Assembly (NCBI GenBank): GCA_003354025.1 | Contig: PIVU01000003.1 | Coordinates: 1 to 51,618, forward strand | Direction: 5' to 3' | Length of the DNA: 51,618 nt | From: Nitrospirota bacterium | Lineage (GTDB): Bacteria > Nitrospirota > Thermodesulfovibrionia > UBA6902 | Part shown: positions 1 to 51,618 of the stretch, piece by piece | How the letters are laid out: each line of letters begins with the position of its first letter | Numbering within the stretch: position 1 is the first letter of the stretch | The notes under the pieces: model-generated | Database searches by the model: none | The model's input: the letters and a program-made list of their open reading frames with translations, nothing else | What the model was told of the DNA's origin: nothing | Program-made: the position numbers and the translations under genes

Positions 1-1337
1 GCTATTTTTTTCCCATCAACATTACCAAATCTCTTCCTGAGCAGGTGAAACAATATGAGAAAATTAACTGCCTGCGCTATAGCATTGGCCAGGGCCAGAC
101 CTCCATGCCTCATGGGTCCCATCAGTAAAAAGCTGAACAATATGTTCACTACTATTGAAATCAGCGCGATTTTCACAGGAGTTTTTGTGTCCTGCAATGA
201 ATAAAACACCGAGACCACAACCCTGTACCCCACAAAGGCCCAGAGCCCCGATGAATAGCAGATGATTGCATATGTCGTCTCCGAAACTGCAAGAGATGTA
301 AACTCACCCCTTTGAAGCACAACCTGTATAATCGGACCGGACAATGCAATAAGTCCTGCCATTGCCGGAAGCGATATAAAAAAGAGAAGTCTCAGTGAAA
401 AAGAAAAGGTCTCACGCATAGCGATATCATCATGCCTTGCAGCCTGCTCGGACAGAGAAGGAAGTACGGCAGTAGCCATAGCAACTCCAAAAACACCTAT
501 CGGCAAATGGACAAATCTCATTGCATAGTATAGATAAGTAACTGATCCGCCGGCGAGAAAAGAAACAAATATACTGCCTACCAGAATATTAATCTGGTGA
601 ACTCCCATGCCCAATATAGCTGGAAGCATCAGGCGTCGTATTTTTTGCAGTCCCGGATGTTTAAATGAAAACGAGGGCGCAACAATGAACTTCTTTTTCA
701 CAAGATCCGGTATTTGAATAAGAACCTGAAGGGCCCCGCCTACAGTTACTCCTATGGCTATTGCAACCATTGGGACAGCAAACCGTTCAGCAAAAAACAG
801 GGCGGAAATAATCATGGATATATTCAAAAACATTGGTGCCGTGGCAGGGATAAAAAAAGATTTAAGTGAGTTCAGAATACCCTTTGCAAAAGCGGCCAGA
901 CTGATAAAAAAGAGAAAGGGGAACATGATTCTGGTTAGCTTGACTGTCAGTGCGAACTTCTCAGGACTTTTGATAAAACCCGGCGCCAGAACTGATACAA
1001 CATATGGGGTGAATATAATCCCGAGCAGGCAGATCAGCGTGAGCGCTGAAAGAAGAAACGCAAAAACCGACGAAGCCAGTTTCTTTGCATCCTCATGTCC
1101 CTCTTTTGTAAGAGATTCCGTAAAAACAGGAATAAATGCTGCTGACATTGAGCCTTCAGCAAAGAGCTCCCTGAATAGATTCGGAATTTTGTGGGCCATA
1201 AAAAAGGCATCGGTAGATCCGCTTGCACCGAATATTTTAGCCAGCAATATATCCCTGAAAAACCCTAGGATACGGCTGCCCGTTGTGGCTATTGAAATCT
1301 GCCCTGCAGCCTTTGTCACATTCCGTTTTTCGTCCAT
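1..1337 (-). CDS. murJ: Lipid II flippase MurJ/MviN, N-terminal ~445 codons (C-terminus runs off the window edge)
   Basis: Absent from the supplied track because it is open-ended. My reverse-strand translation from the ATG (cat at 1335-1337) reads MDEKRNVTKAAGQISIATTGSRILGFFRDILLAKIFGASGSTDAFFMAHKIPNLFRELFAEGSMSAAFIPVF. The same frame gives MATAVLPSLSEQAARHD near 479 and LILFHLLRKRFGNVDGKKIA at the edge. These are typical MurJ motifs. The gene is divergent from rpsT. Confidence 0.85.
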   Translation of the reverse strand, partial: MDEKRNVTKAAGQISIATTGSRILGFFRDILLAKIFGASGSTDAFFMAHKIPNLFRELFAEGSMSAAFIPVFTESLTKEGHEDAKKLASSVFAFLLSALTLICLLGIIFTPYVVSVLAPGFIKSPEKFALTVKLTRIMFPFLFFISLAAFAKGILNSLKSFFIPATAPMFLNISMIISALFFAERFAVPMVAIAIGVTVGGALQVLIQIPDLVKKKFIVAPSFSFKHPGLQKIRRLMLPAILGMGVHQINILVGSIFVSFLAGGSVTYLYYAMRFVHLPIGVFGVAMATAVLPSLSEQAARHDDIAMRETFSFSLRLLFFISLPAMAGLIALSGPIIQVVLQRGEFTSLAVSETTYAIICYSSGLWAFVGYRVVVSVFYSLQDTKTPVKIALISIVVNILFSFLLMGPMRHGGLALANAIAQAVNFLILFHLLRKRFGNVDGKKI

Positions 1338-1451
1338 ATCACCTTGACTTTACTATCTCTATAATGTTAAAAAATAATTTGCCTTGACGTAGGGTTCTAC
1401 CTGTATCAAGTCAAATTACTGTTAATAATTAAATCATTTGGAGGTATTACA

Positions 1452-1748
1452 TTGCCGGAAAAATCTGCACCTAATAAAAGCAAATCAGCTCTGAAAAGAG
1501 TTAGACAGAACGAAGTAAAAACTTTGAGAAACAAGTCAGCAAAAAGCGTGATCAAAACACTCACCAAAAAGGTAGAGTCTGAAGTCGCCAGCAAAAGCCA
1601 GGAAGGCGCCGAGTCTGCATTAAAAGAGGCAATTTCTGCTATTGACAAAGCTGCGAAAAAAGGAATTATACACAGGAATACCGGATCCAGAAGAGTTTCA
1701 CGGCTTACGAGACTCGTCAAGTCACTGACCCCTGCTGAAGCAGCTTAA
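1452..1748 (+). CDS. rpsT: 30S ribosomal protein S20
   Basis: 98-aa basic protein with KSALKRVRQNEVKTLRNKSAKS...KKGIIHRNTGSRRVSRL, the S20 signature. TTG start with GGAGG about 7 nt upstream. Confidence 0.93.
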   Translation: MPEKSAPNKSKSALKRVRQNEVKTLRNKSAKSVIKTLTKKVESEVASKSQEGAESALKEAISAIDKAAKKGIIHRNTGSRRVSRLTRLVKSLTPAEAA

Positions 1749-2670
1749 TCAGCAATACTTCCATTACAAGCTCAGGTCGTCCGGAAGTTTTTATCCCTAC
1801 ATCCGCTTCATGCAGGCTCTGAAATATTGAAAAGAAATCACTTTCTTTAAATAGCGGTACATATTTCATAAGGGCCCTGTAGGTCTTTTCCCTCATTTTC
1901 ATAGGCCTTCTGCCCTTGTTGTGCCAAAGAAGATAAAACTGTTTATAGTGCCAGTTCAGTGTACCGAGAACAACCGGGGCCTCATGGGGACTTCCTCCAA
2001 AAATGGTCTTCAATATTCTAAAGGCCCGTAATTTCTGTCCGGCTATCAGGGCATCAAGAAGGTCAAAGGTAGAATACTTTCTCATCATACTTGTTGAAGA
2101 GATGATATCTTTTCCGGTAATCGTACCCTGGCCCGACAGCGATAGTTTTTCAACTTCCATTAACAACAGACCAACATCATATCCTACATACTCAATAAGA
2201 GAATCTACTGCATCACCTGTCAGCTTGACCCCCCTGCTCATTGCAGCTTGCCTGAGCCATGACGGTATGTCGCTTTCTCTTATGTTTAAAGAAAACACCT
2301 TCCAGTCTACTTTCAGAGATTTTTTAGGGGCCTTTTGTGAAACTACCACCATGCATGTACTTTCCGCAGGATCGCTGAGGTATGTCATCAAAGACTTAAC
2401 CATCGGCGCACTGAGTTGATGGAAATCCTTAAGCACTACAAGTCGACGTGGGGCCATAAAGGGCAGCGTAGACACCGTGTCCAGTATTTCCTGTATGCTC
2501 GTGGAAGGGTCAAAGACATCGTAGTTGAAATCCAGTGAGCCCGATGGAATAACTGTCTCGGGAATTTTAGCCAGCGCATCTTCCAGGAAACAACTTTCAT
2601 CACTCCACAGGTAATAAAGGGGACCGGGCAGTCCTTTTTGAAACTCCTTCTGCAGTGTTTTATTTAGCAT
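1717..2670 (-). CDS. holA: DNA polymerase III delta subunit
   Basis: 317 aa. N-terminus LPGPLYYLWSDESCFLEDAL is HolA-like. Sits in the classic leuS-lptE-holA order. Its start overlaps the lptE stop by 11 nt. Confidence 0.8.
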   Translation of the reverse strand: MLNKTLQKEFQKGLPGPLYYLWSDESCFLEDALAKIPETVIPSGSLDFNYDVFDPSTSIQEILDTVSTLPFMAPRRLVVLKDFHQLSAPMVKSLMTYLSDPAESTCMVVVSQKAPKKSLKVDWKVFSLNIRESDIPSWLRQAAMSRGVKLTGDAVDSLIEYVGYDVGLLLMEVEKLSLSGQGTITGKDIISSTSMMRKYSTFDLLDALIAGQKLRAFRILKTIFGGSPHEAPVVLGTLNWHYKQFYLLWHNKGRRPMKMREKTYRALMKYVPLFKESDFFSIFQSLHEADVGIKTSGRPELVMEVLLIKLLQQGSVT

Positions 2671-3196
2671 ACCGTATAATAATCCTGCTGACTAATTCCT
2701 TCGCAATTTCCCGGCATGCTTTGTCCGTGGCCCTCTCCTTCTCGGCAACACTGGCGCTAACAGTTCCTGTTGACTGAAAAGTAATCTTGATAGGTGACGC
2801 CATTGAATTAAATTCCATGGTCTTTCCATTTTCAACAAGCTTAATATTGACTTGCATGGTGATCTGCTGCTCCTTTACAACCTCATCAATTGCAGCAATA
2901 GCCCCCAGTAAAAAAGTAGTCACCGTTGCCTGAAGCTCTACATCACCGCTTCCTGCAGTTACTTCAATTCCCTGATTAATGAACTCCGAGGACAGAGCAT
3001 TGTGCAGCCTCTCTTCAAGCCTGGGTTCATAGGTTTTATTCAGGACCTGTTTAATGGCAATTGACTTAAACGGAAGCTGGGTTGATCCAACTATCCGGTA
3101 TCCGCATGAGGAAACAGCAAGCAGGAGCAATAAGGCAGCAGCATAACAAATACTATTTTTATTCATTCCCATCATTAGCCTCTCAGGCTTTACCAT
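2660..3196 (-). CDS. lptE: LPS-assembly lipoprotein LptE (RlpB)
   Basis: Signal peptide with lipobox LLAVSSC-GY, about 170 aa, located between leuS and holA. The true start is probably one of the ATGs at 3175, 3172 or 3166, which are preceded by GAGAGG. Confidence 0.7.
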   Translation of the reverse strand: MVKPERLMMGMNKNSICYAAALLLLLAVSSCGYRIVGSTQLPFKSIAIKQVLNKTYEPRLEERLHNALSSEFINQGIEVTAGSGDVELQATVTTFLLGAIAAIDEVVKEQQITMQVNIKLVENGKTMEFNSMASPIKITFQSTGTVSASVAEKERATDKACREIAKELVSRIIIRYAK

Positions 3197-3214
3197 GCAT
3201 TTTATATTTTTGAA

Positions 3215-5671
3215 TCAGACCACAATATTAACAAGCCTGCTTTTCACAACTATGACTTTCTTCAGGGTCTTGTCTTTTACGTATTCCTGGATCTTTGCAT
3301 CAGCAAATGCTATTCCCTTTATTGCTTCATCATCCAGTCCGGCAGAAGCCATTATCTTTGCCCTCACCTTACCGTTAATCTGAACCACGAGCTCTACCGC
3401 ATCTTCTTTGGTAATTTCCTCATCCCACTCAGGCCATGCTCTGTTAAAGAGCTTCTCCTCCTCGCCCAGTTCTCTCCAGAGCTCTTCAGCAAAATGGGGG
3501 GCAAATGGAGATATCAGCAGCATCATGTTTTTCATGCAGAAGTGCAAAACTGCTGCTTCTTCACTGCCTGAGACTTTAAATACCGACACTTCGTTCATTA
3601 GTTCCATAAGGGCAGCAATCGCTGTATTAAAATGGTAGTCACGCTCAATACTTGAAGTCACCTTTTTTATGGTCTGATGTGTTTTCCTGAGAAGCTTTAA
3701 TGATCCGCCGGAAAGACCTTCAACACCCCTTAACTCCGGGATGTCCGAAGCCCCTAATACTGTCTGGTTTTTGAATACAAATGACCATATTCGATTTAAA
3801 AATCTGTAGGAACCCTCTACGCTCTTGTCTGACCATTCAAGGTCTTTCTGTGGCGGAGCGGCAAACATACTGAAAAGTCTGACCGTATCAGTTCCATATT
3901 TATTAATAAGAGTGTCCGGATCAACTACGTTACCCTTGGATTTTGACATTTTGGCGCCGTCTTTTATTACCATTCCCTGAGTAAGCAGCCTTTTGAAGGG
4001 TTCATCGAACTTAATAAGCCCAATATCCCTGACTACCTTTGTAAAAAATCGTGAGTAAAGAAGATGAAGAACAGCATGTTCAATCCCCCCGATATACTGG
4101 TCCACGGGCATCCAGTAAGCGGCAGCGCCGGGATCAATAGGGCCGTTGTCCGCATTAGGAGAGCAATATCTTAAAAAGTACCATGAGGAATCAACAAAGG
4201 TATCCATGGTATCAGTTTCTCTTTTTGCGTCTGCTCCGCAGGAAGGGCATTTTGTGTTAATAAAACTATCCAGTTCCGCAAGAGGTGACGTGCCATGGCC
4301 CTTTAACACTGCATCCTTCGGAAGAATAACAGGCAGTTCACTTTCCGGAAGTGGCACAATTCCGCAGCTTTCACAATATACAACCGGTATGGGCGTGCCC
4401 CAGTATCTCTGGCGGGATACTCCCCAGTCCCTGAGCTTGTAGTTTACAGCTCTTTCACCTATTCCTTCCTTCTCCAGGTGATCGGCTATTTTGACTCTCG
4501 CTTCTTTACTCGAAAGCCCTGAAAACTGCTCTGACTCAACGAGCACACCATAGTCTGTGAAAGCGCAGTCCATTGTGTCATTGCTTGCCTCTGCACCGTC
4601 GTCGTTATTCTCAGGCTCTATAACAACCTTGACAGGAATACCATATTTCTGTGCAAATTCAAAGTCCCTCTGGTCATGAGCAGGGACTGCCATCACCGCA
4701 CCCGTACCGTATCCCATAAGGACAAAGTTAGCAGCGTAAATGGGAATCTCTTTGCCCGTCAGAGGATTGACGGCATTATGCCCTGTAAAGACACCCTGCT
4801 TTTCCTCCGGGTCGTCTGAAAGGGCTTTTATTTCTTTCAATATCTTTTCGTCGCTTACCAGTTCACCTACAAGCGGATGCTCCTTGGCAATGCTCATAAA
4901 CGTAGTTCCATAGAGAGTGTCCTGCCTTGTTGTGAAAATTCTGATCTTCTTGTCGGAACCCGCTATACTGAAGTCCACCTCTACACCATCACTGCGGCCT
5001 ATCCAGTTCCGCTGCATTGTAACGACTTTTTCAGGCCAGCCATCCAGTGTATCTGCATCTGACAAAAGCTCTTCGGCATACTCGGTAATTTTATAGAACC
5101 ACTGCTCCAGTTCCTTCTGCTCAACCGTGCTGTCACATCGCCAGCACTCTTCATCTATTACCTGCTCATTAGCCAGCACAGTTTCACATGAGGGGCACCA
5201 GTTTACCGCCGATGACTTCTTATAGGCCAGGCCCATTTCATACATTTTCAGGAACATCCACTGGTTCCATTTATAATACCGGGGGTCACAGGTCGCTACC
5301 TCCCTGTCCCAGTCATAACTGAGCCCCATCTTTTTTAGCTGGCTCTTCATGTGTTTTATATTTTCAAAAGTCCACTTCGAGGGGTGCACCCCGTGTTTTA
5401 TTGCAGCATTTTCCGCAGGCAGGCCAAAGGCGTCCCACCCCATGGGATGAAGGACATTAAACCCGCGCATCCTCTTATACCTGGAGATAACATCGCCAAT
5501 CACATAATTCCTCACATGCCCGATATGGATATTCCCAGAAGGGTACGGAAACATTTCGAGGCAGTAGAACTTTGGCAGGCCAGCATCCTCTTTAACGGAA
5601 AACAGCCCTTCACTCTCCCAGTATTCCTGCCATTTTTTCTCTATTGCATGTACATTGTATTTTTCTTCCAA
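3215..5671 (-). CDS. leuS: Leucyl-tRNA synthetase
   Basis: HIGH motif ([11 protein letters not shown]) and KMSKS motif ([10 protein letters not shown]). The longest ORF reaches 5728, but AGGAGG followed 7 nt later by TTG ([14 protein letters not shown]) supports a start at 5671. Confidence 0.95.
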
Positions 5672-5938
5672 AAAACAGCCTCCTACTTTAATAATTGTCT
5701 TTAAGCGTAGTATTTTACCATACTTCATGCCATAACATTACTTCCATTATAAAAAAATGTATTCCTGAACACACAGGGCGTGTAATGCCGCGCAAACTGT
5801 TAATAACTCGATATATGCCAGCTCCAGGCAGCACTTTTATATAGTGTCTTATATTCTATTCATAGTATTAATTAACTATTGGATTTTGAACCTAATTTAG
5901 TTTATACTAGCTCTTAATTTTCCCACTAGGAGACGTCT

Positions 5939-8242
5939 TTGATAAATACTTTCATACACTCGGTCCTTTCAGTTAAAGGTAAAACAATACTTCTTTTTTC
6001 CATCTTCCTGTTATTGTCCACTATATTTTTCATGCCGATGGGCAGCAACGCAAATGCAGAGTCATCTCCTCAGATCAATCTTGTTGAAATTTCCGGCAAT
6101 AAAAAAATCAGCGATGCTACGATATTCTCCAAAATACATAGCAATGTAGGCAGTGCCTTCTCAAAAAACGAAGTCCAGAATGATATTAAACGACTCTACC
6201 GAATAGGTTATTTTGACGATATACAGGTTGAAATAGACACTTTTGAAGGCGGCGTAAAACTTATATTCATTTTCATTGAAAAGCCAACAATTGTAAGTCT
6301 CGACTTTCAGGGCAACAAGGAATATGAAGCTGACGACCTTAAAGAGAAGATCACCCTTACTTCCGGTGCAATTGCAAACATGTCGCTGATTACTGACAAC
6401 ATTCAGAAAATCACCTTATTTTACCAGTCAGAGGGATACTGGCTTGTGAAGGTAGTACCAATTATCAGAGAGATCTCCGATAATGCTGTGGCCTTAACAT
6501 TTCAGATAGAGGAAGGCCCGAAAGTTATCATTAAGGACGTTATTATTGAAGGAAACGACTCCATTGCACTAAAAAAAATCAAAAAAGTAATGCAAACCAA
6601 AAAGCGGTGGTTTCTTTCTTTTATAACCGGATCGGGCATATATATTAAAGAGCAGGTAAAAGCTGACATAGAACGAATCAAGGCCCTTTATCACAACAAT
6701 GGCTATATATATGTTGCTGCGTCTGAACCTAAGATTGTTCTCGACCCGGACAAGAAAAAGCTCACTCTGTATATTTCAATATCAGAGGGCGAACAGTACA
6801 GTGTGGGGGCCCTCAAAGTACAGGGTAACTCAGCTTTTTCAGAATCAGAAATACTTGCCGATCTGAAAACAACTCCAGGGCAGATATTTGACAGAGGAGC
6901 ATTAAGAGAAGATATCAGCAAAACCCTCGACCTTTACATGGAACAGGGCTACGCAATGGCAGACATTAATCCTCTTGTTGATGTCGAAACAGAAGAACTA
7001 ATAGCAAATATTACAATATCAATTACAGAAGGCGGAATTTACACAATAGGAAGAATAGGTATATCAGGAAACACAAAAACGCGGGATAAGGTCGTGCGGC
7101 GGGAAATGAGGCTCGATGAAGGGGACATTTTCAACAAAAAGCAGATTAAGCGAAGCTACCAGAGGATTAATAACCTGAATTTTTTTGAAAGTGTTGATAT
7201 TACACCCTCACCCCGAACAGAAGACCAGGAAATTGATATAAATGTCGACATCAAGGAAAAAATGACGGGCATGCTGAGTCTGGGCGGCGGGTACAGCTCT
7301 GTTGATAAATTCATGGTCATGGGAGAAATAACTCAAACAAACCTGTTCGGCAAAGGACTTTACCTGAAACTTAAAGCCGATTTGAGCGCAAGACGGACCA
7401 ATTATAGTATCTCACTTTCAGACCCGTGGTTCATGGACAAGCCGATTTCAGCATCAATCAGTGTATACAATGAAATCCTGGAATTCCCTGAATACGATAA
7501 GAAGGCAACCGGCGGATCCATCGGTTTTGGTAAGGAGTTCTCCGAATATGTCGCGGGCCAGATCTCATATAACCTGGAAAATGTGGAAATAACTGATGTG
7601 TCCGATGATGCATCAGCAATAGTAGTTGACCAGAAAGGTGAGAAAATCACAAGCAGCATCAGCCCTTCAATCTGGAAGGACACTACAGACAGCCGAATTG
7701 ATCCATCAACTGGTTACAAACATGCACTTTACACAACCATTGCAGGACTCGGAGGCGACAACTATTTTGTCAAATCTGTGGTCGATTCCATATGGTTTCA
7801 CCCTGCACCCTGGAAAACTACATTCAGCATTCGCGGACGGGCAGGCATTGCAGCAGGTTTCAATGATGAAAAACTGCCTCTTTACGAAAGATTCTACTTA
7901 GGAGGAATCAGTACAATTCGTGGACTGGGCTTTGGAGAAGGCGGACCGAGACACGACAATGGAGAGAAAAAAGGCGGGAACTATGAGTTCATATTAAATA
8001 CCGAGCTGATCTTCCCTCTGCTGGAAGACTTAAAATTAAAGGGGGTTGTGTTCGTTGACTACGGCGGCGCTTTTGACGAAGATGACGATTTTGGTCTTAG
8101 CGACATGAGGCATACATATGGATTTGGATTCAGATGGCAATCGCCCTTTGGCCCGTTGAGGCTTGAGTGGGGATTTAACCCGGATCCCAAGTATGAAGAA
8201 AGCGATAATAAGATCGAGTTCTCAATGGGAGGAGCATTTTAG
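5939..8242 (+). CDS. bamA: Outer membrane protein assembly factor BamA (POTRA repeats plus Omp85 barrel)
   Basis: 767 aa. Signal anchor, repeated POTRA-like segments (I.I.GN..) and a C-terminal barrel ending ...IEFSMGGAF. TTG start with AGGAG 6 nt upstream. Followed by skp-lpxD-fabZ-lpxA. Confidence 0.92.
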   Translation: MINTFIHSVLSVKGKTILLFSIFLLLSTIFFMPMGSNANAESSPQINLVEISGNKKISDATIFSKIHSNVGSAFSKNEVQNDIKRLYRIGYFDDIQVEIDTFEGGVKLIFIFIEKPTIVSLDFQGNKEYEADDLKEKITLTSGAIANMSLITDNIQKITLFYQSEGYWLVKVVPIIREISDNAVALTFQIEEGPKVIIKDVIIEGNDSIALKKIKKVMQTKKRWFLSFITGSGIYIKEQVKADIERIKALYHNNGYIYVAASEPKIVLDPDKKKLTLYISISEGEQYSVGALKVQGNSAFSESEILADLKTTPGQIFDRGALREDISKTLDLYMEQGYAMADINPLVDVETEELIANITISITEGGIYTIGRIGISGNTKTRDKVVRREMRLDEGDIFNKKQIKRSYQRINNLNFFESVDITPSPRTEDQEIDINVDIKEKMTGMLSLGGGYSSVDKFMVMGEITQTNLFGKGLYLKLKADLSARRTNYSISLSDPWFMDKPISASISVYNEILEFPEYDKKATGGSIGFGKEFSEYVAGQISYNLENVEITDVSDDASAIVVDQKGEKITSSISPSIWKDTTDSRIDPSTGYKHALYTTIAGLGGDNYFVKSVVDSIWFHPAPWKTTFSIRGRAGIAAGFNDEKLPLYERFYLGGISTIRGLGFGEGGPRHDNGEKKGGNYEFILNTELIFPLLEDLKLKGVVFVDYGGAFDEDDDFGLSDMRHTYGFGFRWQSPFGPLRLEWGFNPDPKYEESDNKIEFSMGGAF

Positions 8243-8356
8243 ATGGTTACATTTATGAGTTATTGATTATATGTACCCGGTCTCTTTTTATAATGATTTA
8301 ACATATAATCTGTAACTGATAACATATAATATTATTTGATAACATAAGGAGGCTTC

Positions 8357-8872
8357 ATGAAAAAATTAGGTTTGACAATTGCTTTACTACTATTGTCTGT
8401 ATGTGCTTTTGCTGCCGAGAGCAAGATAGGGTATATTGATTTAAACAAGGCATTGAATGAGTCGGTGGCAGGAAAAAAAGCAGTGGGCTCTCTTGAAAAT
8501 ATGGTAAAGGCCAAACAGTTTCTCATTGCAGAAAAGGGCGAAAAAATCAAGAAAATCGAAGAAGAACTGGCCAAGCAATCTTCCATACTAACTGAAGATG
8601 CCATAAAGGAAAGAAAAGAGGAGCGTGAAAAACTCCTTCGTGATTACCAGAGGATGGTCAAGGACTCCCAGGAAGAAGTACAAAAAAAGCAGGCAACGTA
8701 TATGGATTCAATCATTAAGGAGCTCAAGAAAATCGTATTCCAGATTGGAAAAGAGGAAGGATATTCACTTATTCTTGAAAAAGCTGAAAGCGGAGTAATG
8801 TTTCACTCCGACGAAATAGATCTGACAGGCACATTAATCAAACGTTTTAACGAGATCTCAAAAACTAATTAA
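8357..8872 (+). CDS. skp: Periplasmic chaperone Skp/OmpH
   Basis: 171 aa. Signal peptide followed by Lys/Glu-rich coiled-coil sequence. Conserved position between bamA and lpxD. Confidence 0.85.
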   Translation: MKKLGLTIALLLLSVCAFAAESKIGYIDLNKALNESVAGKKAVGSLENMVKAKQFLIAEKGEKIKKIEEELAKQSSILTEDAIKERKEEREKLLRDYQRMVKDSQEEVQKKQATYMDSIIKELKKIVFQIGKEEGYSLILEKAESGVMFHSDEIDLTGTLIKRFNEISKTN

Positions 8873-8931
8873 CGGGGCTGTGAACAATTGTTAATGCAGT
8901 ATTCATTACAAATACGTAATACCATAAAATT

Positions 8932-9960
8932 ATGAAACTTAGTGAACTGGCCAGGCATATAGGTGGTGACATTATAGGGGACCCGGAAATTGAGATTACG
9001 GGAGTATCAGGAATCACGGAAGCTCAAACTGGAGACATCTCCTATATTCACGACAAGAAATTCTTAAAAGATCCTTCTGCAATACGTGCGTCGGCAGTAA
9101 TAGTCAAAGAGGTTGCTGAAGGGTTGCCAATTAGCATGCTTGTGGTCAAAAACCCTCAGTATACTTATGCAAAAGCACTGGAAGTTTTCTACATAAAACC
9201 ACATGCATGTACGGGAATCAGCGATAGAGCTTTTATAGGAGACAATGTAACTCTGGGCAGCGAGGTCTCAGTCCATCATTTTGCATGCATACGCGACGGT
9301 GTCGTGATTGGTTCCGGGGGAACAATATTCCCGGGGGTGTTTATAGGTAAAGGAGTCACTATTGGTGATAATGCTCTTATCTATCCAAATGTCACGATCA
9401 GAGGGAATACAAAAATTGGAAATAATGTGACCATTCATTCCGGGACAGTCATCGGATCAGACGGGTTTGGATATGTCATGGAGCAGGGTATGCATTATAA
9501 GATACCGCAGGTCGGAGGTGTTGTTGTTGAAGACAACGTTGAAATCGGCTCCAATGTAACCATTGACAGGGGTACAACCGGAAACACAATAATAGGAACG
9601 GGTACAAAAATTGATAATCTTGTACAAATTGCCCATAATGTGAAAATAGGCAGCCACTCAATTATCGTTTCGCAGGTCGGAATCAGCGGAAGCGTTGATA
9701 TTGGAAACAGCGTAATACTGGCCGGTCAAGTGGGAGTCAGAGATCATATTACTATAGGCAATAATGCGATCATAGGCGCACAATCCGGAATAGGCGGCAA
9801 TATTCCGGAAGGCCAGGTTTATTCCGGAAGCCCTGCCATTCCGCACAAATCATGGTTAAGAGCTCAAAGCATCTATGCGAAATTGCCTGAGTACATCAAG
9901 CGCATACAGGCACTTGAAAGAAAATTGGATAACTTAACCGGAACTAAACAGGACACATGA
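8932..9960 (+). CDS. lpxD: UDP-3-O-acylglucosamine N-acyltransferase
   Basis: 342 aa. N-terminal MKLSELA..I.G domain followed by a long run of hexapeptide (left-handed beta-helix) repeats. Confidence 0.92.
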   Translation: MKLSELARHIGGDIIGDPEIEITGVSGITEAQTGDISYIHDKKFLKDPSAIRASAVIVKEVAEGLPISMLVVKNPQYTYAKALEVFYIKPHACTGISDRAFIGDNVTLGSEVSVHHFACIRDGVVIGSGGTIFPGVFIGKGVTIGDNALIYPNVTIRGNTKIGNNVTIHSGTVIGSDGFGYVMEQGMHYKIPQVGGVVVEDNVEIGSNVTIDRGTTGNTIIGTGTKIDNLVQIAHNVKIGSHSIIVSQVGISGSVDIGNSVILAGQVGVRDHITIGNNAIIGAQSGIGGNIPEGQVYSGSPAIPHKSWLRAQSIYAKLPEYIKRIQALERKLDNLTGTKQDT

Positions 9961-10078
9961 TAAACCTGCGTAAGGGCAATTCATGAATTGCCCCTACAAA
10001 TGATAATTGCCTTAATTGTAAAGGTATTATGTAGTTGTATACTCGTATTGAACTTAATAATTCTAGGAGGACTTTCAG

Positions 10079-10519
10079 ATGATGAATATCTTGGAAATTC
10101 AAAAAATGCTGCCCCACAGATATCCTTTTCTGCTTGTGGACAGGATTCTTGAAATAGAGCCCAATGTAAAAGCGGTGGGAATAAAAAATGTAACCTATAA
10201 CGAACCTTTTTTTCAGGGACATTTCCCGGACAATCCAATAATGCCGGGGGTATTGATTGTTGAAGCTATGGCCCAGGTATCAGGAATTCTTTCAATTCAG
10301 TCAGGTGCCACAGGGAATACCATTTATTTCATGAGCATTGAAAAAGCCAAATTCAGAAAACCTGTTGTTCCGGGAGACCAGCTGCGATTTGAAGTGTCCG
10401 TTCTTCAGCATCGAAATAAAGTGTGGAAATTTACAGGACAGGCCCTTGTAGATGGCAAACTTGTAGCAGAAGCTGAATTTACAGCAATGCTAAGTGACGA
10501 GGTGCGTGATAATGGCTAA
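10079..10519 (+). CDS. fabZ: 3-hydroxyacyl-ACP dehydratase FabZ
   Basis: [13 protein letters not shown]...[25 protein letters not shown] is the canonical FabZ signature. AGGAGG 8 nt upstream. Confidence 0.95.
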
Positions 10520-11291
10520 ACCGAAAATTCACAAAACAGCGATCGTCGCAGCAGATGCAAAGCTTGCAGAAGGCGTGGAAATCGGCCCTTTTTGTATTAT
10601 TGGTAAACGGGTAAAAATTGGTAAAAATACTAAACTTCAGTCTCACATTGTTATAGAAGAAACTGAAATCGGCAGTGATTGTACTATCTTCCCCTTCACT
10701 TCTATCGGGCTCCCGCCGCAGGACACCAGATATGAAAATGAAAGAACAAAAGTAAAAATAGGAAAGAACAATATAATACGTGAATATATAACTATTCATC
10801 GTGCATCCGTGGGCGGCAATAAAATTACCAGGATAGGCAACAGCAACTTTCTCATGGCATATGCTCATATTGCTCATGACTGCAATATCGGCAATAACAT
10901 AATCATAGCAAATGCTACAACTCTGGCAGGTCATGTTGAAATAGAAGATCATGCATTTATCGGCGGGATGGTTGCCATCCACCAGTTTACGAGAATAGGC
11001 GCATACTCAATGATAGGGGGCTTCAGCGCCATAACGCAGGACATTCCTCCCTTTACAACAGCATCGGGAGACAGGGCCAAACTCTACGGATTAAACACTG
11101 TAGGGCTTAAACGCCTTGAATTCGATGATTCAGTAATCCGAGGCCTTAAAAAGGCATATAAAACGGTATTCCGCAGCAAGCTTACTCTTAAAGATGCTCT
11201 CAAGAAATTAAAGGCCGATGACAAACAACCTGAAGAAGTAGAGTTGTTTATTGAGTTTATAGAAAAAAATACCCGGGGAATATGCCGTTAA
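10512..11291 (+). CDS. lpxA: UDP-N-acetylglucosamine (or UDP-GlcNAc3N) O/N-acyltransferase LpxA
   Basis: Hexapeptide-repeat N-terminus plus an LpxA-type helical C-terminus (LKRLEF..., IRGLKKAYK). ATG at 10512 (MAKPKIH) overlaps the fabZ stop (ATGGCTAA). Confidence 0.9.
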
Positions 11292-12121
11292 AGGCCCGGC
11301 GACCTGCCGGTAATCTCGGATTAATTGCTGGAATGGGTGACCTGCCCAAGGCAGTAGCATCTGAAGCAAAGAGAATGGGTTATCATGTGGTGGCCGTTGC
11401 GCTTCAACCTCCTGCAGACGAATCGCTTAAGCCCTTTGCGGACGATTTCCATAAAGTCAGCATAGGCCGTCTCGGAGGACTGATCGCCCTGTTGAAAAAG
11501 ATGTCTGTTACAGAAGCTGTAATGGCGGGTAAAGTTCCCAAAGGCCTCCTTTATAAAAACAAAAAAGACATCGTCCCCGATTTAACGATGGCAAAGGTCT
11601 TATTCTCATTAAAAAACCGTTCCGATGACACTATTATGAACGGAATTGTAGGTGAGCTGGAAAAAAACGGAATCACACTACACAAGACCACCACATTTAC
11701 AAAAGGCCTTCTCTGCCCGGAAGGGCTATTGACCCGTAAAAAACCGTCCAAAAAAGAATTGCAGGACATAGAGTATGGATGGCATATCGCAAAAGAGATG
11801 GGTAGACTGGATATAGGGCAGACAGTTGTGGTAAAAAACATGGCTGTAATGGCCATAGAAGCAATTGAAGGGACTGACGAAGCCATTAAGCGCGGGAGCG
11901 AACTTGCTCAAAAAGATGCCGTCGTTATTAAGGTAAGCAAACCAAGCCAGGACATGAGATTTGATGTGCCTGTTTTAGGCCTTGACTCACTGGATTCAAT
12001 GAAAACATCAGGGGCAAAAGTCCTCGCTTTTGAGGCCGGTAAATGTATTATAGTTGACAAGGAAAACTTCATAAAAAAGGCAGATAAAAATGGTTTTGTC
12101 GTGGTAGCTGTAAAAAAATGA
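11282..12121 (+). CDS. lpxI: UDP-2,3-diacylglucosamine pyrophosphatase LpxI (DUF1009 family)
   Basis: LGLIAGMGDLP N-terminus and IEAIEGTDEAIKRG motif. Sits immediately after lpxA, as described for LpxI-type lipid A clusters. Confidence 0.8.
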   Translation: MPLKARRPAGNLGLIAGMGDLPKAVASEAKRMGYHVVAVALQPPADESLKPFADDFHKVSIGRLGGLIALLKKMSVTEAVMAGKVPKGLLYKNKKDIVPDLTMAKVLFSLKNRSDDTIMNGIVGELEKNGITLHKTTTFTKGLLCPEGLLTRKKPSKKELQDIEYGWHIAKEMGRLDIGQTVVVKNMAVMAIEAIEGTDEAIKRGSELAQKDAVVIKVSKPSQDMRFDVPVLGLDSLDSMKTSGAKVLAFEAGKCIIVDKENFIKKADKNGFVVVAVKK

Positions 12122-12179
12122 ACTCAGGCGGAATATACATCGGGCAATGCCATTGCAGATCCATGGAAGACAGGACAAT

Positions 12180-13094
12180 ATGATTAATGTAGCTGTTATT
12201 GGTACCGGTTCAATAGGCAGACACCATGCTAGAATTTTTGCAGGTATTGAGGGCGTAAATCTGGTAGCCATAGTTGACACTGATTCAGCCAGAGCACAGG
12301 AACTTGCTGCCCAATATAACTGCGAAGCGCTTAGCAATTACAAAGATGTAATGAATTCTGTCGATGCCGCAAGTATTGCTGTGCCTACTACTTTGCATTT
12401 TCAAATAGGCATGGATTTTCTCAAAAACAACAAAGACCTGCTGATTGAAAAGCCTATTACAACAACTATCGAAGAAGCACGGGCACTCATTGAAGAGGCT
12501 GAAAGAAGAAACCTTATACTGCAGGTAGGACACCTGGAAAGGTTCAATTCAGGAGTTTCACTGGTAAGCAAGATGGTTGAAAAACCTCAGTTTATTGAAT
12601 CACAGCGCCTTTCTCCATTTTTGGGAAGAGGAACCGATGTTGATGTAACACTTGACTTAATGATACATGACATAGATATAATACTTAGCTTAGTAAATTC
12701 TGAGATATCCGATCTTCGGGCAACAGGGGCCAAAGTTCTTACGGAAAATATTGACGTAGCTCATGCCTGGATTGAATTCAAAAACGGCTGTATAGCCGAA
12801 GCAGTTACGAGCAGAATTGCAAATGACAAAATACGACAGTTAAAAATATTTCAACACAACTCATTTTTAGACCTTGACTATCAACGTCAGGAAATTGTGA
12901 GTCACACAAAGAAAGGCGATTCTATAGGTAAAGAGATTATAAAACCGCAGGAAAAAGAGCCGCTTAAGGAGCAGTTGTTGTCCTTTATTGAATGCGTAAG
13001 CAACAGAACACGTCCTGTCGTTTCCGGCTTAGAAGGCAAGGAAGCCCTGAAAGTAGCATTAAAAGTGTCCGGTTTAGTTAATCTCAGCCTATAA
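12180..13094 (+). CDS. Gfo/Idh/MocA-family NAD-dependent sugar oxidoreductase, GnnA-like (putative UDP-GlcNAc 3-dehydrogenase)
   Basis: Rossmann N-terminus INVAVIGTGSIGRHHA and an EKP motif (LLIEKPIT). Lies between lpxI and a DegT-type aminotransferase. Start moved to the ATG at 12180 (MINVAVIG). Confidence 0.65.
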   Translation: MINVAVIGTGSIGRHHARIFAGIEGVNLVAIVDTDSARAQELAAQYNCEALSNYKDVMNSVDAASIAVPTTLHFQIGMDFLKNNKDLLIEKPITTTIEEARALIEEAERRNLILQVGHLERFNSGVSLVSKMVEKPQFIESQRLSPFLGRGTDVDVTLDLMIHDIDIILSLVNSEISDLRATGAKVLTENIDVAHAWIEFKNGCIAEAVTSRIANDKIRQLKIFQHNSFLDLDYQRQEIVSHTKKGDSIGKEIIKPQEKEPLKEQLLSFIECVSNRTRPVVSGLEGKEALKVALKVSGLVNLSL

Positions 13095-13109
13095 ACTCAT
13101 ATAGTTACT

Positions 13110-14231
13110 ATGACCCAAACAGCTCAAAACAAGACAATGATCCCCATGCTGGATCTCAAAGCTCAGTATCTCCCAATTAAAGAAGAGATTAAATCAGCAG
13201 TTAAGGAAATAATCGAGAGCGGCAGATTTATTCTCGGCAAAAATGTCGAATCATTTGAAAATGAAATTGCATCTTACCATAATGTCAGCGGAGCCGTTGG
13301 ACTTGCTTCCGGCACAGACGCTCTTCATCTCAGCCTCAATGCAATGGACATTAAAGAAGGGGACGAGGTAATAACAACTCCCTTTACATTTATTGCATCG
13401 GCAGAATCTATAGCATATGTCCATGCAACACCCGTATTTGTCGACATAGAGAAAAATACACTCAATATTGATGTCTCTAAAATAGAAGAAAAAATCACAG
13501 CAAAAACTAAAGCCATTGTAGTTGTACACCTTTTTGGACTTCCGGCAAACATGACAGAAATCATGGAGTTAGCAAAGAAGTACAATTTAAAAATCGTTGA
13601 AGACTGCGCCCAGGCTTTCGGTGCTAAGTATAAGGACAGGGCAGTCGGGAGTATAGGGGACTGCGGCTGTTACAGTTTTTACCCCAGTAAGAATCTGGGT
13701 GCCTATGGTGATGGCGGAATGATGATAACAAATAATTCAGGCATCCATGAAACGGTTAAGCTGCTGCGTAACCACGGGACAGTGGGCCCTTACCAGCACG
13801 GTTTCATCGGTTTTAACAGCAGACTGGATGAAATCCATGCTGCTATACTCAGGATTAAGTTAAGGCACATCGATCAGTACAATCAAAACAGAGGCAAAAT
13901 TGCTAAAATCTATTCATCAATTCTGGGTAATGCCGTGAAATGTCCCGTTGAGCTGGAAGACAGGAGTCATGTATATCACCAATACACAATCAGAACTCCG
14001 CAAAGGGACAAAATCCATGAAATTTTAAAGGAAAACTCGATAGCATCTGTTGTGTATTACCCTCTTTCACTTCACCTTCAGGAAGCCTTTGGCTACTTAG
14101 GGTACAAAGAGGGAGATTTTCCGGAATGCGAAGCTGCTTCCAACGAGGTACTGTCCCTTCCAATTTATCCGGAACTGGAACCTGAAAAAGCAGAATATAT
14201 TGCAAAAACAGTTCTAGAGGCGGTAAAGTAA
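13110..14231 (+). CDS. DegT/DnrJ/EryC1-family PLP sugar aminotransferase, GnnB-like
   Basis: 373 aa with GTDALHLSL, FYPSKNLGAYGDGG (PLP lysine) and LPIYPEL motifs typical of the family. Confidence 0.8.
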   Translation: MTQTAQNKTMIPMLDLKAQYLPIKEEIKSAVKEIIESGRFILGKNVESFENEIASYHNVSGAVGLASGTDALHLSLNAMDIKEGDEVITTPFTFIASAESIAYVHATPVFVDIEKNTLNIDVSKIEEKITAKTKAIVVVHLFGLPANMTEIMELAKKYNLKIVEDCAQAFGAKYKDRAVGSIGDCGCYSFYPSKNLGAYGDGGMMITNNSGIHETVKLLRNHGTVGPYQHGFIGFNSRLDEIHAAILRIKLRHIDQYNQNRGKIAKIYSSILGNAVKCPVELEDRSHVYHQYTIRTPQRDKIHEILKENSIASVVYYPLSLHLQEAFGYLGYKEGDFPECEAASNEVLSLPIYPELEPEKAEYIAKTVLEAVK

Positions 14232-14258
14232 CAACCCTGCGGCAGATTCACTGCGTGA

Positions 14259-15986
14259 CTATTCAGATACCTTCAGTACCTCACCGACACGCAGACGGGT
14301 TGTAGTTAAGTTATTAATTCTCTGAAGCTTCTTGGTATTAGTTTTAAACTTACGAGCAATCAGCCAGAGTGAGTCGCCCTTTTTAATCTTGTACTTTTTC
14401 CCGGGCAATAGCTTTTCCGCAGAAGCATAAACCTTCCGGCCAGTACTTCCCCTGAGAGGAACCTTGAGTTTCTGCCCTACACGTATAAAGTGCTTTTTAC
14501 GAATGTTGTTTGCCCGCACAATTCTACTTACTTTTGTACGGTATCTTTTCGCTATGAGCGAAAGGGTTTCCCCTTTTTTGACTCTATGATGCACATATGC
14601 ATTTTGAGGAAGCGTCCATTTCGGTATTTCCTTCAGATGCGCCAGTAACACATTCTTTTTGTCTTCAGGAATCTTAAGCTTATATTCAGTCGGAGGTGTC
14701 ACATGATGGCGAAGCTCGGGGTTCAGTGAAGTTAGTTCCTTAAAGGGCACTCCGATCTTCTCCGCAACTACTTTTAACTGCACCTGCTTTTCTATAGAAA
14801 CCGTTTCAAAAGACGAAGGGCTGTCCGGCTCACCCAGTTCAAATCCGTATTTCTCAGGGTCTTTTAAAATATGCAGTGTCGCAAGAAACCTGGGGACATA
14901 CCGGGCTGTTTCACGGGGAAGCTGCTGATACAGGTCCCAGAAGTTATCAAGATAGTTGATCTTCTGATTCCTGATCTGTCTTAAAACTCGTCCCTCTCCG
15001 CAATTATATGCTGCCAGCACCGTCATCCAGTCACCGAATATCTGGTGCAGTTCCTTCATATATGCAATTGCAGCAGCGGTTGCTTTCTCGGGATTTAACC
15101 TTAGATCTATCCATGTGTCCCTTTTTAATCCAAATTTATATCCCGTCGAAGGAATAAACTGCCACAAGCCGAGTGCCCTGGCACGGGACAACGCCCTTAT
15201 CTTAAAACCACTCTCAATCAATGGCAGCCAGGCAAGGTCCTGGGGTAGTCCAGCTTCTTTTAATTCAGCAGTAATCATATCCATAAATTTCCCGGACCGC
15301 TTATATGATTCAAGAAAAAATTTCCGTTCACGTCCCTGGAACAGCTTAATCTCCTTTTCAATATGCTTGTTCATTACCAGCGGGATCTCATTGTGATTTC
15401 CGTTCACAGCAGTATATCGTGATGCATAAATCTCCAATATCCTTTTGGAGATCATAAAACGAATGTCTTCTTTCTGCTGGATCAGTTCAGGACTACGTTC
15501 AGTATTTACTTTAAGAACAAGAGCGTATGCCTCATCCAGTGTTTTGATCGCCTGTTCCAGATTCCCTTCAGACCAGAAATCCTGAGAGGCATTACAAAAA
15601 TCAAGAGCAGTATCAAGAAAGTTCTGGTCCTTTTCTTTATTTTCAAGAAGTTCTTCCTCTTTATCTGCAATAGAATCCTCAGATTTTTCTACGACAGCCA
15701 GCTCCTGGGCTCCGGCATTGTCATCAGATAAGTTATTATCGTCAGCACAGGTTTTGGTATCAGTACAGTCCTCCACAATTACATCAGGAGAATTATTAAC
15801 ATCAGGGATAAGAGAAATATCATAATCAGACTTACTGACTCTCTCAGCAAGTACTTCTTCAGCAGGCTTGACTTCCAGATTTGCAGGCAAATCAATACGA
15901 TTTTTGTCATTAGAAACCCGAGTGCCCGTTGTGCTGCAACCGATTAATAATGTGACTAATAATAAAATTATATATCTATAAATCAT
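14259..15986 (-). CDS. Membrane-bound lytic murein transglycosylase (MltD-like) with two C-terminal LysM domains
   Basis: Lipoprotein signal LLIGC-S. SLT catalytic region LPLIESGFKIRALSRARALGLWQFIPSTG. Two LysM repeats (HRVKKGETLSLIAKRY..., YKIKKGDSLWLIARKF...). Confidence 0.85.
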   Translation of the reverse strand: MIYRYIILLLVTLLIGCSTTGTRVSNDKNRIDLPANLEVKPAEEVLAERVSKSDYDISLIPDVNNSPDVIVEDCTDTKTCADDNNLSDDNAGAQELAVVEKSEDSIADKEEELLENKEKDQNFLDTALDFCNASQDFWSEGNLEQAIKTLDEAYALVLKVNTERSPELIQQKEDIRFMISKRILEIYASRYTAVNGNHNEIPLVMNKHIEKEIKLFQGRERKFFLESYKRSGKFMDMITAELKEAGLPQDLAWLPLIESGFKIRALSRARALGLWQFIPSTGYKFGLKRDTWIDLRLNPEKATAAAIAYMKELHQIFGDWMTVLAAYNCGEGRVLRQIRNQKINYLDNFWDLYQQLPRETARYVPRFLATLHILKDPEKYGFELGEPDSPSSFETVSIEKQVQLKVVAEKIGVPFKELTSLNPELRHHVTPPTEYKLKIPEDKKNVLLAHLKEIPKWTLPQNAYVHHRVKKGETLSLIAKRYRTKVSRIVRANNIRKKHFIRVGQKLKVPLRGSTGRKVYASAEKLLPGKKYKIKKGDSLWLIARKFKTNTKKLQRINNLTTTRLRVGEVLKVSE

Positions 15987-16210
15987 TTGCGATAACCCTC
16001 ACACTTGTACTCTTATACCATATATATTCGGAAATAAAAGTGATATCATTAAATTTTTTTTAATAAACCCTGCAATTATTGTCTTAATTTTACATATATA
16101 CCGGTCATTAAGCAAACAAATTGCAATTTCCATTCCCAGGAAATCATGGGAGCCGCAGCAATAACTTTCGTTATATAACATACAGTTACAAACAGCCTAA
16201 AATAAATCTC

Positions 16211-16249
16211 TTGTCAAACACATGACTATTCAGTGTCATAAAGTGACAA
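16211..16249. promoter_or_regulatory. Nested imperfect palindrome upstream of the FAS-like operon (candidate operator)
   Basis: ttgtca-aacac-atgac-tattcagt-gtcat-aaag-tgacaa. The outer arms (ttgtca/tgacaa) and inner arms (atgac/gtcat) are exact reverse complements. It lies about 65-100 nt upstream of the 16312 start. Confidence 0.4.
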
Positions 16250-16311
16250 CTTTACCTCATTACGTCCATAGTGTTTACTAAATACACCGTTTTTTATAAA
16301 ATAGACGGGTT

Positions 16312-17076
16312 ATGCACTCCCTCGAAGGCAAAGTTGCTCTAATCACAGGAAGCTCAAGAGGCATCGGTCAGGCTATTGCAAGAAAACTCGCTGCCGCCGG
16401 TGCCGACATTGTTATTAACTACAGAAGGACTGCGGGCTCTTCATTCGCCCAGGCTGAAGAGCTCAACAAAGAGATCGAGGCAATGGGAAGAAAAACTCTT
16501 ATGGTCCAGGCTGACATATCGGAGAAATCCTCTGTTAAAACTCTGTTCGCCAAAATAAGTGAAACCTTCGGCACACTTGACTACCTCATCTTGAATGCAG
16601 CCAAGGCCCCTTTCAAGCCTATCGAAAAACTACTGGAGAGAGAACTTAGGCAGCTCGTTGAAACTAACTATATGGGTAATATTTTTTGTATTCAGGGGGC
16701 TATCCCTCTAATGGAGGCTAAGGGAGGCAGGATTGTATTTATATCAAGTCTTGGAAGCCGTTATTATAACCCCTCCTACCCACTGGGAAGCATGAAAGCG
16801 GCAATGGAATCAATTGTCAGAGACTGTGCAGAAAGTCTCAGAGAAAAAAAGGTGTCTGTAAATGCCGTCTGCGGCGGAATTGTCAAGACCGATTCCTTCA
16901 AAGTTTTAAGACAGTATCTTGAAAATGTTGACAAACTGCCCGATGACCTTATTGTTACCCCCGATGAAATTGCAGATGTTGTATCGTTTCTCTGTTCACC
17001 GGCAAGCAGAGGGATCACTGGCCAGACTATTGTTGTTGATAAGGGGCTGAGCAACTCTCTTTACAGGTCAGCTTAA
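16312..17076 (+). CDS. SDR-family reductase resembling FabL-type enoyl-ACP reductase
   Basis: ITGSSRGIGQA...IVINY, LNAAKAPFKP (in place of NNAG), ISSLGSRYYNPSYPLGSMKAAMES, VNAVCGGIVKTD and GQTIVVDKG. This layout parallels Bacillus FabL as I recall it, not classical FabG. Confidence 0.55.
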   Translation: MHSLEGKVALITGSSRGIGQAIARKLAAAGADIVINYRRTAGSSFAQAEELNKEIEAMGRKTLMVQADISEKSSVKTLFAKISETFGTLDYLILNAAKAPFKPIEKLLERELRQLVETNYMGNIFCIQGAIPLMEAKGGRIVFISSLGSRYYNPSYPLGSMKAAMESIVRDCAESLREKKVSVNAVCGGIVKTDSFKVLRQYLENVDKLPDDLIVTPDEIADVVSFLCSPASRGITGQTIVVDKGLSNSLYRSA

Positions 17077-17184
17077 AAAACGCGGCGATTATATGAGTTA
17101 TGTGTTATACGCTTCAATCTCACCGCTTACTTTTGCAGAGTATAACAAATTACTTATTACGAATAAATATAATATGGAGGCATT

Positions 17185-17748
17185 ATGAGTCAGAACATAG
17201 TAACCGAGGAAAAAGTATTTGAAGAACTGAAAAAGGCAATAGTGGAAACTCTCAGGGTTGACGCTGATTCAATTAAACCCGAAAGTTCGTTAATCAATGA
17301 TCTGGGGGCTGAGTCACTGGACTTCCTTGATATTAATTACAGACTGGAGCAGGCCTTTGGGATGAAAATGGCCCGTCACTTCGTGCTTGAGCATGTAGAA
17401 GAGATGTTCGGTGAAGGTTCAGCTATTGATGATGACGGTCAGCTGACCGAAAAAGCCGTAGAACTCCTCAAAATACGCTTCGGGGACCAAATGGGCCCAC
17501 TCGAGCCGGGCATGGACATGGACGAGGTACCTGCCCTGGTCACTGCCCAGTCAATCTCAGGCGGAGTCATGGACATACTGGCAAGTCTTCCGGAAAAATG
17601 CACTCACTGCGGCGCACAGCAATGGACCTCCGAAGACGGGATCAAAATCAAATGCGGCTCATGCGGAGAACCGGCTGTTTTCAGTAACGGAGATGACTTA
17701 ATCAAGGATTGGCTGACAAAAGTCCAGGAAGAGAAAAAGATATTCTAA
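17185..17748 (+). CDS. Acyl carrier protein domain fused to a C-terminal CxxC-x14-CxxC zinc ribbon
   Basis: NDLGAESLDFLDINYRLEQAFG is an ACP helix-II motif, with Ser44 at codon 17314-17316. The C-terminus EKCTHCGAQQWTSEDGIKIKCGSCGEP carries Cys139/142/157/160. GGAGG lies upstream of the ATG. Confidence 0.75.
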   Translation: MSQNIVTEEKVFEELKKAIVETLRVDADSIKPESSLINDLGAESLDFLDINYRLEQAFGMKMARHFVLEHVEEMFGEGSAIDDDGQLTEKAVELLKIRFGDQMGPLEPGMDMDEVPALVTAQSISGGVMDILASLPEKCTHCGAQQWTSEDGIKIKCGSCGEPAVFSNGDDLIKDWLTKVQEEKKIF

Positions 17749-19037
17749 ATAATACATCCAAAAAAAGAGTTGTAATTACCGGATACGGGATGATTACGCC
17801 TTCAGGCAGGAATACCGAAGAGACCTTTGAGAATTGCAGCAAGGGCCATTCCGGGATAGATTATATTAAATCATTTGATACAACAGGAATGCCGTGCCGG
17901 ATCGGTGGAGAAGTCAACAACAGCTGGCTTGAGGATTTTGAACAGCAGACAGACCGTTCACTGAATAATTATTCTTCACGGGCATTAAGATTAATGAGAG
18001 TAGCAACAACTGAAGCTCTTCAGAAGGCCAAACTGGACGAAGTAGAAGACCGTCACTCAATTGGTGTTGCACTGGGCTCTCACGGTGACAACCTCCCTGT
18101 AAAGGACATGCAGTTCATTCATAAGTTTTACCGGGGTGAAGGGCGCTGGGACATGAAGAAACTTGCTGAATCAGGCGGCTACCCTTACCTGAATTTCTTC
18201 AGAAGAAAGCCTGATGCCGCATCAACTATACTGGCATCTTTTTTTAACTGTAAAGGACCCTCTCTTGCTATAGTATCAGCCTGTGCAGCCGGCTCACAGG
18301 CTATAGGGGAAGCCGTAAGGTTAATTCAGGACAGTAAATGCAAAGTAATGATTGCAGGTGGATGTGAAGCAACTCTTGATTTTGTGGGGATGACCGGTTT
18401 TATCCTGCTGAAGGCCCTGTCCGAAAAATATACGGAGCCGCAAAAAGCGTCACGGCCTTTTGACCGAAGGAGAAATGGGTTTGTCATGTCCGAAGGGGCC
18501 GGTTCAGTAGTTCTGGAGGAACTGGACCATGCTCTGTCACGGGGAGCTCACATATTCGGAGAATTAAAAGGGTACGGCTCCTCTGCCGATGCCTACCGGA
18601 TTACGGACACTCACCCAAAAGGAGTGGGAGCTGTTACTGCAATGACTGCAGCCATTGGTGACGCATCCTTAACACCTGATGATATTGATTATATAAATGC
18701 ACATGGGACCTCAACAACTCAGAATGACCTAACTGAAACCAGGGCAATAAAAGAAGTTTTTGGAGAAAAAGCAGGAGACATTCCGATAAGTTCAAATAAA
18801 TCCATGCTGGGCCATACTATAGCCGCAGCCGGTGCTATCGAATGTATACTTACATTAGAAGGAATTAATCAGTCTATTGTCCTCCCTACAATCAACCAGG
18901 AAGTGCGTGACCCAAAGTGCAAACTGGACTACGTTCCAAACACTGCACGCAAAATGGATCATAATACAGCAATATCCAATTCTTTTGGATTTGGCGGGCA
19001 AAACGCCTGTCTCTGCATCAGCAAATTTAAAGACTAG
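17709..19037 (+). CDS. Beta-ketoacyl-ACP synthase, FabF/KAS II-like (intact Cys-His-His triad)
   Basis: VSACAAGSQAIG (Cys), INAHGTSTTQND (His), SNKSMLGHTIAAAG (His) and NSFGFGGQNA. The start is uncertain: the only in-frame start upstream of VVITGYG is TTG at 17709, which overlaps the ACP gene by 40 nt. Confidence 0.85.
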   Translation: MADKSPGREKDILNNTSKKRVVITGYGMITPSGRNTEETFENCSKGHSGIDYIKSFDTTGMPCRIGGEVNNSWLEDFEQQTDRSLNNYSSRALRLMRVATTEALQKAKLDEVEDRHSIGVALGSHGDNLPVKDMQFIHKFYRGEGRWDMKKLAESGGYPYLNFFRRKPDAASTILASFFNCKGPSLAIVSACAAGSQAIGEAVRLIQDSKCKVMIAGGCEATLDFVGMTGFILLKALSEKYTEPQKASRPFDRRRNGFVMSEGAGSVVLEELDHALSRGAHIFGELKGYGSSADAYRITDTHPKGVGAVTAMTAAIGDASLTPDDIDYINAHGTSTTQNDLTETRAIKEVFGEKAGDIPISSNKSMLGHTIAAAGAIECILTLEGINQSIVLPTINQEVRDPKCKLDYVPNTARKMDHNTAISNSFGFGGQNACLCISKFKD

Positions 19038-19119
19038 CCTGCTTGTTTAACTGTTTCCTGTAATATTGAATTTGCTAAAATCTGCGATAGGTGAGAAAAA
19101 AACCGGAAGGGCTGAAGAC

Positions 19120-19461
19120 TTAATGAATGCTTTCTCTATCCATGTCCTGCAGGAATTCATGATATGCAGTAGTCGGATCTAATATTTTCATTCCAACAGT
19201 CAAAGTTTCGTCATCAGGAGCAGTCCGCAAGTACCACTTCACTTCACAGTTTAGATATAGTATCTTGCCTGAGGGAGTTTGAAAACTAAGTGTGATTATC
19301 CTCTCGGGCACAAAATCTATTGAAGATCTGATTGCCGATGTCATTAAATACTCAATACCATCCTCGGATACATTGTCAATAAATCCACCACATGATTTGC
19401 CGCCTGATATAATGTTAGCGTTAAGATTACAAATCATTCTGTTTGACTGCCGATTGTCCAC
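19120..19461 (-). CDS. Stand-alone PilZ-domain protein (putative c-di-GMP receptor)
   Basis: 113 aa with RQSNR (RxxxR) and NVSEDG (D/N-x-S-x-x-G) at canonical spacing. GTG start with GAGG about 9 nt upstream. Confidence 0.7.
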   Translation of the reverse strand: MDNRQSNRMICNLNANIISGGKSCGGFIDNVSEDGIEYLMTSAIRSSIDFVPERIITLSFQTPSGKILYLNCEVKWYLRTAPDDETLTVGMKILDPTTAYHEFLQDMDRESIH

Positions 19462-19726
19462 TAATAAATACCTCGTCTCACTATATTAACTACGACATTC
19501 ATTAAGCAAAATAAGTGCCTGACATTAACCTCTTGTTTTTATAGGTTACTATTATTATTTATTAGCTGTTTATTGTCAAAGGTTCCGACAAAGAGTAAGA
19601 GTATCCGACAAATAATGTTCAGGGATAATAACCGCTCCAAGTATTCCCTAAGAGTGGACTGCCCCGTTTACTTTAAATAAATAAAGCCGTTACAGGGCAG
19701 CCCCTTCATATATAACACTATCTGAC

Positions 19727-20044
19727 TTAGTTCACAACGATTTTACCCTTAATTTTCTCAAAAGTCTTCTTTGCAATCCCCTCCACTTTCCTAAGGTCGT
19801 TAATGTCGCTAAAATTACCGTTATTGTTTCTATAGTTAATGATCGCCTCTGCCTTCTTCTTTCCAATACCCGAAAGTATTGTGAGTTCCTTAACTGTGGC
19901 AGTATTAATATTGATTGAAGTGTCCACGACTTGACTGTTTGATTCGGTGTGCTTATTCTCTACTGCCACTGACGTCGACACAAATATGCCGGCCATCATA
20001 AAAACTGCAATGATAATGCACATTCTTGATAATACTTTTTTCAT
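19727..20044 (-). CDS. comEA: ComEA-like helix-hairpin-helix DNA-binding protein with signal peptide
   Basis: INTATVKELTILSGIGKKKAEAIINYRNNNGNFSDINDLRKVEGI is the ComEA HhH signature. AGGAGG lies upstream of the ATG. Confidence 0.8.
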   Translation of the reverse strand: MKKVLSRMCIIIAVFMMAGIFVSTSVAVENKHTESNSQVVDTSININTATVKELTILSGIGKKKAEAIINYRNNNGNFSDINDLRKVEGIAKKTFEKIKGKIVVN

Positions 20045-20475
20045 AACATCCTCCTGGTTTTAAAGATTAGTAATCCATTTGAAATTTACAGCTCTGAAGT
20101 CATCACCTCCTTTCTGATATTTCAGGAAAACATCGGACAAGACAAGCAAATGCATAGCAGTATCGGGCAAGGTTTCACAGCATAAAAATGTTCAACCGGT
20201 GCCAAATCCACACAGATCATTCTTGTTTCCGTCAGATAAACTCTAAACGGAAAATGGTTGCATTTGAAAATTACGCGGCTTGTCAGCCCTGTCCCCAACA
20301 GATGCTAAAGTATATATAAAAGAACGCAGAATGTCCAGCAAATCTCCATGATTTAAGTTCATTGAATTAGATGGAACATATATAGAGATTCAGCCCATTT
20401 CTCGTCGAAAAATGCATTGCAACTAACCCTCCGATATTGCATCGTTTATCATCCATCCTGTATCATGTTCTAATC

Positions 20476-21750
20476 ATGAATGAACAGGTCGTAATTACAG
20501 GAGCAGGAATGGTAAACGCTCTCGGCAGAAGTTTACCTGCATCGTGGGACAAACTGGCTTCGGGGAAATGCGGTATCCGTTCCATAGAAAGCTTTAACGC
20601 AAAGGGCCTTAATTGCACTGCAGCAGCAGAGGTAAATGACCTGAACGCTGAAGAGTTAAACGTACATCCGAGAGATTCTCGAATCATGGACAAGCATGCC
20701 TACATGCTGCTTAAAGCATCGCGCGAATCTTTCAGTCATGCAGGACTTGATAAAGCATCTGTAGACCCGAATAATATCGGTTATTTCGCATCTATGGGGA
20801 TGGTAGACTACAACCTGGAAGATCTTCTACCGTCAGTGCTAAAGTCACTTGATGATAAGGGGAACCTGGATTACGACAAATTCTATTCCGGTGCATACCA
20901 GGAGATTCATCCTCTATGGCCTCTGTCAATGCTAAATAACATAAATTTCTGCCAGGTAGCCATTGACCTTGGTATCAGGGGAGAGAATACAACATTCGCA
21001 CCCCATTCCGATTCGGCTATACATTCAATAATTGAAGCATACAATGCAGTTCTAGAGAAACAAGCTGAAGTTATTCTGGCCGGAGGAGTCAGTGAAAAAG
21101 TATCTCCCTCCAGCCTGGCACGTGCTTCAATGGCCGGGATTCTAAACAGTAATGACATATCATGCCGGCCTTTTGGTAAAAACAGCACAGGAACAATGCT
21201 GGGAGAAGGATGCGGCATAATAACGATAGAACTGCTTTCACATGCAATAGCCAGACAAGCGCCATGCCTTGCCAGAATATCCGGTTACGGCTCCTCTTTT
21301 GGATCGTCAGACATCAGCAATTCCGCTACTTCAGCAGCAATATCACTTTCAATGGAAACAGCGCTTGAAAAAGCAGAGCTTAAGCCCGGGGATATAGACC
21401 TTATCATCGCCCACGGCGACGGGGCCCCGGAAGGGGATGCAAATGAAGCTGAAGCTATTCATAATACCTTCGCTGGTTGCCTGAATACCTTACATGTGTA
21501 TTCCTCAAAAGCCGCCCTTGGGCATCTATTGTCCGGCGCATCCGCAGTAGACGTAGTTATCGGAACTAATATACTGATAAATGGTATAATTCCAGCGATT
21601 TTCGATTCAGGGCCGCTTGAAGATAATATTGCATTAAATCTTGTCAGAGGGGACCCTCTTAAAGCCGACCCGGCACGGATAATGATTAATTCCCGGAGCT
21701 ATGAAGGACAGTGCGCTTCGCTGATAATTGAAAAGTGGATTGACGAATGA
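20476..21750 (+). CDS. Ketosynthase-family protein with active-site Cys replaced by Ser (CLF-like or decarboxylating KS)
   Basis: VVITGAGMVNALG N-terminus. Aligned on the AGG anchor against the two neighbouring KS genes, the catalytic Cys position is Ser191 of the long ORF (TCC at 21007-21009; context FAPHSDSAIHS). Both His motifs are kept (IIAHGDGAPEGD, SSKAALGHLLSGAS). Start set at the ATG at 20476 (MNEQVV). Confidence 0.75.
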   Translation: MNEQVVITGAGMVNALGRSLPASWDKLASGKCGIRSIESFNAKGLNCTAAAEVNDLNAEELNVHPRDSRIMDKHAYMLLKASRESFSHAGLDKASVDPNNIGYFASMGMVDYNLEDLLPSVLKSLDDKGNLDYDKFYSGAYQEIHPLWPLSMLNNINFCQVAIDLGIRGENTTFAPHSDSAIHSIIEAYNAVLEKQAEVILAGGVSEKVSPSSLARASMAGILNSNDISCRPFGKNSTGTMLGEGCGIITIELLSHAIARQAPCLARISGYGSSFGSSDISNSATSAAISLSMETALEKAELKPGDIDLIIAHGDGAPEGDANEAEAIHNTFAGCLNTLHVYSSKAALGHLLSGASAVDVVIGTNILINGIIPAIFDSGPLEDNIALNLVRGDPLKADPARIMINSRSYEGQCASLIIEKWIDE

Positions 21751-21799
21751 AAATAGTTATTCAACATATCTCTCGTCATTAATTTGTAATTGTTTTATT

Positions 21800-22255
21800 A
21801 TGCGTTTTCTATACTACGATACAGTCGATAAAATCGAAAAAGGAAAAACAATTGTGGGAGCAAAGACCTTCACGTTATCTGAGGAGTTCTTTAAAAAGCA
21901 CTTTCGCAAACAAGCTCTCGTCCCAGGTATTATTTATATTGAAGCAATGGCACAGCTCCTGGGCTGGCTTGTCATATACACCCATGATTTCAAACTCTCT
22001 GCAGTCATGTCTCTGGTTGAAGACGTAGACATTGCCCCTGACCTGAGGCCTGGTTTTAAAGCGGAAATTCATGGAGAAATAATATCAACATCACGCAGAG
22101 ACTCCCTGGGTAAAGCATGGATAACAGTGGACGGGAAAACCATCGCTTCCGTAAACCGGATCATTTACAGTCACGTTCACAAAGTCAATTCTCAGGACCT
22201 TATGAATCTCTTTTACTATTACAGCGGGATTAAGGCTGATCTCAATGAGCAGTAA
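21800..22255 (+). CDS. FabZ/FabA-like hot-dog fold dehydratase
   Basis: EEFFKKHFRKQALVPGIIYIEAMAQLLG parallels the housekeeping FabZ motif [25 protein letters not shown] in this same window. Start set at the ATG at 21800 (MRFLYYD). The stop overlaps the next KS start. Confidence 0.75.
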   Translation: MRFLYYDTVDKIEKGKTIVGAKTFTLSEEFFKKHFRKQALVPGIIYIEAMAQLLGWLVIYTHDFKLSAVMSLVEDVDIAPDLRPGFKAEIHGEIISTSRRDSLGKAWITVDGKTIASVNRIIYSHVHKVNSQDLMNLFYYYSGIKADLNEQ

Positions 22256-23531
22256 GCACAGAGTTGTTATCACAGGACTAGGCATGGCAACGTCACTGGG
22301 CACCACTGTAGATGAAAACTGGAGTAAAGCCCTTGAAGGTCAATCGGGCATTAAAGAGCTTTCACTGCCGAACACAGAGAAGTCACCTGTCAGGGCGGTT
22401 GGAAGTGTTGCCCTAAGGGACTGGCAAAAGATCCAGGCAGCGTTCCCTGGAGAAGCTGCTCAGGAAGGTGAGCGGAGAACCCTCTTTGCTTTATGGTCAG
22501 CAATGTCAGCATTAGACGATGCCGGTTTAACAAAATATGACGGCCCAAAAGACCGTTTTGGTGTCGTGCTTGCAGCAGGCCTCGGCATAAACAGACTGGA
22601 AGATATTCACCGATGGACCAACCAAAACAAAGAGTTCGACCTCGAGAAATTCGGCAAAGAGTATAAAGACATACACTCTGAATCCCTGATGAAAAACAAC
22701 GCCCACAGGCCCGCCGCACTTATAGCAAAAAAATACGGATTGAATGGATACAACTCCACCATAACAACAGCGTGCGCATCGGCTACACAGGCCATCGGCA
22801 CTGCTTACCGTTCGATTTATCGGGGAGATTCGGACATGATCGTTTCAGGAGGAGCAGACTCCATGATCAACCCTGTGGGCCTCATATTTTTTGTTCTGCT
22901 CAGTGCGGCTGCCGTATCAAAGGACAATCCATCGGAAATCTGCAGGCCCTTTGACAGGAAAAGATCTGGCCTTGTTATGGGTGAAGGATCAGGTATGGTT
23001 GTGCTGGAAGAAGAATCTCACGCACTGAAGAGGGGTGCAAAAATATACGCTGAAGTATCAGGATACGCTTCAACTATGGACGCTTACAAAGTAACGGCGC
23101 CTCATCCAAAAGGTATCGGCGCCGAACGTGCCATGATAAACGCCCTTAAAGATGCGGACATGGCCCCTGATGAAATAGATTATATTAATGCCCACGGCAC
23201 TAGTACAAAACTGAATGATTCAGCGGAAACACTGGCAATAAAAAATGTGTTTAAAGATCATGCCCGTAATTTATCAGTAACCTCAAGCAAAGCTCTCATA
23301 GGACATTTACTGGCAGCTTCCGGAGGGCCTGAGTTTGTCTTTACGGCATTGACTGTTAACAGGGACGAAATTCACCCGACTATTAATCAGCATAATCCTG
23401 ATCCGAAGTGCGATCTTGATTATGTTCCCAATATCAAAAAATCTGCTGCCGTGAGGGCCGCAATTTCAAATTCATTCGGTTTTGGTGGACAGAACGGGTC
23501 AATTGTTGTCAAAAAATATGGATCGAGTTAG
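22245..23531 (+). CDS. Beta-ketoacyl-ACP synthase, FabF-like (intact triad)
   Basis: TTACASATQAIG (Cys), INAHGTSTKLND, SSKALIGHLLAASG and NSFGFGGQNG. Confidence 0.88.
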   Translation: MSSKHRVVITGLGMATSLGTTVDENWSKALEGQSGIKELSLPNTEKSPVRAVGSVALRDWQKIQAAFPGEAAQEGERRTLFALWSAMSALDDAGLTKYDGPKDRFGVVLAAGLGINRLEDIHRWTNQNKEFDLEKFGKEYKDIHSESLMKNNAHRPAALIAKKYGLNGYNSTITTACASATQAIGTAYRSIYRGDSDMIVSGGADSMINPVGLIFFVLLSAAAVSKDNPSEICRPFDRKRSGLVMGEGSGMVVLEEESHALKRGAKIYAEVSGYASTMDAYKVTAPHPKGIGAERAMINALKDADMAPDEIDYINAHGTSTKLNDSAETLAIKNVFKDHARNLSVTSSKALIGHLLAASGGPEFVFTALTVNRDEIHPTINQHNPDPKCDLDYVPNIKKSAAVRAAISNSFGFGGQNGSIVVKKYGSS

Positions 23532-23576
23532 TGAGTTAAAAAACTACTGATTATATGTTACTGAAGGGATAAGAAT

Positions 23577-24329
23577 ATGAAAATAGATTTAACAGGCAAA
23601 GTAGCACTTGTCACAGGGGCATCAAGGGGGATAGGACGGGCCACGAGCATCATGCTGGCCAAGGCAGGAGCTTCCGTAATTATTAATTACGTCAAGTCTG
23701 CTGAAAAAGCTGAGGAAGTAAAAAACGAGATCTCCGGTACCGGTGGTACGGCAGATATTTTTCAGGCCGATGTCTCTAAGCCCGAAGATGTAAAAGCCCT
23801 ATTCGAATTTATAACAGGAAAATATAACAGGCTGGATATACTTGTAAACAATGCCGGTGTTATAAAGGACAACCTTCTTATTGCAATGAAACTCAAGGAT
23901 TGGGACAGGGTTATTGATACAAATTTAAAGGGTGCATTTCTTTGTTCACAGCAGGCTGCGGAAATTATGATGGCAAATCACTCAGGGAAAATCATTAATG
24001 TTTCATCAATAGGCGCTATCAGGGGAGGACGGGGTCAAACCAACTATTCATCTGCAAAAGGCGGTCTCATGTCATTCACAAAAGCATGCGCTGTAGAACT
24101 TGCATCAAAGGGGATTCAGGCAAACGCAGTACTGCCGGGCATGATCGTAACCGACATGAGTGTCCGGGCTAGAAAAAGGGCCGGAGATAAAATACTTGAA
24201 CGAATCCCTGCAGAAAAGTTCGGCGAACCCGATGACATAGCCGCCATGATCGTATTCCTGGCTTCGAAACATGCAGATTATATTACCGGGCAGACCATAT
24301 CCATCGACGGAGGGATGGGGATTTCGTAA
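23577..24329 (+). CDS. fabG: 3-oxoacyl-ACP reductase (FabG-type SDR)
   Basis: VTGASRGIGRA, NNAGV, SSIGAIRGGRGQTNYSSAKGG (S...YxxxK) and ITGQTISIDGG. The symbol denotes the family. This may be a pathway-specific paralogue. Confidence 0.85.
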   Translation: MKIDLTGKVALVTGASRGIGRATSIMLAKAGASVIINYVKSAEKAEEVKNEISGTGGTADIFQADVSKPEDVKALFEFITGKYNRLDILVNNAGVIKDNLLIAMKLKDWDRVIDTNLKGAFLCSQQAAEIMMANHSGKIINVSSIGAIRGGRGQTNYSSAKGGLMSFTKACAVELASKGIQANAVLPGMIVTDMSVRARKRAGDKILERIPAEKFGEPDDIAAMIVFLASKHADYITGQTISIDGGMGIS

Positions 24330-24372
24330 CGGAACCCAAACCGTATATTTTGTCGGAGCCGTATATTCCCGT

Positions 24373-25077
24373 TTACCAAACTGGACGATAGAATAAATTA
24401 AGGATTATCGCACGGATGATCCTGTACCCTACAATTGCAATACCCTTAACATCACCTGTGAACTTTGATTTGCCGGTACCCATACGATAACTAACAGGTA
24501 CTTCTTTTATTTTAAAATTGCACCTGACAGCCTTAACCTGCATTTCTATTGTCCATCCAAGGTTATCATGCATATCCAGAGTCAGCAGTTTATCAAACTT
24601 AACAGCCCTGAATGGCCCCACATCAGTATATTTGAATCCATAAAACAATCTCATCAATACAGTTGCCAGCCAGTTTCCGAAGCGCACCGGAACTCTAAGC
24701 GAGCCCTCTTCAGCTTCTCCCAACACTCTGGAGCCGCAGACAAGATCATAGCCTTCATTGACCATAGGTTCAACGAGCTTAATTATTTCAGTGGGGTAGT
24801 CACTATAATTACCATCAAGAAAAACAACGATATCCGGCTTGCTCATTTTCAGGTATTCAATACCCTTCAGGCACGGATAACCATAACCCTTTTTCGACTC
24901 GTTTAAAAGTGTTGCGCCCCACTCTTTTACAACCTGAGGAGTCCTGTCGGTGCTGCCGTTGTCAATCACGACAACTTCATCAATTAAATCCCCTGGGATG
25001 TCATTAAGAACAAGAGAAATCGTCTCTTCTTCATTCAACACCGGTATTATGGCAGCTATTGTTTTATTATTTAACAT
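24373..25077 (-). CDS. Small soluble-type family 2 glycosyltransferase (polyprenyl-phosphate/GtrB-like catalytic domain, no C-terminal TM helices)
   Basis: AAIIPVLNEEE..., VVVIDNGSTDRT and FLDGNYSD (DxD-like) motifs. 234 aa. Confidence 0.75.
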   Translation of the reverse strand: MLNNKTIAAIIPVLNEEETISLVLNDIPGDLIDEVVVIDNGSTDRTPQVVKEWGATLLNESKKGYGYPCLKGIEYLKMSKPDIVVFLDGNYSDYPTEIIKLVEPMVNEGYDLVCGSRVLGEAEEGSLRVPVRFGNWLATVLMRLFYGFKYTDVGPFRAVKFDKLLTLDMHDNLGWTIEMQVKAVRCNFKIKEVPVSYRMGTGKSKFTGDVKGIAIVGYRIIRAIILNLFYRPVW

Positions 25078-25243
25078 TTGACCTGTTTTGATCGTTTCTT
25101 CACTATATTATACTTTGGCTGGGAATAAAGATGTTTTTGCTACAATTATTACTATTCCACCTTATGCTAAAGGGACCTGCCTAGCTCCGGAAGTCTCTCT
25201 TTACTTGATTTTATTTTTTGCTCTATGGTATTTTTATAAGCCC

Positions 25244-27622
25244 ATGCATAGCAAATCCCGTTTATATTCAGCACTGCTTATTTTATCAATTGCAACTCTG
25301 ACATTGGAAGTGCTCCAGCTTCGTATCTTTGCATACAGCCTGTTGCGGTCTCTGGCACATGTTGTGGTCAGCATCGTTCTTATGGGAATTGGTATAGGGA
25401 GTATAAGTATTGCTCTTTCCTCCAAAATCAACCGAATCAAAGAAGAAACGCTGCTAACCTATTTATTCATGGGCTTTTCTATAAGCATAATGGTTACTCA
25501 TTTGATATTCAGCCATTATTTTCAATGGATTAACCAGGGATATAATTTCCCCAGATTATGGCTTTTCTCCATAATTTTCAGCGTACCATATATCTTTTTC
25601 GGCGCAATACTTACATATGTTTTCAAAAAATATGTACAGGATGTACCGAAACTCTACTCATTAAACCTGATCGGTTCAGGGTTAGGCTGTATAATACCGC
25701 TGATTGCATTACGTCCCCTTGGGGCAGAAAATTTAATCGTGCTGGTAGCTTTTCTGGGGGCGCTGTGCTCTCTGCTTTATTTTCGTGACATACCAAAAAA
25801 ACTTGGCCTGACTGCCGCAATTTTTACTATATTAATATTATTCAGCTTTCCATTCTCCGGCGATCTTTTTGATTTTAAATCAAAAGCCAATGGAGGCCTC
25901 GCAAAGATGAAAAATGCCACCAAAGTAAAAAGGGAATTTTCTAAATGGGATCCCCTGGGTAAAATCGAGGTTTATTCCTTTAATGATGATTACTCATATA
26001 TGTACATGCCGGAAGCCGTGCCTATCAAGGCAATGTTCCAGGACGGGGATGCAGGCTCCATGCTTGTTAATATTCGTAAAGACAAATATGATTATACAAA
26101 TTTCTTTGACGGCAGCATATTCAGTCTTGTTTATCAACTTCGCAACAACTCGGAAACACTGGCAATCGGACTGGGAGGTGGCCATGATATAATGAGGGCT
26201 TCCTACTTTAAAAGCAGCAGGGTAACCGGAGTGGAAATAAACAGCACTACCGTCAAACTTGTTAAAGAATCCTTCAAAGACTTCCTGGGAGACCCCTACG
26301 GCAAAGAGAATGTATCTATTGTTAATATGGACGGCAGATATTTTGTCAAAGACAATAAGAAAAATTACGACATTATACAGATAGCCGGCGCTGACACCGA
26401 CACTTCCAATTTGACTTCCGGCGCCCTTTCCGTTTCTGAAAACTACCTCTATACCTCTGAGGCATTCAAAGACTATTTAAAGTCTTTAAAGCCTGACGGT
26501 ATTCTTTCCCTGATACGTTTCGGCCCAAGAGAACCTATGATCATTATATCTACGGCCCTTAAGGCAATGAATGAAATGGGAATCGTTAATCCATACAATA
26601 ATTTCATAGTAGTAAAACAAGCTATTAACGTCAATGTTTTGATGAAAAAAGTGCCTTTCAGTATTGATGAGATCAATATCGTAAGAAAGTTTGCGGACCG
26701 AGTGACAATAAGCTCTCAAAACCTCAGACTTCCTGTAAATGATGTAATAGGGTATGAGGCAATTAGTGACTCAGAGATCATGTACCTGCCCCTTCCCGGC
26801 TGGAATGCCCAGAATTCATTTACGGAAATCATGAATTCAGCCAGGTCGAATGAGATATCAAAATACGTGGCCGGCTTCCCTCAAAATATCGGGCCCCTGA
26901 CAGATAATATGCCCTTCTTTTTCCAATATGAGAAGCCAGAAAATATTTTCAAGTACAAGAACTCTGTTATTTATAATTTATTCGTATCCATTGTACAAAT
27001 CTTAATATTCTCAGTATTGCTAATCTTTTTGCCTGTCTATATTTTAAAAAGAAAACATATGAATATGAGGTACAACTTTAATTATATTATTTATTTTTTC
27101 AGCATAGGCATAGGATTTATGCTCATAGAAATCGGTTTAATTCAAAAAGCAGTTCTATTCCTTGGTCATCCGACTTACTCTTTCATTGCAGTAGTATTTT
27201 CAATACTATTGTTTTCGGGGCTTGGAAGTCTTTTTTCAGCATATTTCAACAAGAACATTTTCAAACTTGTAGTTATTAGTTTAAGCGCCGTAATCATTTT
27301 AACTCTTCTTTACCTGTTTTACATGGATGATTTACTTAATGCCATTCTGCCCGAAAACATGTATTTAAGAATGGTCATTATAGGCCTGTTTTTATCGCCT
27401 ATAGGGTTTGCTATGGGCATACCATTACCCAAAGGTATACAGATGGTCAGTGCAAAAGACAGCAATTTTATACCTGTAGCCATGGCTGTGAATAGTGTCG
27501 CATCGGTATTAGCCGCAGCGTCATCCCTGCCGTTTGCCATGTTGTATGGCTTTACCGCAATATTTCTAACTGCGATAACAGCATATATGACTGGTTTAAT
27601 AACCATCGCAATCAAAAGATAA
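25244..27622 (+). CDS. Polytopic membrane protein with a central spermidine-synthase-like (class I SAM/dcSAM-binding) domain
   Basis: N-terminal multi-TM region (LLILSIATLTLEVLQLRIF...). Central LAIGLGGGHDIMRA...VTGVEINSTTV...NMDGRYFV...YDIIQIAGADT...LYTSEAFKDYLKSLKPDGILSL matches the SpeE fold motifs. Additional C-terminal TM helices follow. The long ORF starts at 25088, only 10 nt from the divergent GT2, so I prefer the ATG at 25244. Confidence 0.7.
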   Translation: MHSKSRLYSALLILSIATLTLEVLQLRIFAYSLLRSLAHVVVSIVLMGIGIGSISIALSSKINRIKEETLLTYLFMGFSISIMVTHLIFSHYFQWINQGYNFPRLWLFSIIFSVPYIFFGAILTYVFKKYVQDVPKLYSLNLIGSGLGCIIPLIALRPLGAENLIVLVAFLGALCSLLYFRDIPKKLGLTAAIFTILILFSFPFSGDLFDFKSKANGGLAKMKNATKVKREFSKWDPLGKIEVYSFNDDYSYMYMPEAVPIKAMFQDGDAGSMLVNIRKDKYDYTNFFDGSIFSLVYQLRNNSETLAIGLGGGHDIMRASYFKSSRVTGVEINSTTVKLVKESFKDFLGDPYGKENVSIVNMDGRYFVKDNKKNYDIIQIAGADTDTSNLTSGALSVSENYLYTSEAFKDYLKSLKPDGILSLIRFGPREPMIIISTALKAMNEMGIVNPYNNFIVVKQAINVNVLMKKVPFSIDEINIVRKFADRVTISSQNLRLPVNDVIGYEAISDSEIMYLPLPGWNAQNSFTEIMNSARSNEISKYVAGFPQNIGPLTDNMPFFFQYEKPENIFKYKNSVIYNLFVSIVQILIFSVLLIFLPVYILKRKHMNMRYNFNYIIYFFSIGIGFMLIEIGLIQKAVLFLGHPTYSFIAVVFSILLFSGLGSLFSAYFNKNIFKLVVISLSAVIILTLLYLFYMDDLLNAILPENMYLRMVIIGLFLSPIGFAMGIPLPKGIQMVSAKDSNFIPVAMAVNSVASVLAAASSLPFAMLYGFTAIFLTAITAYMTGLITIAIKR

Positions 27623-27882
27623 CTCTCTCACTCAAAACTCTGTCAATGAAATTCATCACCAAAGAAGCATAACTAACTGACTTAATACTTAGCAGTTCAG
27701 TAAAATTTCCGCCAACCCATTAAATCAATTCAATTTTCTCTTAGCGAATAAATACTCAGGATACAATCAGTCGGCAGGCAGTATGACCGTAATCATCAAT
27801 TTCCCAAGGCAGGTTATTGCAACTTATTAAGGCGAGGTTTATTTAAACAGCTATAGCTAATATATAAACCGTGCTTATTCAA

Positions 27883-28446
27883 TTAGTCCAGGCAATTCCA
27901 GAAACGCCGAAGACTACAATCAGTCATTTCATGATAATGTTTGTATTGCGCTTCTGCTTTCTCCACCATCCCCAGTTTCTCATAGACAACCGCCCTATCC
28001 CATAAGGAATAGGGGTGAGACGGATCAACTGCAAGAACTTTTTCATACTGGTTAAGGGCTTCCTGAAAGCGGCCTGCTTCTTTATATATGTATGCTATAT
28101 CATAAAGAGCATTTACATTTTGCGGGTCTAGTTTTAAAGCCTTAGCATACTGCGTAAGGGCTTTGCTGTGAAGTCCCATTTCTCTGTATATGTAGCCCAG
28201 GTCATAGTTTCCAAATGGGTGCTCAGGAAATTGCTTCAGAAGATTAATATAGGCATTCTCGGCCCCTTCAAGGTTCCCCATTTCCTTATACATCAATCCC
28301 ATCTGATAATTTGCATAGGCATTTCCAGGATCAGCCTGTACAGCCCTTGCAAATGCTTCAATTGCATTATCTTTGGAACCCATTGTCTGGTAAAGAACTG
28401 CTGTAAGGGTGTGCCTATGAGAAAAGGTGAAAAGAGATACTACCAA
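27883..28446 (-). CDS. TPR-repeat protein (about 4 TPRs); the N-terminal signal/anchor sequence is only reachable through a homopolymer frameshift
   Basis: Repeats of the type AIEAFARAVQADPGNAYANYQMGLMY.... In frame upstream of the TTG at 28446 lies KKNIVILIVICLLL with no start codon. An ATG at 28496 is one frame off, across an A10 run. Confidence 0.7.
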   Translation of the reverse strand: MVVSLFTFSHRHTLTAVLYQTMGSKDNAIEAFARAVQADPGNAYANYQMGLMYKEMGNLEGAENAYINLLKQFPEHPFGNYDLGYIYREMGLHSKALTQYAKALKLDPQNVNALYDIAYIYKEAGRFQEALNQYEKVLAVDPSHPYSLWDRAVVYEKLGMVEKAEAQYKHYHEMTDCSLRRFWNCLD

Positions 28447-28508
28447 AAGCAGACAAATTACTATAAGGATTACGATGTTTTTTTTTTAATATGCATTCTC
28501 AGAAAATA

Positions 28509-28551
28509 ACAGGCGCCTTCATTTATTGTTTCATAAAATGAAAGCGCCTGT
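28509..28551 (-). terminator. Intrinsic terminator-like hairpin between the barrel gene and the TPR gene
   Basis: Minus-strand RNA reads ACAGGCGCUUUCAUUU-(11 nt loop)-AAAUGAAGGCGCCUGU followed by UAUUUUCU. The 16-bp stem has a single U-G wobble in the minus sense, which would be a C-A mismatch in the plus sense. Confidence 0.65.
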
Positions 28552-28583
28552 CCATAAACTTAACAAAGTATGCTGTTTATATA

Positions 28584-29573
28584 TTAGTGACTGTATGCAA
28601 GAGCAACTGCATATGTTTCACCAAGCGCAGCATTTTTAGTATGCTTCAAACCAAAAAAGTCTGATATGTCCGTATTATAAGAAAATACCAGCTGCAGCCC
28701 TGGCTTTAATGTAAAAGCCAGGTCTACCCCCCCACTAAAGGTATCCTGCTCAAGGGCAAGAGAATCTTTAATAACTACCGGTTTACCATGAGCTTTTGAT
28801 ACGCTGCCCTGGTCATAGAATAACTGCGCCATTACGTCTGAAACTTCTGCATTACCGACTGAATCAGAATAGGCAAACTGTCCCCTGATCGATAACCATG
28901 GAGTTGCATTGTAACCGCCACTCAATGCAACTTTAAACTGATCAGACGGTTTAAACGTAGCATCGTTGGGAAGCTGTTCATTTTCAAACCGGTAAACATA
29001 TGAAATATCAAGTACTGAGTACCCCCAGTTGAATCCCCTACCAAATTTTAGTTTTGAAGTTAAATCATACTGTCCCTCTCCAAGGGGTTGATGCGTTGCA
29101 GGATTTGCATAGTCATATGCTTCAGGAATTTTCACACCAAATTCAATTGACGATAACACTCCCGTGCCGGCAATATTATCAATCAATTTATGCCTAAGTC
29201 CAACATTTATGTCACCAACTCCGCTGGGACCCCTTTTATCGGTTTCTATCATTACATCATGAGACTTTACCCAGTTCCATGGGATTGAAAAAATACCAGT
29301 AATCTTATCTGTAATACCATACTCAAGATAGTAGGTTACTGCAGTGCTTGTAAATTCTTCCGAGTCAACCCTGTGGACTTCAGTATCCAAACCCACTATA
29401 GCACCAGCGCTATCATGCTGCAAAGTAGTAAATTTCTGAGTGGTCTGATAATGACTTAAACTAAGCTGATTATAAGAATGCCCTTTTGCCTGGGTCCATG
29501 CTGCCATAGCAGCATCTGTTATAAATAAACATACTGCTGTTAATAACAACGATACGACTACTCCTTTTTTCAT
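28584..29573 (-). CDS. Outer-membrane beta-barrel protein (MetA/phenol-degradation-like transporter type)
   Basis: Signal peptide ...FITDAAMA-AW. Alternating hydrophobic/aromatic beta-strand pattern throughout. AAGGAG 8 nt upstream of the ATG at 29573 (MKKGVV). Confidence 0.65.
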   Translation of the reverse strand: MKKGVVVSLLLTAVCLFITDAAMAAWTQAKGHSYNQLSLSHYQTTQKFTTLQHDSAGAIVGLDTEVHRVDSEEFTSTAVTYYLEYGITDKITGIFSIPWNWVKSHDVMIETDKRGPSGVGDINVGLRHKLIDNIAGTGVLSSIEFGVKIPEAYDYANPATHQPLGEGQYDLTSKLKFGRGFNWGYSVLDISYVYRFENEQLPNDATFKPSDQFKVALSGGYNATPWLSIRGQFAYSDSVGNAEVSDVMAQLFYDQGSVSKAHGKPVVIKDSLALEQDTFSGGVDLAFTLKPGLQLVFSYNTDISDFFGLKHTKNAALGETYAVALAYSH

Positions 29574-29621
29574 AAATAACACTCCTTTTAATAGAATTTA
29601 CTTAAACATCGTTTTTATATT

Positions 29622-31142
29622 TCATGCAGCAATAACATCTTCTGTGTTTCTTTTAGAACTAAACAGGCGAACAATTCGATTTGAGGCACTGCCTCCTATG
29701 ATTACCTGGAATATGGATAAGAAAGCAACATAGAAGTATCCCACCTGGAACATCATAAGGAACGGGATTGATATATAAATCTTATTTATAAATGCAAAGT
29801 ATATGTTAAAAGTAAAATATATGCCCAGCAGCAATTCAACGATCACCAGCATATTAATTTCACCCTTATATTTCTTGCCATGCCACCTGTCCTTCTTTTT
29901 CTCAATACTATATTTTGGAGTACGTTTAAATTCCGTCTCTCTATTAAACAGCGCTTCAAGAACTGCTTTTGAATTATTAACTGAAAGACCTATTCCGAGG
30001 GACATTAACATAGGCAGGTAAAGAAGTCTCGACTTCCAATCCTTGTAAGCCTCTTTCTGTGAAGCAATATAAAAGAAAGATATACCAACAGTAGCAACAA
30101 GCAAAAACGGTACATCAGCTACGACCATCCGAAACCATCCTATATTTATCCTTGCAACCATGGACGGATAAATTAAAACAGACAACACGAGCATAAGAAA
30201 GTAAGAAATATTATTTGTGAGGTGAAAAAAAGCCTCAACTTTAACTTTTAATGGCAGGTCGCTCTTTAAAATCTGAGGGAGAAGTTTCTTGGCAGTTTGT
30301 ATCGAACCTTTTGCCCATCTGTTCTGCTGGCTCTTAAAGCCGTTGATCTCAACAGGGATTTCAGATGGTGACAGTTCATCTTTAAGGTATACGAATTTCC
30401 AGCCCTTTAACTGAGACCTGTAACTTAAATCCAGGTCCTCTGTAAGGGTGTCATGCTCCCACCCTCCGGCTGTTTCTATAGCTTCTTTCCTCCAGATACC
30501 CGCTGTTCCATTAAAATTAAAGAACCTGCCGGACCAGTTTCTGGCAGTATGCTCGATAACAAAATGCCCATCCAGCATAATGGCCTGTATCTTCGTTAAA
30601 AAAGAATATTTTCTATTTAAATAACTCCATCTGGTCTGGACCATTCCAACTTTCTTGTCAACAAAAAAATCAATAGTCTTCTTGAAAATGTCCCTTTGAG
30701 GAATAAAATCCGCATCAAACACTGCAATGAATGCACCTTTAGCAGTCTTAAGACCATTCTGAAGCGCACCTCCCTTAAATCCCACCCTGTTTTCACGATG
30801 AATGTAACTGATATCAAAACCCTTCCCACTGAGTTCCTCTACGCACTTCCTGGCAACGTCTTTTGTTTCGTCAGTTGAATCATCAAGAACCTGTATATCC
30901 ATAAGTTCTTTAGGGTAGTCAACATCACATGCAGCATTCAGCAACCTGCGAGTAACATACATTTCATTATAAATCGGGAGTTGTATTGTAATACGCGGCA
31001 GGCTTTCCATCTTGCCCTGCGGTACCGGCTTATTCTTTTTATTCTTATAATACAGATACACCATGTAGTAGCGGTGGGATGCATATATGAAAACTGTCAC
31101 TAAAATACAGAAATATACTGCAAGAAATAAATATAGTAGCAC
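29622..31142 (-). CDS. Processive family 2 glycosyltransferase/polysaccharide synthase (cellulose-synthase-like, CslA/NodC-like) with N- and C-terminal TM helices
   Basis: D, DxD, TED and QxxRW signature: VLDDSTDET, VFDADFIP, TLTEDLDLSY, QQNRWAKGS. One N-terminal and several C-terminal TM segments. GTG start with AAGGA upstream. Confidence 0.82.
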   Translation of the reverse strand: MLLYLFLAVYFCILVTVFIYASHRYYMVYLYYKNKKNKPVPQGKMESLPRITIQLPIYNEMYVTRRLLNAACDVDYPKELMDIQVLDDSTDETKDVARKCVEELSGKGFDISYIHRENRVGFKGGALQNGLKTAKGAFIAVFDADFIPQRDIFKKTIDFFVDKKVGMVQTRWSYLNRKYSFLTKIQAIMLDGHFVIEHTARNWSGRFFNFNGTAGIWRKEAIETAGGWEHDTLTEDLDLSYRSQLKGWKFVYLKDELSPSEIPVEINGFKSQQNRWAKGSIQTAKKLLPQILKSDLPLKVKVEAFFHLTNNISYFLMLVLSVLIYPSMVARINIGWFRMVVADVPFLLVATVGISFFYIASQKEAYKDWKSRLLYLPMLMSLGIGLSVNNSKAVLEALFNRETEFKRTPKYSIEKKKDRWHGKKYKGEINMLVIVELLLGIYFTFNIYFAFINKIYISIPFLMMFQVGYFYVAFLSIFQVIIGGSASNRIVRLFSSKRNTEDVIAA

Positions 31143-31377
31143 TGAAATGTCCTTTAATTAAAAAAATAGAGTCAAGAGAAAAAATCCGTGAAAAAGTATA
31201 ACACACTCTTTATTATAGGGGCAATTAGAAATCCTTATACAACGATTATCACCATAATACGCAACCTGAACATGTGTATATTCACTGATTTGGCATCAAA
31301 ACAATAAACAGAGTTTATCGAAGCCTGAGCATTTAATTATTTCTTTTAATTTCAATAATAATTGGAAATATAGTAAA

Positions 31378-31722
31378 ATGGATACAATGAGTCAGCAAAT
31401 TGATAATTCTGATCCCAACTCTCCGTTAAACTGGACATTAACTCTGAAAGCTCTTGCTGATGAGAATCGGCTCCAGATAATCCATGAACTTCTTAAGCAG
31501 GAAGCTTCCGTACAGGACCTGTCAAACACCTTGAACATTAAGATGTATAACATATCAAAACATTTGAAAATACTGGAAAATGGGGGGCTGGTAAAGAAGA
31601 GGAAAGAAGGCGTCCATAGAATATATCATATTACAGACACCTTCATGTCCCGCCTTTCTGAGGACAATCAAGTGCTTGATTTAGGGTGCTGCAAGTTCAT
31701 GTTCGGCAGTTCATCCAAATAG
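31378..31722 (+). CDS. ArsR/SmtB-family winged-helix transcriptional regulator
   Basis: LKALADENRLQIIHELLKQEASVQDLSNTLNIKMYNISKHLKILENGGLVKKRKEG is a typical ArsR HTH. Confidence 0.85.
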   Translation: MDTMSQQIDNSDPNSPLNWTLTLKALADENRLQIIHELLKQEASVQDLSNTLNIKMYNISKHLKILENGGLVKKRKEGVHRIYHITDTFMSRLSEDNQVLDLGCCKFMFGSSSK

Positions 31723-31827
31723 TAGCTTACTGTCTGACAGGAACCATCCTTAATACTCAACTATCATACCCTTCAAGTAAATCTATAGCCCTGGTAGCAC
31801 AATTAACACAACTCTGGATTTAAAAAG

Positions 31828-32178
31828 CTACACTTCTTCTAGTGGCAAATCGCTCGCTGTCCATTCATCAATACCGCCCTCATAAACCTTTACATTAGGT
31901 ATATTGAGAAGCTTTAACCCCAGCGCAACTTTTTTAGAGGCAACACAATCCTTATGTTTACAATATATTATTATCTCATCGAAAGACATTAATTCATTTC
32001 GCCTGTTAATAACTTCCTTATAAGGAATCGTAGTAGCACCCTTTATCCTGAATCTGTTCCCATCATAGGTACCAATAGTATCAACAAGAACAAAATTAGC
32101 ATCACTATTAATTTTGTCTAAAAGTTCCTTTTTATTTATGCATTCCAATGAATAGTTTAAATCGATCTTATATGACAT
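31828..32178 (-). CDS. Single-domain rhodanese-like sulfurtransferase
   Basis: 116 aa. FVLVDT...GATTIPY...IIIYCKHKDCVASKKVA...VKVYEGGIDEW is a rhodanese layout with the active-site Cys loop. Confidence 0.75.
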   Translation of the reverse strand: MSYKIDLNYSLECINKKELLDKINSDANFVLVDTIGTYDGNRFRIKGATTIPYKEVINRRNELMSFDEIIIYCKHKDCVASKKVALGLKLLNIPNVKVYEGGIDEWTASDLPLEEV

Positions 32179-32373
32179 TAATCACCTCATTTTTATATAA
32201 AAACTAACATGTACTCAACCTGGCTGTCAATTTAGTTTGCACAACATCCATCAATAAATAATAATATTTTAATAAGTTAAACATGCCCAAAACAGTGGTT
32301 TACTCTATTATCATTTTGCAAAACAAATAGCTCTCTGTTTATTTTGTAGCAACTGTTCAGTTAAATTAAATAT

Positions 32374-35300
32374 ATGGCTAAATCCCGAAAAAGATACGGA
32401 ATGCTGATAGACCTCAACAAGTGTGTCGGTTGTTACGCCTGTCAGGCAACATGCAAAGCTGAATACAATATTCCACTGGGATCTTTCCGCTGCCGCCTCG
32501 AAACATATACATCGGGAATTTATCCTGCTATCAGCAAGACTTTTCTACCGCGCCTTTGTAATCACTGCGACAAAGCGCCCTGCATAGAAGCATGCCAGGA
32601 AAATGCATTATACAAAAATCAGGATGGCATCGTAATGTTTAATAAAGATAATTGCAGCGGCTGCAATCAGTGTAAGGACCAATGCCCTTATGGTGCTATC
32701 GATAATAATCCATTAACGGGCATAATGGAAAAGTGTGACTTTTGCTATAGCAGCAGGGTTTCAAAAGGCATGCTGCCTGTTTGTGTTCAAAGCTGCATGG
32801 GCAACGCTATTACCTTTTGCGACATGAACGATCCCACAAGCAAAATCCATAAATCTTTAACCGATAGTACATTAAAAACAGTAAGCTCCGAAGTTGCTAC
32901 AAATCCATCTGTTTTTTATCTATACAATGGCGACATTGAGCATATACCTTTATCCCGTTATGAGAAAATTAAAATCCCTGCAACACGCCGCGTTCATGAA
33001 GCTATACCGGATAATCCTGAAAATGCATCACATTTAATAAATACTTCAGATGCCATGTGCCCTTCCGAATGTGGAATATCGGTGCTCGTTGAAAAGGGAG
33101 TTGCAAAAAAGATCTACGGCAATCCCCACTCATTGGTAAACAACGGCTCATTCTGCGCAAAAGGCGCAGCAGGTCTGCAACTCACATACTCTCCTCACCG
33201 CATCAAGACCCCAATGCTCCGGACTGGTGAACGGGGCAAAGGTGAATGGAAAGAGGTTTCATGGGAGGAGGCCGCTGATTTCATTGCAGATAAATTAATC
33301 AGCATAAAAAAGGAATACGGTCATGAGTCTGTCGTCATGGATAGCGGTGATGTAACTGACAGGGAAGCATATTACCGATTATTTCATGCATTCGGCACTC
33401 CCAACACATATAATCAGGGCAGTGTATGCGATCCAAACCGTAAGTGGGGACAGGGCATTATGCTGGGAGATGATCGACCGCTCCCTGACATTCAACGGCC
33501 TGTCCTGATAAGGGACGAAGATGGAGAATTGCAGCTCAAAAAAGACCACGATATAAAGCTTCTTATGAATATCGGAGCAAATCCGCTGACAGCAACTCGT
33601 TTCAACTATATGTCAAAAGGGATTCCCGCCGCAAGAGTGGAAAACAAGTGCCGTTATATAGTCATTGACCCTTCTCATACAAACTCCGCTGCCCATGCAG
33701 ATATCTGGCTCCCCATAATACCGGGCTCTGATGCTGCTTTTCTTGCAGCCATGCTCTACTACATAATAAAAAATGATTCTGCAGTTGATCCGACAAAAAA
33801 ATACATTGACCACGGATTTATAAACAGATATACCGAAGGCTGGGACGAATTCAGCGATTCATTCCTCTCCTTCACAAAAAAAATAGATCCATCCAATAAT
33901 CTGCATTATTTCACTCCTGAGTGGACAGAAGAAAGAACGGGCATCTCCGTTGCAGATATTAAGAGGGTCTCGCACCTGTTCGGCATTACAAAACCTGCAG
34001 CCATAGAAATCGGAATGCACGGTACAGCACACCATACAAATGGTGACGTCACGTCAATTATTATGACAGCCCTATGCCTTGCAACAGGCAATATGGACGT
34101 CCCCGGCGGACTAGTTTTTGTAGATTCACAAAAAGCTAAAAAAGGCGGCAGGACTACCGGCAGGGCATTTCTGGAAAAAACTGTTTCCAGGACTATAAAC
34201 GGCATTGATGTTACGGGCAAACTCTCAGAGCTGAATAAAGACCTGTTCGGCGATTTTCCTGCGGCATGGAAAGGGGTCCTTGTGGACCTGCCGACAAAAA
34301 TCAGGGATGGAGTTAAGCTCAAACACGGTCCATTCAAAGATCACTCTTACGCTGTAAAAGCATTTATAACCAGAGCGGGAAATCCGGTTATTACATCTGG
34401 AAGCACTCCTGACTGGATCGATGCAATTACACAAAAAGACAGCAGCGGGAACTATCTGCTCGAGCTAATGGTCTTTATTGATACACACATAACCGTATCA
34501 GGGGAATATGCTGATGTTATTCTTCCCGAAGCGGGTTTTCTTGAAAGAATGGGGACCAGCGACGTTTATACAATGAGTCCTGAAATCGCGATTAGAGACC
34601 AGGTCATAAAGCCACTTCACGAATCAAAGACTCCTTTCGAAATAATGATGACTCTGAGCCGGGCACTTATAAACAGAGGCGACACTGATATAAGAGAATC
34701 AGATTTTGCAGCATATGAGAATGAAGAAGCCTTTATTGACGAGATCCTGAGCGAAGCCCCCGGGTTCTACAATCTGGGAACTCCCCTGCCCTATCCGGAA
34801 CTGCCGGAAGGCTGTCTCATAGTCGGAACGCCCGACAATCCCGGAGCTGTATGGGGGACAAAAACAATCAGAGAGGGGGATCTGCTCACCGTTGAATGGC
34901 TCAGAAAAAACAATGGAGTTGCTGTATGGCCGGCAAGCTATTACAGGTATAAAAAGCAGGACAACTCCCCTTCAGGCCTCTATCCGTCAACATCCTCAAA
35001 AAAATTTGAATTCAGCTTTAATTATCTAAATAATATAAACAATAAGTTCAACACTGAATTCCCAACAACATTTTACTGGTCCGAGTGCAAATGGCACCCG
35101 AAAAATCCTGAATTCTCAGAGACCTTTAAGGAGTATCCGTTCCAGCTTATTACAGGCAGGGCCCATTACTCAATGACAATGACGGGAGTATGCCCCGGAC
35201 TCGCTGAGACCGAAACTGAATGCATGAAACCGCTTAATGATGATTTTAAATATACAGAGCCGAATTTAGAGGGGGGGAAAGAGGTCCACTTCAAATCCGG

Positions 35301-35619
35301 CACAATATCAATCCCTGTCCTCGCACTGAACAGGACTGACGGTGAGCAGCTTGGAATAAAAACCGGGGACATTATCGCACTCGAAAACCCTTTAAATAAG
35401 ACTCTTCAGGGTAAAGTCTATCTAACCGAAGAGGTAATGCCAGGCGTAATAAAAACCGTCTTTGGTCCCGGCGGCCAGAACGCCTCGGGTATGCAATTCA
35501 CTAATAATACGTCCCGTTACACACCCAACATAAATGAGCTTCACGACCCAAACAACATATCCCCCTACACAGGAATGCCCGGATTCGGGGACATCATGGT
35601 TAAAGTGATTAAGCCTTGA
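32374..35619 (+). CDS. Single-chain fusion: 4x[4Fe-4S] electron-transfer (PsrB/DmsB/NrfC-like) domain plus Mo/W-bis-PGD catalytic (DMSO reductase superfamily) domain
   Basis: The N-terminus has four Cys groups: CVGCYACQATC, CNHCDKAPCIEAC, CSGCNQCKDQCP and CDFC...CVQSC. From about residue 226 there is an FS0-like motif DAMCPSEC-x27-C, then a candidate Mo ligand NQGSVC(352)DPN, and a C-terminal molybdopterin-binding barrel (FQLITGR..., GDIIALENP..., VMPGVIKT). Confidence 0.85.
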   Translation: MAKSRKRYGMLIDLNKCVGCYACQATCKAEYNIPLGSFRCRLETYTSGIYPAISKTFLPRLCNHCDKAPCIEACQENALYKNQDGIVMFNKDNCSGCNQCKDQCPYGAIDNNPLTGIMEKCDFCYSSRVSKGMLPVCVQSCMGNAITFCDMNDPTSKIHKSLTDSTLKTVSSEVATNPSVFYLYNGDIEHIPLSRYEKIKIPATRRVHEAIPDNPENASHLINTSDAMCPSECGISVLVEKGVAKKIYGNPHSLVNNGSFCAKGAAGLQLTYSPHRIKTPMLRTGERGKGEWKEVSWEEAADFIADKLISIKKEYGHESVVMDSGDVTDREAYYRLFHAFGTPNTYNQGSVCDPNRKWGQGIMLGDDRPLPDIQRPVLIRDEDGELQLKKDHDIKLLMNIGANPLTATRFNYMSKGIPAARVENKCRYIVIDPSHTNSAAHADIWLPIIPGSDAAFLAAMLYYIIKNDSAVDPTKKYIDHGFINRYTEGWDEFSDSFLSFTKKIDPSNNLHYFTPEWTEERTGISVADIKRVSHLFGITKPAAIEIGMHGTAHHTNGDVTSIIMTALCLATGNMDVPGGLVFVDSQKAKKGGRTTGRAFLEKTVSRTINGIDVTGKLSELNKDLFGDFPAAWKGVLVDLPTKIRDGVKLKHGPFKDHSYAVKAFITRAGNPVITSGSTPDWIDAITQKDSSGNYLLELMVFIDTHITVSGEYADVILPEAGFLERMGTSDVYTMSPEIAIRDQVIKPLHESKTPFEIMMTLSRALINRGDTDIRESDFAAYENEEAFIDEILSEAPGFYNLGTPLPYPELPEGCLIVGTPDNPGAVWGTKTIREGDLLTVEWLRKNNGVAVWPASYYRYKKQDNSPSGLYPSTSSKKFEFSFNYLNNINNKFNTEFPTTFYWSECKWHPKNPEFSETFKEYPFQLITGRAHYSMTMTGVCPGLAETETECMKPLNDDFKYTEPNLEGGKEVHFKSGTISIPVLALNRTDGEQLGIKTGDIIALENPLNKTLQGKVYLTEEVMPGVIKTVFGPGGQNASGMQFTNNTSRYTPNINELHDPNNISPYTGMPGFGDIMVKVIKP

Positions 35620-35743
35620 GCTGTCTAATGATTTCCGATGCCCTTGAAAAAACTCCGCTTTATTGATAAATTAACTTTAACAAATTACAGCTCCTTATTT
35701 GATGCAGCCAGTTATGGTTTACATTTAACCTGCGGGGATAACA

Positions 35744-36811
35744 ATGCCTGATCTGAAAAAGCTACGAAACAAAATTGATAAACTCGACAATGAAATTGTC
35801 AAATTACTGAACGAGAGAGCAGAAGTAGTCCTGCAGGTCGGCAAGACAAAACAGGATCGGCAATTGAAGGTCCATTCTCCGGAAAGAGAACAGGCCATAT
35901 TAAAGAAGTTAACCGATAAGAATCCCGGCCCATTCCCTAACGATGCTCTGAGAGTAGTCTACGAAGAGATTATCTCAGCCTCCGTCGCCCTTCAGCAGCC
36001 TTTAAAAATCGCATACCTCGGCCCTGCCGCTACTTTTACACATTTGGCTGCCAGGAGAAAGTTCGGATCTTCTTCAAATTATATTCCTGAAGGCACTATT
36101 AAAGAAGTATTTGAATCCGTGTTCAGGGGCAAGGCCAACTACGGTGTTGTTCCTATTGAAAACTCTACAGAGGGCGTCGTCAACTACACTCTGGATATGT
36201 TCATGGATTCTGATTTAATGGTTGCATCGGAAATCATGCTTGAGATATCACACAATCTCATGTCAAAAACCGGCAAGATAAAGGATATAAAAAAAATATA
36301 TTCACATCCTCAGGCAAAGGCCCAGTGCAGGAGCTTTCTTGAAAGGACTTTCCCCGGTATCCCGGTTATTGATGAACTAAGCACTGCAGCAGCCGCAAAA
36401 AGGGTATCAAAAAATCCGACTGCAGCAGCCGTTGCCAGTGAGCTTTCAGCTTCGGTTTACAATCTCAAATTCATAGATAAGAACATTGAAGACTATAAGA
36501 GAAACATGACAAGGTTTCTCATCATATCAAAGGAGTCTCCGGGCAAAACAGGCAAAGACAAGACATCCATTATGTTCTCGATTAAAGACAAACCCGGAGC
36601 TCTGTTTCTTATCCTGAATCCATTTGCAAAACACAAACTAAATCTAACTAAGATCGAATCACGGCCTTCCAAGAGGAAAGCCTGGGAATATATATTTTTC
36701 GTAGATATGGAAGGGCATATCGAAGACAAAAACGTTGGCAGGGCCATAAAGGAAATCCAGAAGGAATGCCTGTTTTTCAAAGTACTTGGCTCATACCCTT
36801 CCGCTGACTAA
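35744..36811 (+). CDS. pheA: Bifunctional chorismate mutase/prephenate dehydratase (P-protein)
   Basis: CM region LRNKIDKLDNEIVKLLNERA. PDT region IAYLGPAATFTH...ESR. C-terminal ACT region. Confidence 0.9.
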   Translation: MPDLKKLRNKIDKLDNEIVKLLNERAEVVLQVGKTKQDRQLKVHSPEREQAILKKLTDKNPGPFPNDALRVVYEEIISASVALQQPLKIAYLGPAATFTHLAARRKFGSSSNYIPEGTIKEVFESVFRGKANYGVVPIENSTEGVVNYTLDMFMDSDLMVASEIMLEISHNLMSKTGKIKDIKKIYSHPQAKAQCRSFLERTFPGIPVIDELSTAAAAKRVSKNPTAAAVASELSASVYNLKFIDKNIEDYKRNMTRFLIISKESPGKTGKDKTSIMFSIKDKPGALFLILNPFAKHKLNLTKIESRPSKRKAWEYIFFVDMEGHIEDKNVGRAIKEIQKECLFFKVLGSYPSAD

Positions 36812-36871
36812 AACAGTTACTTTTTTTTAATATAGCCTGCCCTCAGGCAGCTTAAAACCAGAGGTGTCCAC

Positions 36872-37945
36872 ATGATTAAAGCGCCAAAACATATCAGCAG
36901 TATTCAGCCATACCAGCCTGGAAAGCCTATTGAAGAACTTGAAAGGGAACTTGGCATCACAGATTCAGTTAAACTTGCTTCCAATGAAAACCCTGTAGGC
37001 CCTTCTCCCCGCGCCGTCAAGGAGCTTCAAAAAAACCTTGCCGACCTTAACCGGTACCCTGACGGAAGCTGTTACTACCTCCGTAGTGCTCTTGCAAAAA
37101 AGCTAAGGGTTAAGCAGGGCAGCCTCATATTCGGAAATGGGTCCAATGAAATAATCGAGCTTGCAGTCAGAACATTTATCAGCTCCGGCGACCAGGCAAT
37201 TATGGCACATCCGTCCTTTGTTGTTTATTCAACAATTGTACAGGCTGCCAAGGGCAAGAGCGTTGTAGTCCCCTTGAAAGACATGAAGCATGACCTGAAA
37301 ACAATGGCATCGAAAATAACTAAAAAGACTAAAATGATATTCATCGCAAACCCCAACAACCCCACAGGCACTATCAACACTAAAAAAGAGATGGATGCAT
37401 TTATGAAGAAAGTTCCTGACGGAGTTCTTGTTGTAGTTGATGAAGCTTATTATGAGTATGTCGAATCCAGGGACTACCCTGACAGCATGAACTATTTAAA
37501 AAAAGGCAGGGACATTCTCATACTGAGGACCTTTTCCAAAATATATGGTCTTGCCGCACTCAGAATTGGATACGGTATTTCTACAGCAGGCATAGTAGAA
37601 GAAATGAATAAAATTCGTCAGCCATTCAACGTAAATACATTGTCGCAAAAAGCAGCGCTTGCTGCATTAAAGGACGATAAGCACCTTAAAAAAGCTAACA
37701 GTGTAAATCATAAGGGCAAAAAATATCTGTACAAAGAGCTGGACAAGCTGAATATTAAATATATCCCGACAGAAGCTAACTTCATTTTCATGCTTCTTGG
37801 AAATGAGTCAGCCCCCAAACTTTATAAATCCCTCCTTAAACAAGGCGTTATTATAAGACCTATGGGGCCTGCTGCAGCCAGAGTCACTATCGGCTTACCT
37901 GCTGAAAACAAACGATTCATAGAGGCGCTGAAAAAGACTAAATAA
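36872..37945 (+). CDS. hisC: Histidinol-phosphate/aromatic aminotransferase
   Basis: KLASNENPVGPSP, DEAYYEY and TFSKIYGLAALRIGY (PLP Lys). Confidence 0.88.
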   Translation: MIKAPKHISSIQPYQPGKPIEELERELGITDSVKLASNENPVGPSPRAVKELQKNLADLNRYPDGSCYYLRSALAKKLRVKQGSLIFGNGSNEIIELAVRTFISSGDQAIMAHPSFVVYSTIVQAAKGKSVVVPLKDMKHDLKTMASKITKKTKMIFIANPNNPTGTINTKKEMDAFMKKVPDGVLVVVDEAYYEYVESRDYPDSMNYLKKGRDILILRTFSKIYGLAALRIGYGISTAGIVEEMNKIRQPFNVNTLSQKAALAALKDDKHLKKANSVNHKGKKYLYKELDKLNIKYIPTEANFIFMLLGNESAPKLYKSLLKQGVIIRPMGPAAARVTIGLPAENKRFIEALKKTK

Positions 37946-38025
37946 CTATACAAAATTTGAACGAGAAATTTTTTCATACGATTCTTTATAATTAGTACTT
38001 GCCGCTAATCGCAAATTATAAAGAC

Positions 38026-38115
38026 AGGGTTCAAGGATTCCAGGGTTCAAGGGTTCTAGGGTAACGTAAAGAGACGTCAGCCTTCACTAGAACCCTCGAA
38101 CCCTTGGATCCTCGG
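38026..38115. repeat. Long imperfect inverted repeat (REP/MITE-like or structured RNA) in the hisC-tyrA spacer
   Basis: Left arm ...aggattccagggttcaagggttctag (ends 38059). Right arm ctagaaccctcgaacccttggatcct... (starts 38087). The core 18 nt match with one mismatch, and the outer 10 nt match 7/10. The left arm also contains a tandem agggttcaagg unit. Confidence 0.6.
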
Positions 38116-38131
38116 CCCCTACAGTATCATT

Positions 38132-38986
38132 ATGGATTTTAAAAAAATAACAATTATAGGTGTCGGACTAATCGGCAGTTCTCTTGCATTGGCGCTCAGA
38201 AAAAAAGGGTACAAAGGCAGAATTACTGGCCTGGGCAGAAGTGAAGAAACCCTAAAAATGGCCTTGGAGCTAGAGATTATAGATGACTACTCTACCGTTC
38301 ATACCGAAGGGGTAAAGGATGCCGACCTGGTTGTGCTTGCTTCTTCTGTAGCTTTATATGAGCAGATTGTAAATAACATCAAAGACCATTTGAAAGAAGG
38401 GGCTATCGTAACCGATGTCGGCAGTGTAAAAGGCGATGTTCTTAGAACTCTGACACCGCTTATGCCTGAAAATGTCAGATTCATAGCAGGACACCCCATC
38501 GCAGGCAGAGAGTGCTCCGGAGTGAAATGTGCAACGGACGATCTGTTTGAAAATGCAAAATGCATACTCACTCCTGATGCAGGTACGGACGAAACCGCTC
38601 TGCGTCAGATCAAAGAGCTATGGGAACTGACCGGTGCACGGACAGTTATTATGTCCCCTGAAGAGCATGACCTGACTTTTGCTGCAGTAAGCCATCTGCC
38701 CCACATCGTTGCATACTCTCTGATCAACTCCATTCTGGATATTAACGGGGAGATATTAAGATATGGCGGCGGCGGTCTCAGGGACTTTACTAGAATTGCA
38801 TTAAGTTCCCCTGCGATGTGGCGGGACATCTGCGCGCATAACAGGGATGAAGTACTTAGGACATTGAAGACATTCTCATCCTCACTTTCCAGAATGATCA
38901 GCTTCGTTGAAGAGTCGGACTGGGCAAGTCTTGAAAAAGAATTCGCAAGGGCAAGAGAGGCACGTCAGCTCATTGAATCAAATTAG
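38132..38986 (+). CDS. tyrA: Prephenate dehydrogenase
   Basis: ITIIGVGLIGSSLALAL Rossmann N-terminus, HPIAG motif and SHLPH motif. Confidence 0.88.
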   Translation: MDFKKITIIGVGLIGSSLALALRKKGYKGRITGLGRSEETLKMALELEIIDDYSTVHTEGVKDADLVVLASSVALYEQIVNNIKDHLKEGAIVTDVGSVKGDVLRTLTPLMPENVRFIAGHPIAGRECSGVKCATDDLFENAKCILTPDAGTDETALRQIKELWELTGARTVIMSPEEHDLTFAAVSHLPHIVAYSLINSILDINGEILRYGGGGLRDFTRIALSSPAMWRDICAHNRDEVLRTLKTFSSSLSRMISFVEESDWASLEKEFARAREARQLIESN

Positions 38987-40292
38987 CATTACCAGCAGAG
39001 GCCCTTTACGCGGAGAGATTGTACCGCCTCCGGACAAATCAATTTCCCATCGTGCAATTATGTTTTCCTCTTTGGCCAGCGGAACAAGCGTTGTTAGAAA
39101 CTTTCTTCAGGCCGAGGATCCATTAAGGACTCTAGAAGCCTTCAGGCAGATGGGTGTGGAGATAGATGTTCTTAATGCCCCGCCCGGCAATGGTACATCA
39201 ATTAATAATGAAATAGTAATAAACTCAAAGGGGCTGAAGTCTTTTAAGAAACCCGATACCGAAATATATTGCGGAAATTCAGGGACTACCATGAGGCTGA
39301 TGACCGGATTGCTTGCAGCCCAGCCATTTAATACTACTCTTACCGGCGATGCTTCCTTATCGGGCAGACCCATGAAAAGAGTTATTAAGCCCCTTTCAGA
39401 AATGGGTGCGGTAATCAGATCAAGAGATGACGGATACCCTCCCCTTTCCATACAAGCCGGAAACCTTAAACCTATTACATACTCTCCCCCTGTTGCAAGC
39501 GCCCAGGTCAAATCATCGATAATTCTTGCAGGCCTTTATTGCAGCGGGACAACAACTGTAATTGAGCCAGGCAAGTCAAGGGACCATACAGAGCGTATGC
39601 TGAAATCAATCGGAGCTGACATTAAAGTAAACGGCCTGGAGGTCAGCATCTCAGGCGCAGACAGGCTATCACCTCTGGATATGACCGTTCCAGCCGACCT
39701 GTCATCAGCAGCATTCTTTATTGTAGCTGGCCTTATCGTCCCGGAGTCAGAGCTGCTGATACAAAATGTCGGCATGAACCCTACCCGGACAGGGATCATC
39801 GACATTCTTAAAAAAATGGGGGCAAATATTACGCTAGAAAACGAAACAGAAATATCAGGCGAACCTGTGGCCGATATTTATGTGAAGTACTCCCGACTTA
39901 ACAGCATAGATATAGACGGTGACATGATACTTAAAGCAATTGATGAATTCCCGATCCTGTGCATTGCAGCTGCTAAAGCGGAAGGCACAACCAGGATTAC
40001 CGGAGCAGGTGAGCTAAGAGTTAAAGAGTCCGACAGAATCGCGGCAATGGCAGCGGAACTGAAAAAAATGGACGTTTCCATAGAAGAGTTGAAAGACGGC
40101 CTGATTATTGAAGGAAAAGAGAATATGAAACCTGCCCGGGCAACAAGTTATGGAGACCACAGGATCGCCATGTCAATGATAATCGCCGGACTAACTATAA
40201 ATGATGAAACTGTTGTGTCCGAAGCAGATTGCGTAAACACATCATTTCCGGGTTTTATGGAGCTTATAAATAGCCTGTCAAATAATACTTAA
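38973..40292 (+). CDS. aroA: 3-phosphoshikimate 1-carboxyvinyltransferase (EPSP synthase)
   Basis: PPDKSISHRAIMF, LGNSGTTMRL-type CGNSGTTMRL, RVKESDRI and DHRIAMS motifs. The long ORF begins at 38907 inside tyrA. I place the start at TTG 38973 (NQISITSRGPLRG), overlapping the tyrA stop by 14 nt. Confidence 0.88.
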   Translation: MNQISITSRGPLRGEIVPPPDKSISHRAIMFSSLASGTSVVRNFLQAEDPLRTLEAFRQMGVEIDVLNAPPGNGTSINNEIVINSKGLKSFKKPDTEIYCGNSGTTMRLMTGLLAAQPFNTTLTGDASLSGRPMKRVIKPLSEMGAVIRSRDDGYPPLSIQAGNLKPITYSPPVASAQVKSSIILAGLYCSGTTTVIEPGKSRDHTERMLKSIGADIKVNGLEVSISGADRLSPLDMTVPADLSSAAFFIVAGLIVPESELLIQNVGMNPTRTGIIDILKKMGANITLENETEISGEPVADIYVKYSRLNSIDIDGDMILKAIDEFPILCIAAAKAEGTTRITGAGELRVKESDRIAAMAAELKKMDVSIEELKDGLIIEGKENMKPARATSYGDHRIAMSMIIAGLTINDETVVSEADCVNTSFPGFMELINSLSNNT

Positions 40293-40303
40293 ACGGAGCA
40301 CTA

Positions 40304-40954
40304 ATGAAAGACGTAATTACTATTGACGGACCATCAGGATCGGGCAAAGGAACAATATCAAAACTGGTGGCTAAAAAACTCGGCTACAGCTATCTTGACA
40401 CAGGCGCACTGTACAGGGCTGTGGCATGGAAAGCCCGTGAAGAAAATATATCCACCGACGATGACAAGGCCCTTGAGTTATTAACGGGAACCATTAGAAT
40501 CGAATTTAAAGAAGAAAAAATTTTTGCCGACGGCAATGACATTTCTTCAGCCATCAGAACAGCTGAAATCGGTGAAATGAGTTCCCGTGTATCTGCAAGG
40601 CCTGTTGTCAGGGCCGGCCTGTTCAATATACAGAGAGATATCTGCCTTAATGGGAAAGTTGTTATTGAAGGAAGAGATGCAGGCACAACCATAGTCCCTG
40701 AATCGGAAAACAAGTTCTTTCTTGATGCAAACGTTGAAGAGAGAGCAAGACGGAGGTTTGAGGAACTGAAGCTTAAAGATCCGGACATTATTCTTGAAAC
40801 CACCATTGAAGATATTAAAAAAAGGGACTTAAGGGACTCATCAAGGGGAACCTCCCCTCTTCAGAAAACAGATGATATGATTCATATAGATTCAACAAGT
40901 ATGACAATTGAAGAAGTTGTCAATGAAATAGTAAGGAGTTTGAAGCACCCGTAA
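40304..40954 (+). CDS. cmk: Cytidylate kinase
   Basis: ITIDGPSGSGKGT P-loop and DTGALYRAVA. Confidence 0.92.
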   Translation: MKDVITIDGPSGSGKGTISKLVAKKLGYSYLDTGALYRAVAWKAREENISTDDDKALELLTGTIRIEFKEEKIFADGNDISSAIRTAEIGEMSSRVSARPVVRAGLFNIQRDICLNGKVVIEGRDAGTTIVPESENKFFLDANVEERARRRFEELKLKDPDIILETTIEDIKKRDLRDSSRGTSPLQKTDDMIHIDSTSMTIEEVVNEIVRSLKHP

Positions 40955-40960
40955 GTATTG

Positions 40961-41611
40961 ATGAAAGATTTCTTTTTTAACATTATCTACAAACTTGTCG
41001 CCGTTGCCTTACGGATTACCTTCCGATTCAATGGAGGGCTTGAAGTTATCGGGAAAGATAACATTCCGTCCAGTGGAGGCGTCATAATAGCCCCGAACCA
41101 TATCAGCTACCTTGATCCTCCTATTATCGGAGCCGTTCTGCCCAGAAACGGGAATTTCATGGCTAAAAAGGGGCTTTTTGACGTCCCGGTCCTTAGGTGG
41201 ATGATAAAAGGGGCAGCATTTCCCGTAGACAGGAACAATCCACGCCCTTCTACTATCAAAGAAGCAGTAAAAAGACTAAAAAAAGGACAAGTTGTCATTA
41301 TGTTTCCAGAAGGCCACCGAAATGACACTGGTGAGCTTATGGATGCAAAGAGGGGAATCGGCATGATAGCGAGTCTGAGCCGGGCCACAATCATTCCTGC
41401 ATTTATTCAAGGAACCAACAAAGCTCTGCCTCCCAAGACTAAGTGCTTGAAAAGAGCAAAAATATTGGTAGTATTTGGCAGGCCAATATATTATAATTTC
41501 ACTAAAGACGGCAAAAAACAGCGTAACAATGAGCTGCAGGAAGATATAAGCAACAAAATCATGTCTTCCATTAAGGAATTAAAAGAGGAATATGGAAATA
41601 ACAGTTGCTAA
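40961..41611 (+). CDS. plsC: 1-acyl-sn-glycerol-3-phosphate acyltransferase
   Basis: APNHISYLDPP (HxxxxD) and FPEGHR motifs. Confidence 0.85.
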   Translation: MKDFFFNIIYKLVAVALRITFRFNGGLEVIGKDNIPSSGGVIIAPNHISYLDPPIIGAVLPRNGNFMAKKGLFDVPVLRWMIKGAAFPVDRNNPRPSTIKEAVKRLKKGQVVIMFPEGHRNDTGELMDAKRGIGMIASLSRATIIPAFIQGTNKALPPKTKCLKRAKILVVFGRPIYYNFTKDGKKQRNNELQEDISNKIMSSIKELKEEYGNNSC

Positions 41612-42431
41612 AATGGCAGGTTTCTGTTTTGGAGTAAAACGGGCTCTGGATATAACATTTGACCTGGCAAAAAATAGCCAGGAGCGAATCTATACTTACG
41701 GCCCCCTGATTCATAATCCACAGGTTGTTGAAAATCTAAAGAACGAAGGCGTTGATACAGTTGACAGCCTGGACTCCCCGGATATCAATACTATTATTAT
41801 TAGAACTCATGGCGTATCACCGAAAGTTTATGTAGAAACATCAAAAATGGGGTATAATGTTATTGATGCGACCTGTCCTTTTGTTAAAAAGGCCCAGAAA
41901 TTTACGCAGGAATTAAAGGAAAAAGGGTATCAGGTCATAATAATAGGCGACCGTCATCACCCTGAAGTGCAGGGCCTGATAGGTTTTGCCGGATCTGATG
42001 TTGTAGTTGTTGATGATACTGATCAATTGCCTCCCCTGAAGAACAAAGTGGGAATCATTGTTCAAACTACCCAGGCATTTGAAACTTTTGAAAGAATAGT
42101 ATCACATATTTTACGATATACCCGGGAAGTTAAAATCTACAACACTATTTGTGATTCGACCTCCCAGAGAGTAGGCGAAACAAAAGAGCTTGCTCAAAAA
42201 GTTGACTTGATGATCATAGTGGGGGGCAAGAACAGCGCTAACACAAATCAGCTTGCAAAACTGTCAAAAGACGTTTGTGCTAAAGTATATCATATAGAAA
42301 CCTCGGATGAACTCGATGAAACCTGGTTTCATAATGTAACTAATGTTGGAATTACCGGCGGAGCTTCAACTCCGCAGTGGATAATTGATGCAGTAGAGTA
42401 TAAAATTAAAGAAATTTCTGTTAGGAGGTAA
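41592..42431 (+). CDS. ispH: 4-hydroxy-3-methylbut-2-enyl diphosphate reductase
   Basis: AGFCFGVKRAL, IHNPQVV, DATCPFV and SANTNQL motifs. Confidence 0.92.
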   Translation: MEITVAKMAGFCFGVKRALDITFDLAKNSQERIYTYGPLIHNPQVVENLKNEGVDTVDSLDSPDINTIIIRTHGVSPKVYVETSKMGYNVIDATCPFVKKAQKFTQELKEKGYQVIIIGDRHHPEVQGLIGFAGSDVVVVDDTDQLPPLKNKVGIIVQTTQAFETFERIVSHILRYTREVKIYNTICDSTSQRVGETKELAQKVDLMIIVGGKNSANTNQLAKLSKDVCAKVYHIETSDELDETWFHNVTNVGITGGASTPQWIIDAVEYKIKEISVRR

Positions 42432-42444
42432 TACATAAATTATT

Positions 42445-44016
42445 ATGGAATTACAAATGAGTGATCTAGACAAACTATACGCCGATTCTTTCAGGGGACT
42501 GAAACCCGGCATAATAACCAAGGGCACGGTTATGCAAATAAGCAAGGATGGCGTCATTGTTGACGTTGGATCCAAAAGTGAAGGATTCATCCCTGTCTCA
42601 GAACTGGTGGAAGATGAAAATATGAATCCCGGAGATGAAGTCGAAGTCTTCATTGAAAGACTAAGTGATGCCCACGGTTTTGTAAAGCTATCGAGACAGA
42701 AAGCAGAAGGAGTTAAAACCTGGGACATGATGGAATCAGCTTTCAATGAAAGCCAGACTGTCGACGGTAAAATCACAGGCAAAGTCAAAGGCGGAATGAC
42801 CGTTAACATCGGCGGCATCAGTGCTTTCTTACCTGGTTCTCAAATAGATTTAAAAGCACCAAAGAATACTGACAGCCTCATTGGCCAGACATACACGTTT
42901 AAAATCCTCAACCTGAACCACAAAGGATCAAATATCATCGTTTCAAGACGTGTCCTGCTTGAAGAAGAGCGCAGCAAGCTGAGAGAGCAGACTCTTCTTA
43001 AGCTCCAGGAGGGCTCAGTAATCGAAGGTACTGTAAAAAACCTGACCGACTACGGAGTATTTGTTGACCTAGGCGGGCTGGACGGACTTCTTCATATATC
43101 AGATATGTCCTGGGGCAGAATAAGCCACCCCGGAGAACTGTTCAGCATCGGAGACAAGATAGAAGTGATTGTCCTGACCTACAACAAGGAAACAACTAAG
43201 GTCACCCTCGGCTACAAACAGAAAAAACCCGACCCATGGACAACGGTAGAGGAGAAATATCCTGCCGGACAAAAAGTTGTCGGAAAAGTCATAAATACTA
43301 CAGACTACGGTGTATTCATAGAGCTGGAAGAAGGAGTTGAAGGCCTTATCCATGTAACCGAACTGGACTGGGTTGAAAAATCAATTAAGCCTTCAAAATA
43401 TTATTCTATCGGTGATCAGCTTGAAGCTGCAGTTCTGAAAGTAAGCAAGGATGATAAAAAAATATCATTAAGCATAAAACTGCTCAAACCAAATCCCTGG
43501 AAAACAGTTAAAGAAAAGTACGCTGTCGGACAGAAAATTACCGGAAAAGTAAAGAGTTTTGCAGACTTCGGTGCATTTATAAGTCTTGATGAGGGCATTG
43601 ATGCACTGCTTCACATTTCTGACATGTCATGGGTAAAGCGTGTACGGCACCCGTCGGACATTCTCAAGAAGGCACAGGAGATTGAAGTTATAATACTTAG
43701 CATAGAGCCTGACAAGGAAAGAATATCTGTTGGCCTGAAAGAACTGACTCCCGATCCATGGATAAGTGATATTCCATCTAAATATGCTTTAGGAGATACT
43801 ATAAGCGGTAAAATAGTAAGCATCGCTGACTTCGGACTGTTCGTAGAGCTTGAAGACGGCGTAGAAGGACTGCTCCACGTATCCGAAGTAGAGAAAAAGC
43901 ATGACGAAAAACTGGAAGACCTTTTCACTGCCGGGGATGAATTATCTGCCAGGATAATTAACGTTAATCCGGAAGAAAGAAAAATAGATCTCAGTTTAAA
44001 GACAATGATAGGCTAA
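42445..44016 (+). CDS. rpsA: 30S ribosomal protein S1 (six S1 domains)
   Basis: Repeated G..V.G.V......G.FV.L...GL.H.S motifs, 523 aa. Sits in the cmk...rpsA-ihfB order. Confidence 0.93.
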   Translation: MELQMSDLDKLYADSFRGLKPGIITKGTVMQISKDGVIVDVGSKSEGFIPVSELVEDENMNPGDEVEVFIERLSDAHGFVKLSRQKAEGVKTWDMMESAFNESQTVDGKITGKVKGGMTVNIGGISAFLPGSQIDLKAPKNTDSLIGQTYTFKILNLNHKGSNIIVSRRVLLEEERSKLREQTLLKLQEGSVIEGTVKNLTDYGVFVDLGGLDGLLHISDMSWGRISHPGELFSIGDKIEVIVLTYNKETTKVTLGYKQKKPDPWTTVEEKYPAGQKVVGKVINTTDYGVFIELEEGVEGLIHVTELDWVEKSIKPSKYYSIGDQLEAAVLKVSKDDKKISLSIKLLKPNPWKTVKEKYAVGQKITGKVKSFADFGAFISLDEGIDALLHISDMSWVKRVRHPSDILKKAQEIEVIILSIEPDKERISVGLKELTPDPWISDIPSKYALGDTISGKIVSIADFGLFVELEDGVEGLLHVSEVEKKHDEKLEDLFTAGDELSARIINVNPEERKIDLSLKTMIG

Positions 44017-44070
44017 TGCGTTACCTTACTAGCAGTATAAAATTGCTATTCCTTATAGTGAGCTATTAAA

Positions 44071-44919
44071 TTGAAAAAGGTCCTGATTTTCTTTGTAATT
44101 GTTTTTGTTGTTATAGCACTACTCAGTCTTGTTGTGACATTTTCGGATAAAATGCCCCTTGGAGAGAAAGTTGCTCTTGTGCGTGTCGCAGGCGTTATTG
44201 TTGATTCCACAAGTACCGTTGATGAGTTAAAGGAGTATTCCAAAGACAGCTCCATCAAAGCAATTGTTCTCAGAATAGACAGTCCCGGAGGTGCAGTTGC
44301 TCCCTCACAGGAAATATACAGCGAAATAATCAAGATCAAAGAAAAGAAGATAGTAGTTGTTTCAATGGGCTCCGTTGCTGCCTCAGGAGGTTATTATATT
44401 GCAGCGCCTGCTGACAAAATAGTAGCCAATGCCGGGACACTGACCGGTTCAATAGGTGTTATAATGGAAATACCGAACGTTCAGGGACTGATGGAAAAGA
44501 TTGGAGTAAAAGCACAAGTAATAAAAAGCGGGAAACATAAGGACATAGCATCTGCATACAAAACTATGAGCCCCGAAGAGAAAGCAATACTTCAGGAAGT
44601 TCTGGATGACGTTCATGATCAGTTCATCAGGGCAGTAGCCGATGCCAGGGGGCTAGAGTTTGATGAGTTAAAAAAGCTGGCTGACGGACGTATTTTCTCC
44701 GGTAGGATGGCAAAGGAAATCGGCCTTGTTGACGAGATCGGCACCCTGCAGGATGCTATAATGTTAGCAGGAGAATTAACCGGAATAGAAGGAGAGCCCG
44801 AGGTTGTAACAAAAAAGGAAAAGTTTGGCATTTTAGACTATATTAAAGGGGAACTCCCGGATAGGTTGATAGGAAATGCATTTTCAGGTATTCAGTTGAA
44901 ATATTTATTTACTTTTTAA
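44071..44919 (+). CDS. sppA: Signal peptide peptidase SppA, 36K type
   Basis: N-terminal anchor, IDSPGG, SMGSVAASGGYYIA (catalytic Ser) and KSGKHKD (Lys). TTG start. Confidence 0.85.
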   Translation: MKKVLIFFVIVFVVIALLSLVVTFSDKMPLGEKVALVRVAGVIVDSTSTVDELKEYSKDSSIKAIVLRIDSPGGAVAPSQEIYSEIIKIKEKKIVVVSMGSVAASGGYYIAAPADKIVANAGTLTGSIGVIMEIPNVQGLMEKIGVKAQVIKSGKHKDIASAYKTMSPEEKAILQEVLDDVHDQFIRAVADARGLEFDELKKLADGRIFSGRMAKEIGLVDEIGTLQDAIMLAGELTGIEGEPEVVTKKEKFGILDYIKGELPDRLIGNAFSGIQLKYLFTF

Positions 44920-44984
44920 ATAAAAGACATATATTTTATAAATAGACATTAAATCCAAAACTCAATATCTCTAAGGAGGGAAAT

Positions 44985-45269
44985 ATGACAAAATCTGTTC
45001 TTATTGAAAAAATATCAGAAAAAGTTGAAGGTCTCTCAAAAAAGCAGACAGAAGTAGTAGTAGAAACTCTGTTTGACAGCATTAAGGACGCTCTTGCAAA
45101 GGGAGGAAAGGTCGAGATAAGAGGATTCGGCAATTTCAAACTCCGCAATCGTAATGCAAGAAAGGCAAGAAATCCAAAGACCGGAGAAGCAGTTGAAGTT
45201 CCACCAAAGAAGGTTCCTTACTTCAAGGTCGGTAAAGAACTGCGCGAGATGGTAAACAGGACTACATAG
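44985..45269 (+). CDS. ihfB: HU/IHF-family DNA-binding protein, IHF-beta-like
   Basis: MTKSVLIEKI...VEIRGFGNFKLRNRNARKARNPKTGEAVEVPPKKVPYFKVGKELR. Positioned after rpsA. Confidence 0.85.
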   Translation: MTKSVLIEKISEKVEGLSKKQTEVVVETLFDSIKDALAKGGKVEIRGFGNFKLRNRNARKARNPKTGEAVEVPPKKVPYFKVGKELREMVNRTT

Positions 45270-45283
45270 TTCCTGTTTTTTTT
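45254..45283 (+). terminator. Rho-independent terminator overlapping the ihfB stop
   Basis: aaacagga-ctacatagt-tcctgttt followed by a run of T (T-run ends at 45283). Confidence 0.6.
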
Positions 45284-45323
45284 ACATTAACAGTAGGCAG
45301 TGGACAAACATGCTGTTTACAAG

Positions 45324-45352
45324 TTGAAACGTAGTCAGGATTTGCATATAAT
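45324..45352 (+). promoter_or_regulatory. Near-consensus sigma70-type promoter
   Basis: TTGAAA (45324-45329), an exact 17-nt spacer, then TATAAT (45347-45352). Predicts a leader of roughly 140 nt before cobA/hemD. Confidence 0.6.
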
Positions 45353-45501
45353 ATTTCTGCGGCATTTCATAGCATCCTAAACGCTTGGTGTGTCATCTAT
45401 TGATTTACGTATTCTGCTGATCTGAAGTATACCATTATTGAATTTCTGTTCTTCACTCTTCAATAGATTAAGACTGGATAAGTCAGGATCCTTATTTAAT
45501 T

Positions 45502-47043
45502 ATGAAAAAAGGTAAAGTTTACATAGTTGGTGCAGGCCCTGGAGATATAGGACTGCTGACAATCAAAGGTCTCAAGTGCCTTCAGAGGGCTGAAGTAGTG
45601 GTTTATGATTTTCACCTGAACGCACAGGTCCTCAATTATGTCAGCCACGATGCCGAGTTTATTTATGCCGGCAAACGGGGCGGCAAACATGATATGACCC
45701 AGGACAACATCAATGCGACCCTGGTGAAAAAGGCTAAGGAAGGCAAGCTTATATGCCGTCTTAAAGGCGGAGATCCCTTTGTTTTTGGACGTGGTGGAGA
45801 AGAAGCCGAGGTGCTGGTTGACGAGGGAATAGAGTTTGAAGTCGTGCCGGGAATCAGTTCATCGGTATCAGCGCCGGCATACGCCGGAATCCCGCTCACC
45901 CACCGCTCATATTCATCTTCACTGGCCGTTGTCCCGGGCTATGAAGATGTGACTAAGAAAGAAAGCTCAATTGACTGGTCACGGCTTGCTACCGGAGTCG
46001 GGACTATAGTTTTTCTTATGGCTGTTAAGAATATCGGTGAAGTCTGTAAAAAACTTATAGAAAACGGCAGAAGCGCTGACACTCCTGTTGCTGTTGTTCG
46101 CTGGGGAACAAGAGCAGACCAGACTACTCTAGTAGGGAAATTAAATACTATCCACGATCTTGTAAAGGCAAATGAGATAAAACCTCCCGCAGTTATGGTA
46201 GTTGGTGATGTTGTAAAACTCAGAGAAAAGCTTAAATGGATTGAAAAAAAGCCTCTTTTCGGACAAAGGGTCCTTGTAACAAGAGAACACACAATAGGGT
46301 TTGAACCACTGGATGACCTTGGGGCTGAAATTATTGAATTTCATACAATTCAGATCGTACCGCCCGATGACTGGTCCGAACTTGATCAGGCAATAGAAAA
46401 AATAGATACATATAACTGGCTAATCCTTACCAGTGTTAACGGTGTTAAGTTCTTTTTCCGGAGACTAATAGAGCGTGACACTGACATCCGTGATTTAAAG
46501 GGAGTAAAGATATGTGCCGTTGGTTCTAAAACCGCTGAAGCAATTAAAAAGTATGGTATAAAAGTTGACCTGGTTCCAAAGCAGTTTAATGCTGAAGGTC
46601 TGATTGACGCCTTTGTAGAGGAACATGGAATTCAAAACAAAGAGCGAGGACTTGAAGGCATAAAATTATTACTTCCCAGAGCAGAAATTGCGAGAGAAGT
46701 TTTCCCTGATAAAGTAAGGGAACTGGGAGGAGAAATTGATGTCTTTACCGCCTATAAGTTAATAAAACCTGAAGTCCATGGAAAAAGGATGAAGCGTTTT
46801 CTGAAAGAGGGGAAGATATCCATAGCCACCTTTACCAGTGCAGCAACCTTCAATAACTTTATGGATATCATGGGAGAAGATGCCCTTGGTCTTCTTAAAG
46901 ATGTGGCCATAGCAGCAATAGGCCCTGTAACAGCAAAAGCAGTTGAAAAAGCCGGGTTGAAGGTAAACATAATGCCTAAGCAAGCAACTGTAGATGCAAT
47001 GGTTGAAGAAATAAAGCAGTGGGTTGTTAAAAGCCGCAACTAA
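45502..47043 (+). CDS. cobA/hemD: Fused uroporphyrinogen-III C-methyltransferase (CobA/SUMT) and uroporphyrinogen-III synthase (HemD)
   Basis: N-terminal VYIVGAGPGDIGLLTIKG...GGDPFVFGRGGEE...VPGISS. C-terminal half from GQRVLVTRE with a HemD-like duplicated fold (ILTSVNGV..., IATFTSAATF...). Confidence 0.85.
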   Translation: MKKGKVYIVGAGPGDIGLLTIKGLKCLQRAEVVVYDFHLNAQVLNYVSHDAEFIYAGKRGGKHDMTQDNINATLVKKAKEGKLICRLKGGDPFVFGRGGEEAEVLVDEGIEFEVVPGISSSVSAPAYAGIPLTHRSYSSSLAVVPGYEDVTKKESSIDWSRLATGVGTIVFLMAVKNIGEVCKKLIENGRSADTPVAVVRWGTRADQTTLVGKLNTIHDLVKANEIKPPAVMVVGDVVKLREKLKWIEKKPLFGQRVLVTREHTIGFEPLDDLGAEIIEFHTIQIVPPDDWSELDQAIEKIDTYNWLILTSVNGVKFFFRRLIERDTDIRDLKGVKICAVGSKTAEAIKKYGIKVDLVPKQFNAEGLIDAFVEEHGIQNKERGLEGIKLLLPRAEIAREVFPDKVRELGGEIDVFTAYKLIKPEVHGKRMKRFLKEGKISIATFTSAATFNNFMDIMGEDALGLLKDVAIAAIGPVTAKAVEKAGLKVNIMPKQATVDAMVEEIKQWVVKSRN

Positions 47044-47240
47044 TATCCAACACACCTTATTTTGTTCATTTACATTGCCACACTTTGATAGAAGTACGCT
47101 GTACCGGGATCAATATCAGCCTATGATCATCACAAAGACATTATCATGCACAATATGTAATTTACCTGCAGTTGCAATTCACAAACTTGTTTGTTTTCCA
47201 AAAAAAACCCTAATTTTTTTCTTAAAAAATGAAAACTTAA

Positions 47241-47249
47241 TGGTATAAT
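47241..47249 (+). promoter_or_regulatory. Extended -10 element (TGnTATAAT) abutting the rnr start codon
   Basis: tggtataat at 47241-47249. The ATG of rnr is at 47257, and no Shine-Dalgarno sequence lies between (tttcccct). Confidence 0.4.
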
Positions 47250-47256
47250 TTCCCCT

Positions 47257-49356
47257 ATGGTCCCTAAAGATATCAAAGACAGAGAATCGGTCCTGACTTT
47301 TCTAAAAACGAAAACCTCAAGACCCGTAAGTTTTCAGGAAATCGCCGCATATCTACGCATCGGGAAAAAAGCGGTCAAGTCACTAAAAAGGATTATGCGA
47401 ATCCTTGTCCGAGAAGGTGAAGTTTACAAAACAAAAAAGGGCCACTACGGCATCGCCGTTGAAATGAATCTCATTACCGGCAGCTTTGATGCTCACCGTA
47501 ATGGTTATGGCTTTGTAGTCACTGAGAAGAGAGGAGAGCGCGACCTCTTTATCCCTCCGCGGAAAACACTGGGTGCTATGACCGGGGACAAGGTAGTTGC
47601 CAGGGTGGAAAGCCCTGTAAGGATGGAAGGCAGCATTATAAAAATTCTCCAGAGGAGTCAAACTAAAATAATTGGAGAACTCTGCAAAGAAAAGAATGTC
47701 TATTATGTAAAACCAAAGAGGAAAAACATCCCCTTCTATATTTTCGTAAGTTCAAAAAACAGGGGGAAAGCAAAGAGCGGAGATACGGTTTCAGTTGAAA
47801 TCACTTCATATCCATCGGGAGCACGGCCACCGGAAGGTAAGATACTTAAGGTCCTTCCTGCTGTTACGGAAGCCAGCCTTGAAATCGATCTGATCATTGA
47901 AGAGTACTCTCTGCCACGTAAGTTTCCTCCTGTTGTACTTACAGAATCGAAGACGCTTAATGAAATATCACAGCTAAGAAAGAGAGTCGACTGCCGCGAC
48001 CTTTTAACCGTAACGATTGACGGAGAAACAGCCAAGGATTTTGATGATGCAATCTCGATAAAGAAAACTGATACTGGCTATGTTCTTTACGTCCATATCG
48101 CTGATGTCAGTCATTATGTGCCCTGGGATTCAGCTCTGGACACTGAAGCACGTACCCGCGGAACAAGTGTTTACTTCCCGGGCAATGTAATACCAATGCT
48201 TCCCGAAAGACTTTCAAACAACCTGTGCAGTCTCGTACCCAGACAGGACAGGCCGACATTTACAGCTGAAATGCACTTTGACACAAAAGGTTCAATTATA
48301 GATAAATCGTTCTACCCCAGCCTTATTCACAGTAATGAAAGAATGACCTATACGTCGGTGAAAAAGATCCTTGTTGATAATGACCCTGCCGAGAGGGGAA
48401 AATATGATTATCTCCTCACCTCATTTGAGTTAATGGAGGAGTTATTTAATCTTCTTCGAAAACAGAGGGTTAAGCGTGGAAGTCTTGATTTTGATCTCCC
48501 CGAGCCGGAAATCCTGCTTGACCTTCAGGGCAATCCTGAATCTATTATCAGCTCTGAAAGAAATATGGCTCATATGATGATAGAGGATTTCATGATTGCG
48601 GCAAATGAGGCTGTAGGCTCACATCTGGAAAAAATCGGGGTCCCTGCGCTTTACAGAGTCCATGAAGAGCCTGATACTGCTAAGCTCGACGAACTCAGAC
48701 CAGTTTTCCTGGCATTTGGACTGAAGGTCGGGAAGACCGGCAAAAAGGCATTTCATTCAATACTGAAGCAGGCAAAAGGAACTGTTGAGGAGTCCCTCAT
48801 GAATATTCTTCTCCTGCGTTCTCTAAAACAGGCACGGTACGCAACCGAAAACGTCGGCCACTTCGGTCTTGCATCTACATGTTACACACATTTTACTTCC
48901 CCCATAAGGAGGTATCCTGACCTGGTCGTGCACAGAATATTAAAGGATTCTCTGGGAGGCAATAAACTGACGCAGAAGAAAATAGATTATCTCGAAAAGC
49001 TGTTGCCCGACATTGCAATCAAGACCTCTAATACGGAACGTACAGCCGACCAGGCAGAGAGAGAAATTGTCAATGCAATGAGAGTGTGGTTCATGAAAGA
49101 CAAAGTCGGGAACGAGTACAAAGGGATCGTTACAAATATTACGTCACACGGCTTAAAAATTCGCTTAAAGGATTTTTTTGTTGAAGGCTTTTTGAATGTG
49201 TCCTCACTTGCTGACGACTACTACAGATTTGAAGAAGAGAATTACCGCCTGATCGGCAGACGGACAAAAAAGTCATTTACTGTTGGTCAGGAAATGAATG
49301 TACGGATTGACCGGGTTAATATTGAAGAACGAGGGATTGTTTTAGGGTTGATGTAA
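47257..49356 (+). CDS. rnr: Ribonuclease R
   Basis: N-terminal HTH and cold-shock-like region. RNB motifs TIDGETAKDFDDAIS and HFGLAS..YTHFTSPIRRYPDL. C-terminal S1 domain. Confidence 0.93.
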   Translation: MVPKDIKDRESVLTFLKTKTSRPVSFQEIAAYLRIGKKAVKSLKRIMRILVREGEVYKTKKGHYGIAVEMNLITGSFDAHRNGYGFVVTEKRGERDLFIPPRKTLGAMTGDKVVARVESPVRMEGSIIKILQRSQTKIIGELCKEKNVYYVKPKRKNIPFYIFVSSKNRGKAKSGDTVSVEITSYPSGARPPEGKILKVLPAVTEASLEIDLIIEEYSLPRKFPPVVLTESKTLNEISQLRKRVDCRDLLTVTIDGETAKDFDDAISIKKTDTGYVLYVHIADVSHYVPWDSALDTEARTRGTSVYFPGNVIPMLPERLSNNLCSLVPRQDRPTFTAEMHFDTKGSIIDKSFYPSLIHSNERMTYTSVKKILVDNDPAERGKYDYLLTSFELMEELFNLLRKQRVKRGSLDFDLPEPEILLDLQGNPESIISSERNMAHMMIEDFMIAANEAVGSHLEKIGVPALYRVHEEPDTAKLDELRPVFLAFGLKVGKTGKKAFHSILKQAKGTVEESLMNILLLRSLKQARYATENVGHFGLASTCYTHFTSPIRRYPDLVVHRILKDSLGGNKLTQKKIDYLEKLLPDIAIKTSNTERTADQAEREIVNAMRVWFMKDKVGNEYKGIVTNITSHGLKIRLKDFFVEGFLNVSSLADDYYRFEEENYRLIGRRTKKSFTVGQEMNVRIDRVNIEERGIVLGLM

Positions 49357-49374
49357 ACACATTCTTCAATTATT

Positions 49375-50631
49375 TCAAGAACAGTTCCTTTCTGTAGCAA
49401 CAGAGCCGTTGAAACCAACACAGCAATTACCGTCAGCATCAGCAGTCACCGCCTGATTATATGAAAGACTGCCTGGAGTACCACCGCCACAGGTTCCATT
49501 TGGAGTATTATACCTGTAGGTTGTCTCTCCGGCGTTTAGCGTCAGTGATGTGGTTACTTCATTACCGCTCGCAATCGTTGAACAGGGCGCCGAAAGTGAG
49601 TCCGCCCTAAAGTCATTGTTGCCACCAGTGTTCCACACCCGATAATCGGCACACCCGCCTGCAGCAGTGGGCTGGGGATTTACAGTCAATACCATTGTTT
49701 TTTGAACTATATTGTCATTGTCCGCCGCCTCATCATTATCATCCCGAACAAAAAAAGTAATACTGAAACTACCCGTTGATGTAGGAGTACCGGAGACAAT
49801 TAAATTATTCGCCTGGGTCCAGTCTGACTCATCCTCACCGAGGCAGTCCGTTGAAAGAGTCAAAGGGGCAAAAGTCAATCCCGAAACAGCACTCTGCTGC
49901 CTGCACCAGTTGTATGTCCCGCCGCTACTGAATGGGACGCCTCCATCTGCAAATATTGTGGCGTTATATGTACTACCCTGATACCCGTAGGGCAGCTCAT
50001 TGTTCACTATTTTAAGCTGAGCACCTGAACAGCCGGCCTTGACTCTTAACTCATCTAAACTGATCCACTTAACAATATCGTCATAGGGCTCCGACCTGTT
50101 CATGTCAGTTGTATAGTCATCCAGATCTATTCCCTGGTTATAGGTGTTCCTGTTCGTAAGTGAAGTTACAGACAGGTTCCCCTCAGTTTGATTGTTCAGG
50201 TTAGCACCGCTGCTCAATATGATAAATGCAACATTACTGACAGTGTTTGTAGGAGAGAGGCACCCGGAATCAGGACAAATATCCAGCTCGAGGTTTGTGC
50301 TCTTCCTTCCGCATATGCCTCCGATAGTGTTGTCAGTCAGATTATCATCAAGAATGTAATAAAGAGAGTTGTTCCATACATCAGTGGATTTTCTTACTAC
50401 GGCAGGAAAGGTTGCTATATCGGGGATTGCATTATTTGAAGCTCCATAACTTATTATTGCTTCCGTAGCAGCATTTATAATCTCCTTTGTTTCATGGAGC
50501 TTTGCCCTTTGCGTTAAAGGACCTATCATATTTGCTCCCATGCCGACCAGTAATCCGATGATTACCAGGACAATTGCGATTTCTATCAGGGTAAACCCTC
50601 TGCAATTTCTGAATATGTTTGTTGTCTTCAT
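49375..50631 (-). CDS. Giant prepilin-type protein (class III signal, GFTLIE) with a large Cys-rich C-terminal region
   Basis: MKTTNIFRNCRG-FTLIEIAIVLVIIGLLVG has Gly-1, Phe+1 and Glu+5. Twelve Cys lie after the helix by my count. The segment LIVSGTPTSTGSFSITFFVRDDND resembles putative Ig (He_PIG-like) repeats. Start set at the ATG at 50631. Confidence 0.75.
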   Translation of the reverse strand: MKTTNIFRNCRGFTLIEIAIVLVIIGLLVGMGANMIGPLTQRAKLHETKEIINAATEAIISYGASNNAIPDIATFPAVVRKSTDVWNNSLYYILDDNLTDNTIGGICGRKSTNLELDICPDSGCLSPTNTVSNVAFIILSSGANLNNQTEGNLSVTSLTNRNTYNQGIDLDDYTTDMNRSEPYDDIVKWISLDELRVKAGCSGAQLKIVNNELPYGYQGSTYNATIFADGGVPFSSGGTYNWCRQQSAVSGLTFAPLTLSTDCLGEDESDWTQANNLIVSGTPTSTGSFSITFFVRDDNDEAADNDNIVQKTMVLTVNPQPTAAGGCADYRVWNTGGNNDFRADSLSAPCSTIASGNEVTTSLTLNAGETTYRYNTPNGTCGGGTPGSLSYNQAVTADADGNCCVGFNGSVATERNCS

Positions 50632-50663
50632 ACGAATAGTTAACATACCTTTAGTATCTATTT

Positions 50664-50849
50664 TCAACGCTTGTAAAGATAGTATAGCGCCATTATGCAT
50701 CCAAACAAATTCATCATTATAGCAAACCTTGTTCTCAGTATCACCTCATACAAATCAGCATCAACGGGAACCAAGAGTAAATAGTATCCCACCAAAATTA
50801 GCAATATGCCTAGAAATCCTACTATATTTGCGAAACCAAACTTGTACAC
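50664..50849 (-). CDS. Hypothetical small two-TM membrane protein (weak call)
   Basis: 61 aa with two hydrophobic stretches (FANIVGFLGILLILVGYYLLLV and FAIMMNLFGCIMALYYL). GTG start with a purine-rich stretch upstream. Same strand as the flanking pilin genes. Confidence 0.3.
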   Translation of the reverse strand: MYKFGFANIVGFLGILLILVGYYLLLVPVDADLYEVILRTRFAIMMNLFGCIMALYYLYKR

Positions 50850-50959
50850 TCTTTTTCTCTCTAGAAACCATGAGTAACTTACTACACATCATTATATATT
50901 GTTCAACATTAATGCCTAACCATAAAATAGTTAAGTTAACAAAGAAGGCTTATAAAGTC

Positions 50960-50990
50960 AAAAAAAAAGGCGATAAAATCGCCTTTTTTT
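50960..50990. terminator. Bidirectional intrinsic terminator
   Basis: A9-ggcgat-aaa-atcgcc-T7. Lies directly downstream of the 196-aa pilin gene on the minus strand. Confidence 0.7.
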
Positions 50991-51015
50991 AACCTCTTAA
51001 TATTTTTTTCTTTAT

Positions 51016-51606
51016 TTATAATGCATAATAAACATTGACAATCTCATTATCCGTAGATATATATGAGTCGCTTGCCTGGACAGTTCCGGTGCTATATATG
51101 CCATCGTCCAATTTAATGTCAATTGTCTCGGCAACACTTCCAGGAATGCCGGTAATCTGAATACGGTTTTTCGTACCAATATCATTACCAAAATTCATAT
51201 TACCAAGATAAAACTTTCCTCCATATGGGTGGTTCGGAACATGTGCTGCGCCAGTAGCTGCAGGGTCACCCGAAAGAAGCCCTACATAACGCAATGACTG
51301 CCAGGCTTCATGCCCTTCCTGTCCGTCAGTGTTGTTATTACCTCCGATATAGCCATTTCCGCCCCCTACTGAAACACCAGACCATCCGTGACTAGTAATG
51401 TCATCACCCGGGATAGCACTATACCTGTCATAATACATAAAATATGCAGCGCTGATCCCCTGCAAATCAGTCAACATTCTTTTCTGTTTAGCATCATCTA
51501 TCATGGCTTGCCCTTTCAGAACAGCCCCTATCATCAGGCCTATAATGACCATAACAATCGCCAGTTCGACCAGGGTAAACCCTTTTTCAGTTAAGTTCTT
51601 TCGCAT
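51016..51606 (-). CDS. Prepilin-type N-terminal cleavage/methylation domain protein (pilin or pseudopilin), Cys-free
   Basis: MRKNLTEKG-FTLVELAIVMVIIGLMIGAV class III signal. No cysteines in the 196 aa. GAGGA lies upstream of the ATG. Confidence 0.85.
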   Translation of the reverse strand: MRKNLTEKGFTLVELAIVMVIIGLMIGAVLKGQAMIDDAKQKRMLTDLQGISAAYFMYYDRYSAIPGDDITSHGWSGVSVGGGNGYIGGNNNTDGQEGHEAWQSLRYVGLLSGDPAATGAAHVPNHPYGGKFYLGNMNFGNDIGTKNRIQITGIPGSVAETIDIKLDDGIYSTGTVQASDSYISTDNEIVNVYYAL

Positions 51607-51618
51607 TTAATTATCCTC

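Follow-up and report, generated by a model that had tools for sequence, protein, structure and literature searches.

What is the acyl chain built by a group of fatty acid synthase-like genes in a Nitrospirota bacterium for, and do these genes form a system of their own? A first-pass annotation of the stretch of DNA analysed here (the window; 51,618 nucleotides) had described seven such genes as a cassette of two co-directional operons. By comparison of related loci, the seven genes are a share of one conserved 11-gene cluster, of which both operons are fragments. We consider it probable, with moderate confidence, that the cluster is an orthogonal type II fatty acid synthase from which lipid A receives a special secondary acyl chain.

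An ORF check and domain searches bore out all seven reading frames and their domains (Table 1). All seven genes lie on the same strand, as described, but two genes of opposite orientation separate the operons. One, with a PilZ domain, was found only in the window and its closest relative (L093); the other, ComEA-like, accompanies the Cys-less ketosynthase (KS) gene in a clade-specific manner and adjoins CLF1 or KS_A in L001, L003, L010, L093 and L094.

Table 1 Cluster genes of the window and their genomic context
Feature	Position	Strand	Evidence or remark
SDR_A, FabL-like SDR, probable enoyl-ACP reductase	16312..17076	+	First gene of the conserved cluster
ACP-Zn, carrier protein with helical extension and C-terminal four-Cys zinc ribbon	17185..17748	+	PP-binding domain
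KS_A, active elongating ketosynthase (Cys-His-His)	17709..19037	+	Pfam PF00109, PF02801; NF005589
PilZ-domain gene between the operons, outside the conserved cluster	19120..19461	-	Pfam PF07238
ComEA-like helix-hairpin-helix gene between the operons	19727..20044	-	Pfam HHH_3, TIGR00426
CLF1, full-length KS paralogue without catalytic Cys	20476..21750	+	Ser aligned to FabF Cys
DH_B, FabZ-like 3-hydroxyacyl-ACP dehydratase	21800..22255	+	PF07977
KS_B, active elongating ketosynthase (Cys-His-His)	22245..23531	+	NF005589, triad
FabG_B, 3-oxoacyl-ACP reductase, last cluster gene of the window	23577..24329	+	NF009466
Lipid A genes lpxD-fabZ-lpxA-lpxI-gnnA-gnnB, upstream context	8932..14231	+	Pfam matches
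Housekeeping-type fabZ inside lpxD-fabZ-lpxA	10079-10519		Separate from the cassette
PlsC-type acyltransferase gene, outside the cassette	40958-41611		

The neighbourhood comparison that the first-pass annotation had proposed defined the cluster as SDR_A, ACP-Zn, KS_A, CLF1, DH_B, KS_B, FabG_B, AcpS, DH2, KS4 and a PF03279 acyltransferase. This order recurs in Thermodesulfovibrionia (L012, L013, L094), NC10 (L018), metagenome-assembled genomes labelled delta proteobacterium or Syntrophobacteraceae (L016, L017, L019), Acidobacteriota (L020) and Planctomycetota (L022-L024), with one or two members missing from the fetched sequence at some loci (the acyltransferase in L022 and L023, a FabG_B match in L020). 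The cluster is hence found in Nitrospirota, NC10, Acidobacteriota, Planctomycetota and Desulfobacterota-like genomes, and biosynthetic clusters of Nocardia carry a related core in which a radical SAM enzyme, an aminotransferase and FabD stand in place of the acyltransferase. Beyond the 11 genes, none was conserved with the cluster across 17 compared loci. We found no published characterisation of this widespread but unstudied cluster.

About two thirds of the cluster is present in the window. FabG_B is followed in relatives by AcpS, a second dehydratase (DH2), a second Cys-less KS (KS4) and the LpxL-type acyltransferase; none of these four was found in the window, nor were lpxB, waaA and lpxK. 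The cluster is broken after fabG in this genome, and AcpS-DH2-KS4-acyltransferase-lpxB-waaA-lpxK would have to lie elsewhere. A convergent GT2 gene begins 44 bp after FabG_B, and the GC content is 0.38-0.39 in the downstream block versus 0.45-0.46 in the cassette. The glycosyltransferase, membrane and outer-membrane genes that follow, to which the cassette had been linked, are conserved with the cluster in 0 of the 17 loci, and that link is not supported. Because the last four cluster genes are missing and the downstream genes are not conserved, the cassette is not self-contained as first proposed. E. coli queries also found neither FabD nor FabH in the window, and its scanned ORFs held no thioesterase or ligase domain, in line with the first-pass annotation; its statement that acyltransferases are absent too holds for the cassette only, given that LpxA, LpxD and a PlsC-type enzyme are encoded outside it.

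The view that this is a dedicated fatty acid synthase-like system with an unusual carrier is strengthened by the related loci. ACP-Zn (187 aa) comprises a PP-binding domain at residues 14-70 and a C-terminal CxxC...CxxC motif, and Ser44 and Cys139/142/157/160 are invariant among 24 aligned homologues that are 24-66% identical to the window protein. Its AlphaFold2 model is one compact fold (pLDDT 95, pTM 0.89), which Foldseek aligned to the R. palustris ‘specialized ACP’ RPA2022 over 123 columns, compared with approximately 56-70 columns for ordinary ACPs. Homologues form 731 clusters, with 73-94% identity within Nitrospirota and full-length relatives down to approximately 25%. Both the divergence of this carrier with its invariant zinc ribbon and the AcpS encoded by the complete cluster speak for orthogonality.

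The very strong conservation of ACP-Zn in the clade could instead mean that this Nitrospirota lineage uses the cassette for housekeeping fatty acid synthesis, with ACP-Zn as its general ACP. The core envelope genes bamA-skp-lpxD-fabZ-lpxA beside the cassette in the window would fit, and a canonical plsX-fabH-fabD-fabG-acpP-fabF locus, which the first-pass annotation had suggested looking for, was not found in ±10 kb pieces of the closed genomes CP070644.1, CP070788.1 and CP070699.1. We nevertheless judge this very improbable. FabD, FabH and PlsX are absent from the cassette at all Gram-negative loci, ACP-Zn and SDR_A score below every NCBIfam equivalog cutoff, and the canonical fabZ sits separately in the lpx operon. 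Furthermore, Planctomycetota, Acidobacteriota and NC10, which carry the cluster, and Nocardia, which carries the related core, are expected to have ordinary fatty acid synthases.

Both KS enzymes, both dehydratases and the ketoreductase have kept their catalytic residues. KS_A (420.8 bits) and KS_B (418 bits) exceed the cutoff of 387 of the FabF subfamily model NF005589 and have the Cys-His-His triad, which is invariant in KS_B across 120 of 120 homologues. The KS_A gene overlaps the ACP gene, and the TTG at 17709 is its sole canonical in-frame start codon. In CLF1, alignment to S. aureus FabF (2gqd) places a Ser at the catalytic Cys. The first-pass annotation had described the protein by this exchange, but a special meaning of the Ser is not supported, as orthologues vary at the position: among 120 homologues it is Ala in 73, Ser in 33, Gly in 13 and Pro in 1, never Cys, and the second His is replaced by Asn in 29. 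CLF1 co-occurs with KS_B across the compared loci and is a probable non-condensing, chain-length-factor-type partner of it.

SDR_A matches FabL best among both NCBIfam models (222.5 bits, runner-up 159; the FabL cutoff of 328 is not reached) and solved structures (B. subtilis FabL 3oic, 154.6 bits, runner-up 118.8). The catalytic Tyr and Lys align with those of 3oic, with a spacing one residue shorter. A homologue lies in the ACP-Zn neighbourhood at all 17 loci and, at most Gram-negative ones, immediately precedes the gene for ACP-Zn. DH_B scores 47 bits on PF07977 and 61 bits on FabZ models, below their cutoffs, and retains the catalytic His and Glu; at 30% identity to the housekeeping-type FabZ of the window, it is a second dehydratase copy, as had been proposed. 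FabG_B exceeds the cutoff of the FabG subfamily model NF009466 (247.9 versus 222 bits).

The proposed connection to lipid A is supported by the last gene of complete clusters. Its product, an acyltransferase, scores 151 bits on PF03279, has lipid A lauroyl acyltransferases as best NCBIfam models (all below cutoffs), matches E. coli LpxL over approximately 280 residues (53.5 bits) with the LpxL His132/Glu137 (HX4E) motif kept, and gave no match to ApeD. PF03279 also covers phosphatidylinositol-mannoside and lysophospholipid acyltransferases. In L094, whose ACP-Zn is 82% identical to that of the window, this gene, which could be the general LpxL of that organism, is directly followed by lpxB, waaA (330 bits on a model for Kdo transferases) and lpxK. 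On the upstream side, the fetched L094 locus ends at a soluble lytic transglycosylase (SLT) gene, leaving any lpxD...gnnB block outside the fetched part; in the window and the remaining relatives that block lies just past the SLT gene. The lpxD-fabZ-lpxA-lpxI-gnnA-gnnB block adjoins SDR_A-ACP-Zn-KS_A in L001, L002, L004, L006, L007, L008 and L093, either whole or, at loci that are rearranged or cut off by the end of the fetched sequence, in part (L002 has only a gnnB fragment). The distant L005 (48% identity) has a reduced cluster, with two PF03279 acyltransferase genes, lpxB and a gene for an MsbA-like ABC exporter on its flanks.

In the lipid A pathway that we favour, ACP-Zn would be converted to its holo form by the cluster-encoded AcpS, the gene for which is missing from the window. 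Because the Gram-negative loci contain no cluster copy of FabD, malonate would be loaded by the housekeeping FabD. Condensation would fall to KS_A and KS_B, with intact active sites, probably in the pairs KS_B with CLF1 and KS_A with KS4 (absent from the window), the Cys-less partners setting chain length or priming through malonyl-ACP decarboxylation. Judging from the residues seen, FabG_B would reduce the keto group, DH_B (with DH2) would dehydrate and SDR_A would reduce the enoyl group, giving a largely saturated chain. Gene context suggests that the LpxL-family late acyltransferase would then move the acyl chain from ACP-Zn onto Kdo2-lipid IVA, with a secondary acyl chain on GlcN3N-type lipid A as the product. 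Given that the window lacks AcpS, DH2, KS4, the acyltransferase, lpxB, waaA and lpxK, this transfer step rests on its relatives. Organisms with very long chains commonly have GlcN3N-type lipid A; for those considered here, we are aware of no lipid A structure. The chain is probably a long or otherwise special one, by analogy to AcpXL and KasA/KasB; sequence does not reveal its structure, as the first-pass annotation had recognised.

Mycobacterial FAS-II, in which AcpM has a C-terminal extension and KasA and KasB split the chain-length ranges on the way to very long chains, resembles the cluster in its extended ACP and two KS enzymes. However, AcpM has no zinc ribbon, the destination of the product differs, and matches to the NCBIfam models of AcpM and KasA/KasB fall far short of the cutoffs. 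The rhizobial AcpXL-FabZXL-FabF2XL-FabF1XL-AdhA2XL-LpxXL system makes the very long 27-OH-C28:0 chain of lipid A (PMC11901934). Like the cluster, it has an ACP and a dehydratase of its own and two paired FabF paralogues, ends in an LpxL-family acyltransferase, is linked to lipid A genes and is organised in two transcription units. In contrast, ACP-Zn is larger than AcpXL (187 versus approximately 92 aa) and has the invariant zinc ribbon; the cluster has its own ketoreductase, FabL-like enoyl reductase and AcpS, four KS-family genes (two without the catalytic Cys) and two dehydratase genes; and it has no AdhA2XL-type alcohol dehydrogenase. With the proteins, ACP and KS included, also below the candidate NCBIfam cutoffs and the phyla different, the resemblance noted in the first-pass annotation is one of function and not of membership, and AcpXL/LpxXL is the closest functional analogue.

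The combination of a KS with a Cys-less partner, a ketoreductase, two dehydratases and a dedicated ACP is also the logic of aryl polyene (APE) and highly reducing type II polyketide pathways. The chain could thus be a specialised acyl or polyketide-like one that is not for lipid A, anchored by the LpxL-family enzyme to another envelope lipid or glycolipid, as those two kinds of pathway do with their products, or released as a natural product. Consistent with this, most complete clusters outside Thermodesulfovibrionia are not beside lipid A genes, PF03279 takes in acyltransferases without lipid A activity, and the Nocardia core sits inside an apparent natural-product cluster, with methyltransferase and FAD monooxygenase genes as further neighbours. 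Nocardia has no lipid A and yet has the core, which is therefore not bound to lipid A in every lineage. We still regard a chain made for another purpose as unlikely, given that lipid A genes surround the cluster in L094, L005 and the clade of the window, and that the conserved FabL-like reductase favours a saturated chain.

The comparison with known pathways points the same way. The APE cluster of E. coli CFT073 consists of apeA-R (PMC8253772; compared as locus L089). Shared features are the KS and chain-length-factor logic, two dehydratases, one FabG-like ketoreductase, dedicated ACPs and envelope anchoring of the product by an acyltransferase. The cluster here, however, has no adenylating enzyme or aryl starter ligase, no methyltransferase or thioesterase, and none of the LolA/MMPL/DUF3261 export genes; its acyltransferase is LpxL-type and not ApeD-like, its Cys-less KS proteins are full length (approximately 425 aa versus 240 aa for ApeC), its dehydratases are FabZ-like and not ApeI/ApeP-like, and it conserves an enoyl reductase that a polyene pathway would not need. 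The earlier argument against an aryl polyene product is thereby reinforced. Highly reducing type II systems of actinomycetes (ishigamide Iga10-16) likewise combine a KS and a Cys-less partner with an iterative ketoreductase, dehydratase and ACP, but the enoyl reductase and the lipid A-type acyltransferase set the cluster apart. The KS proteins score far lower against the Iga KS (6kxd) and the actinorhodin KS/CLF (1tqy) than against FabF; cispentacin Amc proteins are among the NCBIfam matches, with AmcF below its cutoff.

Small dedicated clusters can also serve cofactor synthesis in anaerobes, as shown by Desulfovibrio vulgaris DVU2560-2563, a FabZ/ketoreductase/ACP/FabF set that lies between bio genes and produces pimeloyl-ACP for biotin (PMC10102598). 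A comparable route to a cofactor precursor is extremely improbable here: bioF, bioA, bioD, bioB and other cofactor genes are never conserved with the cluster, the thiamine genes 3' of it in L086 are not kept at other loci, and the making of a C7 diacid does not fit a set with four KS-family genes, a gene for enoyl reduction and a lipid A-type acyltransferase gene as its last member. The cluster is also far larger than DVU2560-2563, and its flanks are lipid A genes.

All seven open reading frames proposed in the first-pass annotation are present where it placed them, and profile searches confirmed their domains (see table). Only subfamily-level FabF and FabG models were passed by KS_A, KS_B and FabG_B. 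For KS_A the sole canonical in-frame start is a TTG at 17709, inside the end of the ACP gene, so that the two genes overlap. The closest solved structure to the putative reductase SDR_A is B. subtilis FabL (3oic, 154.6 bits versus 118.8 for the next), with which its catalytic Tyr and Lys align, the Tyr-x6-Lys spacing being one residue shorter in SDR_A. The two operons are both real, but they do not adjoin, given that minus-strand PilZ and ComEA-like genes intervene. The dehydratase DH_B is indeed a second copy, with a canonical fabZ lying separately among the lipid A genes.

Features of the cassette and of other genes in the window
Feature	Coordinates	Strand	Description
fabZ	10079-10519		canonical copy, within bamA-skp-lpxD-fabZ-lpxA-lpxI
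Lipid A locus	11282-14231		LpxI in place of LpxH, then GFO/IDH/MocA oxidoreductase and DegT aminotransferase
SDR_A	16312-17076		SDR; top NCBIfam model FabL, 222.5 bits (next 159; FabL cutoff 328)
ACP-Zn	17185-17748		187 aa; PP-binding domain at residues 14-70 and C-terminal CxxC...CxxC
KS_A	17709-19037		FabF-like ketosynthase (KS); above NF005589 subfamily cutoff
PilZ and ComEA-like genes	19120-20044	minus	between the two operons
CLF1	20476-21750		full-length KS paralogue; Ser aligned with catalytic Cys of S. aureus FabF
DH_B	21800-22255		weak FabA/FabZ-family match; catalytic His and Glu retained
KS_B	22245-23531		FabF-like KS; above NF005589 subfamily cutoff
FabG_B	23577-24329		FabG
GT2 gene	starts 44 bp after 24329 (FabG_B end)		convergent
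Lower-GC block	24373-31142		GC 0.38-0.39 versus 0.45-0.46 in the cassette; dolichyl-phosphate-hexose-transferase-like GT2, 844-aa polytopic membrane protein with spermidine-synthase-like domain, TPR protein; lastly 332-aa protein (signal-like N-terminus, no family match) and cellulose/PNAG-synthase-like GT2
Fusion gene	32374-35619		1081 aa; 4Fe-4S dicluster domain (Fer4_11) and molybdopterin oxidoreductase; just upstream, genes for an ArsR-type regulator and a rhodanese
PlsC-type acyltransferase	40958-41611		PF01553; arrangement cmk-plsC-ispH-rpsA

Comparison of gene neighbourhoods, which the first-pass annotation had suggested, reveals that both operons belong to a single larger conserved cluster. 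Genomes were scanned with a seven-sequence ACP-Zn alignment, one genome per species, and neighbourhoods were mapped using the window and locus proteins as references together with Pfam. Among the matches listed, loci occur in Thermodesulfovibrionia, in MAGs labelled Syntrophobacteraceae or delta proteobacterium, and in NC10, Acidobacteriota, Planctomycetota and Nocardia. The recurrent order is SDR_A, ACP-Zn, KS_A, CLF1, DH_B, KS_B, FabG_B, AcpS (an AcpS-type phosphopantetheinyl transferase), DH2 (FabZ-like), KS4 (a Cys-less KS) and an acyltransferase of PF03279, the family named ‘lipid A biosynthesis acyltransferase’. All-against-all clustering of the flanks of the compared loci returned no further conserved cluster gene.

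The decisive locus for a link to lipid A is L094, from a close relative of the window genome with 82% (ACP-Zn), 83% (KS_A) and 82% (DH_B) identity. The order there is a soluble lytic transglycosylase (SLT) gene, SDR_A, ACP-Zn and KS_A, next to which ComEA and a gene for a PKD protein lie on the opposite strand, and it continues through CLF1, DH_B, KS_B, FabG_B, AcpS, DH2, KS4 and the acyltransferase directly into lpxB, waaA (330 bits to a lipid IVA Kdo-transferase model) and lpxK. The window shares an upstream lpxD-fabZ-lpxA-lpxI-gnnA-gnnB block with L001, L004, L008 and L093, and part of it with L006 and L007. Taken together, these arrangements put the cluster between early and late lipid A genes. 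In a distant relative (L005, 48% identity), two PF03279 acyltransferases, an MsbA-like exporter and lpxB flank a reduced cluster. The acyltransferase of complete clusters scores 151 bits to PF03279 with HX4E kept, its top models being PRK06553 and PRK08419, both under cutoffs; in BLASTP it aligns with E. coli LpxL across 280 residues, and ApeD gives no match. His132 and Glu137 of LpxL are retained in it. The oxidoreductase and aminotransferase after LpxI in the window are GnnA/GnnB-like, a pair through which GlcN3N lipid A is made, and this implies a lipid A backbone containing 2,3-diamino-2,3-dideoxyglucose. ComEA-like genes adjoin a Cys-less KS gene or KS_A in L001, L003, L010, L093 and L094, even where the cluster is split.

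The window itself holds a real but incomplete fragment of this cluster, and its practical message is more modest than that of the cluster. The cassette had been described as self-contained, a description that does not hold: tblastn searches for AcpS, DH2, KS4, the acyltransferase, LpxB, WaaA and LpxK gave no window match beyond the paralogues already described. We interpret this as a rearrangement by which the cluster was cut short in this genome; the cluster genes not seen here, like lpxB, waaA and lpxK, which are essential, must be located elsewhere. Nor does the supposed connection to the downstream glycosyltransferase, membrane and outer-membrane genes survive comparison. A functional tie of the two GT2 genes, the 844-aa membrane protein, the TPR protein and the outer-membrane protein was rejected because these genes do not accompany the cluster in other loci and their GC content is lower. 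We regard the block as a probable exopolysaccharide or glycoconjugate module at the cluster breakpoint.

For the carrier protein ACP-Zn, a word-indexed search yielded 731 clusters, most of them derived from MAGs of Nitrospirota and sharing 73-94% identity with the query. In an exhaustive search of representatives, 1831 proteins reached E <= 0.001, many of them full-length (about 182-205 aa) with identity down to about 25%. Ser44, Cys139, Cys142, Cys157 and Cys160 are invariant in a 24-sequence alignment drawn from these. Judged from these sequences, the ACP-zinc-ribbon fusion is a real protein family, and the invariant ribbon on an ACP is a putative new carrier-protein architecture. The AlphaFold2 model is a single compact fold (pLDDT 95, pTM 0.89) with extra helices at 89-103, 121-132 and 169-184, the cysteines being borne by a beta hairpin (147-157). 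Foldseek matched the model to ACPs only, and the ‘specialized ACP’ RPA2022 of Rhodopseudomonas palustris shared 123 aligned columns with it, compared with about 56-70 for ordinary ACPs. We take RPA2022 to be an AcpXL orthologue whose enlarged cavity holds a C28 chain. With the ACP-Zn family profile, RPA2022 scores 59.2 bits and the T. maritima ACP 60.2 bits, so by sequence the family is no nearer RPA2022 than housekeeping ACPs. On NF005079 (PRK06508), presumably the AcpXL-type model, ACP-Zn reaches 46.7 bits against a cutoff of 83, and generic ACP models score as well; it also falls under every AcpP equivalog cutoff. The ribbon may serve to select partners, to enlarge the acyl pocket, or to dock the carrier to the membrane or the acyltransferase.

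KS_A and KS_B have Cys-His-His in all compared loci, and the KS_B triad is intact in 120/120 homologues. In 120 homologues of CLF1 the catalytic-Cys position is Ala (73), Ser (33), Gly (13) or Pro (1) and never Cys, and the second His is often Asn. The replacement of Cys by Ser had been singled out as a feature, but a role as catalytic nucleophile was rejected because the residue is not conserved. Since the position varies among Ala, Ser, Gly and Pro, the window serine is incidental and CLF1 is, by its residues, a predicted chain-length-factor-like, non-condensing KS paralogue. The likeness to type II KS/CLF heterodimer systems, known here at the level of genes, is that a gene for a Cys-less KS-like partner adjoins that for an active KS. 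In KS4, Ser, Pro or Glu replaces Cys, and both His are kept in most compared loci (the first is lost in locus L024). The FabZ His and Glu are retained in DH_B and DH2 of the Gram-negative loci.

Of the known systems, the alphaproteobacterial AcpXL/LpxXL cluster for fatty acids of very long chain (VLCFA), to which the cassette had been likened, is the closest functional analogue. That system furnishes lipid A with a very long acyl chain that bears an (omega-1)-hydroxy group, and the likeness consists, at the level of gene content, of DH_B, KS_A, KS_B and a Cys-less KS clustered with an ACP. Its terminal acyltransferase has no counterpart in the window; complete clusters have a candidate LpxL-type enzyme. 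Membership, however, fails because the ACP architecture differs (AcpXL is a small ACP of about 92 aa, against 187 aa with a zinc ribbon), because neither the window nor the conserved gene set of the cluster includes an AdhA2XL-type alcohol dehydrogenase, because a ketoreductase (KR), an enoyl reductase (ER) and AcpS are added, and because scores to NF005076 and NF005084 are under cutoffs.

The earlier argument against an aryl polyene (APE) is borne out more directly, as each comparison of its proteins with those of the ape cluster of E. coli CFT073 was negative and APE membership was rejected on that basis. BLASTP with the short chain-length factor ApeC gave nothing meaningful (<=22 bits), the dehydratases ApeI and ApeP gave <=22 bits, and ApeO (a KS) and ApeR (the initiating KS) scored below FabF. 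The aryl-starter ligase ApeH, the acyltransferase ApeD and the export and release genes ApeK/L/M/N are absent from the window and from the conserved cluster.

It is unlikely that the genes constitute the housekeeping FAS of the lineage. The canonical set plsX-fabH-fabD-fabG-acpP-fabF has an AcpP of 75-80 aa, and no FabH, FabD or PlsX is found in the window or the Gram-negative loci. E. coli PlsX, FabH, FabD and AcpP queries had no match in the approximately 300 kb of compared Thermodesulfovibrionia loci, a result that is uninformative on whole genomes. The first-pass annotation was thus right that the window has no FabD or FabH, but not that it has no acyltransferase, as LpxA, LpxD and a PlsC-type enzyme are present. 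A formal rival is a route to a biotin-type cofactor, the role served by a FAS-like cluster of Desulfovibrio (PMC10102598); bio genes are absent here, and such a role was rejected.

From gene content, conservation, catalytic residues and synteny we infer the enzyme activities, subunit pairing, acceptor and product of an orthogonal type II FAS. ACP-Zn would be activated by the cluster's own AcpS and loaded with malonate by the housekeeping FabD. KS_A and KS_B would condense, each probably paired with a Cys-less paralogue that may set chain length or prime through decarboxylation, and FabG_B, the two dehydratases (DH) and the FabL-like reductase would complete each cycle. The LpxL-type enzyme would then move the chain onto Kdo2-lipid IVA. 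A long or very long saturated product is suggested only by analogy with KasA/KasB and with the AcpXL/FabF1XL/FabF2XL system (PMC11901934).

Tentatively, and with slightly less than even confidence, we propose that the zinc-ribbon ACP marks an undescribed 11-gene orthogonal FAS that brings AcpS, ER, KR, two DH and two KS/Cys-less-KS pairs of its own. It would be common to Nitrospirota, NC10, Acidobacteriota, Planctomycetota and Desulfobacterota-like bacteria and equip lipid A with a secondary acyl chain of an unusual kind, such as a very long or functionalised one, as a second, independently built answer to the AcpXL/LpxXL task, with its core co-opted for natural products in Nocardia. NCBIfam (June 2026) holds no equivalog for any cluster protein, source annotations are generic, and a description of the cluster was not found in the literature on zinc-ribbon ACPs, on KS/CLF with lipid A acyltransferases or on VLCFA lipid A in these phyla. 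Lipid A acylation governs outer-membrane rigidity, permeability and immune recognition, and to our knowledge the AcpXL/LpxXL route is the only well-studied one dedicated to a special lipid A acyl chain. If true, the proposal adds a second such system, differently built and phylogenetically broad, and would predict that phyla which are dominant in the environment but poorly cultured have lipid A of unusual chemistry. It would also offer a genetic marker of interest for lipid biomarkers and an orthogonal ACP, AcpS, KS, KR, DH and ER set for engineering.

The cluster varies in extent and position. CLF1 and KS_B are missing from L005, L009 and L014; the L005 version (7815-20558; ERZ21869602, a 4.73 Mb contig) has SDR, ACP-Zn, KS_A, AcpS, KR, DH2 and KS4, lacks DH_B as well, and may be a minimal functional unit. 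Split clusters occur in several close relatives of the window, among them CP070644.1 and CP070788.1, with SDR_A-ACP-Zn-KS_A beside lipid A genes and, in CP070788.1, CLF1 alone elsewhere in the genome beside ComEA. CLF1-DH_B-KS_B-FabG_B-AcpS stand together in a CP070699.1 locus without ACP-Zn, and FabG_B is followed by DH2 in L087, another close relative of the window. In L002 (CP070740.1, 6292-11861) what precedes the block of SLT, SDR, ACP-Zn and KS_A is a truncated DegT gene and unrelated genes instead of a full lipid A operon, which suggests that closely related genomes differ here by rearrangement or in their assembly. The Nocardia loci (L025-L030, for example L026:8573-20199) combine ACP-Zn, KS_A, a Cys-less KS, a DH that has lost its catalytic His (DH_B), KS_B, AcpS, FabG, DH2, KS4 and a FabL-like SDR. 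They lack the LpxL-type acyltransferase, add a 506-aa radical SAM enzyme, a class III aminotransferase, a methyltransferase, an FAD monooxygenase and FabD, and look like an uncharacterised natural-product cluster.

Follow-up and report, generated by a model that had tools for sequence, protein, structure and literature searches.

Acyl carrier proteins (ACPs) rank with the most thoroughly studied small proteins, and to our knowledge those described to date are helical bundles of about 80 residues that contain no metal. The rhizobial VLCFA-lipid A cluster contains acpXL, fabZXL, fabF1XL and fabF2XL together with lpxXL, and this AcpXL/LpxXL system combines a dedicated ACP with a FabZ-like dehydratase (DH), at least two FabF-like ketosynthases (KSs) and an LpxL-family acyltransferase (PMC5613085). 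For the anammox ladderane cluster, a preprint abstract reports an ACP, amxACP, that is preferred by the amxFabF KS/CLF-like heterodimer of an active and an inactive FabF (bioRxiv 10.64898/2026.05.19.726425). A zinc ribbon is known from the DUF35 scaffold proteins, which belong to complexes of thiolase and HMG-CoA synthase and in which a rubredoxin-like ribbon serves as a structural element in contact with condensing enzymes of the thiolase superfamily (PMC12960953).

The gene described here, ACPzn, is located at 17185..17748 on the plus strand of a 51,618-nucleotide stretch of Nitrospirota DNA, which we refer to as the window. The AcpXL/LpxXL gene set recurs at 14 ACPzn loci, whereas the window lacks the acyltransferase, even though it adjoins lpxD-fabZ-lpxA-lpxI. 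Compared with AcpXL, ACPzn has twice the length and carries additional helices, a ribbon with four Cys and a C-terminal helix. Beyond the rhizobial gene set, its operon also encodes a FabL-like reductase, FabG, AcpS and KS partners that are inactive, and the hosts of the AcpXL system belong to other phyla. The amxACP system shares with the ACPzn operon a pathway-specific ACP, a FabF/inactive FabF combination and a FAS-II-like cluster, but the abstract mentions no metal site and the anammox cluster differs in content, with radical SAM enzymes. With DUF35, an OB-fold protein rather than a carrier, there is no sequence relationship and any parallel would be mechanistic only.

We consider it reasonably probable that ACPzn is a specialised carrier of a dedicated type II FAS-like pathway that serves envelope-lipid acylation of the AcpXL/LpxXL kind, and ACPzn is probably not the housekeeping ACP. 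If this is correct, a conserved metallo-ACP of 187 residues would be a novel means of tying a carrier to one pathway, with uses in the engineering of orthogonal lines for fatty acids or polyketides.

The ACPzn gene and its carrier region

The ACPzn open reading frame begins with an ATG preceded six bases upstream by GGAGG, and its translation is a protein of 187 aa (20.7 kDa, pI 4.4), confirming the size given in an earlier note on this DNA, which had remarked on its departure from the usual length of about 80 aa. The same note had recognised an ACP start containing DLGAESLD with Ser44, and the domain searches bear this out: Pfam PP-binding (PF00550) matches residues 14–70 with 32.4 bits against a cut-off of 20.8, and also matches 41 of 42 family members. 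The canonical ACP part, at 17206..17367 (+), comprises helix I (residues 8–23), a loop, and helix II (residues 44–58), which in the AlphaFold2 model begins at Ser44 itself (codon 17314–17316) within a (D/E)S(L/I)D motif; FLDINYRLEQAFG is found alongside DLGAESLD.

A search with the single protein yielded 731 homologues and a family profile yielded 1979, a count that includes the ribbon-less class B proteins discussed below. Our main alignment (A1) contains 42 full-length relatives with 23–66% identity that were chosen for two CxxC motifs; loci were searched for with a closer alignment (A2), A1 having no sufficiently conserved stretch. Apart from the pre-selected cysteines, Ser44 and Asp46 are the only residues invariant among the 42 sequences of A1. 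Together with the AcpS-type transferase gene in the operon of relatives, these observations support the assignment of ACPzn as an ACP-type carrier, with Ser44 as its putative phosphopantetheinylation site.

Pfam and NCBIfam ACP models cover only residues 8–70 (model positions 2–57), the 20-odd NCBIfam ACP/AcpP models all score under their cut-offs (the best with 53.8 bits against 71), and the 93-aa PRK06508 model is likewise below cut-off. Canonical AcpP (PF00550, a four-helix bundle of about 80 aa) has helices I and II, the (D/E)SLD motif and an acidic character (pI 4.4 in ACPzn) in common with ACPzn, but only about 60 residues align and the remaining 125 residues of ACPzn are without counterpart; the query-normalised TM is about 0.3. 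The top PDB sequence match is RPA2022 (2kw2/3lmo), a specialised ACP of the AcpXL type, although its E value of 4.4e-9 is only marginally better than the next (2e-8), and the resemblance to AcpXL-type ACPs barely exceeds that to ordinary ACPs. We therefore rejected ACPzn as an orthologue of AcpXL (about 92 aa) on the grounds of length, architecture and this marginal match. RPA2022 also gives the longest structural alignment with ACPzn, of 123 columns.

The four-cysteine ribbon and the predicted fold

ACPzn contains exactly four cysteines, at residues 139, 142, 157 and 160 (codons 17599–17601 to 17662–17664), arranged as CTHC-x14-CGSC. They lie in a module of residues 136–163 at 17590..17673 (+), which begins at P136 and has C139-x2-C142-G, strands 147–149 and 155–157, and C157-x2-C160-G, so that two CxxC knuckles with conserved cysteines are carried on two predicted beta-hairpins. 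When the protein was shuffled, the four cysteines fell into a CxxC-x8-25-CxxC arrangement in just 11 of 200,000 cases. All four are kept among the 120 closest homologues (at least 99%). Both motifs also occupy the same columns throughout A1, where the invariance of the cysteines as such is circular because A1 was picked for two CxxC motifs. Loci found regardless of the motif provide an independent view: almost all full-length copies retain the four cysteines, with rare variants having CxC in the first knuckle or one Cys lost. Over all these sets, retention extends from 94% to 23% identity and over six phyla. The earlier proposal of a C-terminal CxxC-x14-CxxC thus withstands the check that could have overturned it, as the Cys pairs are conserved, and this pattern supports a metal site that is under selection in the family.

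No curated zinc-ribbon family scored above cut-off in Pfam scans of the window protein and the 42 members. The TFIIB model Zn_Ribbon_TF was weakly matched by 8 of 42 members (best E 1e-4, sub-threshold) and Zn_ribbon_3 matched the window protein with E 0.12, also sub-threshold. We considered whether the site might instead be a rubredoxin-like iron centre making the carrier redox-active, for example as an electron donor to an enzyme modifying the chain it carries. Both knuckles have the rubredoxin-like form CxxCG, the rubredoxin-like domain of rubrerythrin (RUBY_RBDX) is weakly matched (E 0.0011 for one member and 0.19 for the window protein), and the Nocardia operons encode a B12 radical SAM enzyme. 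The 14-residue spacing and two short hairpins are better suited to a zinc ribbon, however, more members match the TFIIB model than RUBY_RBDX, and neither desaturases, oxygenases nor radical SAM enzymes are among the partners encoded in the conserved core operon. Neither the window protein nor the family members match Pfam rubredoxin, in which the knuckles are about 29 residues apart and the core is aromatic, and we did not class ACPzn as a rubredoxin. An iron centre is accordingly improbable, and the ribbon most likely holds a structural Zn2+ that probably sets partner specificity.

The AlphaFold2 model of ACPzn is a single compact domain (pLDDT 96.1, pTM 0.90), and none of its segments has low confidence. 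Helices I and II of the ACP start are followed by further helices, the two-hairpin zinc ribbon and a C-terminal helix. Residues 62–135, encoded at 17368..17589 (+), had been described in the earlier note as an acidic linker or insert of about 75 aa, but they are confidently predicted as helices (67–75, 89–103 and 121–132) inside the compact domain, with a pLDDT of at least 93 for each 10-residue block, and G76 and T88 are nearly invariant in A1. The predicted fold continues beyond the ribbon as well. A region at 17680..17745 (+) forms a G169-D170 turn and an amphipathic helix (169–184), and G169 and D170 are conserved in 86% and 81% of full-length relatives with two CxxC motifs; the protein does not, as had been supposed, end at the zinc knuckle. 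Because the model is one domain with a pLDDT of 96 and a pTM of 0.90, ACPzn is not predicted to be an ACP joined by a linker to a ribbon, and this integrated fold, together with the additional C-terminal helix, led us to discard a picture of ACP, linker and terminal ribbon. In the model, the carrier fold itself takes in the additional helices, the ribbon with its four cysteines, and the C-terminal helix.

Foldseek matches of the model in the PDB are all ACPs (probability 1.00), but only 53–70 columns are aligned (query-normalised TM about 0.3) and it is ambiguous which helices correspond to III and IV. PDB ACPs superpose on the canonical part with an rmsd of 1.1–1.5 Å over 53–58 columns. Residues 62–135 must hold the equivalents of ACP helices III and IV as well as two extra helices. 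To place helices III and IV by sequence, residues 1–62 were joined to 109–135, and this construct gave the same match to E. coli AcpP (37.4 bits) as did the full protein (37.4 bits). Judged by eye, the elaboration also resembles the tail of AcpXL-type ACPs.

Gene neighbourhood and proposed pathway

Directly upstream of ACPzn is a short-chain dehydrogenase/reductase (SDR) gene at 16312..17076 (+), matching Pfam adh_short_C2, whose best NCBIfam model is FabL (222.5 bits, below the cut-off of 328; the next model scores 159), and which we regard as a putative enoyl-ACP reductase. It occupies the same position in most class A loci outside Nocardia. Downstream is a FabF-like ketosynthase, KS1, at 17709..19037 (+), identified by Pfam, with an intact Cys-His-His triad and 420.8 bits against 387 for an NCBIfam beta-ketoacyl-ACP synthase II subfamily; its TTG at 17709 is the only canonical start before the conserved N-terminus and overlaps the last 40 nt of ACPzn. 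With few exceptions, class A loci on contigs that reach far enough have a KS gene directly after ACPzn. These exceptions are L012 and L016, which have the KS1 orthologue upstream and no more than a KS fragment downstream, as well as L033, in which a dehydratase separates the two genes.

Further along the plus strand are KS-like 2 (20437..21750), a FabA/FabZ-like dehydratase (21728..22255; Pfam FabA, with NCBIfam FabZ below cut-off), KS3 (22245..23531; Pfam, NCBIfam and active-site alignment), which is another FabF-like ketosynthase whose triad is intact, and a FabG-type 3-oxoacyl-ACP reductase (23577..24329; Pfam, and 247.9 bits against 222 for the NCBIfam FabG subfamily NF009466). KS-like 2, also assigned by Pfam, has Ser in place of the active-site Cys. 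The earlier note refers to a 'KS-Ser' gene, but the active-site alignment shows Ser, Ala or Gly at this position in orthologues; we rejected a conserved serine enzyme of a distinct class for this reason, and interpret the protein as an inactive, chain-length-factor-like partner.

The conserved order in the family is SDR(FabL-like)-ACPzn-KS1-KS-like2-DH-KS3-FabG-AcpS-DH2-KS4, and the AcpS of relatives passes TIGR00516. The operon ends with a PF03279 (Lip_A_acyltrans) gene in 14 loci (L005, L008–L010, L012–L014, L016–L019, L023, L082 and L083) that span Nitrospirota, Desulfobacterota, NC10, Acidobacteriota and Planctomycetota. The window operon is shorter and is split by two opposite-strand genes; the window was searched for counterparts of the long operon's AcpS, DH2, KS4 and LpxL-like genes, with none found, and Rfam and tRNA scans of the window showed no RNA genes.

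If ACPzn is a dedicated carrier, then Ser44 would be phosphopantetheinylated, in most relatives by the AcpS-type transferase of the same operon, and an acyl chain would be built on it by the operon enzymes: two active FabF-like KSs, one or two inactive partners resembling chain-length factors, dehydratases of the FabA/Z type, FabG and the FabL-like reductase. In most Gram-negative hosts the chain would be passed to the LpxL/LpxXL-family acyltransferase and on to lipid A or a related envelope glycolipid, a product and an acceptor that we infer. The extra helices, ribbon and C-terminal helix may reshape the acyl-binding side and form a distinctive docking surface; docking to a KS or to a membrane acyltransferase is plausible. 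The pathway enzymes, the adjacent KS first among them, could then accept ACPzn and ignore the housekeeping ACP, and vice versa.

The terminal acyltransferase is one of two separate contexts on which the link to lipid A rests, and the other is the lpx neighbourhood. Outside the ACP operon, at 8932..14231 (+), are genes for LpxD, FabZ, LpxA, LpxI, a GFO/IDH/MocA oxidoreductase and a DegT aminotransferase, the last two GnnA/GnnB-like. FabZ, LpxI, GFO/IDH/MocA and DegT of the window were scanned directly with Pfam; LpxD and LpxA were assigned by tblastn synteny to L001, which has the LpxD and hexapeptide/Acetyltransf_11 Pfam matches. The SDR-ACPzn-KS1 trio adjoins lpxD-fabZ-lpxA-lpxI and the GnnA/GnnB-like genes in the window and its closest relatives, with the same synteny in L001–L004 and L024, and Mla genes also adjoin the trio in L001 and L083. 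The operon probably alters an outer-membrane lipid, with a bearing on membrane robustness and lipid biomarkers.

A carrier of the same kind could also make something else: a polyketide-like or specialised lipid of the aryl-polyene/flexirubin type or from a highly reducing type II PKS, with the LpxL-family enzyme anchoring it elsewhere than on lipid A and the Nocardia core yielding a secondary metabolite. Aryl-polyene gene sets comprise a KS and inactive KS pair, two dehydratases, a ketoreductase and an acyltransferase, a description that the ACPzn operon also fits. DH2 matches Pfam ApeI-like, and FabG reaches 244.7 bits with FlxB, a flexirubin model for which the cut-off is 340. In the Nocardia loci the ACPzn-KS core is accompanied by a class III aminotransferase, a methyltransferase, an FAD enzyme, a B12 radical SAM enzyme and an AfsA-like protein, and the anammox ladderane cluster, according to the preprint abstract, has a KS/CLF-like FabF heterodimer (bioRxiv 10.64898/2026.05.19.726425). 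We nonetheless regard such a product as unlikely, since a FabL-like enoyl reductase heads the operon and points to saturated chains, and linkage to lipid A and Mla genes recurs. Genes for an aryl-starter ligase, thioesterase, LolA-like protein and MMPL export are absent from the Pfam-annotated operons L082 and L083, and with the FabL-like reductase present we did not assign the operon to the aryl-polyene/flexirubin-type clusters, which have no enoyl reductase.

Lipid A as such does not define the family, because the same ACPzn-KS core is also present, in another setting, in Nocardia, a genus without lipid A. For the envelope-lipid pathway that we favour, a fuller version can be offered only tentatively. 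ACPzn would be the first ACP with an obligatory metal site in its fold, with the ribbon and extra helices as a device for specificity and chain sheltering; a second, orthogonal FAS would deliver an unusual, probably very long chain to the LpxL-family enzyme, in a lipid A or envelope-lipid modification widespread in Nitrospirota, Desulfobacterota, NC10, Acidobacteriota and Planctomycetota; and its core would have been reused in Nocardia secondary metabolism.

Distribution of the family and its ribbon-less relatives

The ACPzn family is widespread and is found in Nitrospirota, Syntrophobacterales, NC10, Acidobacteriota, Planctomycetota and Nocardia. The family is numerous, yet the earlier note's alternative of an already annotated family with known function does not apply: homologues are annotated just as 'acyl carrier protein', 'phosphopantetheine-binding protein' or 'hypothetical', and we found no dedicated model in Pfam or NCBIfam and no solved structure in the PDB for this architecture. 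Literature searches (ACP with zinc ribbon, zinc-binding or C-terminal extension; Thermodesulfovibrio; Planctomycetes lipid A) likewise returned nothing on the architecture or the operon. ACPzn is a marker for an uncharacterised operon found widely among soil bacteria and among anaerobes of environmental importance, and as isolates of Nocardia carry the family, a cultivable system may exist.

A shorter form of about 130 aa without the ribbon, class B, is present in Planctomycetota and Verrucomicrobiota. In many Planctomycetota its gene stands in a FabG-ACP-KS order like that of fabG-acpP-fabF, and the ACPzn operon holds a full elongation cycle and AcpS, as would be expected if ACPzn were a plain housekeeping ACP and its operon the main fatty acid synthase. 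This is very improbable given that every NCBIfam AcpP model falls short of its cut-off, that fabD, fabH and plsX were not seen in the annotated operons of L082 and L083, that the lpx cluster has a separate FabZ, and that the distribution is patchy within phyla and includes Nocardia, which uses a different type of synthesis for its primary fatty acids. Class B proteins lack the cysteines, the ribbon and the C-terminal helix, all of which ACPzn has, but they share the elaboration that follows helix II, including a G-x-(L/V)-T motif and the last 'TV' helix, and their neighbours are of a like kind (FabG, DH and KS).

An acyl carrier protein with a four-cysteine ribbon

ACPzn is encoded by a 187-codon ORF (17185..17748, + strand) with an ATG start and the sequence GGAGG six bases upstream. 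Its translation contains DLGAESLD, including Ser44, followed by FLDINYRLEQAFG, and the Pfam PP-binding family matches residues 14–70 at 32.4 bits, above the gathering score of 20.8, in agreement with the ACP start that an earlier note had read from the sequence. Some twenty NCBIfam models for ACPs also hit this stretch, all below their cut-offs and over model positions 2–57 only. There are exactly four cysteines, at 139, 142, 157 and 160, arranged as CTHC-x14-CGSC as the same note described, and when the protein was shuffled 200,000 times the four fell into a CxxC-x8–25-CxxC pattern in 11 instances. The protein does not end at the four-Cys sequence, as had been claimed, and a further 24 residues lie beyond it. 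ACPzn is acidic throughout (pI 4.4), and no Pfam family covers its C-terminal half.

AlphaFold2, run with the 42-sequence alignment of full-length relatives (A1), models ACPzn with a mean pLDDT of 96.1, a pTM of 0.90 and no low-confidence segment. ACP helix I (residues 8–23) and helix II, running onward from Ser44 (44–58), are followed by further helices at 67–75, 89–103 and 121–132, two short strands between the Cys pairs (147–149 and 155–157) and a C-terminal helix (169–184). The region previously taken for an acidic linker is thus modelled as helices within one compact domain, and ACPzn as a whole is predicted to be a single such domain rather than beads on a string. A Foldseek search of the PDB with this model returned only ACPs, aligned over 53–70 columns with query-normalised TM-scores of about 0.3, the longest alignment (123 columns) being to the AcpXL-type specialised ACP RPA2022; no solved structure with the complete ACPzn fold was found there.

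Among the 42 family members, a TFIIB zinc-ribbon model matches eight weakly and the rubrerythrin rubredoxin-like domain matches one, also weakly. That the four cysteines form a rubredoxin-like iron site is very improbable, since the knuckle spacing suits a zinc ribbon and the core operon contains no redox partner. From sequence and model together, ACPzn is best described as an ACP with a conserved, putatively metal-binding ribbon inside its predicted fold.

Conservation and distribution of the family

Searched alone against 5.8 billion proteins, ACPzn had 731 matches. The best 120 of these are all about 187 aa long and 73–94% identical. Most belong to metagenome-assembled genomes of Nitrospirota/Thermodesulfovibrionia, and their database names are 'acyl carrier protein', 'phosphopantetheine-binding protein' or 'hypothetical protein'; Ser44 and the four cysteines are at least 99% conserved among them. 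HMMER, run exhaustively against 1.84 billion cluster representatives, returned 143 proteins at E <= 1e-10, including 56 that are roughly full-length with an ACP-like serine motif, and 41 of the 56 have two CxxC motifs. These 41 and the query constitute A1 (23–66% identity), in which the motifs share the same columns and, apart from the cysteines, only Ser44 and Asp46 never vary; the invariance of the cysteines is partly circular because members were chosen by their CxxC motifs. Most of the remaining 15 are truncated or frameshifted calls, and a few have ACP architectures unrelated to this one, either tandem AcpXL-like or lacking a ribbon.

An independent measure comes from loci picked out through a pattern within the ACP portion, with the cysteines disregarded. 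Almost all full-length copies found in this way have all four, so that the Cys pairs, whose conservation the earlier note had wished to see checked, are retained. Among the variants, the first knuckle is CxC in L022 and L023 (both Planctomycetia) and CSSG, with one Cys missing, in L014 (8001–8567, NC10), while the second is always CxxC. The first knuckle is likewise CxC in P0125, a HMMER match without two CxxC motifs, and P0216, apparently a C-terminal fragment, has the ribbon without its cysteines. We regard the architecture and its conservation as well supported.

The full-length, ribbon-bearing form (class A) was found by genome scanning in Nitrospirota, Syntrophobacterales, NC10, Acidobacteriota, Planctomycetota and cultured Nocardia. 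A family profile search recovered 1979 proteins (E <= 1e-10), a count that includes a ribbon-less form of about 130 aa (class B), mainly from Planctomycetota and Verrucomicrobiota, which shares the elaboration after helix II and has neither cysteines nor the C-terminal helix. Class B is spread over loci L031–L081 (e.g. L038 8001–8480, and L078); many of its genes lie in the order DH-FabG-ACP-(gap)-KS, and it may therefore be the main ACP of its organisms. The ACPzn family is large but unnamed; it has no dedicated Pfam or NCBIfam model, and our literature searches found no paper on it.

Gene order in the window and in related loci

LeuRS (- strand) is followed in the window by BamA and Skp, and then by LpxD, FabZ, LpxA, LpxI, a GnnA-like oxidoreductase and a GnnB-like aminotransferase; LpxD and LpxA were assigned by synteny to locus L001 and the remaining genes by Pfam scan. 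The GnnA/GnnB-like pair (12147–14231, +), a GFO/IDH/MocA oxidoreductase and a DegT aminotransferase beside LpxI in the lpx cluster, suggests by its likeness a 2,3-diamino-glucose lipid A backbone. An SLT/LysM transglycosylase (-) lies between the lipid A genes and a FabL-like SDR (16312–17076), which directly precedes ACPzn in gene order. The ketosynthase gene KS1 (17709–19037) follows ACPzn; its reading frame apparently opens at TTG 17709, inside ACPzn, so that the two genes share the final 40 nt of the latter (17709–17748). This TTG is the only canonical start codon ahead of the conserved N-terminus; the next in frame past the ACPzn stop is a Met within the conserved N-terminal strand. tblastn matches to KS1 likewise start 8–37 nt ahead of the ACPzn stop in L003, L005, L010 and L011.

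Two opposite-strand genes, encoding a PilZ-domain protein (19120–19461) and a helix-hairpin-helix, ComEA-like protein (19727–20044), interrupt the operon between KS1 and KS-like2 (20437–21750, +); KS1 and KS-like2 are contiguous in L008, L009, L014, L018 and others. A FabA/Z-like dehydratase, KS3 and FabG (to 24329) follow KS-like2, with unrelated genes beyond, and the window contains no AcpS, DH2, KS4 or operon-end acyltransferase. At 24373–27622, directly after FabG, a family 2 glycosyltransferase (-) adjoins a polytopic membrane protein of 844 aa that has a spermine/spermidine-synthase-like domain; further on, between a TPR protein and a large membrane glycosyltransferase of the GT2 family, is a 332-aa ORF (28584–29582, -) with an apparent signal peptide and no Pfam match.

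Among 83 related loci, almost all those of class A that extend far enough past ACPzn have a KS gene directly after it. The exceptions are L012 and L016, with a KS1 orthologue upstream and only a KS fragment downstream, and L033, with an intervening dehydratase. The uninterrupted operon, SDR-ACPzn-KS1-KS-like2-DH-KS3-FabG-AcpS-type transferase-DH2-KS4, occurs in Thermodesulfovibrionales, Syntrophobacteraceae, NC10, Acidiferrales and Planctomycetota; ACPzn marks a widespread, uncharacterised operon. The Cys-His-His triad is intact in KS1 and KS3. In KS-like2 the catalytic Cys position is Ser in the window and Ser, Ala or Gly across copies, some of which lack a catalytic His, so that it looks like a chain-length-factor-like partner; anammox ladderane clusters have a comparable inactive FabF. 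The operon transferase passes the AcpS model. A PF03279 (Lip_A_acyltrans) gene closes the operon in the Pfam-annotated loci L082 and L083, and tblastn detects one in that place in 14 class A loci, which span five phyla. Of the NCBIfam models, those for lipid A lauroyl acyltransferases match this gene best, with scores below their cut-offs.

A dedicated carrier and its possible product

The conserved serine, the operon AcpS and the complete set of elongation enzymes indicate that ACPzn probably serves as the carrier in a FAS-II-like line of its own. AcpP models score below threshold, the operon has no fabD or fabH, and the family occurs in Nocardia, all of which make a housekeeping ACP unlikely. 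As for the ribbon, the ketosynthase core is the most consistently co-conserved partner, Nocardia included, and the simplest explanation of the ribbon and extra helices is therefore that they belong to a carrier surface or pocket that would fit these enzymes. DUF35 proteins are zinc-ribbon modules embedded in thiolase-superfamily complexes (PMC12960953), and a preprint on anammox bacteria describes a pathway-specific ACP favoured by an active/inactive FabF heterodimer (bioRxiv 10.64898/2026.05.19.726425); both are analogies to ACPzn rather than tests of the role of its ribbon. We infer that role, as we do the metal, cargo and acceptor.

Two independent links connect the operon to lipid A, the LpxL-family acyltransferase at its end in many phyla and, in the lineage of the window, physical proximity to lpx genes, with the SDR-ACPzn-KS1 trio directly adjoining them in the window and its nearest relatives. 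The rhizobial acpXL-fabZXL-fabF1XL-fabF2XL-lpxXL cluster (PMC5613085) contains the same gene classes. Together these point to a pathway that would build a special acyl chain destined for lipid A or for an envelope glycolipid related to it. The KS/inactive-KS pair, an ApeI-like dehydratase and the gene context in Nocardia would also fit a polyene or another specialised lipid as the product, but the FabL-like enoyl reductase and the absence of aryl-polyene accessory genes speak against it.

In the cultured Nocardia loci (L025–L027, L029 and L030; e.g. L026 600–16000) the core is ACPzn-KS1-KS-like2-DH-KS3, without SDR or acyltransferase. Its neighbours encode a B12 radical SAM enzyme, AcpS, FabG, a class III aminotransferase, a methyltransferase, an FAD enzyme and an AfsA-like protein, and the locus looks like an uncharacterised biosynthetic gene cluster.

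Follow-up and report, generated by a model that had tools for sequence, protein, structure and literature searches.

A three-gene core and its surroundings

The window, that is, the whole stretch of 51,618 nucleotides that was analyzed, carries three consecutive genes on its minus strand, as the initial annotation had claimed. All three open reading frames are present at the coordinates below, which also give the surrounding features.

29622..31142, minus strand: XagB-type membrane GT2 synthase, 506 aa (ORF, Pfam, motifs, hydropathy)
28584..29582, minus strand: XagA-type outer-membrane barrel, 332 aa from a GTG (ORF, alignment, AlphaFold2 model)
28508..28552, minus strand: stem-loop of 17 bp with UAUUUUCU after it, in the gap from the barrel stop to the TPR start (RNA folding)
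28478..28496, minus strand: ATG CAT ATT followed by A10, a start one base out of the TPR frame
27883..28485, minus strand: TPR protein, about 200 aa after a slip (Pfam TPR_1, TPR_2, TPR_8, TPR_11 and others)
25088..27622, plus strand: polytopic protein of 844 aa that has a spermidine-synthase-like domain (Pfam)
24373..25077, minus strand: small soluble GT2, 234 aa, Dol-P/polyprenyl-P-hexose-synthase-like (NCBIfam, hydropathy, synteny)
31195..31224, minus strand: promoter-like site TTGCCC-18-TATACT with an upstream TG (consensus scan only)
31378..31722, plus strand: divergent ArsR-family regulator (Pfam HTH_5)

These are real genes and not chance reading frames, given the many orthologues of the GT2 (at least 8000 scored matches) and the barrel (224 scored matches) and the conserved gene order. 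The GT2 and barrel genes adjoin in 48 of 48 related Nitrospirota loci, and the TPR gene follows in 44 of 44. Of 301 genomes in the phylum, 8 carry a barrel together with a GT2 orthologue (at least 47% identity), and neither is found in the others. This bears out the functional unit that had been proposed. The ArsR gene is divergent and adjacent in 31 of the 43 loci with enough upstream sequence, being a conserved neighbor and a candidate regulator of the cluster. The promoter-like site, located by consensus scan some 50 nt upstream of where the GT2 starts, weakly suggests a promoter.

In relatives, the operon continues beyond the TPR gene with a GT-C-fold glycosyltransferase of ∼680 aa (present in 38 of 40 loci), a membrane peptide of 47 aa, and a small GT2 resembling Dol-P-hexose synthases. 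This does not support the description of the unit as minimal and free of any modifying gene. All top fold matches of the ∼680-aa model are GT-C enzymes (ArnT first; STT3, AglB, ALG9, and PglB). In this genome, the GT-C and 47-aa peptide genes lie on contigs C538 and C293, unlinked to the core, and no flippase gene for this arm was recognized. The small GT2, a conserved accessory gene that is found at most 6.5 kb downstream of the core in 22 of 33 loci, has no transmembrane (TM) segment by hydropathy; its best NCBIfam matches are AglJ and a dolichyl-phosphate hexose transferase, both below cut-off. In the window, it is parted from the core by the opposite-strand gene for the 844-aa protein, which takes the place of the GT-C and 47-aa genes of relatives but is homologous to neither. 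This protein shows no similarity to the 696-aa GT-C protein by BLASTP, just 3 of 48 loci have its gene close to the cluster, and it probably lies outside the system.

The synthase and the outer-membrane barrel

The GT2 matches Pfam Glyco_tranf_2_3, Glyco_trans_2_3, and Glycos_transf_2, all above cut-off, and is the sole strong PF13632-type synthase of the genome. The processive signature that had been assigned to it was recovered (DDS at residue 87, DAD at 143, TED at 234, and QQNRW at 272), and hydropathy shows hydrophobic segments, one at the N terminus and at least five toward the C terminus. These motifs do not separate polymer synthases from lipid glucosyltransferases; ceramide glucosyltransferase also bears D1-D3 and (Q/R)xxRW. 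The closest solved relative is BcsA (E = 3.5e-24; hhalign probability of 99.5 over residues 45 to 316), and the family profile matches BcsA (E = 4e-28) far better than it does ceramide glucosyltransferase (E = 9e-6).

The alignment with BcsA takes in the catalytic GT-A domain (D, DxD, TED, QxxRW) and the interface helix. The similarity ends at residue ∼316 and the C-terminal TM region is not alignable, which counts against the reading developed below, with its putative translocation channel in the GT2. The protein consists of an N-terminal TM segment, the GT-A domain, and TM segments on either side of an invariant F405-K-R-T-P-K410 loop, a gating-loop-like FxxTxK between TM pairs. In BcsA the segments are ordered TM5-TM6-IF3-FxVTxK-TM7-TM8; the TM-TM-amphipathic-FKRTPK-TM-TM order of the GT2 appears to mirror this layout.

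The signal-peptide-bearing β-barrel that had been claimed is recovered in the AlphaFold2 model (pLDDT of 83.9 and pTM of 0.82), where an N-terminal helix, the signal peptide, precedes 12 strands with a two-helix insert at residues 249 to 274. In an alignment of 32 orthologues the signal peptide ends in AMA, the invariant mature N terminus AWTQAKGH follows, and the loops carry the invariant motifs KIPEAY and GDGQYD; from the same alignment, the start is probably the conserved Met, an ATG at 29573. The barrel sequence has no Pfam match, PF13557 (phenol/MetA-pathway channel family) included, and no PDB sequence match; some orthologues match PF13557 weakly.

The top Foldseek match is the COG4313 channel Pput2725 (4rl8; E = 3.5e-13, TM-score of 0.76), with FapF (5o68) also found and none of the AlgE, PgaA, and PelB folds near the top of the ranking. 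The parallel drawn with AlgE, BcsC, and PgaA thus does not hold for the barrel, whose fold is 12-stranded and COG4313/FapF-like. The barrels of BcsC, PgaA, and PelB have 16 strands and that of AlgE has 18, and we know of no polysaccharide porin with 12; the barrel described here is unusually small. COG4313 channels are thought to import small hydrophobic molecules, and FapF is an amyloid secretion channel. The fold prediction cuts both ways: the first match touches the small-molecule uptake family that the initial annotation had named as evidence against itself, and the second favors secretion. The best structural matches, Pput2725 and FapF (5o65 and 5o68), share 12 strands with the barrel at TM-scores of 0.66 to 0.77 on the target, but only 11 to 14% sequence identity. 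The window barrel moreover differs in its extra helical loop inserts, its family-specific N terminus, and its partners, which are glycosyltransferases and not aromatic-degradation or Fap genes.

The TPR gene, the A10 run, and the hairpin

The TPR protein has one N-terminal TM/signal-anchor segment followed by about 4 to 5 TPR repeats (hydropathy and Pfam), and no lipobox. Its hydrophobic anchor, NIVILIVICLLLVVSLFTF, lies in the TPR open frame without an upstream start codon, and the candidate ATG (28496 to 28494) is one base out of frame, across the A10 run (28478 to 28487). The TPR assignment of the initial annotation is thus upheld by Pfam, whereas the accompanying signal or anchor is real only with a one-base slip, because no in-frame start precedes the hydrophobic segment. 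Addition of one A to the mRNA, or a −1 shift of the ribosome, would join the frames and give MHIKKKNIVILIV....

The A10 run is unchanged, with no indel, in independently assembled contigs from four runs of one sample. A start-N6-A9/A10 arrangement with the same +1 offset was observed in 25 of 47 loci (ATG in 23, GTG in 2), and in all 21 loci with an in-frame start the A run is absent or does not exceed A8. The orthologues with an in-frame start begin with M..KK and a hydrophobic segment. The 105-nt stretch from 28486 to 28590, which holds the stem-loop, folds at −31.4 kcal/mol (z = −5.9 versus shuffles), and a crude scan detected a similar hairpin with a T-tract in 26 of 46 related loci. This element looks like an intrinsic terminator or attenuator.

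Relationship to xag and other glycan systems

The initial annotation overlooked a named relative, Xag (XagA, KEGG K20326; XagB, KEGG K20327; PMC9040811). The Xanthomonas xagABCD cluster (Tao et al. 2010, cited by both PMC3528676 and PMC3609779) directs an uncharacterized polysaccharide, and the mannanase ManA disperses the biofilm (PMC3528676); deletion of xagA or xagB reduces biofilm in X. oryzae pv. oryzicola (PMC3609779). Homology to this system strengthens the synthase-dependent exopolysaccharide reading. The ∼500-aa GT2 is 40 to 43% identical to enzymes of xag-like clusters: 43% over 487 aa to the GT2 adjoining an XagA-like barrel in Agarilytica, and 40% over its full length to a Pseudoalteromonas XagB-type enzyme. 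In these clusters also, a signal-peptide barrel of ∼290 to 330 aa from the same remote family adjoins the GT2, and the core is joined by a small GT2 and a polytopic enzyme of GT-C fold. The barrel aligns by hhalign with alphaproteobacterial barrels (probability of 99.6), the Pseudoalteromonas barrel (97.9), and a JGI "protein XagA" (96.9), and it is a remote homologue of the proteins that JGI calls by this name. When gammaproteobacterial XagA- and XagB-like proteins were searched against this genome, the only matches were the two adjacent genes of the window, the barrel being the single match of the Agarilytica XagA-like protein. The kinship with Xanthomonas xag is thus suggested by the KO-based JGI name and by cluster architecture.

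The barrel/GT2/GT-C set also occurs in Gammaproteobacteria and, more distantly, in Alphaproteobacteria. The Pseudoalteromonas cluster reads barrel-GT2-GT87-flavoprotein-small GT2, with a small GT2 42% identical to that of the window, and Agarilytica has the same gene order. Nitrospirota family f29 has barrel-GT2-GT87-DedA, and DedA adjoins the cluster in genome G231. In Alphaproteobacteria, the barrel lies 1 to 3 kb from, and often adjoins, a GT2 with an N-terminal MshEN domain, near genes for a PMT_2-like polytopic protein and a GH113 hydrolase, with an additional REC-GGDEF gene in Aurantimonas. The Nitrospirota form differs from xagABCD in that the GT2 precedes the barrel, a TM-anchored TPR protein, found only in this form among the lineages compared, and the 47-aa peptide are added, and an ArsR-type neighbor stands in place of Clp/DSF control. 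Its GT-C enzyme is of another family and does not resemble the GT87-type XagC-like protein in sequence, and the 785-aa flavo/FeS protein at the gammaproteobacterial xagD position has no homologue here. Homology searches found neither XagC (GT87) nor XagD in this genome, which, with the unlinked GT-C arm, counts against the assignment.

Likeness to better-known systems is partial. With BcsA-BcsB-BcsC(-BcsZ) the window system shares a separate outer-membrane component and TPR repeats, but it has no PilZ domain, no BcsB, and no hydrolase gene within the window, and BcsC is a barrel fused to a long TPR domain where here the TPR protein is separate and anchored in the inner membrane. Alginate (Alg8/Alg44-AlgK-AlgE), PNAG (PgaCD-PgaA), and Pel (PelF-PelB) likewise pair a GT2 synthase with an outer-membrane conduit, and AlgK and AlgE are encoded separately as here; these systems have a c-di-GMP receptor that the window system lacks, and AlgK is a lipoprotein of the outer membrane. 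The outer-membrane protein NfrA is large and fuses TPR and barrel regions. The Escherichia coli NfrB-NfrA-YbcH system combines a GT2 with a c-di-GMP-binding MshEN domain and an outer-membrane partner (PMC8669469, PMC8669472); alphaproteobacterial relatives carry MshEN on the GT2, but the window GT2 does not. The small GT2 with a GT-C partner resembles three-component extracytoplasmic glycosylation systems (GtrB/GtrA/Gtr-GT-C, ArnC/ArnT, CsbB/GtcA/YfhO, and GacI/GacJ/GacL), and the tiny peptide recalls helpers of the GacJ or DPM3 type. This arm differs in that its small GT2 lacks a TM segment and in its coupling to a barrel and a synthase of the BcsA kind, an arrangement undescribed for those systems.

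Taken together, synteny, co-occurrence, recurrence of the pairing in distant lineages, the BcsA alignment, the GT-C folds of the partner, and the secretion role of FapF favor reading the locus as the core of the Nitrospirota form of an Xag-type system for synthase-dependent glycan secretion, with a probability of roughly 0.6. The COG4313 match, the strand number, and a GT2 47 to 49% identical in another phylum with no barrel nearby weigh against it.

An unlikely alternative is a glycolipid or lipoglycan pathway, in which the GT2 would glycosylate a membrane lipid, as diacylglycerol is glycosylated by cyanobacterial MgdA. The GT-C enzyme would extend the anchor in the periplasm from polyprenyl-P-sugars like the actinobacterial PimE and MptA/B, and the COG4313-like barrel, of a fold used for hydrophobic molecules, would insert the lipid-anchored product in the outer membrane or carry it across. 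We know of no outer-membrane barrel, TPR, or GT-C partner reported for MgdA. By its published description, MgdA (Sll1377) is of similar length and also has TM helices flanking its catalytic domain (PMC3916417). Automated pipelines pass its name, β-monoglucosyldiacylglycerol synthase, to this GT2 family, including one orthologue and XagB-like genes of iron oxidizers (PMC4643136), which, like the shared QxxRW signature, leaves some probability for a lipid acceptor. The GT87/MptA_B partners found elsewhere act on glycolipids, and the neighboring DedA, the COG4313 fold, and the ceramide glucosyltransferase match fit as well. The nearness to BcsA and the retained FxxTxK loop speak against this, as do the polymer hallmarks of the alphaproteobacterial relatives (MshEN and GH113) and the loss in Xanthomonas xag mutants of an aggregative matrix that mannanase dissolves (PMC3528676). 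Moreover, confinement of the system to one family of the class, among the 301 genomes, argues against a core membrane-lipid enzyme.

Less likely still is an envelope-retained, osmoregulated-glucan-like glycan, or a glycoprotein perhaps modified on the conserved loops of the barrel, which would then be acceptor or anchor and not pore. The invariant motifs KIPEAY, GDGQYD, and AWTQAKGH suggest a specific interaction over a simple pore, GT-C enzymes include protein glycosyltransferases, and the glucomannan of rhizobia remains bound to the cell at one pole. Neither an acceptor sequon nor a known anchor was identified, a cross-phylum outer-membrane barrel beside a synthase is most simply an exit route, and the xag-dependent matrix works between cells (PMC3609779, PMC3528676). 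Coincidental neighbors, with the barrel a small-hydrophobic-compound uptake channel (as the COG4313 fold match and the weak PF13557 matches of some orthologues might suggest), the TPR protein unrelated, and only the GT2 relevant, are highly improbable in view of the invariant adjacency and perfect co-occurrence, the recurrence of the pairing in four other lineages despite shuffled gene order, and the identical phenotypes of xagA and xagB deletions (PMC3609779).

In the favored Xag-type reading, the XagB-like GT2 would polymerize sugar from a nucleotide-sugar donor at the cytoplasmic face of the inner membrane and thread the chain through the helices of its own C-terminal part, in the manner of BcsA. 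The XagA-like barrel would be its partner in the outer membrane, most likely as a pore by which a single glycan chain exits, and the TPR protein of this lineage may bridge or scaffold the two in the periplasm. It would be made only by transcripts or ribosomes that pass the hairpin and slip one base on A10, which would keep it substoichiometric. A second arm, formed by the small GT2, the GT-C-fold transferase, and the 47-aa peptide, would modify, branch, or prime the glycan in the periplasm from a polyprenyl-phosphate-sugar donor, the latter two genes having apparently been relocated in this genome. To our knowledge, no Xag-type system has a characterized product; the dispersal of xag-dependent Xanthomonas aggregates by β-1,4-mannanase and the GH113 genes of the alphaproteobacterial clusters hint indirectly at a β-1,4-mannan or glucomannan-like backbone. 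The three genes form the core of a conserved operon that is probably related, at some divergence, to xag, the little-studied system for a biofilm polysaccharide in Xanthomonas, and the locus probably represents the Nitrospirota variant of a synthase-dependent glycan system that is genetically known and biochemically unstudied.

The synthase, the barrel, and their Xag relatives

The window is the whole of contig C452 in a 4.17-Mb, 642-contig Thermodesulfovibrionia genome bin. The three minus-strand open reading frames that the initial annotation had grouped as a glycan locus are present, and two further genes of the window bear on their interpretation.

29622-31142, minus strand: GT2 synthase, 506 aa, with GT2 Pfam families
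28584-29582, minus strand: predicted outer-membrane barrel, 332 aa, with AlphaFold2 model
Frame open from 28485, minus strand: TPR protein with TPR Pfam families and a clean hydrophobic anchor
24373-25077, minus strand: small GT2, Dol-P-hexose-synthase-like, with no transmembrane segment
25088-27622, plus strand: polytopic protein of 844 aa that contains a spermidine-synthase-like domain

The GT2 displays the processive signature that had been read in it (DDS87, DAD143, TED234, and QQNRW272, all in the GT-A domain), and its hydropathy revealed a single hydrophobic segment at the N terminus and five or more at the C terminus, in agreement with the multiple membrane helices claimed. Its nearest solved structure is BcsA, with the single sequence (E = 3.5e-24) as well as with the profile (E = 4e-28). 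The alignment with BcsA of Cereibacter sphaeroides (hhalign, probability 99.5) covers only residues 45 to 316, which correspond to the catalytic domain and the interface helix. The likeness therefore stops at about residue 316, before an invariant F405-K-R-T-P-K410 loop that is flanked by two pairs of transmembrane segments and that lies at what we take to be the position of the FxVTxK gating loop of BcsA. Pfam searches found no PilZ domain in the GT2, and there is no BcsB gene within the cluster. A free-standing PilZ-domain protein of 113 aa is encoded in the neighboring fatty-acid cassette, 10 kb from the synthase (19120-19461, minus strand). The names of the cluster members of the closest 50%-identity GT2 representatives are generic. 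In another genome (G146, C79, 14015-15471), the GT2 is split and holds an in-frame TAG.

The barrel gave no Pfam match even at an E value of 10, other than OMP_b-brl at 0.066, and nothing useful in the PDB with either the single sequence or the profile. The AlphaFold2 model built from 32 orthologues (pLDDT 83.9, pTM 0.82) shows a signal-peptide helix followed by 12 strands, which bears out the signal-peptide-bearing barrel originally described. The top 20 Foldseek matches of this model are COG4313 channels and the amyloid secretion channel FapF, among them the COG4313 channel 4rl8 (E = 3.5e-13; TM-scores of 0.62 for the query and 0.76 for the target), with no polysaccharide porin near the top. 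The 12-stranded fold is shared with the COG4313/PF13557 channels, but the PF13557 sequence match is not: it is absent above cut-off from the window barrel, and a few orthologues have precomputed PF13557 matches. In the four synthase-dependent systems that have been studied well, those for cellulose, PNAG, alginate, and Pel, the porins are large (16 to 18 strands) and come with TPR modules. In AlgE, BcsC, PgaA, and PelB, the TPR part is usually fused to the porin or paired with it at the outer membrane, whereas here the barrel has 12 strands and the TPR protein is separate and membrane anchored. The analogy with AlgE and BcsC drawn in the initial annotation thus fails.

A closer and named relative, which that annotation missed, is the Xanthomonas biofilm-polysaccharide cluster xagABCD. 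When plasmid and chromid records were searched with the GT2 by tblastn, Pseudoalteromonas sp. Bsw20308 emerged. There, a 285-aa barrel homologue (probability 97.9) is followed by a GT2 that is 40% identical, then by a GT87 protein, a flavo/FeS protein of 784 aa, a small GT2 that is 42% identical to that of the window, a DUF2064 protein, and another GT2. Agarilytica rhodophyticola has a barrel, a GT2, an MptA_B/GT87-family GT-C protein, and a 785-aa flavoprotein in that order, its GT2 being 43% identical to that of the window over 487 aa, with the EFxRTPK loop included. Relatives of the Bsw20308 barrel carry the JGI name “protein XagA”, which is a JGI KO assignment and not a direct comparison with Xanthomonas; one such protein, P0494, aligned with the Nitrospirota barrel profile at a probability of 96.9 and an E value of 1.6e-10 (hhalign). 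Conversely, searches of the window's genome with the gammaproteobacterial XagA- and XagB-like proteins hit two neighboring genes and no others, the barrel (E = 7e-10) and the GT2 (E = 4e-125). XagA and XagB are KEGG entries K20326 and K20327, respectively (PMC9040811). The barrel matches the former, a secreted protein of about 290 aa encoded next to XagB, and the GT2 matches the latter, a membrane GT2 of about 500 aa, with the Agarilytica and Pseudoalteromonas enzymes as the comparison partners. For XagC, a GT87/MptA_B-type GT-C protein, the window's genome has no GT87 homologue, and for the 785-aa flavoprotein/FeS gene that gammaproteobacterial clusters have at the XagD position, it has only weak partial matches, which lie elsewhere and are to unrelated FeS proteins and flavoproteins.

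In X. campestris, the xag cluster gives rise to an uncharacterized polysaccharide required for biofilm, the biofilm is dispersed by the beta-1,4-mannanase ManA, and xagA transcription is under the control of Clp with c-di-GMP (PMC3528676). In an rpfG mutant of X. oryzae pv. oryzicola, which forms more biofilm, deleting either xagA or xagB brings the biofilm down (PMC3609779). Genetic evidence that the system is needed for an extracellular matrix polysaccharide comes from Xanthomonas only (PMC3609779, PMC3528676). Stalk-forming iron oxidizers have bcsB-xagB-xagC-xagD-like genes, and their XagB-like protein was automatically annotated as a monoglucosyldiacylglycerol synthase (PMC4643136). No paper came to light that describes how XagA or XagC folds or acts, or that reports a Nitrospirota version.

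The wider cluster and its distribution

The GT2 and barrel genes are adjacent in 48 of 48 Nitrospirota loci and the TPR gene lies downstream in all 44 loci with room for it, which confirms the conservation of the three-gene unit. Together with the XagA/XagB homology, this supports the proposal that the locus is a glycan system of the synthase type, with a partner in the outer membrane. The system is not minimal, nor free of modifying genes, as had been supposed: in the relatives the TPR gene is followed by a 650- to 700-aa polytopic protein (next in 38 of 40 loci), a single-transmembrane peptide of 47 to 50 aa, and often a GT2 of about 235 aa (within 6.5 kb in 22 of 33). At the median, the GT2 is 79% identical to its counterpart in the window, the barrel 47%, and the TPR protein 56%; the polytopic protein, measured against the orthologue of locus L001, reaches 54%.

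The model of a 696-aa orthologue of the polytopic protein (pLDDT 74.5, pTM 0.81) had GT-C enzymes as all of its top 15 Foldseek matches (ArnT, STT3, AglB, ALG9, PglB, Pmt, and AftD), with modest TM-scores of 0.35 to 0.49. Searches of the PDB with its single sequence and profile returned nothing useful, and Pfam at an E value of 10 returned nothing for either this protein or the 47-aa peptide. On the strength of the model, a GT-C-fold transferase is a feature that the cluster shares with the GtrB/ArnC plus GT-C type of periplasmic glycosylation. The GT-C-fold protein of the Nitrospirota relatives is a different one from the XagC-like GT87 protein, to which it has no sequence similarity. The small GT2 scores best in NCBIfam with AglJ (100.6 bits, cut-off 325) and a Dol-P-hexose transferase (81 bits, cut-off 375), below every cut-off.

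The window's genome has the GT-C gene outside the window, split between contigs C538 (2103-2717) and C293 (1-1643), the ends of which overlap by about 118 bases. An opposite-strand multiheme-cytochrome-like gene lies before it, and the 47-aa gene and then a B12-binding radical SAM gene come after it; the genes around this pair are unrelated to the cluster. The product of the 47-aa gene, which is always beside the GT-C gene, is probably a subunit. The place of the pair in the window is occupied by the 844-aa protein, which was considered as a diverged GT-C copy and rejected, being unrelated to GT-C. Proteins of this type adjoin the cluster in 3 of the 48 loci, namely, the window, L007 (13626-16010), and L024 (12147-14540), where the gene lies between two paralogous GT-C genes.

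A divergent, adjacent ArsR-family regulator is found upstream in 31 of 43 loci; in the window, it lies at 31378-31722. A TIGR04282 (“arsenosugar biosynthesis”) gene, above cut-off, lies just upstream of the GT2 in L002 (7205-7843), and at the end of the Pseudoalteromonas cluster stand genes that resemble TIGR04282 and TIGR04283, both below cut-off (L064, 14216-15703). An arsenic link was considered on these grounds and set aside, as nothing was found tying the glycan genes to arsenic chemistry.

Among 301 genomes of the phylum, strong barrel matches and GT2 orthologues (at least 47% identity) occur in the same 8 and nowhere else: all six sampled from the window's family, one of the two that were sampled elsewhere in its order, and one that belongs to a further family. 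The last has a barrel, a GT2 (47% identical), a GT87-family GT-C, and a DedA protein in a row. This restricted distribution marks an accessory system of one lineage rather than a core membrane-lipid function; confined as it is to one family and sporadic others, the system does not fit a housekeeping membrane-lipid enzyme of the class, and that idea was rejected. The GT2 family is broader than the Xag-type module, since a GT2 from another phylum (L063, 7001-8518; 47 to 49% identical) has no barrel, TPR, or GT-C gene in its vicinity. Its neighbors are large secreted proteins with no Pfam match, of which one, read by eye, has a CxxCH heme motif and one an RR-containing (Tat-like) N terminus.

Barrels with the mature N terminus AWTQ[AP]KGH in Aurantimonas, Novacetimonas, Gluconacetobacter, and a Rickettsiales bin aligned with the Nitrospirota family at a probability of 99.6 (hhalign), and in all six of these loci (L050 to L055) the barrel lies 1 to 3 kb from a GT2. 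In the loci viewed in detail, the GT2 has an N-terminal MshEN (c-di-GMP-binding) domain and is accompanied by a polytopic protein that matches PMT_2 weakly, a gene of the beta-mannanase family GH113, and a large secreted protein with a C-terminal anchor; the Aurantimonas locus additionally has a REC-GGDEF gene. This cluster may correspond to the rhizobial glucomannan (gmsA) type. The alphaproteobacterial polytopic protein and the Nitrospirota GT-C family revealed no homology.

The start of the TPR gene

The description of the third gene as a TPR protein with an anchor was right as to the TPR families and the anchor, which lies in the TPR frame, but the sole start codon upstream of the anchor, ATG at 28496-28494, is one base out of that frame across a run of ten A (28478-28487). 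This A10 run is identical, with no indel, in contigs independently assembled from four runs of one sample (DNA-like contigs). A start codon (ATG or GTG) followed by six bases and A9 or A10 recurs in 25 of 47 related loci, always at +1 relative to the TPR frame, so that one extra A or a −1 shift is the repair needed in all 25. One of these, L001, is to be discounted, as its assembly has other frameshifts. Its barrel and TPR genes, in the same long-contig bin as L048 (L001/L048, 9579-11271), are in several broken frames, probably through assembly indels. Of the other 22 loci, 21 have an in-frame start and runs of A8 or shorter, or none, whereas L045 lacks both an in-frame start and an A run. In none of the 47 loci is a run of A9 or longer in frame.

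Such a one-directional, length-dependent pattern is not expected from random homopolymer errors. The next in-frame start codons downstream in the offset loci are at scattered positions, which makes an anchorless internal start unlikely as a rule. RNA polymerase slips where at least nine A follow one another, and the arrangement looks like programmed slippage at the TPR start, conserved across many species. The RNA runs that were searched contained neither the locus of the window nor that of a relative. The barrel stop and the TPR start are separated by a strong hairpin followed by a U-rich tract (−31 kcal/mol and z = −5.9 for a 105-nt stretch), and a crude scan found similar hairpins in 26 of 46 loci. 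With this element in between, expression of the TPR gene and those after it is probably below that of the GT2 and the barrel.

A proposed Xag-type secretion mechanism and its alternatives

The locus is a Nitrospirota version of a system that is known genetically and is biochemically unstudied. In the mechanism that we propose, the XagB-like GT2 would polymerize a glycan and translocate it across the inner membrane, and the XagA-like barrel would serve as the outer-membrane exit. The membrane-anchored TPR protein, unique to the Nitrospirota lineage, would connect the two, dosed by read-through of the hairpin and by slippage. The small GT2 may supply a polyprenyl-phosphate sugar with which the GT-C, acting in the periplasm, would branch, modify, or prime the glycan. 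A beta-mannan-like backbone is hinted at by analogy with the mannanase sensitivity in Xanthomonas and the alphaproteobacterial GH113 genes. Taken as a whole, this mechanism has a probability of about 0.6.

The main alternative, a route to a glycolipid or lipoglycan, appears unlikely. The GT2 family carries the name of MgdA, borrowed by transferred annotation, and has a similar topology; the QxxRW signature is shared by lipid glucosyltransferases, GT87 and MptA/B enzymes work on glycolipids, and the nearest fold to the barrel is that of a channel for hydrophobic molecules. However, the profile of the GT2 is much more like BcsA than ceramide glucosyltransferase, and its gating-loop-like motif, the polymer-system hallmarks of the alphaproteobacterial relatives, and the matrix phenotype in Xanthomonas all argue against the glycolipid route. 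A role in a cell-bound glycan or in protein glycosylation is less probable still, and coincidental neighbors are effectively ruled out by the synteny described here.

Beyond secretion by a Xag-type mechanism, we would advance, tentatively, that the Xag type is a distinct class of synthase-dependent glycan secretion systems spanning phyla, in which the 12-stranded exit is smaller than the known polysaccharide porins, a GT-C with a polyprenyl-phosphate sugar decorates or primes the chain, and the Nitrospirota TPR adaptor is dosed by programmed one-base slippage on A9/A10 soon after the start codon. If slippage does account for the offset at the TPR start, it would be a clean natural case in an operon that is neither mobile nor viral.

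To our knowledge, xag has been known genetically since 2010 and no part of it has been characterized. Its components can now be given identities open to testing: a 12-stranded COG4313/FapF-like barrel for XagA and a BcsA-like synthase for XagB, together with a recurrent GT-C partner and a small GT2. Pseudoalteromonas sp. Bsw20308 and Agarilytica rhodophyticola are harmless, culturable carriers in which the polymer and the pore can be studied. The module ranges over plant pathogens, marine heterotrophs, and uncultured sulfur-cycling Nitrospirota, and possibly extends to stalk-forming iron oxidizers (PMC4643136).

What the first reader, a model, noticed from the sequence alone, without database searches (positions are those of the whole stretch)
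31378..35619. ArsR / rhodanese / single-chain FeS-plus-molybdopterin oxidoreductase with no Tat signal or membrane subunit
The 1081-aa ORF fuses a complete four-cluster ferredoxin-type subunit (PsrB/DmsB/NrfC-like, residues about 1-150) to the N-terminus of a DMSO-reductase-superfamily catalytic subunit. The usual arrangement is separate A and B (and membrane C) subunits, with a Tat signal on A. Here the catalytic domain is internal, so the enzyme is predicted to be cytoplasmic, and no anchor gene is adjacent.

It is divergently paired with a single-domain rhodanese, with an ArsR-family regulator next door. That context recalls polysulfide, thiosulfate, tetrathionate, arsenate or selenate chemistry, for example the Sud/Psr precedent for sulfurtransferase plus Mo enzyme. 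The candidate Mo ligand is Cys352 (NQGSVCDPN), 91 residues after the last FS0 Cys. Substrate and physiological partner are open.
Basis: partly seen in the sequence, partly recalled or inferred. Interest (0 to 1): 0.66.

Follow-up and report, generated by a model that had tools for sequence, protein, structure and literature searches.

The report
Cytoplasmic fused iron-sulfur molybdoenzyme, function unknown
A sulfur-cycling Nitrospirota bacterium makes a normally two-subunit, exported molybdenum enzyme as one cytoplasmic protein next to a sulfur-carrier and a sensor gene; this belongs to a conserved, untested enzyme family whose substrate (sulfur or arsenic-type compounds) is still open.

Summary
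The window has an ArsR-family gene (31378-31722, +), a single-domain rhodanese (31828-32178, -) and a 1081-aa ORF (32374-35619, +). That ORF joins a complete PsrB/NrfC-type four-cluster ferredoxin domain to a Mo/W-bisPGD catalytic domain. It has no Tat signal, and no anchor or chaperone gene lies nearby.

The fusion is not an artefact. More than 110 protein clusters from independent assemblies share the continuous architecture at 60-74% identity, all from Thermodesulfovibrionia/Nitrospirota MAGs.

New findings:
- The first FS0 cysteine is replaced by a conserved Asp (D226).
- In my neighbour-joining tree the family falls outside the PhsA/PsrA and 'MOLY' references. ArrA, TtrA and SoeA were not in that tree.
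- Its sister is an uncharacterised Tat-exported B-A-chaperone enzyme.
- One subclade also fuses a polar-amino-acid-type ABC permease to the N-terminus. This fixes the enzyme on the cytoplasmic face.
- ArsR adjoins the gene in 8 of 10 loci and rhodanese in 7 of 10, including loci in other neighbourhoods.

My best guess (about 0.4) is a ferredoxin-wired cytoplasmic reductase of sulfane sulfur, such as persulfide, polysulfide or thiosulfate-type S-S bonds, delivered by the rhodanese. A metalloid or organoarsenical substrate is a serious rival (about 0.27), because relatives lie in ars gene clusters. I rate it a new variant of a known kind.

The parts
31378..31722 (+). ArsR/SmtB-family winged-helix repressor, 114 aa. 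Its only cysteines are the C-terminal vicinal pair Cys104-Cys105 (LGCCKF).
   Evidence: Pfam HTH_5 and NCBIfam NF033788 at 79.3 bits > 55. The motif LGCC(K/Q)F is invariant in 7 of 7 orthologues and there is no alpha-3 CVC site. ArsR adjoins the enzyme gene in 8 of 10 independent loci.
31828..32178 (-). Single-domain cytoplasmic rhodanese, 116 aa, with active-site loop C72-KHKD-C77 and no signal peptide.
   Evidence: PF00581 at 39.4 bits > 22.2. The best NCBIfam hit is NF041203 'rhodanese-related (seleno)protein', below its cutoff. C77 is invariant and C72 is present in 9 of 10 orthologues and paralogues. It is divergent from the enzyme gene in 7 of 10 loci, including L084 in a different neighbourhood.
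32179..32373 (.). 195-bp divergent intergenic region between the rhodanese and enzyme genes; presumed shared promoter and operator region.
   Evidence: Only weak promoter-like matches and one AT-rich palindrome were found. No conserved operator was identified.
32374..35619 (+). 1081-aa single-chain FeS plus Mo/W-bisPGD oxidoreductase.
   Evidence: AlphaFold2 gives mean pLDDT 87 and pTM 0.89 over the whole chain. The best structural matches are ArrA 6cz7_A (E 3e-42) and PsrA 2vpw_A (E 2e-38).
32374..32928 (+). PsrB/NrfC/ArrB-like four-cluster ferredoxin domain (residues 1-185), with 16 invariant Cys plus a family-specific invariant C40.
   Evidence: PDB matches ArrB 6cz7_B (E 8e-37) and PsrB 2vpw_B (E 2e-35). 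Invariance is shown.
32929..33036 (+). Poorly conserved linker (residues 186-221) that takes the place of the Tat signal and N-terminus of a separate A subunit.
   Evidence: Conservation is low in alignments A1 and A2. The 10-residue pLDDT block means are 74 (residues 201-210) and 59 (211-220).
33037..33192 (+). FS0 cluster domain (residues 222-273) with motif D226-x2-C229-x3-C233-x27-C261. The Asp codon GAT is at 33049-33051.
   Evidence: D226 aligns with the first FS0 Cys of ArrA. The position is Asp in 44 of 45 fused and 13 of 15 sister sequences, and Cys in the rest.
33199..34662 (+). Molybdopterin oxidoreductase domain (residues 276-763). It includes the Mo-ligand Cys352 (codon 33427-33429) within the motif (H/Q)GSxCDPNR(K/R)WG.
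35314..35589 (+). Molybdopterin dinucleotide-binding domain (residues 981-1072). It is preceded by a family-specific Cys pair C940/C950 next to a stretch of lower model confidence.
   Evidence: Pfam PF01568. C940 and C950 are invariant in 45 of 45 fused sequences and absent in 15 of 15 sister sequences. Residues 933-935 have pLDDT below 50.

Best explanation
Shown by the analysis:
- The ORF encodes a real, conserved, single-polypeptide cytoplasmic Mo/W-bisPGD oxidoreductase.
- The implied electron wire is: an external donor, then four [4Fe-4S] clusters in the N-terminal PsrB-like domain, then an Asp/3-Cys FS0 cluster, then a Cys352-ligated Mo (or W) bis-PGD centre.
- It belongs to a distinct clade restricted to Thermodesulfovibrionia. 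This clade most plausibly arose when adjacent B and A genes of a Tat-exported B-A-chaperone enzyme fused and the signal peptide was lost.

Inferred:
- The enzyme reductively cleaves sulfane-sulfur bonds in the cytoplasm: protein or low-molecular-weight persulfide or polysulfide, or thiosulfate-type R-S-SO3 bonds.
- The reaction would be R-S-S(H) + 2e- + 2H+ -> R-SH + H2S.
- The divergently transcribed rhodanese (Cys72, with Cys77) carries or presents the sulfane sulfur.
- The ArsR-type repressor senses the same thiophilic species through its C-terminal Cys104-Cys105 pair and derepresses the module.
- The electron donor is not encoded nearby. It is presumably reduced ferredoxin or a membrane complex.

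In effect this would be an anaerobic, molybdenum-based counterpart of persulfide-detoxifying or persulfide-respiring systems.
For: Architecture and location:
- The model has pTM 0.89.
- Permease-fused orthologues place the enzyme after TM5, two helices past the cytoplasmic EAA loop.
- Neither the enzyme nor the rhodanese has a signal peptide.

Origin:
- The sister family (46-48% identity) has a Tat signal and the gene order B-A-TorD, with B ending 12 nt before A.
- The neighbour-joining tree gives 100% support for the sister relation.

Sulfur chemistry:
- PhsA is the best-scoring characterised family by HMM (243 bits).
- PhsA is also the best annotated hit by tblastn on plasmids (184 bits).
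- PsrA is among the two best structural matches.
- Rhodanese is adjacent in 7 of 10 loci. It stays paired with the enzyme in an unrelated neighbourhood (L084) and is expanded to five tandem paralogues in L006.
- A TauE/SafE-family (sulfite-exporter family) gene lies between ArsR and rhodanese in L001 and L007/L008. From my own knowledge, ArsR plus TauE plus rhodanese is the pattern of the BigR and cst reactive-sulfur operons.
- The host lineage lives by dissimilatory sulfur metabolism (PMC5165239, PMC12998232).
- The fused family has its own invariant Cys pair C940/C950 next to a stretch of lower model confidence (residues 933-935). This could be a persulfide relay, but that is speculative.
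Against: - No biochemical data exist for this family or for its sister.
- The enzyme fails the PhsA equivalog cutoff by a wide margin and branches outside the PhsA/PsrA and MolyA references.
- ArsR-family regulators and vicinal Cys pairs fit arsenic sensing equally well. The MAs(III)-selective SpArsR uses two C-terminal Cys (PMC11868830).
- Three related branches lie in arsenic contexts.
- The ABC permease fused in some orthologues is of the polar-amino-acid type. That is not expected for inorganic sulfur species.
- Rhodanese is absent from three loci: L009, L010 and L085.
- No electron donor or partner was identified.
Confidence: 0.4

Rival explanations
1. Metalloid reductase. The enzyme reduces a pentavalent arsenical in the cytoplasm: arsenate, thio- or methyl-arsenate, or an arsenic-containing amino-acid-like compound. 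Antimony or selenium oxyanions are also possible. The ArsR senses the trivalent product or substrate through its two-Cys site. The rhodanese strips sulfur from thioarsenicals or binds the trivalent product. In some lineages an ABC importer feeds the substrate directly to the enzyme.
For: - An ArsR-family gene is the most constant neighbour (8 of 10 loci).
- Its only cysteines are a conserved C-terminal vicinal pair. The position is similar to the AfArsR type-2 site, and like the MAs(III)-selective SpArsR it lacks the third Cys (PMC11868830; weak alignment to 6j05).
- ArrA is the top match by both sequence and fold in the PDB.
- Equivalents of ArrA residues H189 and K198 are present in the family (H348 and K/R357, with residue numbering from memory).
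- The sister-family member in a Desulfitobacterium-type contig sits between arsR-arsM and arsC-arsR-acr3, all of which score above their curated cutoffs (also Dhaf_1206-1212 in PMC3306737).
- The next clade (P0124) lies between an ABC transporter, an ArsM-like methyltransferase and an ArsS radical-SAM gene, and has the same rhodanese type.
- HMA and TerC genes lie near the L006 copy. A ZraP-like gene and a heavy-metal ATPase lie near the Nitrospirota sister.
Against: - The ArrA model score is 140 against a cutoff of 1600.
- The ArrA/ArxA (R/K)GRY substrate motif aligns to DSG-DV/GDVTD here (the motif itself is recalled from memory).
- No arsC, acr3, arsB or arsM lies next to any fused-family gene in 10 loci.
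- The gene sits in a conserved core-chromosome neighbourhood rather than a resistance island.
- The rhodanese lacks the CX5R loop of rhodanese-fold arsenate reductases.
- The regulators next to the Desulfitobacterium sister also resemble TtrSR-type sulfur-oxyanion sensors (this comparison is from memory).
Confidence: 0.27
2. Reductase for an imported organosulfur amino-acid derivative, for example S-sulfocysteine or other organic thiosulfates, cystine-type polysulfides, or methionine or S-alkylcysteine sulfoxides. It would work downstream of a polar-amino-acid ABC importer, for sulfur salvage or respiration.
For: - A subclade of true positional orthologues fuses a HEQRo-type permease to the enzyme. 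A second permease, and in L007/L008 a GlnQ-like ATPase plus two more permeases, lie next to it. The best (sub-cutoff) permease hits are cystine permease and GltK.
- The related P0124 and P0129 enzymes also sit next to permeases of this type, with an SBP_bac_3 binding protein in the P0124 locus.
- P0129 lies beside nitrogenase-like genes, which recalls organosulfur salvage systems (the comparison is from memory).
- A TauE (sulfite-exporter family) gene is adjacent in L001 and L007.
Against: - The window copy and most family members have no transporter gene nearby.
- No substrate-binding protein lies in the permease-fused loci.
- All transporter assignments score below the curated cutoffs.
- Sulfoxide reduction would not need a rhodanese.
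Confidence: 0.12
3. The enzyme runs oxidatively, as a Soe-like cytoplasmic dehydrogenase for sulfite, thiosulfate, sulfide or arsenite. It would pass electrons through the ferredoxin domain to ferredoxin or a membrane complex, for example during sulfur disproportionation.
For: - Cytoplasm-facing Psr-family enzymes that act on sulfur compounds are known or proposed. SoeABC is one (from memory). The Psr-like AB pair next to a Nuo-like complex in Thermodesulfovibrio sp. N1 is another (PMC5165239).
- Some members of the lineage disproportionate sulfur (PMC12998232).
- TauE and rhodanese fit sulfite or persulfide handling.
Against: - No SoeC, NrfD or Nuo partner is adjacent in any of 10 loci.
- Low-potential four-cluster ferredoxin wires are typical of reductases fed by low-potential donors.
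- Nothing in the sequence indicates the direction of the reaction.
Confidence: 0.08
4. The fusion is an assembly, frameshift or gene-calling artefact, or the gene is a decaying pseudogene.
For: - The window's own database gene call is 994 aa.
- Two related MAG loci (L011, L013) are frameshifted.
- The window protein carries Q348 where His is nearly invariant, and a unique C149.
Against: - The ORF is uninterrupted over 3246 nt.
- More than 110 independent full-length homologues were found.
- All cofactor ligands are intact.
- The shorter calls start inside the ferredoxin domain, so they are miscalls.
Confidence: 0.01

Closest known systems
Polysulfide/thiosulfate reductase PsrABC/PhsABC (Thermus 2VPW; Salmonella PhsA; Shewanella PsrA), with the Sud/rhodanese sulfur carrier in Wolinella
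   Same: - It has a Cys-ligated Mo-bisPGD A module, a four-cluster B module and an FS0 cluster.
- PhsA is the best-scoring characterised family by HMM and BLAST.
- PsrB and PsrA are among the best PDB matches.
- A rhodanese-type sulfur carrier is encoded next to the enzyme.
   Different: - Identity is only 24-29% and the score of 243 is far below the PhsA cutoff of 694.
- It branches outside the PhsA/PsrA clade.
- B and A are one polypeptide in B-to-A order.
- There is no Tat signal and no NrfD-type quinol-oxidising anchor.
- The enzyme and the rhodanese are cytoplasmic rather than periplasmic.
- The first FS0 ligand is Asp.
Uncharacterised Tat-exported ~948-aa 'B-A-TorD' (in Firmicutes B-C-A-D) molybdoenzyme family (P0122; Desulfitobacterium hafniense DCB-2 ACL19266.1, probably the Dhaf_1206-1209 locus called putative phsABC)
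   Same: - It is the sister clade, with 100% bootstrap and 44-48% identity.
- It shares the Asp-type FS0 motif and the HGSICD-x-x-R active-site motif.
- It has the same B-before-A gene order.
   Different: - The subunits are separate.
- It has a Tat signal and a TorD-type chaperone, and in Firmicutes a NrfD anchor.
- It is found in many phyla.
- It lacks C940/C950.
- It has never been characterised. Kim et al. guessed thiosulfate reductase (PMC3306737), yet it is embedded in an ars cluster.
Respiratory arsenate reductase ArrAB (Shewanella ANA-3, 6CZ7)
   Same: - It is the best PDB match for both halves by sequence and for the catalytic part by fold.
- It has a Cys Mo ligand.
- It has counterparts of the His and Lys that flank the ligand.
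- It is a soluble AB enzyme without its own anchor.
   Different: - Fold-alignment identity is 19%.
- The score is 140 against a cutoff of 1600.
- The (R/K)GRY motif region is not conserved.
- ArrA is exported by Tat and has separate subunits.
MOLY cluster (MolyA/MolyB/TorD-like MolyC), a candidate marker of sulfur disproportionation
   Same: - It is an anchorless A plus B molybdoenzyme of the Psr/Phs neighbourhood in Desulfobacterota and Nitrospirota (PMC9676032, PMC12998232).
- Its function is also unknown.
   Different: - The MolyA seed sequences are only 24-29% identical to the window enzyme.
- They group with PhsA and not with this family.
- MolyA is predicted to be extracellular and has a chaperone.
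ActB of alternative complex III and QrcB/C (other fusions or derivatives of Psr/Arr-type A and B modules)
   Same: A and B modules are joined in one chain. ActB structures 6f0k_B and 6lod_B match the ferredoxin part.
   Different: - ActB has the opposite order (A then B).
- ActB has lost the pterin cofactor and is membrane-bound (PMC10100899).
- The window enzyme keeps all cofactor ligands.
Cytoplasmic persulfide/polysulfide reductases with rhodanese modules (Npsr, CoA-disulfide-reductase-rhodanese fusions). This is a functional analogue only, recalled from memory.
   Same: A cytoplasmic reductase is paired with a rhodanese that presents the sulfane sulfur.
   Different: Those are flavoproteins that use NAD(P)H. 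They are unrelated in sequence and cofactor.

Membership tests
Mo/W-bisPGD (DMSO reductase / MopB) superfamily, catalytic subunit | The four-domain fold with PF04879, PF00384 and PF01568 | tested here: met
   All three Pfam domains score above their cutoffs. The model has pLDDT 87, and Foldseek gives E values from 1e-29 to 1e-42 against ArrA, PsrA, Nap, Fdh and DMSO reductase structures.
Mo/W-bisPGD (DMSO reductase / MopB) superfamily, catalytic subunit | A protein ligand to the metal (Cys, Sec, Ser or Asp) at the conserved position | tested here: met
   Cys352 aligns with the ligand Cys of ArrA and PsrA. It is invariant in 60 of 60 sequences.
Mo/W-bisPGD (DMSO reductase / MopB) superfamily, catalytic subunit | Bound Mo or W bis-pyranopterin guanine dinucleotide | not testable with these tools
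   This needs metal and cofactor analysis of the protein. Cofactor biosynthesis genes are not in the window.
PsrB/DmsB/NrfC four-cluster ferredoxin subunit | Four Cys motifs (16 Cys) that bind four FeS clusters | tested here: met
   C17/20/23/27, C62/65/70/74, C94/97/100/104 and C121/124/137/141 are all invariant. The PDB matches are ArrB and PsrB at E 1e-35 to 1e-37.
Thiosulfate/polysulfide reductase PhsA/PsrA | Score at or above the curated equivalog cutoff (NF012032, 694 bits) | tested here: not met
   The score is 242.9 bits.
Thiosulfate/polysulfide reductase PhsA/PsrA | Groups with characterised PhsA/PsrA in a phylogeny | tested here: not met
   In the neighbour-joining tree (674 columns, 100 bootstraps), PhsA, PsrA and MolyA form a clade (84%) that excludes this family and its sister. 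The tree lacks Arr, Ttr, Soe and Sre references.
Thiosulfate/polysulfide reductase PhsA/PsrA | Tat-exported A subunit with a NrfD-type membrane subunit C | tested here: not met
   There is no Tat motif. There is no NrfD gene in the window or in 10 family loci.
Respiratory arsenate reductase ArrA | Score at or above the curated cutoff (NF041714, 1600 bits) | tested here: not met
   The score is 139.8 bits.
Respiratory arsenate reductase ArrA | The (R/K)GRY substrate-binding motif (motif recalled from the ArrAB structure paper) | tested here: not met
   ArrA LLRGRYSH aligns to VMDSG-DV in the window enzyme; the family consensus is DCGDVTD.
MOLY cluster (MolyABC) | Separate A and B genes with a TorD/DmsD-type chaperone, and orthology to the seed MolyA sequences | tested here: not met
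   There is no chaperone gene. Identity to the seeds is 24-29%, and the seeds cluster elsewhere.
ArsR/SmtB metalloregulators | Winged-helix HTH_5 domain with a score above the NF033788 cutoff | tested here: met
   The score is 79.3 bits against a cutoff of 55.
ArsR/SmtB metalloregulators, arsenic-sensing types | Type-1 site: the Cys-x-Cys-x2-Cys motif (Cys32/34/37 in R773 ArsR, with the core ELCVCDL) in helix alpha-3 | tested here: not met
   The corresponding stretch is QEASVQDL, with no Cys.
ArsR/SmtB metalloregulators, arsenic-sensing types | Type-2 site: C-terminal Cys95-Cys96(-Cys102) as in AfArsR, or two Cys as in the MAs(III)-selective SpArsR (PMC11868830) | tested here: inconclusive
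   A conserved vicinal Cys104-Cys105 lies about 19 residues after the wing, with no third Cys. The alignment to AfArsR 6j05 covers only residues 16-85, so equivalence of the sites is not shown.
Rhodanese sulfurtransferases | Rhodanese fold with the catalytic Cys at the start of the active-site loop | tested here: met
   PF00581 scores above its cutoff. The YC72 position is conserved in 9 of 10 sequences. Catalysis was not tested.
Rhodanese-fold arsenate reductases/phosphatases (Acr2/Cdc25) | The seven-residue C-X5-R loop | tested here: not met
   The loop is C-KHKD-C-V, with no Arg at that position.

The most novel reading that the evidence does not exclude
The fused family, its Tat-exported sister and the P0124 group may together form an unrecognised metalloid/organo-arsenical branch of the DMSO-reductase superfamily.

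On this reading:
- The window enzyme is a ferredoxin-driven cytoplasmic reductase of pentavalent (thio/methyl/amino-acid-type) arsenicals.
- It is controlled by a two-Cys, MAs(III)-type ArsR.
- In some lineages it is physically fused to the amino-acid-type ABC importer that delivers its substrate. That would be a transporter-enzyme fusion with no precedent known to me among molybdoenzymes.
Probability: 0.2. Interest if true: 0.8.

Novelty: new variant of a known kind. Interest (0 to 1): 0.58.

Why it matters
Complex iron-sulfur molybdoenzymes of the Psr/Phs/Arr type are normally periplasmic, multi-subunit respiratory enzymes. This family shows the same catalytic machinery rebuilt as one cytoplasmic chain. 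It is conserved across a whole class of subsurface sulfur-cycling bacteria. It travels with a sulfur carrier and a thiol-based sensor, and in some members it is welded to an ABC importer.

If the substrate is sulfane sulfur, this would be an anaerobic, Mo-dependent way to reduce intracellular persulfide or polysulfide. That bears on the unresolved first steps of sulfur disproportionation and on reactive-sulfur homeostasis without oxygen.

If the substrate is an arsenical, it would fill the gap of an enzyme for reducing pentavalent organo- or thio-arsenicals in anoxic, sulfidic settings.

The Asp-for-Cys FS0 ligand, with natural Cys revertants, also offers a natural experiment in tuning FeS clusters. 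Finally, the results correct database annotations such as 'tetrathionate reductase subunit B precursor' and several truncated gene calls.

Tried and rejected
1. Artefact hypothesis: rejected. Full-length homologues are abundant. The split or short versions (L011, L013, P0111/P0115/P0118/P0120 and the 994-aa P0001) are frameshifts inside the ferredoxin or catalytic domain, or starts at internal Met residues.

2. Beta-alpha fusions in Desulfobacterota: the GTDB scan listed about 40 Syntrophales and Desulfovibrionaceae loci that seemed to match residues 9-581. ORF analysis showed they are Sec-interrupted A genes followed by a separate B gene (Fdh-like, A-B order), so they are not fusions. True beta-alpha fusions do occur elsewhere (P0128, P0131, P0133, P0139, P0144), but in other clades, so the fusion arose at least three times.

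3. Identity with the MOLY cluster or PhsA: rejected by BLAST and by the tree, using the seed sequences from the supplement of PMC12998232.

4. Identity of the sister family with antimonate reductase AnrA: I could not test this. No AnrA sequence was available.

5. ArsR operator search: no convincing inverted repeat in either intergenic region, and no k-mer shared by the divergent regions. The only conserved block lies upstream of arsR/GT2, and its meaning is unknown.

6. Labelled references from plasmids: only PhsA and FdhF were useful. A full superfamily phylogeny with Arr, Arx, Ttr, Srr, Soe, Sre and Aio was not possible.

7. Literature: six searches found no description of this fused family.

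Cluster-to-cluster distances and the position of C940/C950 relative to the active site could not be measured.

Full report
**What is there.** The window region 31378-35619 holds three ORFs exactly as described:
- a 114-aa ArsR/SmtB-family regulator on the + strand;
- a 116-aa single-domain rhodanese on the - strand, 105 bp downstream and convergent with arsR;
- a 1081-aa ORF on the + strand, 195 bp away and divergent from the rhodanese.

Pfam finds Fer4_11 (56-150), Molybdop_Fe4S4 (227-273), Molybdopterin (276-763) and Molydop_binding (981-1072) in the large protein. Its N-terminal 185 residues align end to end with PsrB (2vpw_B, E 2e-35) and ArrB (6cz7_B, E 8e-37). The rest aligns with ArrA and PsrA.

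The four ferredoxin Cys motifs (16 Cys) are complete and invariant in all homologues examined. The protein begins seven residues before the first strand of PsrB. It matches TtrB, NrfC and DsrO profiles only after their signal peptides, so there is no Tat or Sec signal. The rhodanese also has no signal peptide.

Cys352 aligns with the Mo-ligand Cys of ArrA and PsrA. None of the neighbouring genes encodes a NrfD-type anchor or a TorD-type chaperone. The surroundings are core chromosome: leuS, bamA, lpxD-fabZ-lpxA-lpxI, fatty-acid synthesis genes, a GT2 glycosyltransferase, then pheA, hisC, tyrA, aroA, and further on sppA, a cysG/hemD fusion and an RNase R gene.

FS0 is not a four-Cys site. The first ligand position is Asp226, giving D-x2-C229-x3-C233-x27-C261. 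This position is Asp in 44 of 45 fused-family sequences and 13 of 15 sister-family sequences. It is Cys in the remaining three. This is what one expects of a true ligand position that tolerates Asp or Cys.

**Is the fusion real?** Yes. A search of 5.8 billion proteins returned more than 110 clusters of full-length proteins (1065-1160 aa) at 60-74% identity, from NCBI, JGI, ENA and Logan assemblies. Every source name that gives an organism points to Nitrospirota/Thermodesulfovibrionia MAGs. A GTDB species scan gave the same taxonomy.
- The linker (residues 186-221) is variable and has lower model confidence. Both flanking domains are conserved.
- The shorter database entries, including the window's own 994-aa call, start at Met residues inside the ferredoxin domain.
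- The two 'split' MAG loci are frameshifted inside domains.
- AlphaFold2 with a 60-sequence alignment gives mean pLDDT 87 and pTM 0.89 for the whole chain. The relative placement of the two modules is therefore predicted with confidence.

**Where it sits in the superfamily.** At 50% identity the whole family collapses into one cluster. Its nearest relative is a ~948-aa family at 44-48% identity (P0122) with a clear Tat signal (MQISRRLFLQ). That family is encoded as B (221 aa), then A, then a TorD-like chaperone, with the B gene ending 12 nt before A. It occurs in many phyla, including Desulfitobacterium hafniense, Desulfosporosinus, Moorella, Deferrivibrio and Rhodoferax ferrireducens, and none has been characterised.

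I built a neighbour-joining tree of catalytic domains (674 columns, 100 bootstraps). It included PhsA/PsrA and MolyA seed sequences taken from the supplement of PMC12998232.
- The fused family is monophyletic (100%).
- It is sister to the Tat family (100%).
- The P0124 group (cytoplasmic, 740-800 aa) branches next to this pair, although I did not recover bootstrap support for that node.
- PhsA/PsrA plus MolyA form a separate clade (84%).

The NCBIfam scores agree: PhsA scores best at 243 bits against a cutoff of 694, and ArrA reaches 140 against 1600. None of the nearer relatives reaches any equivalog cutoff. Foldseek ranks ArrA and PsrA first.

The most economical history is fusion of adjacent B and A genes with loss of the signal peptide. 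Other beta-alpha fusions exist (P0128, P0131, P0133, P0139, P0144), but in unrelated clades. The order is therefore rare and has arisen at least three times. About 40 Desulfobacterota loci that looked fused in the GTDB scan turned out to be Sec-interrupted Fdh-type A genes followed by B.

**Gene context.** Ten independent family loci have upstream sequence: the window, L001, L002, L003, L006, L007, L009, L010, L084 and L085.
- An ArsR gene is adjacent in eight.
- A rhodanese divergent from the enzyme gene is present in seven.
- Most of these loci share the GT2 ... pheA neighbourhood, so part of this is inherited synteny.
- In L084 the rhodanese-enzyme pair sits in a different neighbourhood.
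- In L085 the ArsR-enzyme pair does likewise. In L009 and L010 ArsR lies immediately upstream with no rhodanese between them. This argues for functional linkage of both partners.
- L006 has five tandem rhodanese paralogues, plus TerC and an HMA-domain gene.
- L001 and L007/L008 have a TauE/SafE-family gene between ArsR and rhodanese.

The ArsR orthologues have no cysteines except an invariant C-terminal LGCC(K/Q)F. The rhodaneses share a C72-x4-C77 loop, with C77 invariant.

**A striking relative.** A subclade of positional orthologues (same flanking genes, 60-63% identity) encodes a ~1360-aa protein. In it, a five-helix ABC permease of the polar-amino-acid (HEQRo) type precedes the ferredoxin domain in one continuous ORF. 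This is seen in four independent assemblies.
- The EAA loop that contacts the ATPase lies between TM3 and TM4. The enzyme, two helices later, must therefore be cytoplasmic (the topology rule is from established knowledge of type I ABC importers).
- A second permease gene sits immediately upstream.
- L007/L008 add a GlnQ-like ATPase and two more permeases. No binding protein is nearby.
- The P0124 and P0129 relatives also lie next to transporter genes of this type.

**What does it do?** Nothing here is biochemical, so the substrate is inferred.

For sulfur:
- the closest characterised families cleave S-S bonds;
- the rhodanese is tightly linked to the enzyme and sometimes multiplied;
- TauE, rhodanese and an ArsR-type regulator together resemble reactive-sulfur operons (from my own knowledge of BigR and cst systems);
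- the hosts are dissimilatory sulfur metabolisers, in which cytoplasm-facing Psr-like enzymes have already been proposed (PMC5165239).

For a metalloid:
- ArsR is the most faithful neighbour, and its two-Cys C-terminal site recalls the MAs(III)-selective SpArsR variant of the AfArsR type-2 site (PMC11868830);
- the Desulfitobacterium-type sister enzyme lies between arsR-arsM and arsC-arsR-acr3, all above their curated cutoffs, which matches Dhaf_1206-1212 in PMC3306737;
- P0124 lies between an ArsM-like methyltransferase and an ArsS radical-SAM gene, next to a cytochrome c protein that carries the same rhodanese type.

Against arsenic:
- the ArrA-type (R/K)GRY region is not conserved;
- no ars structural gene adjoins any fused-family gene;
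- the gene is part of the core chromosome.

I therefore commit to a cytoplasmic sulfane-sulfur (persulfide, polysulfide or thiosulfate-type) reductase served by the rhodanese, at a confidence of about 0.4. The rivals are a metalloid or organoarsenical reductase (0.27), an imported organosulfur amino-acid reductase (0.12) and an oxidative Soe-like role (0.08). The electron donor is unknown. The ferredoxin domain presumably accepts electrons from ferredoxin or a membrane complex.

**Verdict.** The architecture and location are established. The family is real, conserved and uncharacterised, and several features are new:
- the Asp FS0 ligand;
- the family-specific Cys pair C940/C950;
- the Tat-exported sister family with B-A gene order;
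- the ABC-permease fusions.

The anatomy is right. The Psr/Sud analogy is reasonable, but membership in Psr/Phs or Arr is not met. I rate it a new variant of a known kind, of moderate to good interest (0.58). There is a real chance of something more unusual if the arsenical or transporter-coupled reading proves correct.

Noticed in passing
L001 9995-14089; L006 9977-14077; L007 8246-12328; L012 2076-6185 (proteins P0095-P0117): Orthologues of the window enzyme carry an N-terminal five-helix ABC permease of the polar-amino-acid type in the same ORF (~1360 aa). A second permease gene lies just upstream. I know of no precedent for a transporter-molybdoenzyme fusion.
   Followed up: partly
L006 4973-8927: Five tandem rhodanese paralogues lie upstream of the enzyme gene; one lacks the first loop Cys. 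TerC, an HMA-domain gene, a histidine-phosphatase gene and an unknown 368-aa gene are in the same stretch. A TnpB (Cas12f-like) gene lies immediately downstream.
   Followed up: partly
L082 1487-14683 (Desulfitobacterium-type contig): The Tat-exported sister enzyme (B-NrfD-A-TorD) is embedded in an arsenic cluster: arsR-arsM, then a PhnD-like binding protein with a kinase and a regulator, then the enzyme genes, then arsC-arsR-acr3. It is probably the 'putative phsABC plus chaperone' Dhaf_1206-1209 of PMC3306737. Its function has not been tested.
   Followed up: partly
L079 694-10884: A cytoplasmic unfused relative (P0124, 37% identity) lies among an ABC ATPase, an ArsM-like methyltransferase, an SBP_bac_3 binding protein, a permease and an ArsS-type radical-SAM gene. 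The cluster also has a 1165-aa protein with cytochrome c domains and a C-terminal rhodanese of the same NF041203 type.
   Followed up: partly
L083 1968-11667: Another relative (P0129) sits between two ABC permeases plus a DHDPS-family gene and a NifB-like radical-SAM gene. It lies downstream of NifH-like and two NifD/K-like genes, a nitrogenase-like cluster of unknown role.
   Followed up: no
window 33415-33417 and 32818-32820: The window enzyme has Gln348 (CAG) four residues before the Mo-ligand Cys, where 43 of 45 family members and 15 of 15 sister sequences have His. It also has a unique Cys149 where 44 of 45 have Gly. These could be real variants or sequencing errors.
   Followed up: partly
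window 32491-32493, 35191-35193, 35221-35223 (C40, C940, C950): These cysteines are invariant in the cytoplasmic fused family, and C940 and C950 are absent from the periplasmic sister family. C940/C950 flank the ETETE segment just after a stretch of lower model confidence (residues 933-935 have pLDDT below 50). They might form a redox or persulfide relay.
   Followed up: partly
window 32374-35619 versus database entry P0001: The public gene call for this very gene is 994 aa. It starts at Met88 inside the ferredoxin domain, so it loses the first cluster motif and most of the second. Several homologues (986-1019 aa and 950 aa) have the same kind of truncated call.
   Followed up: yes
window about 31195-31250 (alignment A3): A conserved non-coding block, TATAACATAC ... 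GCAATTAGAAAT ... GATTAT, lies between the divergent GT2 and arsR genes in six related loci. It could be a promoter or operator for either gene. It is not palindromic.
   Followed up: partly
window 25088-27622 and 28584-29582: An 844-aa polytopic membrane protein with a spermidine-synthase-like domain and a 332-aa protein with no Pfam match (its L003 orthologue has a weak Phenol_MetA_deg hit) are conserved with the GT2 gene upstream of the module in related genomes. Their function is unknown.
   Followed up: no
window 16312-24329: Beside the lpx genes lies a cluster with three ketoacyl-synthase genes (17709-19037, 20437-21750, 22245-23531), an acyl-carrier-type protein (17185-17748) and two short-chain reductases. 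This is more than a standard fab set, so it may make a specialised lipid.
   Followed up: no
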